NCBI GenBank assembly: GCA_951406725.2
Contig: OX597831.1
Location: forward strand, 45,322,001 to 45,386,000
Source of the DNA: Octopus vulgaris
Lineage: Eukaryota
Length of the DNA stretch: 64,000 bases
Direction: 5' to 3'
The notes beneath the pieces were generated by a model that was given only the letters and a program-made list of their open reading frames with translations, searched no databases and was not told the DNA's origin. Within the stretch, counting starts at the first letter, position 1. Every line of letters begins with the position of its first letter. The position numbers and the translations under genes are program-made. Of this stretch, positions 1 through 64,000 are shown one piece after another.

Positions 1-2280
1 TTACAATATTCACACAAAGAAATCCACCACTTTCAAACAAAATATTTGTTATAGCCAAAATTAATTCTAGAAAGTTAATGTAAGGAAGAAATATTTTAAA
101 TCCTTAACTAGAACAATTAAGACACAAAACTGGAAAAAAATTAATCCAAAACTTTAATAAACTCCCGTATTTTTACAAATATGGGCTTATAGGTTTCACA
201 TTCCCTATAAATCAGTTTATCCCAGTGACACTACATTAACATATTATCATCTTAAAATATCCCTTCATTTTCTATATTTGAAATATAACACTTTCTCCAG
301 TAATTATCAGTTAAAGGAAAAACAAAACCTACTTTGATTAGGTCAAAATTAAGCTCCAACAGGAAGTCACACAATAGTTTAAACTAACATTAGCATAGTA
401 TAACTGGGACATTTAGCATTGAACCAGCAAGATTTGAAATTGGAATCAAGAGGGACAAATCTAAATACTGCAATGTAACCTATATTTTCAATTAATCCCA
501 CAACTGGATTGGAATTTTCACAACTTGTAAATCCCAGCACCCTAATTTTGATAGCATCCAGCATGAGACTATGCATTTTATACTATAAGACCGTTTCTAA
601 GTGTTATACTTCAATTTAAATGTTCAACTGTAATTCTATGTAAGAATCTTTCCAAACTCTAGCTTAATGATGCAAAAGTTAGATTATTAAATCCTTGCAA
701 ATTCTTAAATATCTTTAAAATCAGTTGAAACACATTTTGAATAAATAAATTAGGTAACTAAAAGGTTTAAAGATCTATCTATTTGTAAGTGAAACCCTAC
801 AGAATATCAAACCAGTTATTCACAGCAATGGATTGTTCTTCATCAGCATGTGAATAAATACATTAATAAACTTGAAAAGTTTAAAGGAAAGGAAAAAAGA
901 ATATTTATATTCATTCATCATTTTAACATTCACTTTTTTCTATACTTGCATGGGTCCAAAGGTTATTATTGAAGCAGATTTTCTACTGTCAGATCCGCTT
1001 CTTGTCATCAACCCTCACCTGTTTCCAAGCAAGGTAATATTTCTCTGTGACCAGACATATTTATATTTACAAAGAGATGTACATTTAAAAGAGCAAACCA
1101 AGTTTATACATTTGTTTCATTTGTTAAAACAAGAATTTCTTTTGAAGTTGGATGTTTTTCAGAAACCAAACTTTTTTTTTTTGCCCTTATATCTTTGAGA
1201 CATTTCAGAGATGAGGAACCTGCAACCTTCTAGAAGTCCTCTAGAATGACTTTTACATAACACTAGGAGAGATTTGACTATTTTGGGCAAACAACTACAT
1301 CATTGAGTTCTTTTTGCATTTTATGACAACAACCACCAAATGTCTCCTTCAGCTTGGACATATATCGCTATTTCTTCAAGGTATGCTTTCACTTTGCAGC
1401 AAAACTAATATTTCAATTGCTGCAATTCCTTTCATTAAATTAATAATAAATTCATTAACATCATCAGTTATGTCCGTTTTCCATGCTGGCATGGCCTTTC
1501 TATAACACAATTGAAACATTATTATAAATTATTTGATAACTATATGTGAATTTTTAACAGATAATTACAAATTGATCCGAACAATTTTTCCATGGCAGCA
1601 TGGGTTGGACAGTCAGACAGGAACGACAAGCCAGATGGCTGTGCTGAAATACAGCTGGTTGCCTTTCCTAATGCCAACCACTTTACAGAGGTGTACTGGG
1701 TGCATTTTTTCTATATGTGTGTGTGTTTTTTTCATAATATTTAATCAGCAGGAAGATACAGAAGTATCACAAAGGCCACAAAGAGTTTTGTGCATGGCAA
1801 GTGATAAATACCACATACAAATACACACACACGTATGTTTATAAACAAAAGGAATGAGCACTCAGTAAATTTGAGTATGGCACAGATTTGAAAGAACTGC
1901 AGAAAAAAAAAGTTAGGAAAAATAAGAAACGTACACATCAGGATTTTCCGGAAACAACTTGTTTCTGAAAATATATAAAAATATATTTAGATTAAATTAA
2001 ACAGAAATTAAACAAAATTTCTTTCTTCTTTTAGATAAATTATATATGATACATTTACATAATGTTACTTAATTTTTGTATTTAAAATCTTAAGGTTATG
2101 ACACAGGAGGTAAAAGAAACTGTTCAGTATCGGGAAATAAGTAGCAATTAATTTATTTGGAAGACACATATCAAGCCATTCAAAAGACACACAAACATTG
2201 TTAACTTCATTTAAACATTTAATATTTGGAATCAAAATTTTCATAGGACCAATTGTGATCTGGTCATTAACATAGTTCCA

Positions 2281-2586
2281 CTGCAACTGGCTTGAGATGA
2301 GGTTGTTGGTCAGAATATATAGGCCCCAGAATTATAAATGTAATGTTTCCAGTCATGTAGGTCAGTTGTTCTGATTTGTCAATGCCCGGTGCTTATAGTT
2401 TATCAGTTAACTCAATACTCGGTTGTATTCCACACATCCTCTCTTCCCTCTTTCTTTCAGTGGGGACTCCTTTGACATTGTGAATTACAACCAAATACCA
2501 AGTTAACTGACCAACTATAAAATTTATAACCCTAAAACTTACAGATATATATGCTGACCAACAACCTTGCCTCAAACCAGTTGCAG
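2281..2586. repeat. Inverted repeat, 40-bp arms (35/40 complementary)
   Basis: ctgcaactggcttgagatgaggttgttggtcagaatatat versus the reverse complement of 2547-2586. Confidence 0.85.
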
Positions 2587-2639
2587 TTGGACAAAACTTT
2601 TGACATGTTATAATAAAAGGCCTAAGTTAACAACAGCTT

Positions 2640-2823
2640 CAAGCACACTGGGCAAAATGCTTAGCAGCATTTCATCTGTCTTATGTTCTGAGTTTAAATT
2701 CAACCAGGGTTGACTTTGTCTTTCATCCTTTCAGGGTTAATAAAAATAAGTGCCAGCTGAGCACTGGGGTCAATGTAATAGACTTAACTGCTCCCTGAAA
2801 TTGCTGGCCTTGTGCCAAACTTT
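2640..2823 (+). mobile_element. tRNA-derived SINE family 1 (gactttgcctttcatcctttc core)
   Basis: B-box-like gagtttaaattc, core ttgactttgtctttcatcctttcagggt, tail ggccttgtgccaaa; more than 15 copies in the window. Confidence 0.8.
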
Positions 2824-2924
2824 GTAAGTCTGTAATTGTTTTAGTTTCAAGTCACAGTCCTAAATCAAATCACTTGCCTAGCAATCACATCTTTGAAATT
2901 ATTAATAAGCTATCTTGAACTTAC

Positions 2925-3081
2925 CTAGCTCGTTTTGAAGGGGGTGCACTTGAGTTCCCAGGTGAGCTATTTTTTTCCAATGTAATGCTATCACTTTTTG
3001 AAGCTTCTGTGTCGGACTGCATTTTGTCAGATTTTTCAACTTTAATCGTTGGCCCCTCTGAGGACTGATTACCAGATGATG
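2925..3081 (-). CDS. TCF12: E-protein pre-bHLH exon (A)SSGNQSSEGPTIKVEKSDK...APPSKRA(R/S)
   Basis: Acceptor tttttctctag|CA, donor AG|gtaagt; 157 nt open, phase 1 to 2; IK.E motif and basic PSKRA end, typical just before the bHLH exon. Confidence 0.9.
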
Positions 3082-4125
3082 CTAGAGAAAAAGTTGCGGG
3101 GAGAAAAACCGAAAAAAAAATTAAGACAGACCAAAATTAAAAAATTAAAATAATGTTAAATGATTAAAACACTTGTTCAAAAAAAGAAAAACAGAAAAAA
3201 AAAAAAGAAACTAAGTACAGAATTCATCATCTTCATTTAATGCTAGTATGGGCTGAATGGTTTGACAGGGTCTCTTGGGTCTAAGAACTGCAATGTATTC
3301 CAGTGTGCTTTGGAATGGTGTCTAAAGCTGGATGCCCTTCCTTAAGCCAGCCACTTTGCATCATGTACTAGGTGCTTATTTTCTGTGCCACCAGCACAAG
3401 TAAGGTCAGAATGCAGCTCACAAAACCTGAGGGGAAGTGGGTAAGGTACAAGAGCAGGTTCTTGTTGTAGAGTTACATGGCAAATAAGAATGTTCAGATG
3501 GAGCTTTGGAGTTGCAAAGACATAAATATAAATAGTGGTGATGAGGAGTCCAGGTGGTTCCTCAAGGTACGAGGCGAGCAGAAGTGAATGGAAATAAAAA
3601 AAAAAAACTAGGATTGTGGGTGAGTAGGGGCTTGCAAAGAGTGAACAGAGGAGCAAGAGATGGAGAAATGGGAGTTGGGAAGTAGGCAACATCTGTAAAG
3701 ATTGGGTAGGGCTGAAGAGTAGATTAAGAATTGCCGTTGTCGTCATTATTATTATTTAATGTGTTTTCCATAATGGCATGGGTTGGTGGATTTGACAGGA
3801 GCTGGCAAGGCTGGGAGTCAAACCAAGCTCCAATTATTGTTTTGGCATGGTTTTTACAGCCAGATGACCTTTCTAATTCCAACCATTTTACAGAGTGTAC
3901 TGGGTGCTTTTTATGTAGCACCAGCACCAGCATCAGTGCATGTTACATGGCATCAGCGCCATTGCTTTTTAGAAGGTACCAGCATTGGTGCTTTTTACAT
4001 AGCATCATTACTGACAGGGTCACTAAGTACCTTGCAAGACAAGAGAAAAAAAAAAAAAAAGCAAAAGGCAAGTATAACTATAAATTAAAATTAAGAAAAC
4101 AATGAATGAAACTGACAATACAAAC

Positions 4126-4198
4126 CATCAAATGGTTTCTGATCTGGGACAGCTGATAAACCACCTTGTCCTCTACCCTCTAGCGAAGAATGACTTCC
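4126..4198 (-). CDS. TCF12: E-protein exon GSHSSLEGRGQGGLSAVPDQKPFD(A)
   Basis: Strong acceptor ttttatttcag|GGA, donor G|gtttgt; 73 nt. Supplies the required phase 0 to 1 link; TCF4 has GSHSLL here. Confidence 0.85.
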
Positions 4199-4859
4199 CT
4201 GAAATAAAACAGAAAATACATGAATCTTTGTGTATTTGCACGTATGCATCTACGCAGAGAAAGAGGGGGAAAATTATTAAATAAATTCCATTTAGATAAT
4301 TTAACTAGGTTTAGAGACTGAAACACTTCCTTACAGCTAGCTTGTTTTTTACTAATGCACACAAATGTTTGAAATTTCCCATTATTCTATTTATACATTA
4401 CATAATGGTAGTTCATTAGTTGTAGCAGTGTATCATTATTATGGGATAGAGAAAATGAGAGAGAGAGAGAGAGGGTGGGGGAAAACATATATATATATGT
4501 AGGACCACTGTTGGTAATATAAGACTGTGTTGTATTAGATGTAGCTATTTCAGAAAATGACAGAAGCCAACATACTGGGTTAAAGGATAACAATACAGAG
4601 AGATATTTGCTTTGAAGGCGACAAACTTGTTATGATAATACCCAGACAATTCCTAACAGGATAAAACAATTTCATCTTGAGATTTTGCTTTATAACAAGC
4701 ACCCAATGACATTAAATTTGAGAACCAATAGAAACTGATAAACAGGATATAATGTGCTTCGATGGTCACACTGCTCAGTACAATATTCACTGATAGTTAT
4801 ACTATACTCCAAGTCTTAGGCAGTCATTTGAGCCAAATTCATGTTAAACCATCTGGCTT

Positions 4860-5072
4860 TTAAATGACCCTGCCAAATGTAAAGCTTATTTATTCACATT
4901 GTTTTGAATCAATTCTGTGTTATAGCTTCGAAATTTCAATGATGTGGCTATTTATTTTTAGAATGACACTGACATTGTAGGGCAAGTGTGAGAGATCATA
5001 GCTAGTCAGTGTGAACATAAAACAAGGAGAACACTAAAGCCACATATCACCAATTTAAATGTTAAAGGGTTT
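4860..5072 (+). mobile_element. piggyBac-like MITE family A, degenerate copy
   Basis: Shares internal gcttatttattcacattgttttgaat and the end gttaaagggtt with the 37224 copy. Confidence 0.65.
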
Positions 5073-6116
5073 CTAGGTGTCATCAATGTAGAGGATTCGG
5101 AAAGAGTTGGATGAATGTAAGGTGATTATTAAGGTATGGCAGCTCATAAAATTCACTCTAATCGTTCTGAGAAGAAAAAACTCCTGAATTTGTTGGTGAG
5201 ATCCAGGCCATGATTGACAATGATCCCTTCAAGTCAATCAGGTCCATGGGAGTGTCTGAGTTTCTTATCAGGCAAGTAGTGCATGAAGACATTTGGTATT
5301 CCTCATACAAGATGACAAAGAGCCAATTTTTATAAGTCAAGGACAAGAAGAAAGACTGTGTTACAAAGCTTTTGAACAAACTCAAACATCCCCTCCAACC
5401 ATGCTTTGATTTTTCTCAGACGAGAAAATTTTCTACCAGGATCAGATGGTGAACACACAGAACAACCGTTGGCTTGCCGTGTCCCCCAAATATATACCGA
5501 GAGTGATAAAAATCAAACATCCAGTCAACATCATGGTGTTTGGAGTGATCAATAGTGATAGTGACGTTATGCTTCCATTCATCTTCCCACATGACCTCAG
5601 ACTCAACACAGAGGCCTACATCAACTGCCTGGAGGAGGTATTGCTGCCCTGTGTCAAGAAAATGGCTGCTGGAAGACTCTATGTCTGGTAACAGGACTCT
5701 ACACTATGCCACACCAGAAGGAGCACCCAGTCATGGCTGCCAGACAATTTCTATGACCACATCACCCCTAACATATGGCCACCTAATTTCCCAGACAGCA
5801 ACCTCCTTGATTATTATATGCGGGGCACGGTTGAGCAAGAGACCAACAAAATTCCTTGTAACACGATGAACTGAAGGCAAGGATTATAGCAGCATTCACC
5901 AACTAAAACAAGGAGACCATCCAGAAGAATTACAGGAGATTCCAAAGTCATCTGGAGGCTGTGGTTGAAGCCAATGGCAATTTTATTGAATAAATTTACT
6001 CTTTAGAATTTCAAGATATTTTTATGTAATTTTGGTAAATATAGCTATCGAGATGAGATGTCAGCGATGTTTTCGTTTTTGCGTAATTTAGATGGCAATT
6101 TATTCACTGCACCCTG
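5071..6116 (+). mobile_element. Decayed Tc1/mariner-superfamily transposon, DD37D (maT type), 5' truncated
   Basis: Translates FSDEKIF...IMVFGVI...YVW*QDST...WPPNFPDSNLLDYY with 37 residues between the 2nd and 3rd Asp; has stops/frameshifts; right TIR ...TTCACTGCACCCTG followed by TA. Confidence 0.9.
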
Positions 6117-7034
6117 TATATATATTTAATGAGGGAGGTGGAAAATGAAAGAAACAAGAATATTGATGACTACAATTGTTTTGACCCATTTAGCATCGAT
6201 CCCTTGCAGGTAGGATACTTCACAACTGGTTTGGGTGTATCTTTTGGTGTAGATATGTCTCTTCAGGTGATTTCAAGAGGTACCTCATTAAAATAAACTG
6301 ATTCACACAACTTATTACGATTGTAGTGATCAATAAAGATTCTTGTACCTTCCATCTTCTGTCTCTCTCTCTCTCTCTCATTGATTCCATAAGATTTATT
6401 AACTATTTTATATACACACACACACACACACACCTCATCATCATTTAATGTCCATTTCCCATGCTGGCATGGGTTGGATGGTTTAACAGAAGCTGACCAG
6501 ACCAGCTGAAAGACTGTTCAGGTTCCATATCTGTTTTGGCATGGTTTCTATGGTTGGATGCTTTTTCTAAAGCCAACCACTTTACAGAACGTACAGGGTG
6601 CTTTTACGCAGCACCGGTACCAGTGCTTTTTACATGGCACCAGCACTTACGAGCCTGTAAGATTAGGGATGCTCACCTGGAGAGGGCTGCAAGGGACAAA
6701 CCTGTATGTAAGGGCAACCATGCTTTTACTCAGCTTGATGTGTCTTTTCAAGCACAGTAAACCACTCCTCTGTTAGTACTAAGATATATATCTGTATATA
6801 TCTCTCACTAAAAATTGAATAATATCATGTTCCAATGTACAAAATTTTGAAACAATATGTTACAAATAAAGCTATGAGCTCAACCACAGTAACTCGATAA
6901 GAGACAGCAAATATAGTGAATGAAAAACAATACAGATCGAAGGCTAAAAAAAAACTCAAGTCAACAGTCTAATAAATACATAACTCATTTCAGAAATACA
7001 GACATGTATGTGTAGAGGCTTTGTTGTCAATAAG

Positions 7035-7254
7035 TTAATCTTTCAGAATTCAAACTGGTCATATCCAGCCCAAATATTCTACATGTTTTATGTTCAAACA
7101 GGCCAGATCTGGCCTCTCACACCCTAAAACATCATCCTAAAATTAAACAATCAAATCACAAAATTTGAAAGCTACAAGAAAATGCATGATTAATTCAAAA
7201 CAATGTGAACAAACAAGCATAGTTAACAGAATAATCTGAATGCTAAAGGGTTAA
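7035..7254 (-). mobile_element. piggyBac-like MITE family A
   Basis: TTAA ends, terminal tgctaaagggTTAA; reverse complement of the 37224 copy. Confidence 0.75.
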
Positions 7255-8719
7255 GACACTTTCAGTGCATATCCCATTCAGCATCTTTGAGATTACCATC
7301 ACAACTGTTAACATCATCAACAGACAACAGAGGGATGCTGTAGACTAAGAAAGCAAACAGAGAGAGAGAGAGAGAGACAGAGGTGGGGGAGTATTTAGCA
7401 ATCACCAAACATTTACCTTCTGCTAAATGGTCATGAATAAAAGAAGGAAAAATACCACCAGCTTGAAATGAGTTTGCAATACTCACTTCCATGTTTGACA
7501 ACCAAATATGCTAAACATGTAAACACTAAACACCATGCTTGGTGCTTTTTAAAAAATATTTCTGCTCTGTGCAAGCACCCACCTCACTTTATTTGTCTAT
7601 TTTTTCAGTGCATTAAACATATATATCATTTTTCTGCACTTAAAAGTTGCACTGTCTTTACAGCATTGAGTTTCTGTCTTTGTTTACTATAAACAGACAG
7701 AAATTTAATATTCTGTATGAGAATCAGACACATGCTTTACGAGAATGAAAATGCAACGGGCTACAGACCAGAGCCTTGGCGAGCACCTAACCCAATGTAA
7801 AGTTACATAAATGAGAAAAATTAGCAAACACACACATGTAAGTGCATGTACAGACACACACATGCATGCACACAGATACACACATGAATACGTGCACACA
7901 GACACACACACACATACATTCACGCACACAAATTTACTTAATGGAAAGAACAAACCACTCAATGTCAGAAACATCAAAAAGATTGAATAACACTTCACAT
8001 TGAAAATTCAAGATTCTTCTGACTAAAATAAGCATCTGGTAATCATTTAACACTATATAGAGTTTGAGGCCATGTGGTCAACATAGCATTAAGCATCATA
8101 CACACATTTTTTATAGCTTTCATCCAACTTACTCGAGCACTGACATTTTCCTGTTTGTTATGCCTAGCTGGCTCACTGTTCCCATTGGTGAACTGTATTT
8201 ATTTTCCTAACTGTGCCAGTTACAAAATAAACATCATAGTGGCAAGTTCTAACATTCACAAACTAGCTTGGTAAAAGAGCATAGAAACCATCTGTGAGAA
8301 CTTGGTAAGTATTAATAAAAGCCATATGTAAAAAGTAAAGGGGAGGGTATAAGCTTTAACTGCTTTTAACAGGAAAAAAAAAATGTAACTGATATAAAGA
8401 CAGGAAATTATGAATCTGGCCAAAAATTTTAGGCTTATTACTTTTAATGAATCTATTGTTGTAAAGTTTTGTAATTAATATATTTATAACCGTAAAGAGT
8501 TAGGATTCATGATATATATTTATATCCAAATTTACAATGGTCATTAATAAATGTTTAAACCCCCGTCCCAGCAATGTTCTCCCTCATATTCAAACAAATT
8601 AATAAAATAAATATTAAATAATAATAATATTAATAATACAAACATTGGGTAATAAACAGCAAAGTCAACATTTTTTGCTAAATATTATTATAAAAGATGA
8701 AAAGCAAACTATATCTCAC

Positions 8720-8959
8720 CATATGGGATTCCATGTGTGCAGCAGCTGCCACCGCCATCGAGAGGCCATGGTAAGAAGGTATATTGGCATTTGGCCCACC
8801 TGGTATTCCAGCTGATGTCCCATTGGAATGTGGCGGTGGTTGCATTATGTTGCTTGGACCTCCTGTCAAACCTGGAATCATACCGGGAGTTGGTTGACCT
8901 TCGGCATGGTTGCGTAGAACCAATATGGCATCATCTAAACGTTCTTCCATCCTAGTTAG
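8720..8959 (-). CDS. TCF12: E-protein exon LTRMEERLDDAILVLRNHA...HMESHM (AD2 helix)
   Basis: Acceptor ttctccaaacag|CTA, donor ATG|gtgaga; 240 nt, phase 0 to 0; RLDDAI.VLRNHA is the conserved AD2 helix. Confidence 0.97.
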
Positions 8960-9922
8960 CTGTTTGGAGAAAAAGAAAATTACATCATTAATTAATTGAG
9001 AATTTACCCTTTTAATGATTCCTTCCAACTAGGCATGAAGAACATTTCTGGAGAGTAGCATGTATAGTCAATAAAACCAACTGTATTCATTTGCAATTAA
9101 ATATCCAGAAACAAAAAGCAGAAGTTGACCTCTGAAATTTGAACACAAAGAGACCAAACTCAATTACTCTAAGGTATAAAATACAATCTAATGTGCTACT
9201 GTTTTCAGCAGTATACACAGTGTGATGAAGTAATAATTATTGTTTGCTATTTGTCTGGGTCAAGCTACTTAACAGCATAGCATGGTTGTATGGTTAGGAA
9301 GTTTGCTTTGTAACAACATGGTTTTGCGTTCATGCTCACTGCAGAGCCCCGAGGTGACCAATGTTTCCTGGGTAAAATTTGGTCAACAGAGACTGTGCGA
9401 GAGTATTTTCACATTTCAATATATTACTGCTCTAAATATGGATTTAATTTCTGAAATTTAAGCAAGTATTGCAGAGCATTTTGCTGACACAAAAGGTGTA
9501 AAAGATTAATTGAAATTTTCTTTGGATTCCTATGTTTCTGGTTTCTCTGTCAGCTGTACCAGTTTGGATATAATCAGTATACATTCCTTAAGATTCTCTT
9601 TCTGCCCTCCCCAGATAACATCACATATCCTATTTTAAATGCGAGACTGTTAGAAATATAAATTTTGTATGCAAAGAGAAGTACGTGCTTCAGAGTGTGC
9701 CTTCTTGCCTTAGCCAGCTCTATGTATATGGATATTATATGCACACCATTCTTTTAATGGTCACTTTTCCATGCTTTCTTGGGTTGAATAGAGTTTATCG
9801 AGACAACTTTTCTGCAGCCAGGTGTCCTTCCAAACCCCCCACCTGTTTTAGCAGAATATTGGATACGAATGACATTGCTTCTGTCAGTGACATCATTTAG
9901 AACTATCACACCATATCAAGAA

Positions 9923-9970
<48 letters not shown>

Positions 9971-10452
9971 TTATACATACATATCATCATCATTTAATGC
10001 CTGTTTTCCATGCTGCTGTGTCTGTTTCAATATGGTTTTGTGGCTGAATGCCCTTCCTAACACCAATATATGTCTAAATATAGTCTAAAACTTTTAATGT
10101 GCCATGCAAACAAAAGCCACAAATTCTTTGTTTAATGTATAATTAGTGAGAGAAACCAGTGTTTAAAAAAATCTTTGTGATATTTATTCCACCAGAGTTT
10201 CACTAAACCATTTGAAGTACTGTGATTCAGGAAAAGATCAAATAGATAAAAACAGCGACAATTTACAACTTCAAGAAAATATACTTTTCACAAGAATCCA
10301 ATTTGATGTCATGCAAACAAAAGCCACAAATTCTTTACATTTTTATTTCTTTTCTTCTTCAATCATACATGCAAGAAGTTTAAAACGTTCTAATAAAATA
10401 TGTATAGAGGGATTTGGAAAAAATACATGAGATTTGAAAAGATCATGTTAGT

Positions 10453-10485
<33 letters not shown>

Positions 10486-10556
10486 GGAGAGAGAGAGAGA
10501 TATCCATTCAAGTGTGGATTTGATGGTGTAAGAGCTTTAAGAGCTGGATGTTCTTC

Positions 10557-10785
10557 TTAGCCCTTTCAATGCCAACCCAACTGAAACCGCCTCTAGATTT
10601 GTAGTACAAATGTCTTGTTTTCAAAAGTTCTGAATTGAAATCTTCCACCAAACCTTAGTCGCAATTTATGTTCTTAACACTAGCTTAATGATAACTAAGA
10701 AATTTTACTAAATTCTTTGTTATATTCAAAATTAATTGAAAGAAACACAGAGCATCTCAACAGAAATATGGCAACAAAGGGTTAA
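10557..10785 (-). mobile_element. piggyBac-like MITE family B
   Basis: ttagCCCTTT ... caaaGGGTTAA; reverse complement of 38672-38885. Confidence 0.75.
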
Positions 10786-11399
10786 TGAGTACCATCTTCA
10801 ATAGAAGAATGGTTGCATAAACCAGCTGTGTGTGTGTGTTTGTGTCATTTACTCAAAGCTGTAATGTTATCTCTCTATAAATTAGCATCAGTCCAAACCC
10901 TAAACTCTGGTCAGTGCCCTTGATTCTCTACAGAGACTCCAAGAGTGAGAGACAGAGAAGAAGGCATTTTGAAACTGAAGACTTCCCAAATGCTTGCAAC
11001 AGAGTGGATTCTGCTAAAGGTAGGCACTCAAGGTGGCAAATTGTCTGCCACCCATGTAAGCCATGAAGAATATGCAACTGAGAAAAATAAAGGGCATGAA
11101 TACCACAATTATTATTATTATTATACCATTTGACACACTAAAGGTTTCTATCAGTCTACTTGTCCTAGATTGGTGTATTTGTTGATTGGGAAGGATGAAA
11201 AGTAAAGTTGACCTCAGCAGAATTTGAACTCAGAACGCAAGTTGCCAGAATAAATAACGCAATGTATTTTGTCTGACGCCATAACAACTCAGCCACTCAG
11301 CACCTACCTCTTTATTTCATGACATCTGTGATAGCACCAAGGAGAAGAAATGTCAACAAAATATGGTAAAAATCACTGTAACTATCTAATGATAATATA

Positions 11400-11540
11400 G
11401 GCACAGGAGTGGCTACGTGATAAGAAGTTTGCTTTCAGGTTCCAGGTTCAGAGCCACAAGTGTCTTCTACTATAGTCTTGGGCCAACCAAAGCCTGTGAG
11501 TGAATCTGGTAGATGGAAACTGAAAAAAGCCCACCGTTCA
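11400..11540 (+). mobile_element. SINE family 2 (CORE-like; caagtgtcttctactatag...ggtagatggaaactgaa)
   Basis: Further copies at ~18160-18330, 25970-26130, 30905-31030 (+) and 31380-31515, 31750-31840, 63325-63460 (-). Confidence 0.75.
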
Positions 11541-11554
11541 TATGTATATATCTA

Positions 11555-11776
11555 TTTCTTTACTACCCACAAGGGGCTAAACACAGAGGGGACAAACAAG
11601 GACAGACAAACGGATTAAGTCGATTATATCGACCCCAGTGCGAAACTGGTACTTATTTAATCGACCCCGAAAGGATGAAAGGCAAAGTCGACCTCGGCGG
11701 AATTTGAACTCAGAACGCAGCGGCAGATGAAAAACCGCTAAGCATTTCGCCTGGCGCGCTAACGTTTCTACCAGCA
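11555..11776 (-). mobile_element. Young SINE family 1 copy
   Basis: CpG-intact ggatgaaaggcaaagtcgacctcggcggaatttgaactcagaacg; adjoins a family 2 SINE. Confidence 0.85.
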
Positions 11777-13138
11777 TCTATATGAGTGAGTCTTTGTGCC
11801 GGTGTTTGTCCCCCATCCACTTCCACCACTTGATAACCAATGTTGATGCCTTTATATGCTCGAAACTTAACAGTTTGACAGGCTTAAAAGAATTTAAAAA
11901 GAAAAAAATACTGAGGTCTATTCTTCTTCTCAAACAGCCATGCATGCGACTGTAATTTGAAATAACTGATTTTTTAAAAACTATTTTCACTCAATACACA
12001 TCTTAACATAGTCTAAAAGTTTTAATATGCCAACAGTGTGTATTGTAGTTTAATGGCAGTTAGGTTCAAATAAATTTTACCATCCAAATATTCATCTGCC
12101 TCACAACTGTAATGTCACTGAAAGTTAAATGGAATCCTGAATGTGAGCCTTTGTTTAACCCTTTGCCTGTCTTGTTTATTAGATGTGATACACACAACAT
12201 ATTTCTCTGACATCCATGAATCATATATAAGATACATATTACCATTTTTTTTTTTCAACCACCAGGGTAATGTGTGACTTATGAAAGGAAAGCTTTATAT
12301 TACTTAGATCGCATGAAAAAGGGCTAAGTGAAAGTTTGAATAGAAACTTATGAAAATGCTTCGGGTAGGTAAGTGGTTAAATGTCGAGGTCAATATCCTG
12401 AAACTCAAAAGTTTTACTATGTAAAAACTGCTGAACGAACTAGATATGTATAGAAATGAAGAAAATACATGTGATTGTGAGGAAAGTGAAGGTAAAAGTA
12501 AACTAACGGGTGGAAGTCTTAAGATGAAATACTTCAAATTGTTGTCTACATGAAGCTGGCATGGAAAACCAGTTACGATGACGGCAGTAGCAACAATAAC
12601 GAAGCCTGCACGGCCTAGGGTTTTATGCTTTTAAAGAAACAATGGCAGCAAAACAGTTAAGTTACAAAACTGCTACTGCCACTACCATCACCAGCAACAC
12701 TAAGACGAACAACCAAGAAAATGAGATGATGGGAGTTTGCAAATAGCAGACACTTCTTCTATAAAGTGAAATCATGAGTAATTAGGACAGTTCATAAATG
12801 CTCCAACACCATTTTATGGGTATGTGTACACACAGTCACACACATGCACACACACAAACACACATTATTTACTGAGAGGGCCGAGAATATGAGTAAATCT
12901 TGAAGGTTGATGAGTTAATTGTTAGCTGAGAGTTTGATAAGTTCAGAGAGACAGGAATACAGCTTTGTAGAATATATATTTAAGCATTGCTGCTGCTGCT
13001 GCTTGCTGTTAGAAATGAAGCAAAAGGTTTAATGATATTCTTGGCAGCCTGACAAAACAGCACACACTTTAAATACATAAGCTGATCATGGATGCAAATG
13101 CTCTGAAGTCTAGTCTGATATATAAACAGTGAGTCATT

Positions 13139-13143
<5 letters not shown>

Positions 13144-13189
<46 letters not shown>
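13144..13189. repeat. (GA)n microsatellite
   Basis: Pure AG run. Confidence 0.95.
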
Positions 13190-13192
<3 letters not shown>

Positions 13193-13621
13193 AAGCTGAA
13201 AAGGCAGGGAGAACTCAGTAGCTGAGGTTTGTGGTAGTTTGAAGCAACTCAGAAAACTTTTTGTTACTACTGATGACAATAACAGGTATTGCTGCAAGAC
13301 ACAACAAAATCAGAAGTGTTATCTTACAAAAAGCAATGATGATAAAAAAATAAATAAATAAAAAACAAAAACAAGGTGATATAAAAGAAAATAATGAAAT
13401 AACACAATAATGCGAGTGATAGAAGAAAGAAGAAAAACGGAGGAGGAAGAGTGAGAGAGAGGAGAGAGAAAGAGAGAGGGTGTTTGACTGTAGAAAGATG
13501 GATAAGAGATATTTATATTGATGTATCTGACATTTAATATCTAAATATTTTATATATATTCAGCCTGAAACATGAAGATTTTTTTTTTAAATGAGTACAA
13601 TTAAAAAGGAAGAATATTACT

Positions 13622-13676
<55 letters not shown>

Positions 13677-16600
13677 CTTGTGTAAATAGATCGTATCGTA
13701 GATACTTTAGCCCCCAAAATCAATTTTACCTACTCAAGTTTCATATTTATATGGGTGGCTGTATTATACACCCACACACTTGTATGTATATCATCATCAT
13801 TATCATTTTACATCTGGTTTTCCATGCTGGTATGGGTTGGGTAGGTTTTTTGTTGCAATTTGTAACAAGGGAAACAAGAAAAAAACAAACTAAAAAAAAA
13901 ACACAGGGTTATGTTGGTGCATGTGCTTACAGTGTGGACTTCATGCATTTTATTAGGCCACAATCACAAAAGAGGTTGTCCCCAGAGAAAGATTAAAGGA
14001 TTTTTCTGATCTGAAACAGCTCTTGGAATTCATAAGTTGCATCATAGATTGACAGGGTTTGCATATTAATCAAATTTTCTATGGCTGGATGCCAATCCTA
14101 TCATAAACCGCTTTACAGAAAGTATTGGGTGCTTTCTATCATGCCATCAACATGACAGAGGGTACCTATGTGAATGTGAGGACTAAAGAGTTCTCTGTAC
14201 TCTGTATCATCAGAGCTTATTTGAATGTGCTGCCCTCCTTGGAGGTTTGCCTGTGATATTGCTTGTCGAGTCCACTTTTGACGTTTTGTTTTTGTGTAGT
14301 CTTTATGGCTAGATACCCTTTTTATCAGCAATTACTTCACCAAGTGTAGGAAGTCACATAAAATATATGTCCATATATATGCATAGAACACAGCTAATGT
14401 CATTTGAAAGTTGTCTAGCTAGCTACAAAGCATGATATATACTAAGGTTGCTAAGTGTGGAAGAATGGCAATATTATAGACAGTACTTAATCATGAGCTA
14501 GATAAGATCACTAATTCTGAAATTTGCACAAATTCTCAAAGGAAGTGATTCGGGTGTGCTTGCTCTGGTCAACTACACAATGAAAGTTGTAAGCTAGATT
14601 TCTGCAAGGCAAATGGAGAGGGTAACACAATGACAATAGCATTGCTAAAAACTTACCATAAAATCACCTCATCTGTCATAACAAGAACAACAATAATAAT
14701 AAGAATAATGATGATAATTATCTTGTAGTCAACAGAGCTGACTCCAGAATATTAATGATAAACATTCTATCAGTTCTGGAAGAATGCAAAGTAAAAGTAG
14801 CTCTTCAGAGATTTCAATTCAGAACAGTGAGTCATGGAATTAGATACCAAAAAGCTTCCAGTCCACTACTCTAGTTCTGGCATTATTTTCAAAAATCTAA
14901 TTCTCCAGTTCAATTTATAAAGATTTCTAACACTGACACAAGCCAGAATTTCTGTGACCTTCATGCCTTTTGTCAAAGCATTAACAATTTCATTGTAGTC
15001 AAACTCGAAACTGATAGCTGATCACAAAATTTAGTTTTTTTGAGAGCTTACTTCTATAATACTCACCAACTTTCTATGTTATAATAATGATGATGATGAC
15101 GAAAAAATTATATGAAACAAATATAGCATCAACTGCAAATACACAGAGTTAAGGAACCAGTTGTAGACCTGACCCACTTGTTTTGCTGTGTACTTACACA
15201 ATTTTACAAAAAATATGACCAATGACATGAAGACCATAACAGCATCTAGCCGGCGGAACAAGAGATCTTTCTTGAAAAACTATCAAACTTATTTCATGAA
15301 AAATTACTGAGCCTCAAAATACTTAACCTTTCAAAACTTGCAAATGCCTAATGTGTTAGTCTTATCTCGTGCATTTGGCCATGAACAAATAAGAAAATAT
15401 ACACTATCTCAAATTAATGCTAAATATCAAAATCATCAGTATTTTTACTCAATTATCATAATTGCTACACTTTCAATCTTGGTTTGACAGCATGTGACCA
15501 TTTTAGTTTGTGTGCTAGGCCAGTGCACTCCAATTCAGATTTCACCCAACTATTTACCCAGTGCAAAGTTGATCTATTCTAAGCTGGGTTAAAGTTTCAA
15601 TTTAAGGATTGTTCCTGAAACTTCATGTAACTCTAACAGTGGTTTGCACTAACAGCAAAGTTGAAGACAGATTTTAAAATCATTTACTTTCTGAAACTAA
15701 TATCAAGCCATCTACACTTTGTCCACCATGTTTTCCCTCTAATAATACATATTATCATAAACTTTCCCACCTAGGGATATTTTAGCCATTCTAACTTAAT
15801 GATTCTATTTTGAATTTATAGTGCATTTTAATGTAAAAGAAAAAAAAAATGAATACACTAACTGGATATATGTTGAGTGTAAAATACAAAACAAAATTTA
15901 TGTTTATAGCATGCAAACATCTCCACAGTTTTTTTTATGATCATGCTGACTTTCTTTGCAAATACAAGGCAATATATTAAGCACTGGTGCACCAGATTAC
16001 CAAATCATTCCTTGATTTAACCATTCAATATATTATAATTCTATCAACTGTAACTCTTTTTTTTTTTTTCAGAGAAATGAATGACCAATCAAATCACGCA
16101 GTCTATCTTCTGCTACCATGTTACTGCTTAACCTGGTGCTGCTGTAGAAGCAAGACAACTACAGTTGGAGATGTTTTCAACACACATTCACAGCAAAATT
16201 TAACACGGAATAACATAATAGAAAGCCTACCTTCTGACTGTTCTTGTTTTCTCCCCTGCTATAGCGTAGCTTTAATGAAAGATAAAAACAACAGTTTACC
16301 ACAGTATTGAATGAAGTTTAATTTTAAAATGAGCAAAACAACGATAAAAATGCATCGCAGTCTTTATATTGTTTTTTTTTTAATCCTTCAGAATTGTGGA
16401 AGAACCTACAGCAAAAGTTTATCTTAAGCATTTAACATGCTTGATTCCCCACGAAGCCTGTATACCTCATATTCATTCCCCATGAAGTATGTATATCTCA
16501 TATATTGACCCACATGACTACAGTTATTGGTGTATATAAGTGTGTGAGGATGTATGAGTGTATGTGTGTTGGCATGCTGCATGGGATGAACCGGTGTACA

Positions 16601-16977
16601 AAATTAAACACTTGCATATGTCCCTACTCTGCACACTGAATAAGTATTTTTACAAGTTGATGTCTGCCATAAAATCCATAGCTTCAGCTAAATAGACTTA
16701 AGTAAATGTAAAATGGACTGCCTCAGAATCTACAACCCAATGCCAATCACAGAGTTTGAAGCAATCATTTGTAGAAACTAACCACCATATTGACATCTAA
16801 TAGTGATAAAACTGAGAGTCAGAAATTGATTTCACCACTGAAACGAAAGCAATCTGATAACATATTCATAACAAGTATACACTGAATTATATACGAACTT
16901 TCACAAACAAGTTCGATCAGCTGCAGTATTTGGAAGATTTCAATAGAACACTTGAAGAAAATGATGCAAACACTTAC

Positions 16978-17057
16978 TAATGAATGAAGATGGTTGTCAA
17001 AATGTGGCGAGGTAGTGCTGCTCTGAGTGCTTGGTCGCTGCCAGTGACTAGTTGGGC
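16978..17057 (-). CDS. TCF12: E-protein exon (G)PTSHWQRPSTQSSTTSPHFDNHLHSL
   Basis: Acceptor atttcag|GC, donor TTA|gtaagt; 80 nt, phase 1 to 0; similar to TCF4 GTAVWSR...SSPNYEGPLHSL. Confidence 0.94.
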
Positions 17058-18903
17058 CTGAAATATTAACAAAATAATTCAATAACAAGCTTTATTAAAC
17101 AATTTCATGCACAAATCAACAAATAAAATCAGTACGCTTTTGTATCAAACGATGTTTCCTACTTTTCCATAATAGTCAATAAAGCTGATATTTTGGCATT
17201 CCACACCCTAGATATAAGCATTGTTAAATTTCAAGACTCCTAATATTCTTTGAATTTCGCTCTTTTGTTTAAGGCTGTCACATAAGTATCTAACAAAGCC
17301 TTCTTCATTCAGCTACCTTTCTTGAAAACAAAAATCCTTAAATAGGTTTTCTTTGATAAAATGATGTTGATAACATATGACTTTTTTTTCCCCAAAGGTG
17401 AGAGACAATCTCATTGAAATTGCCATTAATCTGTCAAGATACTGAATGATAATAGTAATCCACCTTCTCTTCTTCAGGGCCTCTCATTTGGCTAAATGAT
17501 GTTTGTATGTAATTAAAATATTTGGAATATCATCTAGAAGTACTGTTTATGAAAGATGATAGAATTAATAAGGCTGTAATGTACAGATATTTATCAAACA
17601 ATTTTATTCCACTCACTATAGACAAGAAATTATTTATATGGCTGAAATTTCAGCATAAAATACTCAAGACAAAACATTTTGAGGTTAAAAGACATCATAT
17701 TTTTGATGTCTTTGAAATCACTCTGTTGTTGAAAGTTTCTGCATTACCACTGATATCCACATCCAAAAGTCTGGATGTTGAATGATGATAGTATTAACCC
17801 CATTACGTGCATCCTCATTTTCATTGGTCCCATTCTGGATAAACAAGGAGTGTTATTAAAATACTTGAAGCGTCTCCTACAAGTACTATAGAAATTACTT
17901 CTGCTAGTCATCATCAAAACAGTTGGAAGGCGATTTCTATATAATTTTCTCTCTCCACCGGAGAAAGTAATCTCATGATACCAACACAACATTTTAAAGG
18001 CAAACCTGTTAGGGATTTTGTCTTTACAAAAGTTTGCCAGATGATGATGAAAACAAGATGGTGACAACCTTCAATGACAGAGTGAAGTGCAAAGAGCATT
18101 TAAAGTCCTGTCGTTTCAAAATGCTTTATCTAGTAAGATATTTTAAACTGTACTGTATAGGTGTAGGTGTGGATGTATGGTCAAGAAGCTTGCTTTCCAC
18201 CAGGCGATGTCAGGTTCTGTCCCACTGCTCAGTACATTGAGCAGTTGACTTCTACTATAGCCCCAGCCTGACCAAATCTATTTTAGAGGATTTGATAGAT
18301 GGAAAATCAAAAAAAAAAAAGCTCATCATGTGTATACCCTTGTCTTGACAACAGTTGAGGGTTGGCAACAGGAAAGGCATCTAACTTTAGATAATCTAAT
18401 TCATTGAATTCCATCTAACCCATGCAAACATGGAAATATAGATATTAAAAGATGACGATGATATATAACTGTATCAATTCATTTTTATAGGATAAACAGT
18501 ACTTCCAGTTTCATCTATGTTGGATGAAAGAATATTCATATTGCAAGTTTTAAAAAGATATCTTTGCTTACTTATTCTTTCCCATTACATATAACTTCTC
18601 CAAAGTCATTAACAAATGATATAATAATTATTAATATACTTATTCAATTAATATGTATATGTATATGAAATGGCGGTGCCCCAGCATGGCCACAGCTCAT
18701 AAGCTGAAACTAGAATCAATCAATCAATCAATCATGTGTACACTACATATTAATGTCCTAAAAATGGTGAACACACGCGCACACACACACACACATATAT
18801 ATATATATACCATTTGTAGGACATATATATATTATAGAACCTTTAGATCTAATGTACTCAATATTTCCCATAAATGCTTTCTCCTGATAACTTGAATTTT
18901 TAC

Positions 18904-18982
18904 CTGACATAGGAGGAGGTGATGATACTGGAGTGGAAGGGTTCGAGCCATAACTGCTGTTAGTATGTTCTGTGGAGTAGAT
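18904..18982 (-). CDS. TCF12: E-protein exon IYSTEHTNSSYGSNPSTPVSSPPPMS(G)
   Basis: Acceptor gttttctag|ATC, donor G|gtaaaa; 79 nt, phase 0 to 1; similar to TCF4 [23 protein letters not shown]. Confidence 0.96.
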
Positions 18983-19531
18983 CTAGAAAACAGAAAAGCA
19001 AATAATAATAAATATTGATGATGATGATGATGGTGAACAAGACAATGATGATGATGACAATGATAATGATAGAGGCATAAGACCACAAAAATGGCGGGAA
19101 GGGAATGGTTGATTAAATCAGCATTGGTTCACGACTAGTACATGTTTCCATGATGTCAAAAGGATGAAAAGCCAAAGACACTCCCAGATTGATTTGAACT
19201 CAAAATGCAAAGGGGAAGTAACTAAATACCATAAAGAAGGCAATCCATTCAGTGCCTGATTTTGCCATTTATATTAGTAATAGAGGAAGTAACAATAGCT
19301 TCAATAGGCAAAAGACCAGAAATCTAGGGGAGGCAGTTAGTCAATCAAATCAATCTCAGTACTTTTCATCAACCCAGGAGGGATGAAAAGCAAAGCTAAC
19401 AATGGCTGGATATGAACTCTGAACGTAAAGATCTGGAATATATACCACCAGACACTTTAACAATTCTACCAATAACAATGAAGGGAGAGGGGTTATTAGT
19501 TGATACCATTGATCACTGTAATAGACTTGTA

Positions 19532-19694
19532 CAGTGGTCCTCAACCTGTGGTCCACAAAGGTAGTACTGGGGGTTTGTGAACTAAATTTAAAACTTCATA
19601 AATATATCAAAGGATAAGCATATTAAAAGGGGTTCATGGAAAAACTCATTTAAATAAAAGGGGTCCTTGGTAGTGAAATGGTTGGGAACCACTG
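19532..19694. mobile_element. hAT-type MITE inserted in a SINE
   Basis: TIRs CAGTGGTCCTCAACC / GGTTGGGAACCACTG; 8-bp TSD gacttgta / gactagta. Confidence 0.85.
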
Positions 19695-19833
19695 GACTAG
19701 TACTTTACTGACTCTGATAGGGTGAAAGGCAAAGTTGACCTCAGCAGGTTTGAACTCAGAATGTAAAGAGTCAGAACAAACACTAATGATTCTGTCAATC
19801 CCCTACCATAATAATAATCATCATCATAATGAT

Positions 19834-20141
19834 AGACAAGACGAAGAGTGTGATGCGATTGCAATAGATATTTTATTGGTTGAGCAATATTTCGGCACTC
19901 CGTGTGTCTTTTACAAGTTCAAAATACAAATTAAAATTAAATTCAAAGCAAGGAAGTGCTGAAACATTCAAAATTAAATTCTGATTTAATTTTGAATGTT
20001 TCAGTGTTTCTTAACTTTGAATTTAATTTCCATTTGTATTTTGAACCAATAAAATATCTACCGTCCAACCCAAGCAAGCATGGAAAGCGGACGTTAAATG
20101 ATGATGATGATTGCAATTGCATTGCACTATTCGCCTTGTCT
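19834..20141. repeat. Foldback palindrome interrupted by a retroelement tail
   Basis: Nested inverted arms 19917-19979/19984-20046, 19865-19881/20044-20060 and 19834-19865/20110-20141. Confidence 0.9.
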
Positions 20142-23100
20142 GTTAAATTTTCTGAAGAGTTACGTCAATCCTTTTAAAATATAGTAATATAATAGTAATA
20201 AGTGATTCTGATTTGGGCACAATGCCAGCAAATTTGAGGAGAGAGGGTAAATCAATTACATCAACTCTCAGCTCGCTCCAGTATTTGACTGGTACTTCAT
20301 CGACCTTGGAAAGATAAAAGGTAAAGTTAACCTTGGGACATAAAGAGCCAGAATAAATACTGCAAGGCATTTTTTTTTCTGAAGCTCTAACGATTCTGCC
20401 AAGCCACCAACCCAATAATAATGATAATAATAATCCTTTTTACAAAAGGCACAAGGCCTGAAATTTGGAGGGAGAGGACTAATCAATTACATTGACCCCC
20501 GTGTTTTACTAGTCCCTAATTTATCAACCTTGAAAGAATGAAAGGCAAAGTCAACTTCAGTGGAATTTGAACTCAGAATGTAGCGAAGAGCAATATACCG
20601 CTAAACATTTCGTCCAGTGTACCAACGATTCTGCCGGCATTTCTGTACAAGGCCAACAATTTTGAAAGGAGGATGTTAGTTGCTACCACTCAGTACTTGA
20701 CTGGTACTTCATTTTACTGATCCCAAAGGAATGAAAAGCAAAAGCTGACCTAGGAAGGATTCAAACTCAGTGAAAGTACCGGAACAAATATTGCAAGGTA
20801 TTTTCTCCATGCTCTAATCATTCCTGCCAATCCACTATGATGATGATGATGATGATGATGATAAAAATAACAACAAAAACAATAAAGAAAAGAGAATTTA
20901 AATTCTTCAGAGGACAATATAAAATGGTAGAAATGATTTGCAGACTAAACCAGAATTCTAGCTTAAACCCCTTTAAAGAACCCTATTAGTGTGTTGCTGT
21001 AATGTCTGCAAATGCACATATATTTACATTATACTGGTTTCAAAATTATCAACACAGCTTTGTGAATCCCTTTTGAAGACAGACACGAATACGTTATTCC
21101 ATTCCATGTAGTCCGACTTTGCTCTTTAGTACAGAATGAATTCAGATTTTAAGTCAATATGTAGACCAACACTCGTACCTTGGATAGCTAATACTGTTTC
21201 TCTATCTGCCTATCAATCTATGTATACATGCATATACATGTGAACCCACACAACACCACCAAATACATGCATGCATGTGTGTGTGTGTAACTGAATGGTA
21301 GATTTTGCAAGGCATACATATTATTGCATCTAATCTGTATGTAACATATGGCACACACTGCAGCAACTTAAGATAATGGCATAGTTATGCGCCATATACT
21401 TGCTTGTCCCTAAAAATATACTCCCCCATTTACTGCACATTTAATGAGATCTCACCACCCATCACCATTACATCTCCATATGGTAGAGTGGTTAAATAAA
21501 TATATATCTTAGTTCATAGTAAAATATGAAAATATTAAGTTTTTTTTCCTTCTTTCTTCTATTAAGCACACCACAAGTTAGATTGCCTGCTGACAATTTT
21601 TGGGGTCCTGATGCCAGTTCTAATGATCAGTATGAGACATTTCAAAAGTGTACGGCTTAAGGTTAATATAATACTTCTTCAAAACATAAATTAAAATATT
21701 TATTAATCAAACTGATCAGCAACCATAACGTCATATCTACATGCTATCTAATTATAGTATTCTGATAAAGATGCTTAAGATGTCAAATAATAATTTGATA
21801 AAAGGGATTACAGACAAACAAAAATTAGAGGAAGAAAGAGGAGGTAGGGACAGTTTTTTGAACTCAGCGGAGATCTTCAAAACCGTCACAAATGTTTTAA
21901 CATCTGTTTTTCCATGCCTTGCATGAGTTGGACCTTGTTTCAATCTTTTGTCATCTCCCCTGAAAGCCTACTTTCCTGAATTTCTGAGATCAGACACCAC
22001 CTCTTCTTTCCATGTTTTTCTTCATTTTTCTCCCATCACGGGTAGTCTCCTCTGACAGCAGATAGCACTTTTTCACCCAGCCACTACTGGTCCACTATAC
22101 CACATAGCTTATAAGAGTGTAGTTGTCTCTCATGTACTCACTGGCTAATAATACATTAATGCCTAGCTGTGCTTGCAACTTATCTCTGAGCTAACAACAT
22201 ACATTCAACAAAACATGCTTGCCTCGTTACTCTCCCGTCTCCACAGATCATCTACAGTCAATGCCCATGTCTCACTATCTACTCAATACCACAATTCTTC
22301 CACATTTTTCATATTTCATACAGTCTTTCATTCACATGGAGGGAGAAACCTCTTGTTGACAATTAATAAATTAAATTATATTCTGCTACTAGAGCTAGAA
22401 GTTGTGTGCTGAAACATTGGACACTAAACTTGTTGTTTTAGATTATTCACAGTTTGTTATCTTAGATAATGTAAATATCATATAAGACTTAAGCCAATTA
22501 GTCAGAGGCCCACTTCTGTATCAATTATCATTCTAATAACAACGCTGTAAATTAAGTCTCTCTTTCTCCACTTGGTGCCTCTTTCTCAACAAGTATTACA
22601 TGACTAATCCAGTATGTAACACCCTTGTGAAATTCAAGGCACAGCCTCTTTTTTTTTTTTTTTCCTTAATATAAAGTAGTTGTATAAAATAATATCTAAA
22701 ATTTTCTTCACAATTAGATTTGAAGTCAAAACAAAAACAAAAAAAAAAAAACCCCAAGAAACTAAATACTAGAAAGCTGTGGTCAACTTGTTACTCCTGA
22801 GGCTTAAAGATTGTAAGTCAGATGCTCTAAGTTTTGATAACATTGAGACAACGAAAATATATATATAAAAATAAACTAAGTCATCAAAACTAAATTTAAA
22901 ACAACTGAAATAACATGAATAATCCCATTACATAGAGTCATATATTCTAGCTAACACTTTAGAATACTAATTGTTAGGTTTATTAGAAAATGAGTTGAAA
23001 CACTGTTCAAATGCTTTTGGAACATATTTCACTGGCACCAATAAACGAAAATAAAAAAATTGATCTCAGTCTCATTTTATAGTAGATCATCTAAACAAAA

Positions 23101-23590
23101 GTCATTTAAATTATTTTCAAAATATTGTAAAATTGCAAATCTGATCAACCTATGCCAATAAAATAGTCTACTGGGTCTAAATATAGCAGTTTATTTTATT
23201 AATATATAAAATTTATTACAGCAATTTGAAAAATATTTGCAGCCAACAGTAGCACAAATTTTTGTAATGGCAAAGATATTTCAGATCAGGATGTTTATTT
23301 GTTACATGTAAATCACTGTATAATTTGTAAATAAATATTCCAAATACATTTTACATTAAAGAGCAGAACAGCCAATTTAATTAACTTTATGGTTTCAAGT
23401 ATCACTACCTTACAATGTACATGACGTGAATCATGTAATTTAATGAAAGAATAACTTTAATAGAACTTAGGGAATTAACCTCATCTACAGCTTCCCATAA
23501 GTACTTTTATTGTTTTTAGTGTATCTAAGTTAATTAGTTTATTTTGGAGTTAATTATATAAATGACTTGACTTAATGAAGGAACACTTAC

Positions 23591-23815
23591 AGAGGCTAAT
23601 GCTTTTCCTAATGTGTCTCCTGTTTGTGTAGTTCCTTGATTACGAGAGGCCTGCATAATATCAGAGCCATTCACTGTAGGTGAAGTGTTGGAAAATGTGG
23701 ATGATGACACAGGAGGCACAGTAGGTAGCGTGTTGCCACTACTGCGAAATGTTGACATAGGAGGAAGACCTGATGATAGCATAGCTTCATGATTTGGGGA
23801 AACAGTATGGTAACC
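23591..23815 (-). CDS. TCF12: E-protein exon GYHTVSP...LPPMSTFR...QTGDTLGKALAS
   Basis: Acceptor tttttag|GGT, donor TCT|gtaagt; 225 nt, phase 0 to 0; LPPMSTF and TGD.LGKALAS motifs. Confidence 0.97.
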
Positions 23816-25699
23816 CTAAAAAATAAACAAATTTTACTTTATTGAAGATGTCACTAAAATTATTTTTGGTTAAAATGCAATTAAAAAAAAACAATAAAAG
23901 AAAAACAAAGCAAAAAATAAACAATAAATAAAAATGAAAATGTTTAAAAGTGGACAAGTCATCTGTTTCTGCTGGCAAAACTGGTTTTTCTTTAAGTCCA
24001 TTCTGGTGTATAGGGGAAATTGTTGTCAAAGTAAATGTTCAGAGAGGAAAATATTCAGGATGAATTCTGCTTTATTAAAACTTTTACTTGAGATTCTAAA
24101 CAATCTTATTAGTTGCTAATTAAAACAAATCTACATAATCACATTAGGGAACATGTTACCAGATCTAATGTAAATTTAGGAAACAAAGAAGTCAGAGGCA
24201 TTTAAAATAAATTTTAGACATAAATGAATATACTACAGTTTTGGGGAGTATAGGAAACAGAGTTCCAAGTTTGCTGGGGTCATGAAAATCAAATAAATTT
24301 CAGAAGAAACTATGGCGAACCAACAGGAAATAAATGATCATAAAATTAAAAACAACAACAAAAAAAACTTGATATTTAAGACCATAAGGAAAAGTAATTT
24401 AATATGTTTATATAATAAAATGTATTTAATTACTCTTGTACACATTAGTAGTAGAATTACAGTTCTAAAAAGTAATGCACTAAACATTAAATTTTTTCAA
24501 CACTCCAGGTATGTATATGTATATGTGTAAAGATATATATATATATGTATATATCTAAGCATGCATGTGTACACATACACACCAACATACAAACACAGAT
24601 ATATAACACAAACATATTCAAGAAATGGTCTTTTTTTTTTTCTGTTTCTGTTTCTGAAGCCAGTTTTAAAGAAAGGCTTGCCACTACCACCTAATATAGG
24701 TTAGAAAAACATAGGGTAAGGGAGGTTAAGGAAAGAATGAATTAACAGCAGCATTCTATTTGAAAAGAAACCCAAGCTGTTGCTTAGCTAGCTACTTGTG
24801 TTGAACAAACTAATTCCTTCCCTATCATGGAGATTGAGTGATACCACATGGGAGTAGGAAGCTAAGATTTTCCTTCAGAAGAACTGATTTCCTTCAGGCT
24901 CCTGACAGTAGCTTGACCCCTGTAAAAGTTGCTGAGGGAAGTCATCTCCTCAAGATTGATATCTGATATATGACTAGGAAGTAAAGATTAATTAGATTTA
25001 CTAAAAGAAGATCAACAATAAACTTTAAATATTTTGGTTATAGATTAACAAACCAAAGCAATCAACAAAATCACACAAAATTTTTAATTCTGAAAAAAAA
25101 AAAAAAAAAGTAAAAAAAAAAGAAAAGAGCAAAGTAACAAAACAAAAACAAATCACAATGTTATTGTAATATAATATATATAAATGTTATTGTAGAGAAG
25201 TGTGTGCATGTGTTTACAATTTTTAAATAGGCTGATGAACAGATACATAAAGTGAATCACATATCTTATGAGGTTTACCTGTGCAACAGTGTTTAAAAAT
25301 TGTAAACATATTTGTGATTTAATACTAGCGGCTTCACAGAAATAAAAATCATTATATATAAACACATACATGAGAAAGAGAGGGCATTTATATCATTTTG
25401 ACCTAGTAAAAAAAGAACAGCTAAAATGTTCCTGACATTTTAAAGAAAACCAAACATGTAGATATAAAGACTACTTGCACATGGAAGAAAAAGAAAAGTG
25501 AGAAACACATTCTACTATGTTTGAAAATAATTTGGAATAATTCAGCTATTTATACCCATTTTTGAAACAATGATTGATGAAGGTGTGAATATATTTGAAA
25601 CCAGTAAAATGTAAACATGTGCATGTGTAGATATCACAGTAACACAAATACATAAACTTTAGTTTGAGGGTTTCAAAAGAACCAGCTTAATACTGAAAA

Positions 25700-25746
<47 letters not shown>

Positions 25747-26566
25747 AGCAAGAGGAAGAGACTTAGAAGTGAATATAAAAGTCTTTGTGTTCTTAAATGA
25801 CGAACATGACTTTGCCACATTATATATATTATACCCTTATAAATACATTTATATATACAAATGTGAGAAAAAGTACTCAATACATATAGTGGAGTCTTAT
25901 ATAAGAAGAATCTGAAATATCAATGTTGCACGACTAACGGGTGATGTGAAACAGAATAACAAGTGTGGTATCTCAAGCTTATATACACACATGGCTATGT
26001 GATTTCAAAGTTTCCTTCCCAACCACATGTTTTCAGGTTCAGTCCCACAGTGCAGTACCTTCAGCAAGTGTTTTCTACTAAAGGCTTTGACCAACCAATG
26101 TTTTGTGAGAGAATCTGGCAGATGAAAACTATCTCATTTATACCACACACACACGTACGTACACACTAAAATAATCACTGGAGTCAATATGATCAATTAG
26201 AAGGAGAAAACTAATAGAAATAGCTATTTTCCTATTATTGAGAGCCAATTTATAATTTTCTTAAGGATTAGTAAATGAACTATTAACACTCATGAGATGG
26301 ATTTAATAGTTGGTAGGCAAACTTTCGAAATAGCCATCATTACTTCATGGCAAATGAAATAGGCAAGGATTTGGGTGACTGTTTCCTTTTATGAAAGAAT
26401 TTTTTGTCCAAAATAACCCCCACTCCTTACAGTTTTGCCCATCAACTACATGTCCTATTCTGGTAAAATTTTACTGGTACTTTTCTCCATGGTGGAGATA
26501 GTTATTCTGGAAGTCCACTGATCACCTATTAATCTGTCTCACAAGTATAGTAGTTTTCTTTACTAA

Positions 26567-26945
26567 TCATCATCATCATCATTTAACGTCTGCTTTCCAT
26601 GGGTTGGATGATTTGACTGAGGACTGGCGAACCAGATGGCTGCACCAGGCTCCAATCTGATCTGGCATATTTTCTACAGCTAGATGCCCTTCCTAATGCC
26701 AACCACTCCAAGAGTGTAGTGGGTGCTTTTACGTGCCACCGGCACGAGAGCGAGTCAGGCGGTACTGGCAACGGCCATGCTCAAATGGTGTTTTTTACAT
26801 GCCACCTGCACACGAGCCAGTCCAGCGGCAATGGCAATGATCTCGCTCAAATATATTTTCACGTGCCACCAGCACAAGTGCCAGTAAGGCGACACTGGTA
26901 GCAATCACACTCGAATGGTGCTTTTTACATGCCACCAGCACGGTT
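26567..26945 (-). mobile_element. RTE-tail-type retroelement with internal tandem subrepeats
   Basis: (CAT)n-ttaacgtc..ttccatg tail and gatgcccttcctaatgccaaccac; repeated tttac(a/g)tgccacc units. Relatives at ~1458-1710, 3225-3400, 3745-4040, 6435-6770, 9983-10065 and 59330-59510. Confidence 0.75.
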
Positions 26946-28047
26946 AAGAAATTGGCCGTGCGTGTGTGTGTGTGTGTCAACATGCATGTGTGCAATGTTA
27001 CAAACAATAGCTGATCCTGTTATTAAATTTTTTTTTTTATAAGTAAAGCCTGCAGAGCAGTTTGAATTGGCTTCTTGCATTGAGTTCATGCCTCACTGAA
27101 GTCAAATACTGGTACTTTACTAAAAAATGAAAAGCAAAGTTGACATCAGTACTGAATTCATTAAACTATACACTCTGCCGAAATATGTAGATCTGCGTCT
27201 CTGCTAGAAACCTTTAGATTTGGGTTTTAAGCTGTTAAAATCTAAAGGCTCCAAGAGTAAGATAAGGAGGGCATGGAAGAAGAGAAAAAGCAATGAAATT
27301 CTATCACAGGAAGCTGAACCTGATAAAGGTGATGACAAAAGAATGAAATAGGTGGTAGTGAGATTCTATGCTGCGGAAGATCCAACCAGCTATACAGGCA
27401 TGGGAAAAGAGACTTAATAGACATTCTTTTAACCCTTCACTAGTTTTATCCATTGGACCGAAACCACACTGGGCATCAACCACCAGGGACTACAGTCAAT
27501 TATAGTGACTTTACTATTTTAGTCACATATTTATTTTACTCCTCTGCTATTCAAATTTTGGCACAAGGCCAGCAGTTCTGAAGGGAGGACGAAAGTCAAT
27601 TACATTGATCTCAGTACTCAACTGGTATCGACACTGAAAAGATAAAAGACAAAGCCACCACGAGAAGCATTTGAATTTAGAATGTAAAGATCCGGAAGAA
27701 ATTCTGCTAACCAATTTTCCTCATATGGTAATGATTTTGCTACCTCGTAACCTTACTAATCCATGATTAATGATATGCAAATATACAATTTTTGATTCGG
27801 CTTCAGTTTTACACCAGCAGATGTCAGCACAGGAACACACACACACAAACAAACATGAAATTACAATTAATTGTCTTCTCCTCGTGGTGTTATAGCCAGT
27901 CATGGCACGGGCCAATATAAACTGAAACCTACATAAGTATCTAAGTAACCAATAAATCGATAAGCACATAAAGAAATAAAATAGTTGTATGAGTAGAGAC
28001 AGAAAAACCCTATAGAAAATAAATATATAATATATAATATATATATG

Positions 28048-28094
<47 letters not shown>

Positions 28095-28229
28095 TTAATA
28101 AGGGTGAGAGAATTAGATACTAATTTAATAGTATATCTATTCTACACCAAGTGGCCTAGTGCTCCGAGAAACCTTTTGGATTAACTGGTGCTAGAGTGAG
28201 CCATATAGTGACCACTCTCTTATATTTAT

Positions 28230-28273
<44 letters not shown>

Positions 28274-28984
28274 GTATGTATATATGTATATATATTGCAT
28301 TTGCTTTTGTGTCTATTTTCTACTTTCTTTACTTTTATTCTTTTCAATGTTCAATGATTATTCAAGGAAAAATAAATAATTAAATTGGAGTGTCCACCCT
28401 TCATTTATAAATTCATTCACACACAAATCCTAAGAGTAATAAACAGATACTTTTAAAGCATTTTTAAGATATGTACACATTAAATAGCTAAAATAAAATG
28501 ATAACGCACAGACAAATATAGACCCACATATATTAATTAGATCAAATGAACATAACAACTGAAATTAATATACATAGTAATATAACACAAGCATAACTGA
28601 TGGGAATGCTTCACTTAAAATTCTAACAGAATAAGAAAAGATTTTATTGAGACCCTGGTTTTAATAATCAACAAATAAAGTTAGATTAAAAGACATTAAT
28701 TAGCTGAAGGGTGAAACTATTAGTAGCAATGGCAATTAAAGAAATACCCAGTTATTAAGATGTACGTATGTGCATGTGTGCAGAAACTGCTGCTAAGAAG
28801 GATATTTTTGTTTGTAAATGAGTTTTAACAGAGGTAGAGTCGTTTATATATATTGATTATTAAATGCATACTTTTGCATGAGAGAGAAAGGAAATAAATG
28901 GCCAAACACATCAAGCTGAAGATGTTTAATGATAGTAGAAAGATTGAGAATCATAACTGTAGAGGATTCTTTGCTAGCCTGAAA

Positions 28985-29444
28985 CATTTGTAGTTGTTAT
29001 TTAGCTCCATGAGACCTGATTGAGAAGACCTATGATTAAAGCCTTCCAACAATAAACATCTGTCAAATTGTATAGCAGGGACTAACATTCTGATGCACGC
29101 TTCCTTTTTTTTTTGAAGACAAGTAGGGTGTGATTTGAGCTTAGCTGCTATTTCTAGTAGGTGCAATTGACTATAAAGTGGCTCCATTAGTTAGTTGTTT
29201 AGCCCCAGGTTAGCATCATTTTAGACTGAACTTATGATGAAAAGCATTCCAGCAGTGACCACCCCGTCCCATTCCCAAGCACAGAGCATGTACTGAGAAC
29301 CACATTATTCCAATATGTCTTTTCCAGACGGTAGGATGTAATTTGAGAGTTACATGACTGCTATTTGCAACTTGTCAAATGGCCATGTTAAGGGGCCTCC
29401 TCATTGGCCCATGTCGTTGAGTAAAAAGAACCAATCACAAAAAG

Positions 29445-29493
<49 letters not shown>

Positions 29494-30310
29494 TTTTTAA
29501 ACATAAGCAACATCCAAAACATTAGAGTTGCTTCCTTTTGTTCTTGCATGTGTGTTTGTGCATGTAGTCAGTTTGTACACATGTAACCAAGAGCATATAT
29601 ATATATATATATATATGTATATGTATGTATATATATATAATACTTACTGATATATACATGCGCACATACCTAAGTCAGCTCTGACTGAGAAGACCATTGA
29701 TGAAAGTTATCCAGCCAACCCATCTATTTCAAAATATCAGAATTCACATTCTCTAGTGAATCTCTCTTTTTTATTAAGCTTTAGTTGCTATTTCTTGCAA
29801 GTGGATCAACTACATAGAGACTTTATTGCTGTTTAGTCCCAGGCTCTGAATGAGCATATGTATGATAAAAGGCATTGCACCACTGACCAGAAGAGATTTG
29901 GCTGCCATTTGTAATATTTCAAGCAACCATGGAGATACCTCACTGGTCTGTGGCTGTTTCAGTTGTTGTGTACTTCCTGATCATACCTGATCAAACATAT
30001 TCACTATGAAATGCATTCCAGTTATGACCATCCCACTCCTTTCCCAGACACAGAGCACACTCCACTGAGAATTATATGAGTCCAATCTCCCCTTTTCAAG
30101 ACAGTAGAATGTAATTTGAGAACAACATAGCTGCTATTTGTAGCATTATTGAAGGGCCATGTATATTGGCTCATGTCATTGAGTAAAATGAATGAACAAA
30201 CCAACCGTAAAAAGAGAATATGTTCATATATATGTGTGTGTATAAGTATGTTTGCTTTAGTACAAACGCAGTTTCCGAAACGGTTACTGCTTGCACTTGG
30301 ATTCATTACT
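28985..30310 (+). repeat. Cluster of ~5 copies of an unclassified ~200-bp repeat with local duplication
   Basis: Recurrent ttgtttagccc..agg...ctatgat.aaaggcattccag...gctgctatttctag; other copies at ~40815-40990, 45680-45860 (-) and 59070-59280. Confidence 0.7.
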
Positions 30311-32168
30311 CAACCTGCATGTGTGAATAAGCTTACTTTCATGCTTACATGACAGTGTGTGTATATGTGTATTCTTCGTCTACATCTGGTTGTGTGGTTA
30401 GATTTGTATGTATGTGACTGTAAGCACATGCAAGTATAGTATGTGTTCATGTACTAGCTGGAGGAACATGAATGTATACTTAGGCTTATGTGAACATGTA
30501 TATTGTGTGTATATGTATATGTACTTGTCTGTGCACATACCTGTCTAACGACAAATCAATTCACAGTAATAGATTGAGCTGATCATGGATTTCTAATTAG
30601 TGTTAGTCACAAAAAGTGTATTGTAATAGTACATGCATACATACTACAATAAATGGATCCTCGAATGGTTTCAAGTATTTCAGTTGTTCAACTGAATTAT
30701 GGAGATAATGTCTGAGTATTTTCCTTTTAAAACCATAACCTAATTCTCAGGCAGAATCAGCAAGATAGAGTATGTGACAAGGCTGGCCTTTTAAACTAAA
30801 TGCCCATTTAACAAACTTCCACAGTTTCTACCCACCAAATGATTATAAAAATGAACTTTTTAAGCACTAGACCATGCCTACAAATACACGCGCATGTGTG
30901 TGTGTTTATTGACAAATTGGGTTCAGTTCCATTGCATGACATCAAGGGCAAGTGTTCTACTTGAGCTTTGGGTTCACCAATGACTTGTAAAGCAAGTCTG
31001 GAAGGCAGAAACTGTGCAGAAGCCAGTTGCTCATGCAGGGACTTACATGCATGCATAAATAAGGAACAGCTTTTCTTTCAAATATGCTATATATATATAT
31101 ATATATCATTAAGATCACCTTAATGCCTACTTTTCCAAAATTGCATGACACAGATGTACACTTTGCTGATGCAGATATTCTATGGCTGAATGCTCTTCCG
31201 TCAACTCTCACCTGTGTTCTAGGTAATATAACCCCCATGGCCAGACACGTTTCCATGGAAGAGTGGAAATGAACAATACCGTTTGTACGATGATGGTGCT
31301 CATTTACAACTACCAAGCAAATGTTCAAGACAAGGAGGCACAAATAATCCTCACTCCGCTCATGCAAACACACACACAGAGCAGGCTTCTTAAACCTTCT
31401 GCCAACCAAATCATCTTGTAAAGGCTTTTGTAGGCCAAAGGCTGTAGTAGAAAACATTTACTCAAAATGCCATGCAGCAGGACTGAACTGGACACTACAG
31501 AGCCACGCCTGTGCCTTCAGTGTACGAACTAACACACCAAGTTAAAAAATTATAATCAATCATCAAATGATATAAGCAAGACTGGTGATCTTCTATGATG
31601 GCATACTAACTCATGATTTTGTGTGCTTTCATGGAAAGTCACTGATTTTGTGGCTGAGACCTTAATGGTTGACTGAAACAAGTAAAAGTATTCCCTCTCT
31701 TTTTTAGGAAGCACAAGCACTTACACACATGTACACACATGACAGTAACTATTATGGCAGAAGACATTTGCCCAAGGTGCCATGCAATGGGACTGAACCT
31801 GAAATCATGTGGTTGGGAAGCAAGCTTCCTAACCATACAACTATTTGCATATTCTTTTACAGTGTCTTTGAACTGCTATGAATTGAGCACTACCTTCATA
31901 ATATAGACCTTCAATATGGGTACTTAATTTACTGACCACGTGGGAGTCAAAATGCAAAGATGATCTTAGTGCGAAAGAAAATCAACTCAGGTGGCACTAT
32001 ACACCACAGGGGACTTTTGTTCAGTCATGTTCCATTAATATACAGTGTTCAGCTTAAAGATTTTCTCACATAAGGTTTTGTGGAAACACCTAGAATCATG
32101 TGACTGAGGCATACTCTTGAACTACTTGACCTCTTTTAATGTTAGCTTGCGTTCCAGGGATTAGCCCA

Positions 32169-32395
32169 TTAACTCTTTAACATTCAGACTTATTCTGTCA
32201 AATGTAATGCTTATTTATTCACATTGTTTTAAATTAATCATGGATTATCTTGTAGCTTTGAGATTTTCATAATGTGATTGCTTATTTATAGAAGGACATT
32301 ATAGAGTAGGCATGAGAGGCCAGATATGGCTGGTTTGAACATAAAGCGTAGAATATTTTGACCAGATATGGTTGGCTTGAATACTAAAGGGTTAA
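32169..32395 (+). mobile_element. piggyBac-like MITE family A
   Basis: TTAActctttaacatt ... atactaaagggTTAA. Confidence 0.8.
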
Positions 32396-35059
32396 ACAGC
32401 CTGGCCCACTGCCCAACTGTTTGCTAGCACATACACATAAACACAATTTTTTTTTTGCCATGCTAGGATATTATCAGCTGGATGCCCTTTCTGTCACTAA
32501 CCCTTACTGTTTTACTAGTAAGAGATCTCTTATTTCACATGATTTTGAAGGTGAAAATCCAGGAGACGATTCATTAGCTCTTTTGTTACCATATTTTTAT
32601 TGAATTACACCCTCTTTATTTCAATTAATTTTGAAAATAATAAAGAATTTACTAAAATATCTTCATCATTTACTAAGTTACTAATTGGAACATAAATTAA
32701 CATGAAATTTTAATGGGAGATTTTAATTTAGATCACTTTATATAGAAAGTTTGTATCAAAGAACTAGGGACAGTCTTGAGCAGGTTGGTATCAAAAGGAT
32801 TAACAGGTAAAAAATTATAGCAACATCACCACTTATAGTTCATGATTTTCAAAGAATAACAAATGTAAACATGGACAACACACACACACACACACACAAA
32901 TACAAAAACTTCTTTCAGTTTCCATCTACCAAATCCATTCCTAAGGCTTGGTTGGTTTGGGGGCTGCCATAAAAAACATTTATCCAAGATACTGAGCATG
33001 AAATCAGCTATTTATAGGAAGAAAAATTTTTTAATCTTGCATTTATTTCACATGTAACAGAAAGCATCTTTTAAAAAAACAAATTATGTATACCATATAT
33101 GTTCAGCACAAAATCAATACAATGAAAATAATAAAACAGACTGATTCTAAGAAAAAATAGTGTTTTGTATGACTAGAGTTACATTTAACTACCACGACGG
33201 CAATTAAACAAATAAAACATCAAACTAAGGAAAAGATTAAAGTGTTAAGAGTGACACAAATTCATATCCAATAAATGCCTCCAGCATTAACAAATTATGC
33301 TGCTAAGTCCCACAAATTACCGAGTCTCAAATTTCTTATTATGTTTACTACAAGTCATTATTTTGATTTATTTCCTTTGAATCCTGGTGCAGACACTTTA
33401 CCCTAATTCACAGCCTTTTATGCTATGTTCACACTATTTAAATTCATAAATATACAACTAAACTCATTAAAAACATCTTGCCTAAATCTCTTGAGGAATG
33501 TATTTACTAATAAGTCTATCGAGGGTAAATGTCATGGTTTGCCTAAATGCATCTAATACGCAGATGATATACAGTATACAGGCAATATGAGAAAGGAACA
33601 AAAAAAGTAATTATATTTTTTATGGTCTGACGTATTTAAAATCTATTTGTGGGTGAAATCATGAATGTTTAGTTACTATTCTATATTACTATCATGAAAT
33701 CATGGGCCTTAAATGTAAACTTCACAAATGTTTTGTTAAATTTCACTATAAACCCACTTGACCTGATGAAGTGTGTCATCTTTCTTCATCTTAATTTAGA
33801 ACAAGCGAAATTGTTCATGGTGGCAGATATTAAATTAGCCAGAAAACTGAAATTAGATGATAAAAGTAATGACAACAATGATTTCTGTCATTCTATTGCC
33901 CTTTTTTTATACTTGCGTGAGGTGGATACATGAAATAATCAATGGTATTAACATATAGAAATTTAAATTGCTAAACCTATAACATGAGAAATAGAAAACC
34001 TATAATGTTAATCATCCTTAAAAGCAGACTACACAATGTAGTCTAAATTTACTTAACTAGTCATCTGTCAATAAAGTTAAGGATTAGAAGAACAATATAT
34101 GGCTGATTTTGTTAAGTGATGAAATAATTTGTCCAACCAACCAGTCTGATATTTTATATGCCGAAAGATAGCAACATTCAATTTTCGTGCTAAGAGCCTC
34201 ACAATAGTTCCCTAATATTAACTATCATAACAAGCAGTCAAGCAGATAACAAATGAAAATAATATTCCTCTGAGATTTCTTACTCAGCCTTATTTTCCTC
34301 CAAACCACCCATCTGCTCCAATTAAAATTTATTTAATGCTGTAGGCGGGTATAATGAACACAGCAAAAAAAAAAAAAAAAAGAAAAGAGAAGAAAAAAAA
34401 CACACTAAGAAACCCAGGTATAAAGTAACAGGATTTTAATTTGCTGGGGCAACTGGAGATAGAGGAAGAAAGATTAAATAGTGTTAAGATATAAGTTATC
34501 TTAATAACATGGATGAAGAAGGGAAGGTGATGATCACGTGGCGTCCTGAAAGCAACAGTAGCAGAACAGTAATTCAGAACAATGATGATGAATATTACAG
34601 ACCTTCTGGTAGAAAGTATGTTCAGGATGAGAGACTACAGTTAATGCAATGATGGAAAATAAGGCACATTCTTGTATGTACATACAAGAATATACACAGT
34701 AACAAGTTTCTCGTATTAGTAAGTTCATCTTGACTGTGTTCTAAGAAACAATTGAATTATTTCAATGAATTTTAAGACCTAATGAAATTTCTGATGTCAA
34801 TTGTTCAGTAGAATATATGACCATCTCTACTGGTCTTAACCATTAATCTAGAATTAATCAGGCTGGAATTTGATTTAATATCAGAATTGGTTAACTGGTC
34901 ACACATCAAAGAACTATTGTAGTCTTGATATATGTCTGATGAAGGTTTGCTTACTTTCAAACTACATAATATCACAAACCCTTATACATATATCTGGGTT
35001 ATGTTTGATGTTTAGAGAGAAATGAACAAAATCAAGAGACAACAAAATAATTTACTTAC

Positions 35060-35205
35060 CATGTCATGGGTATGATGCATGCCACTGTAAGTTGATGGCT
35101 GACTATAATGATGGGAACTACTATTGTGTAGAACTGATGAAGTGTATGAGGATGTAGGAAGGCCATTATTTTGAGACCATGGGTCGCTAGAACTATGTGG
35201 ATTAT
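35060..35205 (-). CDS. TCF12: E-protein exon (D)NPHSSSDPWSQNNGLPTSSY...SGMHHTHDM
   Basis: Acceptor tcttgacag|AT, donor ATG|gtaagt; 146 nt, phase 1 to 0; similar to TCF4 DGHHSSDPWS. Confidence 0.95.
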
Positions 35206-36091
35206 CTGTCAAGAGAAAGAAACATTAAATAGTTTAAATTCAATTCTAAAGCATTAAATATTGTCCAAGCTGGTATACAAGACGCATTTAAAAAAATTCT
35301 TAAATGTAACAAAAGGTTTGACTGTATCGTGGATAGGATACCAAGAGAATGATGAAACATTACATTTTTTCTTTAAAAACATAAAAAAAGGAAGGGTTTA
35401 TTTTATGCAAGAGTGTGTCTTACAGACTGGCAAATATAGTATTTTAAATTCAATGAACAGCACTAATTCAAAAGTTTAATTAGAAAATGGGTAATTGTTG
35501 GGATTTAGTCTAAGCTGAAATTTTAAAAATAATAAATTGAAAAATGAGTTACAAAGACCAGCTAAATACCAATTAGGGACAATATTTTCATAATTTTGTT
35601 GATACCAAAGAGCACAAAAATACTGAATATTTAGACCAAAAGTTTAAAATTTATGCTGTATAAGTAAAACCATATCGAATAAGAAATCTCTTTAATGTTG
35701 TACACATGTATGTATGTTTATATAAACACACACTTATTCTTTTTTTTTTTTATTCCAGTGTAGGAGCCTGTACTTGGTTGTTCAACTGCTGATGTATTTT
35801 TCAAGCTTCTTACTGCCTTTAAAATGGAAACCATATTTTATGACAGCGTTAAAAAAAAAGATGGTCATGGAACACCAATTAAATTATGAATTTGGACTGA
35901 GTTAACAAACCAGATATACAAGATAGAGTTTATGATGCTTTTAATGTAAAGGGCCGGTGGATTACTCTTAAGCATATATCTACAAGCCCAGTACATTAGT
36001 GTTTAATGTAATGAACCAGAGAATCTACTGCTATACTGTCAAGTATGCAAATATTTTATGTTGTTAAATATATACCCCAGCATATATGATT

Positions 36092-36127
<36 letters not shown>

Positions 36128-37223
36128 CAAGCATTACTTATTTAAATATACTGGTTTATTTGCTTTGAAATAAATAAATAAAATTAGTGAGAATTTACAT
36201 TTCATTTAATTCTACCGGTAATAAATTCAACTTCACTAGACTTGATGTGGCTCTGTTGTTAAGTAGCAAATTATATACTAACAGGATCAACAATATTACA
36301 GAAACTATCAGAAGTTATATAATTAAATCTAATTAAACATTAACAAATGGTACATATATTATTTTGCAATGGGTAATCATTTCTAATCTCAAGAAACTTA
36401 TTTAAATTAAGATCAAAGTTAAACAAAACAATAGATTGGTTTAATAATATATCATTTTTTTATATCGTATATTTAATACTTTAGCATCTCATTCAGAGCA
36501 GAATTTACACCTAGAATAGAATATCACAGCCACCACAATAACTACTGTTGGCAGAAATGGAAGGGTCAAGAATGAAAATATTTATAACAGACAGAAAAAA
36601 TATGCAGCAGTCAACAACATGAAAACCAAGAATGTTATGTATATCTTTCAGTATATATATTGCACACATGCTTATATGAGTTTTGGGTGTATGAACACAC
36701 ACACACACAGTTGTTGAAACACACAGAGAATCTTAATCTTTTACTGGCTATAACCTACCAGCTGAAGTCAACATAGGATTATACATAGAATAAAATGTAT
36801 CCATATATATTGAATTTTATTCCCATATAATTGTATTGTACGCATTCTTATTTATGTCTTTCAAACATGGTGCGTGTGTGTGTGTGTGTGTGCTGAAGGC
36901 TAGATTCAACAAACAGTAATGGGATTAGAATTATTATGATGCTTGTAGCTATTTAAAAAAAAAAAGCTTTCTAAACCTAACTTTAGATCAGTAAGTATTC
37001 TATCTGGTTGTGTTACACTAAGAAAATGAAACAATGAGAATGGAAGTAGAATCAAATTGATTGACATATCAATTATCAGAATAAAAATATTTTACAAAGC
37101 AGTAAAATTTTAAGATATGTATGAGAATTAAAAATACTTGAATTTATACACCAAGAAAACAGCTCCTAAATTTCACATGGATCAATTTAGCTGTACCATT
37201 CATTTACGGAATGCTTTTTGCTT

Positions 37224-37450
37224 TTAACCCTTTAGCATTCAGATTTTTCTGTCAAACGTAAAGCTTATTTATTCACATTATTTTGAATTAATTATGCATT
37301 ATCTCGTAGCTTTGAGAGTTCAATAATATGATTGTTGCATTTTTAGAATAACATTGTAGGGAACACATGAGAGATCTGATCTGGCTGGTTTGGACATAAA
37401 AGATAAAATATTTGGGCCAAATATGGCTGGTTTAAACACTAAAGGGTTAA
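37224..37450 (+). mobile_element. piggyBac-like MITE family A
   Basis: TTAA-CCCTTTAG ... CTAAAGGG-TTAA terminal inverted repeats with TTAA target duplication. Confidence 0.85.
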
Positions 37451-38671
37451 AGATTTGTAAATACATCTGGTACCTATCAGAGCAATACCTGTCTTGTTTC
37501 ATTTAAAATCAAGTATAAAATAGTGCAACATATGCACAAATAAATATGGTAATTTCAGATTAATTTGCTAATTAGAAACTAAGTAAATCATCCTGAAAAA
37601 GAATCTTTCCTTAAAACAAAAACCGCAGTCATAGTTTTAAACATTTCATGGAATTTCAAGTATTATATACACATATATATTTACGCACGCACGCACGCAC
37701 ACACACACACAGAAAAACCAGCATGAAAAACTATTTACAATGATTAACATTTTATACTGTTAAATATTCACATCAGCTAATGTGTTTAAATATATGCACA
37801 AAACTTTATATTGCTAAATACAACTATTCTTTTACTTCTGATCTTTGAGAAAAATAATAGGACAAAATAATGAAAATTTGCATTAAATTTAACTCTACCT
37901 TTAATAAGTTTAATAATGTGGTTCTATTGTGAAGTAGCAAATTATAAACTGATAAGATTAAGAACTTCACTGAAACTATCTGAAGCTCTAATACATTAAC
38001 TGAACTTCAGTTAACCATTTCTAATCTTAAACAACTTTATTCCAATTTAGACTTGTGCAAAAAATATATTTTAAAAAATCAACTAAATGCCCCAGTAAAA
38101 TACTGAATTTAAAGCAAAAATACATGTGCACACTTGATGGGATATCTGGCAAGTTTATTTTTTTTTAAAATAAGAGGGACAAACTTTCTGTAAATGATAA
38201 TGTACAAAATATTGTGGAAATAGCATCACTCACTGATATTTTATGCTGTAAAAACAGCAGTATAATAATGAAAAAAATATAGATTTAATCTTTTTGCTAC
38301 TGTATTTCAAAATCATTTTTAAAATAAACAAGTATTAAGTAAAACTATTTTGTCATTATTAAACTGCTGTTTAGAATATAACTCAGCATGGAATTCTGAT
38401 GAAAGGTTTTTAATTTAGGTTACTCTAAAACTGGAAGCTTGTACTGTAGAAATAAGGGTCGTCTCAGGCAGGTTGGTAGCAAAAGGATGAAATGTTTCAG
38501 AGTTTATGAAGAAGTAAAAATAATCTCCTTTGTAAACACATTTCAAATGGCAGTAAAGTAGATTAGCTCTTCCTAATATGAGTTATTCTGGTAGACTTCA
38601 AAGAAGAATAAAATGAGTCTTGTATATAGGGTTTAAGTAAACTATGCCTAAATATGTTCATATAATTCATC

Positions 38672-38885
38672 TTAACCCTTTTGTTACTGTATTTATTTTC
38701 AGATGCTCAGTGTTTTTTTCAATTACTTTAAATATAACAAAGAATTTAGAAAAATAACTTAGTTACCATTAAGCTAGTGTTAGGAACATAAATTGTGACT
38801 AAGGTTTGGTGGAAGATTTTAATTCAAAACTTATGAAAACAAGACATTTATACTCAGAGCCAGAGCCGGTTTTAGCCGGGTTGAA
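38672..38885 (+). mobile_element. piggyBac-like MITE family B
   Basis: TTAACCCTTTTGTTAC start; high similarity to the 10557 copy. Related older copies at ~32575-32803 and ~38330-38490. Confidence 0.75.
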
Positions 38886-38975
38886 GGTCCAAATGGGAGG
38901 TAGGAAAGGAAGCAAGCTATTAACCACAAAATTTTGATTTGTAAAATAACGGAGAAAGAAATATTAAGTACTCAC

Positions 38976-39063
38976 CGTACATATAGGACTCATAGATACT
39001 TGGTTTTGGAGACGGATACTGCGGTGAATCTTGACGGTACTCATCTGGGCTAGGTGAGTAAAC
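38976..39063 (-). CDS. TCF12: E-protein exon VYSPSPDEYRQDSPQYPSPKPSIYESYMY(D)
   Basis: Acceptor cttttgaag|GTT, donor G|gtgagt; 88 nt, phase 0 to 1; similar to TCF4 VYAPS...DYNRDSPGYPSSKP. Confidence 0.95.
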
Positions 39064-39889
39064 CTTCAAAAGAAAAAGAAAATTTTTTTTGAGAATTGTA
39101 ATTTCATGATTACCAGTAGTGTCTGTGGAAATTTCATGTAATATTGAAAACTAAAACAATGTCAACAGTTTATAGAGATCCACAAAATACATTATTTTCA
39201 TTTCATTTTTTTTAAAAAATGCATTTGTGTTTGGCTTTTGAAATGGTGCAAAATCCGCATGGGTGGTACTTAAGTTGCAATCTCAGGAGAGAACATCTTT
39301 GGAAACTATATTCTTTGTTATACACTTATTGTTTTTTTCTACCTTGTTACTAATTATTTTTATGTTTATGTCAAAAAGAAAAGAATCTTAACCATGGAAT
39401 GAAACCAAAGCTGCATTGCTACAGTATGACTATGCTAGTAAATCTTTAATCTGCATGATTTACTACATCATTTAGTTTCATATCAGATGAAAGTTCAAAT
39501 ATTTGGGTTTGAAGCCACAGTCCCAGTCTACAAAGTGCAGTAGTGCTCCCACTGAACTACAGATTCTAGATAGAAAAACAAAAAAGTAATACACACATAA
39601 TCACATTCACATACATTGATAAAAATATACAGAACTGGAAAAAGACTAAAAACATTATAAACAGAAACACACACACATATTTGTACAATTGATGTAAATA
39701 TAGCCTTGCAAGTATATTTCTACTAAATTATACGTGAAATCTGGAGAGAATATCCTTTCTGAGAATGCTTGCATATAACCAACCATGTGATATATGTATA
39801 CAGACTCAACAGTAATTAGAGTATGAGAAAGGATAATTTTTTTTTTTTAGATGTTTATAAACTGTTAGGTCTCTATACATATACAACAT

Positions 39890-40000
39890 CCTGAGTAACA
39901 CACACACCCTAGTGTGAGAGGCTAGATATGACCAGTTTGAGCATTAAACAGGTAGAATATCCTGGCCGGATATGGCCAGTTTAAATGCCAAAGGGTTAAA
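39890..40000 (+). mobile_element. piggyBac-like MITE family A, right half
   Basis: gtgtgagaggctagatatg...aatgccaaagggTTAA. Confidence 0.65.
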
Positions 40001-41724
40001 TGTTTTTATTAAATACAACAATCTGATTATTACTATAGAAGGTGGGTTGTAGAAGGTATAGGAGCTTAAGGAATTAATCAGCTTCAAGAAATTTCTAGAC
40101 AACACCATTACAGAATCATTGAACCATCACTCCCTTAATAAGATGTTGGGGACATAGCTTTAAGCATCTTGCCTAAGAAAGCAATATTATGTCTGCTATG
40201 AAAGCACGCAACATCCTGGGAACCCAGAGGCCTGAAGCATCATCATCATAATCATGACCACATTACACCTATAATACCACCACTGCTGTCTTATCAGAAG
40301 ACAAAAAAAGGTTTTTGTAAAAAACGAACAACACTAGTAGAATTTGGAAATGAAATTTTAAAAGGAAAACTTGGAAACTGATTACAGTTTTTCTTCCAAG
40401 AGTTATAAGTAACTTTTAGAGAAAAAAAGCAGTACATCCAAGAATAATAGTAATAATAATACTCATAGATTTCTCTTGACTAGACACAACAGTATATTGC
40501 CTTATTGATCTTAAGGGATAATGAAAGACAGTTTACCCTAATGGGATTTGAAACTTGTAAGAAAAGGAGAAAACTAAACACTACAAAGCATTTTAGCCTT
40601 ACATCCTATGACCTCAACCATTACCAAATACTGTGATGATGATGATGAGGAGGAGGTAGAGATGATGCTCATGCCTTTCACAATAACAATAGCATAGTAA
40701 ATGAAGCTACTCCAACAAGGAATTGAAACAAAGCCACCAGAAACTATTGCTACATTATGAGCCCACCATCACCACCACTACCATTATGAGCAACTATAAC
40801 AAAACAATAAGCCAACAAGATCCTCCATGTGGTCATTCAAACCTACTAGAAATAGCAGTTACATTTCCTTCAAATCACATCCTAAAGAAAACAAAATAGA
40901 AGACATAAGATGATACACTTTGATCTTCCATCAAAAATAAAACTGGATAGTCATAGCTGGAAAGTCATTTGGCTGAACTGACCTGGCATAAAACAAGAGC
41001 ACAGCAATTACCACTAACGCAATATATACACAATGAAGTAGAAATAAAATACACATTGATATCTTGTGAATTATATAAACAAAACAAAAATAAGATTATA
41101 CAAAAGACACTAGAACAAAAACAAACAAAGAAATCACTTAAAACTGGTCCCTGATTTTAAAATGATAATAATGCCAATAAATTTGCACTGAGTCATATTT
41201 GTAAAATTGACCAAATTGTTTTAAAAGTTACTTTTTGTTTTCATGAAAATAAAGACATCTGCTTTTAAAAGCAACTCAAGGTAAAAATTTTGTTTCAAGA
41301 AAGTTATTGAAACAAACTTGGCAAGATATTAATAAATTTGAAGTAAAAGAAAAAAACATAAGGAACAAATATGAGCTGTCTTTTTTTTTTTGCATTGTTT
41401 TCTGGGTTTTTTTTTCTTTTTGCACTGTACTGAAATTAAATTAAGCAGTTTCTTTAAATGAGCATTAAACTTTTTTTTAAAAACTACTCACAAAGATCTA
41501 ACTTGATAAAAATTGAGATAAAATTATTTAAGGATAAAAAGAAAGTAACTTAAATAAATATCGTTTGTCATTGTTTATAAATTTATTTCATTTTTCTCTC
41601 TTGCTTGGGTTCCTAGCAACCATTAGTTCTCAGAATGAAACTATGTTGTGGATTTAAATATATTAGGAGTAGGGAGAGAAAGGGAAAAAATATATATATA
41701 CCACCACCACCAGTAGTAGTAGTA

Positions 41725-42770
41725 GTAAATTCTAACAGAGCCACAAGGCCACAAATTTAGAGAATGGTGTAATTAATTAAATACAAATTGCTTCATTGAC
41801 CTTGTAAGGATGAAAGGCAATATGAAGCCCTAATGGGATTTAAATTCAGAATTTGTTCAGAGATCTACTGATTCTGTCATTCACAGCCTTTTTTAATAAT
41901 AACAATAACAACAACAACAACAACAATAATAATAATAATCCTTTCTACTATAGGCATAAGGCCTGAAATTTGGTGGGAAGGGATTAGTTGATTACATTGA
42001 CCCTAGTACTCAACTGGTACTTATTTGACCCTGAAAGGATGAAAAGCAAAGTTGACCCCAGCGGAATTTGAACTCAGAACATAAAGATGGATGAAATACT
42101 GCTAAGCATTTCACATGACATGCTAACAATTCTGCCAGCTCATTGCCTTAATAATAATAATAATGGTTTCAAATTTTGGCACAAAGTCAGTATTTTGGGG
42201 GGAGGTACATCGATCCCAGTACTCAACTGGTACTTCTTTTATTGAGCTCAAGAGGATGAAAGGCAAAGTCAACCCCAGCATAATTTTAACTCAGGATTCA
42301 AAGACACAAAATACCGCTAAGCATTTTCCCCAGCATACTAATGATTCTGCCAGCTTGCCGCCTTATTGTAATAATAATCCTTTCTACTATAGGCACAAGG
42401 CCTGAAATTTGTGGGGAGAGGACTAGTCGATTACACCACCCCCCCAGTGTTTCATTAGTACTTAATTTATTGACCCTGAAAGGATGAAAGGCAAAGTCAA
42501 CCTCGGCGGAATCTGAACTCAAAACATAGTGACAGGTGAAATCCCGCTAAGCATTTTGTCCAGCGTGCTAATGATTCTGCCAGCTCGCCACCTAAATTAT
42601 AATAATAATAACAGCAGCAATATCTAACTTTTATCATAACAACAATTTCTAACCAAGGCACAAGTGTATTTTTCATGGAGAGTATAATCGATTAAGATCA
42701 ACTGGTGCTTATTTCCCCAAACACAGAAAGAGGAAAAGCAAAGTCAATTCAGACAGAATTTGAACACAGG
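41725..42770 (-). mobile_element. Head-to-tail array of ~5 family 1 SINEs
   Basis: Units starting near 41725, 41937, 42163, 42375 and 42645, each preceded by (AAT)n. Confidence 0.85.
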
Positions 42771-43672
42771 CTATTAAAAAAAAACTTTAAAAAAAAAAAA
42801 AAACTAAAGAAACTGCAAAAACGAATAAAATTCTGGTTTATAAATCTAAATAACTGAGCTCCATGTGTAATGCTGAAGGCCGATGCAAAAATATGAGAAG
42901 AAAATAATCCTATGTGGTAAAAATATTCACTTGCAAGTTGTTTAATATAAAAAGCAAGAAATTAGTTTCAATAACTCCGAGTAAAATCCAATGTAGATAT
43001 CCAATATGTAAACTTAAGAGTAGGTCCAATTTGGAAATATTGAAGGTAAATTATACATCAAATCAAACTGGACATTAGGGCAGTTCACTAAAGTTCCAAG
43101 ATGATGTAAATGAATATCCAATATAAGAGATAGTTAAAGGAAAACAGTCAGTCCTTTGGTGCTTAACTCCAAATAAATCCATATAGCATCCAATGGAGAT
43201 GGCCACAAGTAGAGAGGTCCAAGTCAGGTTCAATAAAGACAGAAGAGAGAAATTTGCAAAAACACATATATACACACTAAAGAAGGGCAAGTATTATTAA
43301 ATTGGTTTGTCTGAATGTGTGTGTGTGTGTGTGTGTGTGTAAACATACAGTGAAAGAGAGAGAAATAGATATTTAGTTATGAAGTAGATGAAAGTAGTCA
43401 ATTATATTTACCAAATAAACAACAGATATATAAATTACTTACTGTCTCAAGACAACATTGTATAACTTAAATTATATCATGAAATTACTATAATTAACTA
43501 ACCATACTACCTCAGAAAATAACATTATATAACTACCTAAATTGTAAACAAGCTAATTCCCAAGCTAATTCATTAAGTTCAAAATAAAATATTATATAAG
43601 TGAAAAGTAAATAAATCTAACCAGAAAAACATTTTTTTCAGTAAAAAAAAAAAAAATATATACTATACTCAC

Positions 43673-43732
43673 ATTTCCTTTGGGAGGGAGGTACATAAGG
43701 GTTCTATAGAATGGATATGTTGTACAATACAT
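43673..43732 (-). CDS. TCF12: Candidate alternative first coding exon C, HEBAlt/TCF4-A-like (MYCTTYPFYRTLMYLPPKGN)
   Basis: ATG at 43732-43730, 20 open codons, donor AAT|GTGAGT, phase 0. MYC...YP...LMY pattern as in the vertebrate Alt domain. Confidence 0.75.
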
Positions 43733-45447
43733 TGTAACTAGTTTCAAAAGATGAGCGAAAGTGAATGAATCAGACTATTCAGCTGGTCATTAGATCCAAA
43801 GTGAACAAATTAGACCAATATATGTTCAGAGACATTGAGAACCCAGCTACAAGTGACCACTCACAGCTATAATCCATTAGTTAGAAGAGAAAGAACTTTT
43901 CCAATTAATTCACATTATTATGAAGTAACTTTCATAAACTAATCATTGCTGTTGTTGATGATAATGATGGGAGATGAGAGATGATAATGAGCGTAGTAAA
44001 ACCTTGGTATCAATTATCTACTTAGCTGTTTGAAAGAATAGTAAAAAGCCTTCATGAATGGACAGGTATTCCTCCTAGTATGAGACGCCAAGATTATTAG
44101 GCCAATGTGGGAAACAAGCTAAACTAAGAGTAGAGGTTCAGGCAGCATAAGCTGAAATAACATCTTTGTCTGGTAGTAGAAGTTGGTTTCTTAAAATTCA
44201 GCAGCAGCAGCATACATGGTATCACCAGCACAAGCCAGTCTATTCACAGACTTGCAGTAGTAGGATTTAAACTAGGTTAAGAATGTGATTTGTGTCAACT
44301 TACAAACTAGATTATTGCATACTGTGTTGATTCTAGAGAGAAGGGATAATTTGACAAAAAAAAAAAAAAAAAAATCTACATCAGTAATAAGTTAGGGTAC
44401 ATCTCTCTTTTTCTCTCTCTCTATTTCAAGAACAGTTATTAATAGTTTAAAAACATTAAGTTTTGCAATAGGTTTATTATATTTGTAGTTCATCCCAAGT
44501 GTGTGTGTGTTCACACATGCTCACACAAACACAACATAAATAGTGTTAAGAAAGAAAAAAAAGAAGAGGATAAAAAACAAGACAAAGCTAACACTTGCTA
44601 AATGAAAGATTTTAAATAAGGATTTTTAAATAAAAATAATAATAATAGTAACTTGATACAAGAAATTGTTTTTTTCCCTCCCTTTGAATTAGTACTAAAT
44701 TAATTAGACCTGAGCAAAAAACATTTAAAAATACAAGAAAAAAGCTAGAATTATAACAAATCCTTACTTTTATACATTTTTTTTTAAAAAATGGAAGGAA
44801 AAGTCATTTTATGAAATATTAATATAGTGTTGTGGGTATGAAGTGGGGGTGGGACAGGATTAAAGCCTAAGCATACACAAACTTTATTTTTAATGTCAGT
44901 AAAGCCTGGCATTTAAGTATAAAATTATTTTAATTCTATATCTTCAAATATGAATACATAGGGGAACAATTTAGGAAAAGTTATTAATTCTTTTTTGACA
45001 GACAAAACAACTACGGTTTTATTTTATTTTATATACAGAAGGAGAGGGTGTGGCCATCAATACTCTACCAATATTAAATTATAATAGGTGAATTGTGTGT
45101 TAAAGGGAGAGACAAGAGATGGAGCATGGGGTGTATAGACTTGGTCAAAGCAAAAAAGAAAGGAAAAGGAAAAATTGGGTCAAAAGTATTTTTACAAAAA
45201 GTAGCAGCATTTCTCTCAATGGTTTAGGATCATGAGCTAAATTTCATCAAGAATCAACAGCAAAATTGGGGGAAAATATACATATTGCTTCTTTTTTTTT
45301 TATATTTCCACTAATAAACTGTTCAAACTAAAGTCCTTCTTGAGCAACACATTCATTAATAATAGCAAACAGCTAATGCTGTCAGAATTAATTAAATAGA
45401 AAGAATTATCCAAAATATAAAACTGTTTATTTCACTGTGTGTGCGTG

Positions 45448-45554
45448 CAGGCATCCAGCAACAGGACCTCCGTAATGCTATGATGGACCGTGAAGTCTGG
45501 CGCAACATGGTAAATTCCATTGTCTCGACCACGGTCGAACAATGATGATGATGA
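45448..45554 (+). mobile_element. 5'-truncated RTE-like LINE 3' end with TSD
   Basis: Encodes GIQQQDLRNAMMDREVWRNMVNSIVSTTVEQ*, has an (ATG)n tail and a perfect 12-bp TSD tgtgtgtgcgtg. Confidence 0.85.
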
Positions 45555-46006
45555 TGTGTGTGCGTGTGTCAGTTATTTAGGTGGCTTTGAAGAATATGCT
45601 GTCACATAATGAATATATAAAAAACAAGGCAAATGTTTTTGTTGTTTAATAGTGAAGATGGCAACACCTTTTCCAAACTGAACAAAGGAATCTATGAGAT
45701 TACATAGTCTGCTAAAAATAGCTACCTAATCTCCCTCAAATCACACACAACTGAAGATGGTGGAGTACACTATTCTCAAAAAGAAATGACAAGATGAGCC
45801 TGGCTTGAATATCTTTGATCACCGGTTTACTCTTTGAGATCCAAATAAGAACTAAACAACATCATATATGGAAGGTAGAAAAAGTTATTATTAATTATGT
45901 ATGATATATATATATAATTATTATTATTTGAGGGAATATTATTCCTAACTTACAGGGAAAAATTCAATTTAGAAATACTATATATTTATATACACACAGA
46001 CACACA

Positions 46007-46237
46007 CAGGGTTGGCCAGAAGTCACCTAATGGTAAATCAAAACCATTTAATTCCAAGATTTATTTATGTTTAACAACTGAATGAATTTACTAAACATCT
46101 AAATATGAAACATCATGATAAAGTGTTCAAACTAAAGTCCTTCTTGAGCAACACATTTTCCATTTAAGTCAATACAGAATTATAGATAGTATCTATGTAA
46201 TTTTGATTTACTGTCTGGTGACTTTTGGCTAACCCTA
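46007..46237 (-). mobile_element. Tc1/mariner-derived MITE
   Basis: TIRs CAGGGTTGGCCAGAAGTCACC..GTAAATCAAAA / TTTTGATTTAC..GGTGACTTTTGGCTAACCCT in a CA/TA context; internal transposase C-terminal remnant (KCVAQEGL*FEH) on the minus strand. Confidence 0.8.
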
Positions 46238-46357
46238 TATATATATATATATATATATATTGTCAGTAAAAAGGGTAGAATTAATTAATTGTTAATCAAT
46301 TCGACCAAGCAGTATTCGGTATGTAAAAGGACCATTTACGGTATATTTGAAGTATTA

Positions 46358-46418
<61 letters not shown>

Positions 46419-48221
46419 CATATATATATATATATATATTTATACACACACACACACACATTAGCTGACACAAAATGTAGATATTCATTTAATCATTGGC
46501 TCTCACACAATCAAGAACTCAGTTTGTTTACATTTCATCTTATTTGATTACACTCATTTACTTCCAAAGTTTTCTATCCTTTTTTAAAGAAATGTTATCA
46601 CTCATAAGAAAATCATCATTGGAATAGAAATGTTTTTTTCTTTTCTTTCATTTTTTTCCCCCTTATAAGATCATTCACATACACACTCACACATGTGTGC
46701 ATGCACACACAGGCACAATGCATTGCCATGTTCTATAGTCTCCCATTCCTTATTGCTTTCATACAGACTTTTGTCATGACTGGAATTAATTCTTAATTAG
46801 TTATGGAGCATACTCAGTGAAAAATACTTTGTCTAGCTGAATTAAAATATGCTCTGTGGAAAGTATATGTATTTTACACACACACACATTTACACAGGCA
46901 CGTGTGTAAATAGACACACACATACATGTATACACATGCAAGTATCATTTTAATAATTAAAATATAAAGTAATTTCCTCGATAAATAATAGCTAATTAAC
47001 TTCTAAACATGACCAAGCTAATAAACAAATAAAGACATTCAATTATCTGGTTAATGTATTAAGTTTAGAAAGCTCAAATCAAAATATTTATTGATGAAAC
47101 TCAGGGTATTTGAAATCTTTAGCATGCAGACAGGAAGTTTATATGGGGAAGTAGGAGAGAGAAGCCAGAGAAAAGGGTAGAGGGATCTAAGACATGCCCC
47201 ACTCCCAAACATGTTCCTATTAGCATGGCAGGCCCAACTGGTCAGAATATAATTGATAAAACACATTGACTAGAAAGAGAATAATCTATTTATTGCTAGG
47301 GTTTGTGGGGATAATTTTTTTTCATTCTAAACAAATATAAATTTCTAAAATCATAAAAAATAACACAGTATTTTTCAATAAAATGGATCCAGGAGATTTT
47401 ATCTAGTGAGTTGAGACATATCTAATGAACTAATAAAAAGATTAGATTAGTTGATAATATGGCTTCAACAAATCAGCAGGAAAGAGATATAAAAAGTTAA
47501 CTCTAAAAGTGAGAATTCTATAAAATATATAAACCTATGCCAAAATATTTACTCTTTTAGACTACCAGCAGAATATAAGATCCATCCATATTATAAATAT
47601 ATATTTGTATTTATTATATACAGTAATTAGAAACCTCATTAAAGTCTTAACCATAGTCTGGTAAAAAAGAAAAGTAAAATAAAATCATGAAATAATAAAG
47701 TCAATGTAAATAAAACAAACTTTTTTCTCCTAAGATTTTTAATTTCTTAAGAAGGAATAGGTTCAAACATTTGGTCATCTTTCAAATATTAAAACAGTTG
47801 AACAGAATTATACTTTATCAAAAAGTAGAGGAAGCTAATTAAGGGACAAATTTTACTAAAGTACACTGTGATTATGCCCATGTGTTATAATCCTGTTAAA
47901 ACATCAGAATTGGAAATAAAGTGGTATAAGATTTCAAAACTTTAGTAGAAGCTGTTGAACCACATAAAATAATTAAATACTAGATAGTATTTAACTATTT
48001 CTATTTAATTGTTAGTTTTAAAAACTAGAAGGAAAACAAATATGCCCCTTATTTTTTTTTTATTGTTGAGACAAATTTCCTTGGTTCTATTCTGGGAAAG
48101 AGAGCAGAACAAAAAAAAAAAATGATAGTAGTCAGTCATGCTATAGTTGTGAGACCCAGTAAACAATAAATAAACAAACATATAGAAAACATTTAGACAG
48201 TAAGCATGAAATGAAGCACAC

Positions 48222-48251
48222 CTGTAACTTGGGTCTGGAGTAGTAGTACAT
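48222..48251 (-). CDS. TCF12: Candidate alternative first coding exon B (MYYYSRPKLQ)
   Basis: ATG with an upstream in-frame TAA, donor CAG|GTGTGC, phase 0. MYYY matches the end of the vertebrate Alt peptide (LMYYYNGK). Confidence 0.55.
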
Positions 48252-48254
48252 TGG

Positions 48255-48520
48255 CACCAAATGTGCAATGTCAGACAGCTGCAACCCTCTCTGTCCTTAA
48301 ATCAAGCACTGCTGCTACAGTTAAATTGCCAGCAAAGGAGATATAGGTGAGAGAGAGTGAAAGAAAGAGAAAGGGAGAGTGGGGGGGGGGCAGAGGAAGG
48401 AGAGAGAGAGAAAAAGAGGCAGAGTGTTAGAGCATAAGAATGAGTTAGTGATGGTAAGAGGGAGAGCGAGAAAAATAAGTGAGAGTTAGTGGGGAGAAGG
48501 AGAGAAGAGATAACATCTAG
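48255..48520 (-). promoter_or_regulatory. Putative internal promoter / 5' UTR for alternative exon B
   Basis: Long GA/CT-rich tract with a G run directly upstream of the exon B ATG; E-boxes CAGCTG (48276) and CAAATG (48258) nearby. Confidence 0.35.
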
Positions 48521-50794
48521 TAAAAGTTAATAGTCATCACACACAGTTTTAAAGACAACGATATATTCCCATGAATATGAGAATTCCAAAATCTAAGTAT
48601 CATCAGCAGATTCTGAAGGTTTGGTCCAATTTCAACCACAGTAGGTAACAACCAACTTGACACAGATGTTTAGCAACACACCAGAAGCAAACTTCAGTCA
48701 AGACACTCACAGTAGAATGAAAATAATAACCATAAAAAGTCTTTCCTAATTATGTAAATAAGTCTCAGTAAACCTATTTAAAGTTGAAATTATAAACCTA
48801 ATTATAAAACAGTATAGGAATATAAGAGAATAAATTATCCTATTCATAAGGATGTGAATTCAAACAACCACATACATGAATGAATACAACAAAGTTGAAA
48901 TATTTTAAGATAGTCCTTTAGAGTAAGTAAAAATGGATTAGAGAACTTATGAACATATGTGGCAGAAAGCAACTGAAGCTGAACACCCCTAAATGAAATT
49001 GGGATTTCCCTGAGTGAAATATGAGCTAGGTGTAAAGTTAAGTGCTAACAGAGAGTTTGGTCTATGATTGAGACCATATGGAAAAGCTGAAGTGAGAAAT
49101 CTATTCAGAGATGTAACTAAGGCTAGCAGAGATACATATTCTAAAAGAGAATAGCAGCAATCAAGAGAAGGGAACAGATATTAAAAAGAAAAAAAAAAGT
49201 ATAGAAGAAAATCAAATGTTTTTAAATGCTTTAATTTTTAATATGAATTTAAAGAAAGAAATTAAATTCCATAAAATTAACACAACAAAATCTGAAGTAA
49301 ATTTTTGTTTTTAAATGGAAACTTTTATTTAGTAGTAAATATATTTTTAAAAAGTGGAATATATTTGCAGCTAAGTTATTTATCTTCTATCAAAAGTATT
49401 AATATTTCATGTTATTATTTTATCTGGGAAAAAAGAAAAATTCCAGCAGTGTAGACAGATCTCCTGCTGAGTGAATGAAGTCTTATAGTATTTATAAAAC
49501 CAAGTTTCATACTATGCTACTGTTCCAGCTAGTTAAGTCTGATACAGTTTAGGACCTGGAGACCACCCCTCCTCCATTGCTATGTTATGCCACATTAAAA
49601 ACAATAAGATAATAGGCATTGTTTACTACTAAAAGCTATTTTCAAAATTTAATTACCCATGGCACAGTTTCAGACTATAGCAAAAGATATTAATGTTTTG
49701 AATTCTTTCTATAGTAACCACACTAATAAACATCCAAATAATTTAATGTTTTGGTTGCAAAGTTTTCAAATTCATTATAGTGTGTGATATCCTACAAAGT
49801 TAAGAATATATTTAATGTTTACCATTCTGTGGGGCATAACTAAAGACAGCAATTTATTTTATTATTTAGTCTATGGCTACATCCTATATAAACAAATTAA
49901 CAGATTAGTAAAGGCTAATTAGAAATAATAATCTAATATTTTGTGATAGCAATTAGACTATATTTGAAAATAAAATTCCTTTACTAGTAATACTTCAAAT
50001 CAAAATTTTAAAAATTCCCCTCACTCTTAAAAACTTCACCCAAGCAATTCACGTGTAGGGACACATGACCAGTCTAAGTTTTGTAATTAATGGATAATCC
50101 TGAACTAGTTTACTTAAGTTACAGTTTATTTATTTGAAATGCATCATTCTTTGGGTCTCCTTGTGCCTTCCAAAGACCAATTTTCAAACATATCCTCAAC
50201 AAAGTAACTTTTATTTTACTGTTTTTATATGAATATATATATATATATATATAAATACATACATTTCTCACCAGTTCTTTTGTAATAAGAGAAAAAATAT
50301 ATATAAAGTTGCTTTTCCACAATAAAATACTTCATTCTATACCAGTACTACAATATTTAAAGCCCAAGTTTAATATATAACTTTGATGTGATCTGTAAAG
50401 TTTTATTCTTGCATGTTTAAAGATTTTTCATCTAAAAAGTATTTTCCTTTAATCATAAAAATTACAAATGAGTTCTTAACAATTCTAACTCACAAACAAC
50501 AATTGAAAAAATGTTTTTTCCTTAATGCAGAATATTTCTTCAAAATGAATACACATAAAAACATCAACATAGAAATTGCTGGGATGCAACTGTCTATGTT
50601 CAAAGGATTTGCCATTTATATATAACAGGTTTAACAGATATTATCTGGAAAATGAAAATCTGAAATGGCTTTTCACTGGACATGCATTTAGAAGAAAGGA
50701 CAATAGATAGAATACCAAATTATATAACTGAAAGAACACCATGTCCAGGAAGAGGCATTCATCCAGTAGTGGACTAAACAAGTGCAAGGATGAT

Positions 50795-50843
<49 letters not shown>

Positions 50844-50972
50844 GGTATGTAGAAAAATACAACATGGACAAGAACGTATAACTCTTAGAAGACGACACAA
50901 TAAACACGGACAGGACATTCGAAACCCTCAGTCTTCAGTCAAGAACCGGATCATCGTAGTAATTTCGGCTGA

Positions 50973-51144
<172 letters not shown>

Positions 51145-54100
51145 ATTTTCACACCAATTACTTTAAAATGTGAGAGAAAATACAAGAAAGGAATTAGCTA
51201 CTTGACACAAAATTTTTAATTCAGTACAGTATGGCTTGACAGGATTTGAAAGATGATAACTTCAGTTTAACAATAACTTTTAATTCATAAATTTTCTTCC
51301 TTTGTGGCATTTGAAGATCTCTTTTCCTTCAAGGTTAAAACCATTTTAAACATCTAACAACTTTTAACTTACTGGAGACATTTGAACAAAGAAAGAGAAA
51401 AAAAATCCTGTGCAAGAATATTTGGAAAAGCATAAATTCAAAAGCCTTGTGTATGTTATTTTATATATCCCTCCCAATATTTATTTCTTGTTAAATTTCT
51501 ATCCAAATGCACACAAAATAAAATAAGAGTTTAGGGGGAAAATAACCGTTCAATAAGAAATGCTGCAGAGATTTATCTAAAAATAAAACTGCTATTTTTA
51601 TAGATATTAGAGTCTTCCTGCAAAACATGAGAAATGTGGCTCTCAAAATCACGGGCAGAAGTGTCAGAGCTAAGAGTGAATGTGGTCACCTGGATATTTA
51701 AAATAGAGGCCTAGATGGGCTGAGAAAAGGGTGTGGGGATATGTTGCGAAGATGGAGCATGATTGGATAGAAGAGGACATGAAGTAGTTGATAAAATCTA
51801 GGACATCTAAACTGGTGAAAATCCGAAGCTAAAAACAGTACCATAAATCTGCCATAAAATGCATGTTTGTTTGGAAAATCAAATCATTGAAAATGAAAAG
51901 TATATATTCACCCCTTTAGTTTTATAGTAATCTTGTAGTTAAACAACCCAGTTGGTCAACAGGGAGCGAAAACATCTATCAGAATAAACTGAATTATATA
52001 ATGTTAAACAATAAAGTAACATTTTCATGAATCTGTCATTCCAAATCTTTGCTCTCCTCTTTGCTATAGACATTACTTAAATATGCATTCACATAAGCAC
52101 AGTGGAGAACTGAGATGTGCCTAAGATTGCAGTATTTGTATTATTTCATAAATGGTAGTAATGAATTATCTTAGTAGCTCTTACAAACTTTAAATATTCA
52201 TTGCTTTATATTTTATATCATACATTTTAAAAGTCACATATCTAATCATTATTCCAACACCTAATATTCTTATTTTATTAGCACCATCAACATCATTTGA
52301 TGCAATGTAACTCAAAATGAATAATATAGATATAAACTTTAAAAAATATCTTAAAACAATTTATACATCAATTCAAGTTAGTATATATCTTGATCGCAAA
52401 TACGCAAAATATTGAAAAAACAATACGCGATGTAACGCAAGGGAGATAACTAATGATCTACGAAGGCACAGATTATCTTTTCTTGAAACATGCTGTTAAA
52501 AACTCGGCATTTAGCATTAGTTACAGTTGATAGTAATTTGAATAAAGAGAAGGGGTAGTTTAGTTTTATAGTTTATACACCATATTTCGATCGATATTTT
52601 TGGAATTGGAGAAAAGCGTGAAAATAAGGTTGATTTACAATTGTGTTAGAAGGAATCAATCGCCGTACTATAAACAATAACATTTCAATTCAGTTTCACA
52701 AGATGTTCCTTCTTGTTCGTGTGTAGCACATGACGCAACACTCAACGCATTTTGCCTTAGTTTACTGCCATCTGATAAGATGGCATCAAAACGGTTTCTA
52801 ATTTAGACAAGAAGTAAGCAATTTTGAGAGGGACTTTCTTAGACACAAAGTTAGCAATTCTGAGGGGTTAGTGGATACCATCGACCTCAAAACTAGACTG
52901 GTATGTTATTTTATTGACCCTGGAGGGTTGAAAGGTTAAGTTGATCATAGCAAGATTTAATGAGTTAAAACAAATACTATAACTTTTTAAAACTTTCTTT
53001 GGATTTATATTTTAAAATACAATTGTAGTTACAATGTAGATCAGAGAAATTTAAATAGGTCTTTCTAAAAATTCGTATTTAACTGTAAAGTTAAGCTTTC
53101 AATAAATTTAAATCAACAAAAATATAATCCAATATAATGATTTGTACTTCTTTCTGAAGGACTTAAGCATCCTACCCCCACCATCGGCCTGGGGTATAGC
53201 AACAATGCTACTGCCGCAGCTGTCAATTTTTACTCAGCAGTTATACTTCAGTAGAACATTTTAATAATATTTTAGGAGTTTAATCCGAACCCTACCAAAT
53301 GACATTGATTAAAATTGATGTATTTTAAACATAGCAATTGAAAGTTCACTTTCAATCAGATATATATATTCCTTGGGTGACCAACGGACGACCAAGATTT
53401 AACAGGATGTTTCTGCTGCTATGTTCAAAGCCAACTTGAAGAGGAAATAAACTTGATTGAATCAGCGTAATGTACACAGCGATACAAAGCATTGGATCAA
53501 CTGTTATAAATGATCAAGAAATATAAACAATGAGATGAAAACTATGATTGGAAATGGACCCCCTTACCACTCCATGTGATTAGTGTGAAAGAATATCAAT
53601 TTTAATCTAATACTGTCATTTCAGTATTAGGGATTAGATGTCTATAAGCATTAATGCAGAGTCTAACAAAGTAAAGCATTTGACAAGAGCTGTATTGTAT
53701 AGTGAGGTGTGGTGAAGAAAGCAGGAATTAGATATGGATGAATGACTTATGAAAGGAAGTTATAAATTCAGGTGTGGGAAATATATATAAAAAAAAAGGC
53801 ATATTCAGGTTATTATTTTTATACAGAGGAATTCAAAATCTATGTGGGTCCAATTCTGGGCATGTTAATTGTAATCCAACTACTTAAAAGTGTCACAACA
53901 GAATTCAAGGCTGGAGTGTTATTGAGGGTGTCTATAAAACATTAAGATGACCTAATTTGTGAATAGAATCAGTGGAATTTAGAAACACAGTGTGGAATTA
54001 AAAGGATTAAAGGCTCAGTGGTATGTAGATATGGTTAAAGAAAGCTCAACTAGACTACTAGTAAAAGCAACCATTAAATAAGGAAAAGTGATACACTTAA

Positions 54101-55044
54101 AAATTGATACTACTATCATCTCTATAGCCCACAATTTATTTTAAAATAAATATTACTGCATTTAATAGTAATAGAATTTAATATCTAACTTTGGCACAAT
54201 GCCAACTTTGGGAGGAGTACAGTAAACTGAATCAATCGCACCAGTACGTATTTTATCAATTACAGAACGATGAAAGCTGTAGTTGATCCCAATGGGATTT
54301 GAACTCATAATGTTGAATGTAACAGGCATTTTGTCCAATATTTTGCTGTTTCTCCCAATACACCACTGCGATGACAATTATTCTTTAAATGGTACTTATG
54401 GTCTACATAATAATGAAAGGTAAAGCTGATTAAGAGGATCTACAGAAATGAAACTGTATAACCATAGGGTATTTGATCAAACTTTTTACTATTTATGCTC
54501 TCCATTGCATTTGTAATAAAAATGGTGATGGTAACGACAGGTTTGCCATCTGACCTTTGACACAAAAAATGGAGAGGGGCGAGGATGAAAAGAATGATAT
54601 TCATGATTTTCTCCACAATTTTTAACAATATAAAGATTTATCAAGGGATTACCACCTTATAGTGAGCAAACAGGTTGAAAGGACTTAATGAATAGGTCTC
54701 ATAATCACAATAACAAGATAGATATTTCAGCATTGGACACTGAGAAAATATCTGAAATGAATGAAATAGCAATCATCTAGGTTGTGGGTGCACACATCAA
54801 TATGAAATTAACTGCAAATAATAAGATATTATAATCTGAAAACTGACTGATATATGGTATGGTCGATAGAGAGAAAAATAGCCAACAATCAAGAGTGTTA
54901 CTCACAATGAAAAAAAAAAAAAAAAATTAAAAATACACACACGCTAGTGCTCCTGCTACAGTGAAAAACTTACTCCACAGACAAGAATTTACTCAATCAA
55001 ATTTCATAACTCAAAAATTCTGTCCTAACAGAAAATACACGTAT

Positions 55045-55455
55045 TCTTCTATTCTTTTACTTGTTTCAGTCATTTGACTGTGGCCATGCTGGAGCACCGC
55101 CTTTAGTCGAGCAAATCGACTCCAGGACTTAATCTTTGTAAGCCTAATACTTATTCTATCGGTCTCTTTTGTCAAACTGCTAAGTTACAGGGACGTAAAC
55201 ACACCAGCATCAGTTATTAAGTGATGTTGTGTGTGTGTGGGGGGGACAAACAAAGACATGCAAACATATATATATATATATATATATCCACATATATACC
55301 ATGGGCTTCTTTCAGTTTCCATCTACCAAATCCACTCAAGGCTTTGGTCGGCCTGAGGCTATAGTAGAAGATACTTGCCCAAGGTGCCACACAGTGAGAC
55401 TGAACCGGGAACCATGTGGTTGGTAAGCAAGCTACTTACTACACAGCCTCTCCCA
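55045..55455 (-). mobile_element. SINE family 2 copy plus adjacent repeat
   Basis: gggcttctttcagtttccatctaccaaatccactc...ttgcccaaggtgccac...gactgaaccggga; the 55045-55250 part matches fragments at 18665-18715 and 63140-63300. Confidence 0.75.
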
Positions 55456-56109
55456 CACCTAAAAAATTATACATTCTGCATGCTTATAATAAAGGTAATA
55501 TGTTTATGCTGCTGTATGTTGAGCATGTCTGTACACTGGGAAAAATCTCAGGGCAAAAGGATGAGTTTATTGTTGTGATGGCTGCAGTTAGTATATGACT
55601 TAAGGGAAAAAGAAAACAAGTCAAACCACTCTGGCATCATTAGTGATGGGTCTTGGCAAAAATAATTCTTCACATTATATTAATTCCTTCTGCTTAAACT
55701 CCACTGAAAATCTATCAGATATAACCTGAAGTTATCTCTTTCAATATAATTAGCATTAGAAAATAGATGGGAGAGTCACAAACGGCTGAATGGATAAGAC
55801 ATAAGAAAACCCAGAATAGGCTGGTCGTTTGTAATGTTATATACACAGGTGCAATGTGACAAAAGCTCAATCCCAGGTTTACCTGGCTGTCAATCCCAAC
55901 AAAACAGCAAAAATTTTACTGTTGTGAGCAGCAGCAGGAACAGCAAAACTTGATGAAATGCTCCATTGGTATAGCATGAAATGCAGTAAAGCTACTTGAT
56001 ATGGATAAACATTCATTGATAGCAGCTACCTCTGATCTGAATAATAAGTCAAGTAATATTGACAACAGAATCATCGCAGGAAGTAGCACATTTGAACATT
56101 CTACACTGT

Positions 56110-56317
56110 TTAACACTTTAGCATTCAGATTACACTATCAAATGTAATGTTTAATTAATTATTAATCATAACAGTATCTCATAGCTTTGAGATTTCAACG
56201 ATGTGATTTAAAAAATTTTTAGTAGGACTTTATAGGGTAGGAGTGAAGAAGCCGGATCAGTCAGTTTGAATATAAAACAAGAAGAATATTTGGGTCGGTT
56301 TAAATGTTAAAAGGTTA
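56110..56317 (+). mobile_element. piggyBac-like MITE family A
   Basis: TTAAcactttagcattcagatt ... aatgttaaaaggtta. Confidence 0.7.
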
Positions 56318-57267
56318 TATACATAACAGTATACACGCATGCACAAAACAGAGACAACAGCAACCTAACAGTGCTGTTGCATTACAGAAAATACTGAAAA
56401 TTATTATTATTATTATTATTATTATTTTAATCAACTCAAATCCTTACACCAGTGAAGAAGCAGTATATTTCATTTAGTAAAACCCAGTACATTACAGGTA
56501 CTTAATTCACCGAAGCTAGAGAGATAATTTTGTTGAGAATAAAATTGTGTCGAGGCATTTCCAGTCATGAAATATTACTCACTAAAAAGATAGGGCTGTT
56601 AATCCAATGTAAAATGAAAACTTGAAGCAGAGATAGGAAGGAAAAATATTTTCAGTTATAGAATATCAGGCTCGTTCATACCGACTGGGGGCTGGTGAAT
56701 AAACTCATGCAATTCATGCATGGAAGATGATGATGATGATGACACCATAAAGGAAACTTCATACAAACTAGTTAATGCAATAATGCTAAACTAATACATC
56801 CTTTACAATGAACTACAATATAGAGGGAGAGGAGAAACTATTATATGAGTAATACAAGTTTTGCACAACATAATAAACTATAATTAAAAGTACATTTTTA
56901 GATTTTACATTATAACTACCATTTTTCAGGTAATACTAATTTTAATAATGCGGAAAATGCAAACCGGGTTGAAAAACAGGAAGATACACACACTCACACA
57001 CACGTACACACACAGAGGTTGTCTATAAACAAATCAACATGATCAAAAGTCTGAATATAGCCAAATAACACTGATAAGGAGAAAGAACTAATTCCCTGAC
57101 CTGTGTAACACAAAAAGGAGACTTTAAAATAATAAATACACAGTAAAAGTATAATTTCTTTTAAATATTTGGTTAAGTAGAGTGAACAAATATTAAAGGT
57201 ACATATTAAAAGACCTATACTTTTTCACATTGATTTAAAAGGAGAGGAAAAGAAGAAATAAACTTAC

Positions 57268-57309
57268 CTCATGGTAAAATTGTAATGGCTTTAGCTCAAT
57301 ATAATCCAT
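57268..57309 (-). CDS. TCF12: Candidate alternative first coding exon A (MDYIELKPLQFYHE)
   Basis: ATG at 57309-57307, 14 open codons, consensus donor GAG|GTAAGT. Phase 0 matches the VYSPS exon; unique non-repeat flanking sequence. Confidence 0.55.
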
Positions 57310-59865
57310 TGAAAAGAATTGTTTACAACAAACTATAAGTTCAAGCTTATTTTAGAGAATATATCAACCAAAGAGCATTGTAGCCAAAAAGAGATGTATT
57401 ATTACTTTACTCTATCATTGCATATGCTTTAGCTCCATTACACAGCAAGTGAGTATTACATAGTTGACGTTAAATCTTAATCAAAGCAAACAGAATAGAT
57501 ATTACAAAGAGTGAAATATTTTCACATCCTTACAGTTGCTCCTTCCAACAGAAAGTAAATACTGTGGAAAAAGAAGATCCCAAATAACAGCTCTTTCACT
57601 GTCACTTCCTATCATTGAATGGAAATGAGGTGTTCTTTACAAACATTCTATTTCTGAAGCCAGGAAGTCTTTAAGACTATCCATTATAATATAAAGGTCA
57701 TTTAAACTATTGATTGAACTATTTCTAATAGTAACATCTACTTCAAGTGAGTTCATGACACAATTAGAGAGAGAGACTACCTGAAACTACTGAAGAATAG
57801 GAGGGAAAGAAAATATTAACTAAACAAAAAAAGTAGAAGAAAAACAAAAGTAAGCAAACGAAAGTCAACTATTTAAAAAAATATATACTATTTCATTATG
57901 AATTAGAGAATATCTAATTGAAATAATGCATGGAATAATTGTTAAATAACACACATACACACACAAATACATGCTTGAAAAAAAAAAAAAATTCTTTTAT
58001 CAGTTAGAAAATAATGTTCAATAAAATTGTAGCCAGCTGTTGCATTTTGTTAAATTTTATAAAGAGCAGTAAATGGGAATGGCACAGCTGAGGCTTGCTT
58101 CATTGGCTCAAGTTGAGTGAGCAGATAAACAGCCTTATGTCGTCAAAAATATCGGGTCTTACAGTGAAGCTACAAGTTTTAAATGGCACAGATGAGAACA
58201 ATGGAAAGGGACAAACATACAAATGTTGAACAAGAAGGAAAAGGAATACACTAAGATACATACTAAATATAGTGAGTGAGTGTGTGTGTGGTTGTGTGTG
58301 TGTATGTGTGTGCATACGTGTATATATAGGTAATAATAATAGTGAATTTATAACTAAGAACCTGACATTAAAATATTAAAAAAAAAAAGTTTAAAAACTA
58401 CTGTAACTTTTTTTACATCGCTGCTCCAGATTTAAGTTTTCTGTGGGTGGGGGTCCCAATGAAATTTGGGTTAACTTTACTACTAATTGTCAATAACATT
58501 CTTGGTACAAGGTCCCTCGAGGTGCTTCAATTCATGCAAAACTATACTGACTCAATGTCCTGTGTAGAAATTTTGGTGAGATCAATTTTGCTTTTCTTGC
58601 TGATATACAACCAATAAAACAAGTTTCAATAATCTATTGAGATGAATTCAATTGACTATATTTCCCTAATGGACAAAACGTGACAGGTCAAAATGAAAAT
58701 TAGGATTAAAATTTTTTTTAAAAAAACTCCGACAAATAACAGTCTCTCTCTGGAGAAGAGAAATTGATTAGACCTCTATATACAATGAAATAATAATTTT
58801 GCAAGCTAAGTTTTGTACAGGACATTTATAAATATTGGCTTATTAAAAACAGGTTTTCAAGCTTAATGAACAGGGTATGTGATTAGATGCTAATTTAAAG
58901 GAAAGAAGTAACAAAAACAAAATACAACTAGGAGCATATGTAATGGCAGGGAAGATTGCCATGTTTAGTGATTAAAAAAAAAATTTATGATTCTATTCAA
59001 ATCATTGAATCTGTGACAAGTTAATTTATTCATTGAATATTTCTGTCATACAGGTACATGTGTATGTACCTCGTTGTTGTCACTTGGCCCTATAATAAAA
59101 CTGATTGAGAAGATATAATCAGAAATGTTCCAGCCTGGAAAAATACATTTTATTGTAGATCCAGGAACACAATGTCCAGTGTCCCCTTTCAGTTTTAAGA
59201 TGGAAGGGTTTGATTCGTGGAAAATCTGGTTGTTATTTACAACAGATCAAGCAATCACATAAGTGTGTTTTCATTGGCTTGTAAAGTGGTAGGTACCACA
59301 CACACAACTGCATATGCACACATGCAATGATCCATCTTCTAAAATCTGGCATCCATGTTGCCATGGGCTGAACAGTTTGAGAAGATTTGAAGAGTCGGGA
59401 ATACATCATGCTCCACTGTCTACTCTGGCATGGTTTCTATGAATAGATGCCCTTCCTAATGCTACTATTTTACAGAGTGTACTGGGTGCCTTTTTTCGTG
59501 GCACCAGCACTATCTCGCAAAGTTAAAGGTCTAAAGTAGCCCCTATAATTGAGGGAGAATAGGTGAGAGAGAATGCAGAGATCTTAGGGAGATAGGTGGA
59601 GAGAGTAACAGTAGTAGAATAGGCATTAATAATAGCAGGGAGGGAGGGAAGGGACAAAATGGAAAGGCAATAGTGTAAGTTGTGTGGGAGGGGTCTTTAT
59701 ATATGCATAGAGAGAGAGAGAGAGACAGACGAAGAGGAGATTTTGCTTATAATTGTTTTAGCATGCTAGCATTGGTTAGATGAATATTATATTTGTTTCA
59801 TATTTACAGGTTTTTCCATGCTAGCACGGGAAAGACAAATATTAAACAAACACAAACACACATTA

Positions 59866-59896
<31 letters not shown>

Positions 59897-60211
59897 ACGT
59901 ACGTACATATGTATGTATGTATGTGTTGATTCAGCAGTGTCTACATTAAGTTTGCCCCCAAAATGCCAATGATTTTTATGTTCTCCAGTAAAGAAAACTG
60001 AGCTGCTTCATCAGCTGTGATATGTGGAGGCCAAAAGAATTAAAATTACTTTATTTACAAAACCAGTGCGATTTGGTGGCCAAAAGAGTCTCTGGCTATA
60101 TAAAGCATGTAACAATAAAACTCAAGCCTAACTCATACTAATAGGAGAAATGAATGTAAAATCATGCATATATATGAGTGTTTAAACACGTTTGTGTATG
60201 TGTGTGTATGT

Positions 60212-60520
60212 GAAGGCACATGGCTTAGTGGTTAGGGTGTTGCACTCACGACTGCGAGATCATGGGTTCAATTCCCAGACCGGGCATTGCGTTGTGTTCT
60301 TGAGCAAAGCACTTCATTTCACATTGCTCTGGGATCATTTCGACATCTGATGCGTGGCACCTGTTGCACCTGTACAGGTAATGTTGATCTGATGGAGGGA
60401 ATGAGCTTATGGGTACATAAACATTTGATCACTATAAACAAATCATCTGTGCAGTTGTTCTTGTTCGATAAGAAATTGTCGAACCTTCATAAATCATCTA
60501 ACAACAGGAGAGTCCATCAT
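60212..60520 (+). mobile_element. tRNA-headed SINE, near full length
   Basis: A-box TGGCTTAGTGG, B-box GGTTCAATTCC, then CORE-like ttcttgagcaaagcacttcatttcac. Confidence 0.8.
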
Positions 60521-60522
60521 AC

Positions 60523-60561
<39 letters not shown>

Positions 60562-61599
60562 AAGAAAATGGACATAAAATGATAGCTATATACATATCTA
60601 TATTAGTACATACACACAGACATAAATATATGAATGTGTATTGTACCAAAAGTAATGCAAAAGTGGGAATAATCTTATTCTTAACAGACACAGGTCTTTC
60701 AAATTACATAGGTTGGTAGAATAGCTCTTCTTCTTCCTGTCCGTTTTCATTGCAAGCAATTAATGCTTGAGAGGTGCAAGAATATGTCCAAAACTCACAG
60801 AAGGCTACAAATCATTCAAGTAGATGACATCATTGTCAAAAGCAAAAGTGTACAGATGGATGTAAAAGTTTAAAGAAGAGCAATCTAGCACTGAAGACAA
60901 TTTACACAGTGGGAAACTATCCACTGTAACCACCAACACAAATTACCTGGAAGTACATACTTAAAAGTAAAATTCAGAATTAGTATTAAAAATGTTTTTT
61001 TACTCTGTCCTTTAAAAATATTGCTTGAAATAAGTTTAAATATTGCGTATAAATAATAGGCTCTTTCTATGTTGCATTTGCTCTGAAAATTTTGCAATTA
61101 CTTATGACACCAACTAAAACAAATAAAAATTATGCTGTTCCTTTGTGAAATTATCGTTAAAATTAGCTCAACAAGGAAGACTGGAAATGATGTATGATAG
61201 TGATGCTCATTTACAACTATCACATGACATCTAGACAAATGTAGAAACAAACATACACGCATAAATGCATACATACACATATACAACAGGTTTTGGCTGG
61301 CCTGGGGCTATAGTAGAAGATACTCCCACATAGTTGGAAAGCAAGCTTCTTCACCACCCAGACATGCCTGTGCCTATAGGTATAAAGGTATAAACTTTCC
61401 TGGGCTGATATTAGTAGGTGGAATATAAATAATATTGGCAGCAAAATGGATAAAGTAATCAACATAGTCATGAGTGAGAGATAGGATAATTTAGATTACA
61501 ATAGTCTTAGTTAATGCAGTTGAGAAATTTATCTCTGCATATACATCACAATCTGGATTGGTAGATGGACAGAAGTGAAAGACAAACTATGATACTTGT

Positions 61600-61890
61600 G
61601 TATGAACTGCAATGCTACAATGTAGTAAGATCTGGGGCCTTGAAATATGAGGACCAGTGAAAGCTGAGCCCAAGAGGAATCAGATGTAGCATGAGAGAGA
61701 GAATATTGTATAAAGAAGTGCCAATTGTTTACAGTATGTGGAACTTGAGGAAGCAAAAAAATCCAAGAAGACATGGGATGAGATAGAAGGCTGATCTCAA
61801 GATGTTGAGCAACATGGAAGAGATGACAAAGGACCTAGATAATTGGTGTGATATACAGAGGTTGAGAAAATCTGTCCAGCTAGGCTAGCA
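61600..61890 (+). mobile_element. Decayed RTE-like LINE 3' fragment
   Basis: ...KKSKKTWDE...DLKML..MEEMTKDLDNW pattern. Confidence 0.55.
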
Positions 61891-62599
61891 TGGGTATGAC
61901 TGAGGCTCTCAAAGTACAATGTGTATGCACTTATCTAGGTGTCTCTCTCAATGTTCCTTCCAAGTCTACAACTGCTACTTTTTCTTCTATTTCCCCCACC
62001 CAGATAGACAGTGGAATCCCTCTTCTGAACCACTTCCTATTGACACCATCCTTTGTTTTTACCATTAACTACTACCACCCTTGTTCATATCCAATTCCCA
62101 CCCTATCCTACCTTTATCTTCCTGTCACTCATCCCTCCTCCTCCATCTCTCTTATCTACTACTTTTATACTGCCAGTCAACACTCCCTCTTCTCTGAGAT
62201 ACACCTAATTCCCTCCCCCCCCCCCGTTATACCTACCATCATCTCCACATTCATATTTACCATCCTACCATCCCTGTTTACCATTTACTACATTCATCCC
62301 CTATACACATCTCACTACTCCCACTCCATATTTTTATCTATCTCTTACTCTCCTCCCACACTCTTGCACTTTACCAACCCTCCCTGATTCTTCTGTATGC
62401 CATGCCTTCTTCTATCCACCTTCTTAGGCATATTACCATGAGACTACTTTACTTCATTGCCACTGTATTTACCTCTCTTTGAGTACCACTCCAGCCATCT
62501 TCTCTGACCATGACAGTAGGGATCTTAAAAGCTTTGCCTTACGGAGAACTGGCCTCTGGCAACAAACCACTCACATCTTACTTATATTCAATAGGTAAA

Positions 62600-63070
62600 T
62601 ATAATGGATCTCCAATTTGGTTTTTGCGCCTATCTTCATATATGGTCATGAAATGTTGGGCAATGACCAAAATGCATCATCACAAATACAAGCAGCTGAA
62701 ACAGGGTTCTATCGAATGATTTCTAGGGTAACACTACTTGGCAGGATTGTGTAATTCAGAGATTGAAAAGTCCTTCTAGTTTGAGCTGCTACTTCTTCAC
62801 ATTGAGAGGTCACAGCTCCGGTATTACAAACACGTGATTAGAATGTTACAGGAAAGGATTGCAAGACAGATTCTTCGAGCAAACCAACTGGCAGGAGACC
62901 TAAAGACAGACTGAGAATGAAACAGCTGGATAATATTCAGTTGGTCATACTTGAAAATCCAACTGGAAAGTCTAACGATGGTTGCTTCTGTGAAGGAGGT
63001 GCCCAAGGGCTCTACTCCAACGACACACCCAGGAATAGTGGGGGAAGAAGATGGATGGATAGCTCCATCT
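62600..63070 (+). mobile_element. Decayed RTE-clade LINE ORF2 C-terminal fragment
   Basis: Frameshifted YGHE..., IQAAETGF, LLHIERSQLRYYKHVIRMLQERIARQILRAKPTGRRP. Confidence 0.8.
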
Positions 63071-63844
63071 AAAGATACTTTGTGAAGAAGAATATCGATT
63101 ATATAACAGACAATACAAATCAACACAGTTTAATACAGCGGCTGTTGTTTCAATCATTTGACTGCAATTATGCTGGGGTACTACATTGAAGAGTTTCAGT
63201 CAATTAAATTGTACCAGGTACATGTATTTTTAAAGTCTGGTATTTCTTTTAACCTTTTTTTTTGGCTGAACAGCTAAGCTACAGGACACAAACACATAAA
63301 TGCACACACACACACGATGTGACTCCACAGTTTCTGTCTACAAATTCCACTCACAAGGCATTGGTCAGCCCAAAGCTATAGTCGAAGATACTTGCTGAAG
63401 GTGCCATAAAATGAAATCAAATCTAAAACCATGTGGAACTTCTTCACCATGCAGCCACTGTTTGGTCAGATAGTTTGTCCTTAGGGATGCTTTTGATAAC
63501 AACTTGATACAATTCATACTGATGATCTGACCATGTAGGCAATAAAATTATCAAACATCACTTAGATTGTATATGTTCTGTAAGCTTTTTAAAAGAAGCT
63601 CTCACACTATTAAAATTATGAATAAATGATGTAGGCTTTTGAGAGAAGAATATATATATATATATATATATATCATGACAGATCACGAGCCACTACACAT
63701 TCTTTATTTTCTCTCCTTGTTTCTTTGTGTAATACAGTGTAGGCTAGAAACATTAAAGACTTTTTCACTTCCCAAGCATTATACTAATACATCTGTTTGT
63801 TGTCTACACCACCTGTCTTCGTCTTTTGTTTTTTTGTGAATTCT

Positions 63845-63879
<35 letters not shown>

Positions 63880-64000
63880 TATAGCTATATATAAACTAAG
63901 ACTTGTTAAATTTGATTACCCTGCAAAAAAAAAAAAGTTTTAATGGATAGCTTCAATCACTATTCTAAATTTAGAAATATTCTTTCTGTTTATCAAGCAA

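Follow-up and report, generated by a model that had tools for sequence, protein, structure and literature searches.

A conserved, unannotated exon of the Octopus vulgaris E-protein gene and its probable homology to the vertebrate Alt first exon

The window analysed here is a stretch of 64,000 nucleotides of the Octopus vulgaris genome (contig OX597831.1, positions 45,322,001 to 45,386,000 of the forward strand). It holds the middle part of an E-protein gene of the TCF4/TCF12 type, which lies on the same strand as the short exon described below, here called the Alt exon. The exons in the window match, mostly at 100%, Octopus proteins that carry the name transcription factor 4 or 12, and the host is a class I bHLH gene, PF00010 having been found on protein record P0011. 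The exons encoding the bHLH domain lie past the low end of the window. In a stricter first look, the genome search returned 19 exon-sized matches on a single contig, all around the window. The long-form exon that precedes the Alt exon ends with KRRKSGS at a GTAAGT donor in phase 0, at about 69560 and some 5.5 kb outside the window, so that the intron before the VYSPS exon measures about 30.5 kb. The Alt exon is a unique coding exon within this intron, the one directly preceding the VY[AS]PS exon. It stands 4.6 kb ahead of the shared exon at 39063-38976 and in frame with its VYSPSPDEY (Table 1).

Table 1. Features of the octopus E-protein gene in the window (positions count from the first letter of the window).
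Feature	Position	Strand	Remarks
Second candidate alternative first exon, MDYIELKPLQFYHE	57268..57309	-	donor GAG/GTAAGT, phase 0; same intron as the Alt exon
Acceptor-like site, T tract ending in TAG	44333..44374	-	66 nt upstream of the furthest contig end
Upstream part of the Alt exon (likely 5' UTR; 535 nt or more)	43733..44267	-	contig extents
Alt exon, coding part	43673..43732	-	ATG at 43732, 20 codons, MYCTTYPFYRTLMYLPPKGN, phase 0; relatives conserved
5' splice donor GTGAGT of the Alt exon	43667..43672	-	contigs in four of four runs depart from the genome here
First exon common to long and short forms, VYSPSPDEY...	38976..39063	-	AG acceptor, phase 0
Shared exon DNPHSSSD...	35060..35205	-	
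Shared exon GYHTVSP...GDTLGKALAS	23591..23815	-	
Shared exon IYSTEHT...	18904..18982	-	
Shared exon PTSHWQRP...	16978..17057	-	
Shared exon MEERLDDAILVLRNHAE...	8720..8959	-	

Two further features of the window were observed beside these. High-copy repeats, with a depth of tens of thousands in all four sequencing runs sampled, occupy 41800-42680, within the intron that separates the Alt exon from the shared exon, and 38700-38920, immediately beyond the latter. A small exon region resembling LRYSRGENKNSQK, at 16228-16284 (-) between the shared exons at 16978 and 8959, matches octopus isoforms and is absent from the related record P0004.

An ATG exon ending in phase 0 at a GTGAGT donor had been proposed in a preliminary description of this DNA, and it is confirmed at 43732-43673 (-). 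The same description held the exon to be easily missed by annotation; as an N-terminus, it is absent from all 19 cephalopod-type protein records. No separate octopus cluster of short forms stood among the top matches of the protein search, and Pfam gave no match to the 20-residue Alt peptide, which likely lies within a disordered tail. The exon is real, conserved and unannotated. It is an alternative exon of the octopus E-protein gene and very likely represents the octopus Alt form.

Related N-termini at the VYSP junction were found among molluscs (two snails and a mussel) and annelids (two tube worms), and the conservation that had been suggested as a check is thereby seen in these species. 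They read MYCTNPFYRPFMYLPTKLTN in isoform X10 of Pomacea (P0233, XP_025081085.1), MFTSSYTYPMYPPPFVYLAPGSQSKGNY in Bulinus (P0059), MFYSYPVYPPIGMYLPTKVSG in Mytilus (P0240, VDH91719.1), and ...MFCTTYPYYRHLVYMPGKLGA in the tube worms Ridgeia (P0044) and Lamellibrachia (P0045). Relatives thus occur in five of the 35 named non-Octopus lophotrochozoan genera among the records listed, a count based on the best 120 of 3,514 matches with at most 15 members per cluster. In a blind scan with four N-termini from snails, mussel and annelid, the ATG at 43732 ranked first among the 1,527 candidates of the form ATG...GT that the two strands of 124 kb contain, with a score of 49.5 against 9.8 for the next. 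The mean of 49.5 against the four lophotrochozoan relatives corresponds to a shuffle p of 0.0002, and each of the five peptides (octopus and the four relatives) reached p 0.0002 against the rest, which is the floor of the shuffle; Lamellibrachia, being identical to Ridgeia, was omitted from the scoring. When the annelid Alt region (P0044, residues 11-52) served as the query, the two annelid records came back and nothing else. The listed isoforms of Ptychodera, Diadema, Owenia, Lineus, a chiton and a clam include no short form, but this carries no information, since the octopus exon too is unannotated.

The scan and the shuffle test bear on the objection, namely that the exon is a chance open frame or intronic transcriptional noise. 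Its length of only 20 codons, the missing Pfam match and the absence from the 19 cephalopod-type records would all suit this view, but a first rank among 1,527 candidates by a five-fold margin, against independent relatives, makes it hardly credible. The shuffle test contradicts it too, as do contigs that stop following the genome at the donor in four of four runs.

These contigs come from a sample of four of 24 listed sequencing runs, taken from four studies, of which three were guessed to be RNA and one is of unknown kind. The region 43640-44300 is partly present in 20 of the 24 listed runs, none of which is recorded as RNA. Each of the four sampled runs yielded one contig, extending from 43671 to 44267, 44258, 44192 or 44139, with 400-535 nt of sequence upstream of the coding part. 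Past the donor, every contig carries exactly 28 further letters, which do not continue into the intron. In leaving the genome at the donor they look like RNA-type contigs; a DNA contig would be expected to run on into the intron. On the intron side, the bins from 43120 to 43561 showed a depth of 0 in three of the four runs and of 2-3 in the fourth, where it came from separate contigs. The two letters after the exon (GT) are compatible with both the intron and the shared exon. Together with the 28 they make 30 letters, which would be the overlap at which a 31-mer assembly graph joins the long form, 31 being presumably the word size of these assemblies. The constant number of 28 extra letters thus points to the shared exon at 39063-38976 as the splice partner of the Alt exon. 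Junction reads had been named earlier as a check, and the outcome is partial: departure at the donor is seen in all four runs, and the partner exon is deduced.

The beginning of the short form is less directly visible: the 5' ends of the contigs lie at 44139-44267 and carry no extra letters, but contigs cannot show a start. This leaves room for a reading in which the Alt exon is an internal cassette, spliced in via the acceptor-like site at 44333, with a regulatory or poison function and an ATG that is rarely used. The T tract with its TAG is strong, and the leader at 43733-44267 (-) contains 11 upstream ATGs, every one closed before the main ATG, with open reading frames of 1-32 codons; it is possible that these upstream ATGs damp translation of the short form. 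The cassette is nevertheless very improbable, for no contig of the four runs reaches 44333, and its use left no sign in runs X1 and X2, where the depth of the bin 44225-44445 (2.76 and 1.54; contig depth cannot rank isoforms) is wholly and exactly accounted for by the Alt contig. The variation of the contig 5' ends among runs, with no loose letters, also speaks against it, as does a peptide conserved as far as annelids whose relatives bear the annotation of N-termini. Contigs that lack additional 5' letters and stop short of 44333 are most simply read as a first exon of 595 nt or more. No TATA-like motif was found nearer than 44774.

Joined to the shared exon, the Alt exon predicts a short E-protein of 618 residues, made up of the 20 residues of the Alt peptide and residues 210-807 of P0011. 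This form is without the N-terminal segment DKELSDLLDFS (residues 30-40 of P0011), which is identical in vertebrate long forms and is taken to be the core of AD1. The segment is encoded in exons upstream of the Alt exon, in line with the earlier claim that the Alt form removes AD1. The short form is also without the basic cluster KRRK (203-206), which adjoins the junction, and it retains the central region and the bHLH domain. By analogy with human TCF4, the octopus cluster may work as a nuclear localization signal. According to the available part of a study of TCF4 (PMC3137626), the matching human region, in exons 8-9, has a bipartite signal of this kind, TCF4-A is without both this signal and AD1, and the location of TCF4-A is decided by partners such as NeuroD2 or Id2.

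Taken together, it is probable that the Alt exon is an alternative first exon with an internal promoter, spliced in frame to give a 618-residue short E-protein homologous to HEBAlt and TCF4-A. Expression would likely be driven by the internal promoter and be followed by an in-frame splice to the VYSPS exon. If the octopus protein behaves as TCF4-A does, it would still dimerise and bind E-boxes, would activate differently without AD1, and would lean more on a partner for nuclear entry. Promoter choice could then constitute a cell-type switch of E-protein activity, by which some cells receive a partner-dependent form devoid of AD1, and the peptide, rich in Tyr and Pro, would be a small regulatory tag. 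In mouse HEBAlt, as reported in the accessible part of PMC9385190, mimicking phosphorylation of the YYY motif raises activity about 10-fold in a JAK-dependent manner, and the tyrosine seen phosphorylated in E2-2Alt is the last one. The motif is not conserved in octopus, which has MYLP where HEBAlt has MYYY and thus a Pro at the position of the last tyrosine. Since octopus keeps only the first Tyr of YYY, control through JAK and this motif is probably a vertebrate addition. The ancestral Alt core may have been M-aromatic...YP...R.L..Y, to which the JAK-sensitive YYY would have been added in vertebrates.

The vertebrate Alt peptides present in the database are HEBAlt (P0085), a TCF4-A-type form (P0253) and those of hagfish (P0267) and pike (P0283). 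Of the two peptides quoted in the preliminary description, that of HEBAlt agrees exactly with P0085, and that of TCF4-A matches P0253 overall and differs from it at three central residues. Against four vertebrate Alt peptides (hagfish, dugong, TCF4-A-type and pike), the octopus peptide reached a mean score of 19.8 (shuffle p 0.0097), above the mean of every other non-vertebrate peptide scored, and against HEBAlt alone p 0.032, with M-[YF], YP and [LM]MY as the aligned features. The other four lophotrochozoan peptides gave p 0.056-0.48 against vertebrates. Among control N-termini, two of 15 fell at p <0.02 against vertebrates, and a control from another junction scored 26 against HEBAlt, compared with 20 for the octopus exon. 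When HEBAlt was the query, no unrelated ATG among the 1,527 candidates in 124 kb stood above the Alt exon (20 vs 17). A score of 35 against HEBAlt was rejected because it arises from read-through past the donor into the intron, the exon proper scoring 20.

In octopus, snails, mussel, annelids, crinoid, corals and mammals alike, it is at the same V of VY[SA]P that the long form and the short form part. Several unrelated mollusc N-termini use the VYSP junction as well, so position alone is not proof. As the sequence likeness is moderate, at a shuffle p of about 0.01-0.04, and the controls come close, the link between octopus and vertebrates depends mainly on the shared junction. Judged by sequence alone, homology is suggestive; when position, length and motif order are considered together, it is likely. 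Of the vertebrate match claimed at the outset, the junction and phase agree and YP and MY align, with moderate significance and with YYY absent.

Alternatively, a real lophotrochozoan first exon could be independent of the vertebrate one, if isoforms devoid of AD1 arose convergently at a junction that recruits first exons. Such recruitment is illustrated by unrelated short N-termini on the shared exon in Pomacea (X8 and X9), a scallop (two) and Tubulanus. Tyr/Pro/Met-rich controls score close to the real peptide against vertebrates, and the crinoid short N-terminus (P0384), whose likeness is not significant (global p 0.59-0.66; local p 0.10), bridges neither the lophotrochozoan nor the vertebrate side. 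Convergence is still considered unlikely, as the order of motifs (M-aromatic, YP, MY, and K or G near the end) is common to the peptides, the length is 20-25 in most records, and the Alt exon is unbeaten against HEBAlt among the 1,527 candidates in 124 kb. The sea urchin form, moreover, is called conserved in the title of a published study, considered below.

The 30.5-kb intron also contains another candidate first exon, with its ATG at 57309. This ATG ranked first of 2,350 against isoform X8 of Pomacea (40, next 36) and against record P0257 (39, next 30), both of which are joined to the VYSP exon. It was the one convincing octopus relative obtained when ten other mollusc alternative N-termini were searched in 144 kb. 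These similarities make it plausible, at the level of sequence, that the E-protein intron holds a second conserved candidate first exon, of the pattern M[DE]Y.EL.PLQ, in octopus and snail. Short Tyr/Met-rich N-termini at other junctions were also observed in molluscs and a hemichordate (P0027, P0029, P0043, P0164, P0172, P0234 and P0410), and human TCF4 too has alternative N-termini at other junctions. No convincing octopus counterparts of those N-termini were found in 144 kb.

Short isoforms of stony corals (records P0401 and P0397) extend the comparison beyond the Bilateria. Orbicella X5 (XP_020608522.1) and Oculina X7 (XP_078356550.1) carry a 20-residue N-terminus, MWRHPYPHQRPLLPYHARGK, that joins VYSPGADD, and the long forms branch at the same residue. 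The coral and octopus peptides are of equal length and align ungapped with 6 of 20 residues identical. Their score was 24 (p 0.002; best of 15 controls 18), and the coral peptide gave p 0.005 against the five lophotrochozoans and p 0.013 against vertebrates, in a comparison made after the records, which are automatic annotations, had been seen. With the coral peptide as a query in global alignment, the 1,721 candidates in 144 kb were headed by the octopus exon (24 vs 15); in local alignment, the octopus exon fell outside the top four on either strand. The two coral records are 95% identical overall (558/588 columns), and Orbicella and Oculina therefore count as one witness. The crinoid peptide does not fit the series formed by coral and octopus. 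Homology of the coral N-terminus with the octopus Alt peptide has an even chance. The further proposal, that the coral, the octopus, snail and annelid, and the vertebrate Alt peptides go back to a single first exon in the common ancestor of cnidarians and bilaterians, so that the switch would be pre-bilaterian, is just as finely balanced. Two JGI records, P0359 and P0428, are a short and a long form that diverge at the Alt junction; their 10-residue N-terminus, MFYYSRPSYQ, is not significantly like the octopus peptide.

Schrankel and colleagues reportedly argued in 2016 for an Alt form in the bilaterian ancestor. By its title, their paper (Schrankel et al. 2016, Dev Biol 416:149, doi 10.1016/j.ydbio.2016.05.034) reports that the purple sea urchin has a conserved Alt form, SpE-Alt, and the work is cited in the accessible text of PMC6433000 for non-gnathostome loci resembling HEB/E2-2. 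A 2012 review (PMC3346973) describes Alt, in its available portion, as conserved through vertebrate evolution, and the accessible text of Murre 2019 (PMC6317319) makes no mention of HEBAlt. No literature describing an Alt exon from molluscs, annelids or cnidarians was found in a search that had most subscription journals outside its range. In view of the 2016 report, the headline inference of the preliminary description, which dated the isoform switch to the bilaterian ancestor, has probably been published already; the date is thus largely pre-empted and, considering the corals, may be too young. Mollusc and annelid isoforms of the Alt type are already in RefSeq/GenBank, and an invertebrate Alt is not new. 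The coral N-terminus at the Alt junction and the second candidate first exon at 57309 are possibly the new elements.

The exon corrects the octopus gene model for a shared partner of proneural bHLH factors, which is relevant to cephalopod brain development. The protostome sequences separate ancient Alt residues (the aromatic residue at position 2, YP and one Tyr) from vertebrate additions (YYY), and swaps could now put the long-obscure function of the Alt domain to the test. Should the coral form prove homologous, a 20-codon first exon has been kept since before the split of cnidarians and bilaterians, and the Alt exon predates T cells and centralised brains by far.

Among the known systems, the annotated short isoforms of Pomacea, Mytilus, Bulinus, Ridgeia and Lamellibrachia clearly represent the same exon, with scores of 29-74 against the octopus peptide, and are filed merely as numbered isoforms or as plain TCF4/12. 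Unlike these RefSeq/GenBank isoforms, the octopus short form is missing from the octopus records examined. The likeness of the coral short isoforms to the octopus Alt form is weaker than that of the mollusc and annelid isoforms. SpE-Alt of the sea urchin is like the octopus form in being the Alt form of a single invertebrate E-protein gene, whereas the only echinoderm short form found here, that of the crinoid, is not significantly like the octopus peptide. HEBAlt (from TCF12) and E2-2Alt/TCF4-A of vertebrates have 23 residues against 20 in octopus, which is without their Gly/Ser-rich middle and has YYY reduced to one Tyr. They are the same as the octopus form in that a short unique N-terminus is set on the VY[AS]PS exon, in that AD1 and the upstream basic cluster are replaced, and in the M-Y-C start, YP and LMY.

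Follow-up and report, generated by a model that had tools for sequence, protein, structure and literature searches.

A 64,000-nt stretch of the Octopus vulgaris genome (the window) carries part of an E-protein gene, one intron of which holds three short candidate start exons. The middle one, a ten-codon exon with its ATG at 48251, is probably a real exon when all readings are taken together, and we consider the chances about even that it is a genuine alternative first exon, one of three such start exons (ATGs at 57309, 48251 and 43732) in the same intron. The initial annotation took it for an alternative start exon of an E-protein gene. This proposal has moderate support: the splice donor is good, the phase is correct, the pyrimidine tract upstream is unique, and a bivalve match is suggestive. 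Alternative start exons at this intron are an arrangement already known from vertebrates, and the tyrosine triplet of the predicted peptide resembles in sequence the regulatory motif of mouse HEBAlt; shared ancestry of the two is unproven. Better supported is a by-product of the analysis, namely an Alt-type exon (exon C, ATG at 43732) that can be recognised not only in octopus but also in a lobster, a snail and two annelids.

The gene belongs to the E-proteins, as ten exons are 81-100% identical per tblastn segment to residues 210-595 of the O. bimaculoides protein P0001, named 'transcription factor 12'; the matching exons span 39063 to 1934 on the minus strand. Identity is 92-100% in most segments and lower in two, one of which owes its value to an alignment entering the intron. 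The HLH domain lies at residues 614-667 of P0001, and the corresponding octopus bHLH falls outside the window. An octopus E-protein is also present in a tree given in PMC6433000. The canonical N-terminal exons (P0001 residues 1-209) lie outside the window, none having been found in 39100-64000, so that 39064-64000 forms part of the intron which separates the last of them from the first common exon. Judged from where Alt peptides join, the exon at 39063 is the counterpart of HEB exon 9 and TCF4 exon 10: in P0059, P0064 and P0072 the vertebrate Alt peptide, 23 residues long, stands immediately in front of the homologous exon. The features discussed below are collected in Table 1.

Table 1. Features of the octopus E-protein locus, in positions of the window
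Feature	Position	Strand	Remarks
Nine further E-protein coding exons	1934..35206	minus	P0001 aa 239-595 (tblastn)
First common exon	38976..39063	minus	100% identical to P0001 aa 210-238; acceptor phase 0, after TTTGAAG
Exon C	43673..43732	minus	20 codons; donor AAT/GTGAGT, phase 0
Splice donor of candidate exon	48216..48224	minus	CAG/GTGTGC, phase 0
Coding part of candidate alternative start exon	48222..48251	minus	10 codons, MYYYSRPKLQ
Putative 5' UTR	48252..48316	minus	in-frame TAA 48299-48297; E-boxes CAGCTG (48281), CATTTG (48263)
C/T tract, AG-free 200 nt	48317..48516	minus	82% pyrimidine; three CTAAC (48489, 48448, 48430)
Third candidate start exon	57268..57309	minus	14 codons; donor GAG/GTAAGT (strongest of the intron), phase 0

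The anatomy originally described for the candidate exon, with an upstream in-frame stop, ten codons and a phase-0 CAG/GT donor, proved correct; the feature lies on the minus strand, which had been left unstated. Its ATG occupies 48251-48249 and codon ten ends at 48222, the in-frame TAA stands 16 codons upstream of the ATG, and the stretch from 48434 to 48252 is free of ATG. The ATG stands in a weak context, with C at -3 and T at +4. Both the donor at 48222 and the acceptor at 39063 are in phase 0, and they are separated by 9,158 nt. Several properties of an Alt exon were found here: the intron position before the common exon and downstream of the AD1 exons, an own ATG, an open frame, a phase-0 donor and the triplet YYY. 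A TATA box was not detected within 300 nt of the ATGs of the exons at 48251, 43732 and 57309, a 36-residue read-through of the candidate exon gave no match in Pfam, and by blastn the region is not a dispersed repeat. E-boxes are dense near the candidate exon (3 in 115 nt versus 0.45 per 100 nt intron-wide), a density which we discount as evidence because one of the three is the donor itself. A sigma-70 promoter scan was set aside as irrelevant to an animal gene.

Upstream of the candidate exon, at a distance of 65-270 nt, lies a C/T tract which contains the 200-nt segment richest in C within the 24.9 kb of the intron that the window covers, and whose AG-free zone is the longest pyrimidine-rich one of the intron. 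The first AG after it is found at 48316 and is followed by two tandem CAGs. Three CTAAC motifs, placed 115-175 nt upstream of this first AG, were matched by 17 of 20000 shuffles, and the other 24.7 kb of the intron contain 12. The tract has no stable fold (z 0.46) and no other copy in the window. What had been called a promoter-like GA/CT-rich tract is confirmed as a tract, and 'promoter' is one of two readings of it: judged by its sequence, it could be a promoter or 5' UTR tract, or the polypyrimidine tract of an acceptor with a distant branch point.

The donor at 48222 scores 10.1 bits with a generic, untrained matrix. Among the 1446 GTs of the intron it ranks second with an AT-rich background and 13th with a flat one, that is, in the top 1% on both, and its U1 duplex of -6.7 kcal/mol is weaker than that of 8 of the 10 internal donors of the gene. 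Only 2 of 403 phase-0 micro-ORFs running from an ATG to a GT on the sense strand reach this donor score, and none does so on the antisense strand.

Conservation of the peptide was assessed by comparing all intronic candidates with the residues that precede the common exon in invertebrate E-proteins. The junction tests retained 89 of 117 proteins, which yielded 53 distinct 60-mers; the 28 dropped were genomic read-through ORFs or proteins without the common exon. The counts exclude 11 matches that scored like vertebrate proteins, as well as P0036 and P0166, the latter being repetitive. The best match of the candidate peptide is to residues 222-228 of the pearl oyster (Pinctada) protein P0051, an unreviewed gene model, with 5 of 7 residues identical from Met to Met, and it sits in a non-canonical insert of 60 residues directly before the common exon. 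Anchored at the Met, this match was equalled by 6 of 1000 shuffles, in a test designed after the match was known and in which one unrelated candidate reached 8 of 1000. Without the anchor, 8 of 200 shuffles did as well, while four of the other candidates among the 54 reached 3-10 of 200; over the entire set the figure was 21 of 300. We favour the single-test value because the site had been named in advance; even so, the Pinctada match is borderline and, on the sequences compared, suggestive.

Alignments A1 and A2, in which part of the candidate peptide fell on the common-exon residues SPKP, were not used. P0174, which has a short tyrosine-containing start ending in LQ, was rejected as a homologue since it scored only 22 and may be a read-through of an acceptor.

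These data have to be weighed against the reading that there is no exon at all, and that in an intron rich in repeats an ATG, a run of TAC triplets and a donor-like site have come by chance to lie beside low-complexity, CT-rich sequence. MYYY occurs three times and YYY 50 times across the six frames of the window, MYYY is present in 6.5% of 200 shuffled introns, and 11 of 100 shuffled introns also yield two micro-ORFs that are equally good. The cross-species match fails after correction for the 54 candidates. Moreover, neither the homologue searches nor a HMMER scan (31 hits) gave a protein beginning with MYYYSRPKLQ, a ten-residue match being below the thresholds of both; isoforms with this start may be hidden among the 14 members of the P0001 cluster. 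Against chance stands the meeting within 300 nt of a top-1% donor, the correct phase, the most C-rich tract with its three CTAAC motifs and the Met-to-Met match in a bivalve, at a site that had been named ahead of any homologue data. We regard a chance origin as unlikely. The repeat content of the intron includes, at 41777-42771, a tandem array in which a SINE-like unit of 215-250 nt is present as four to five diverged copies, with more copies at 52906 and 54266; Rfam gave no match anywhere in the window.

The candidate may instead be a real but internal exon of 93, 90 or 87 nt, opened by the AG at 48316 or by one of the tandem CAGs and served by a distant branch point. Exons of this kind, described for human in PMC1431707, have long AG exclusion zones and are often alternatively spliced. 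The octopus tract shares with them the long AG-free pyrimidine stretch and branch-point-like motifs far from the first AG; the octopus acceptor is putative, and those exons are human. The rarity of the three CTAAC motifs under shuffling and the exon lengths, divisible by 3 from each of the three first acceptors, also speak for an internal exon. However, the composition of the tract (26 A and 9 G among 200 nt) by itself makes it AG-poor, the branch-point consensus is a general one that may not be that of octopus, no upstream leader exon was identified, and the counterparts known for this intron act as first exons. An internal position seems rather improbable. Following a non-coding leader, such an exon would still provide the ATG; following a canonical coding exon, it would keep the frame but bring in the in-frame TAA, and as a poison exon would send the mRNA to decay.

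Returning to the reading as an alternative first exon, transcription would start in or near the C/T tract, presumably from an own promoter, and translation would begin at the ATG at 48251. The donor would be spliced over the intron of 9.2 kb to the common exon, and the predicted protein would have about 608 residues (10 plus 598, the common part being taken from P0001) with AD2 and bHLH kept. This short isoform would be without the LDFS motif of AD1 (P0001 residue 37) and without a basic cluster KRRK (residue 203), which lies at the position of the TCF4 NLS. It would be a weaker E-protein imported by a partner, as are TCF4-A, -H and -I. Given the weak context of the ATG, leaky starts at the next Met would be possible, as in TCF4-I.

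The vertebrate systems provide close parallels. The Alt exon is described as a start exon, short and coding, which lies in this intron and replaces AD1 (PMC3346973), and the octopus candidate shares with HEBAlt (TCF12) and E2-2Alt/TCF4-A the intron, the phase-0 splice, the common exon and the putative replacement of AD1. In human TCF4, mutually exclusive 5' exons 10a, 10b and 10c (isoforms A, I and H) precede exon 10 (PMC3137626); one of them is Alt, one codes for an unrelated peptide and one appears to be non-coding, as the internal Met start of TCF4-I implies. According to the same source, the isoforms from 10a-10c lack AD1 and NLS, are less active than the full-length protein and enter the nucleus via partners (PMC3137626). 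Octopus likewise has three candidate 5' exons with unrelated N-termini before the same common exon. In contrast to the human set as described there, all three octopus candidates are coding, and the start of the candidate peptide is by eye dissimilar to that of TCF4-H. Should the candidate exon be expressed, the use of this intron for several short, promoter-specific E-protein isoforms would not be a vertebrate invention.

Among invertebrates more widely, Schrankel and colleagues reportedly described in 2016 an alternative form of the single E-protein of the sea urchin, going by the title of that work.

The exon with its ATG at 57309 is better supported than the one at 48251. Seven of its first ten residues match the N-terminus of P0127 directly before the common exon, and none of 200, 300 and 1000 shuffles in three tests did as well; it also matches a stretch of seven residues in the gastropod-like model P0176. 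This exon, which has the only donor stronger than that at 48222, and exon C both have clear cross-species matches (0 of 200 shuffles each), which indicates that the intron hosts several start exons. Their distances to the common exon are 4.6 kb (43732), 9.2 kb (48251) and 18.2 kb (57309). DNA similarity among the three exon neighbourhoods is at background, with 6 of 52, 5 of 55 and 23 of 55 random intron pairs scoring as well.

A phase-0 micro-ORF of 27 codons at 56682-56762 on the minus strand is rich in Cys and His, has a weak donor (4.5 bits) and overlaps a CAT microsatellite. Its first three residues are those of TCF4-H and another frame resembles the start of the common exon; both resemblances are probably due to chance. 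Other tyrosine-rich alternative N-termini are found in P0010, P0012 and P0026 (Haliotis, Nucella), where they are joined to exons further upstream, which suggests that molluscan E-protein genes have many 5' exons, as TCF4 does.

Exon C has full-length homologues in proteins of Lamellibrachia, Ridgeia, Homarus and Bulinus. BLOSUM62 scores were 78 to the annelid proteins P0027 and P0028, 59 to lobster P0156 and 33 to Bulinus P0040 (0 of 300 shuffles), and exon C also stands out in the comparison with the 53 60-mers (0 of 200). In the annelid genomic ORFs P0125 and P0126 the match to exon C stops at the same place. Against the vertebrate Alt peptide P0072, exon C aligned end to end with MYC, YP and LMY (121 of 5000 shuffles). 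The initial annotation held that it best matches the first half of vertebrate Alt; this is true only narrowly (local scores of 24 versus 17), neither half being significant by itself (314 and 2400 of 5000), and the alignment is best end to end. The other protostome peptides are individually weaker in global comparison with vertebrate Alt (annelid 696, lobster 316 and snail 1780 of 5000 shuffles), so that orthology to vertebrate Alt rests on position and modest similarity. As far as sequence can tell, exon C represents an Alt-type exon in its entirety, one that protostomes have conserved, and it is a better Alt counterpart at this locus than the candidate exon. A TAG after a short pyrimidine run 5 nt before its ATG means that exon C, too, could be spliced into. 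The literature matches listed included nothing about Alt exons of cephalopods or protostomes; a protostome Alt-type exon may already have been published.

Of eight vertebrate Alt peptides, seven contain YYY. In annelids, lobster and snail the homologues of exon C have the same two-part form without YYY, and the triplet occurs in none of nine hand-picked short invertebrate N-termini, five of which have 3-5 tyrosines. The occurrence of exon C in these protostomes, taken with its position and its weaker end-to-end match to vertebrates, suggests that Alt is of bilaterian origin and that YYY was added later.

The functional relevance of the triplet can be discussed by analogy to mouse. HEBAlt reduced to its last third has full ALT activity and loss of the whole Alt causes an about 3-fold drop (PMC9385190); the positions of Met in P0072 suggest that the last-third construct begins with the Met preceding YYY. 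JAK-dependent phosphorylation of YYY boosts activity, a finding reported in the same work for mouse HEBAlt and E2-2Alt only (PMC9385190). The octopus candidate has MYYY in common with this last third, which is sufficient for ALT activity in mouse (PMC9385190), but differs from HEBAlt in having 10 residues instead of 23, no MYC-YP part and no end-to-end similarity. By analogy, the ten residues could act like the last third of vertebrate Alt, as a small tyrosine patch which would support activity and would perhaps be phosphorylated. If expressed, the exon would allow one to ask in a natural setting whether YYY at the N-terminus suffices for kinase control.

A bolder version of this idea, which we consider improbable, is that one intron yields three AD1-less isoforms and that MYYY is a minimal JAK-controlled phospho-switch, a natural 'last third only' HEBAlt in a mollusc. 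The MYYY exon would then be split from a pan-bilaterian Alt exon, itself without YYY in protostomes. If true, the link from cytokines to E-proteins in mouse T cells would have a cephalopod counterpart, through convergence or retention.

Concerning the origin of the triplet, the first annotation noted a match of MYYY to the second half of vertebrate Alt, and this match is indeed nominally significant (44 of 5000 shuffles versus 3403 of 5000 for the first half). End to end, the candidate peptide showed no homology to vertebrate Alt (global score -3, 1524 of 5000), nor was any match significant when it was compared with either half of the four protostome Alt peptides, exon C and three others (613-4739 of 5000). 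Two origins had been offered, a duplication of an ancestral Alt exon with complementary motif retention and an independent tyrosine-rich N-terminus, and the latter fits better. On the peptides compared, the simplest reading is that protostome Alt is without YYY and that the candidate exon gained it separately. Most likely the YYY of the candidate exon arose from a tyrosine-rich start independently of the vertebrate YYY, and exon C is the inherited Alt exon.

The alternative is very doubtful, namely a duplication of an ancestral Alt exon that had both halves, MYC-YP and YYY, with exon C retaining the first and the candidate exon the second. It can draw on the four identical residues of MYYY, on the prevalence of YYY in vertebrate Alt peptides, on the Pinctada segment, which also scores on the vertebrate second half (32 of 5000), and on a resemblance by eye in that the candidate peptide and the end of exon C both read M-Y...P-K-x-x followed by the donor. 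Against it, exon C still has its second half (LMY), and its protostome homologues have the same two-part form, so that no complementary loss needs explaining; the candidate matches neither protostome half, the two neighbourhoods share no DNA similarity (23 of 55 random pairs score as well), and the Pinctada segment already has another residue in place of the first Y. Complementary duplication is not supported by these sequences, although an old duplication may have left little signal in ten residues.

Further downstream in the gene, a 39-nt exon at 16231-16269 on the minus strand is present in Octopus and Argonauta proteins and missing from the cephalopod-like P0003; judging from these sequences, it is likely a cassette exon just before the AD2 core. 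A second copy of the AD2 core, of which several other mollusc and annelid proteins have two, does not occur in the window. The AD2 exon itself (8720-8959, minus strand) is 92% identical to O. bimaculoides, compared with 92-100% for most of its neighbours, and its first two residues differ.
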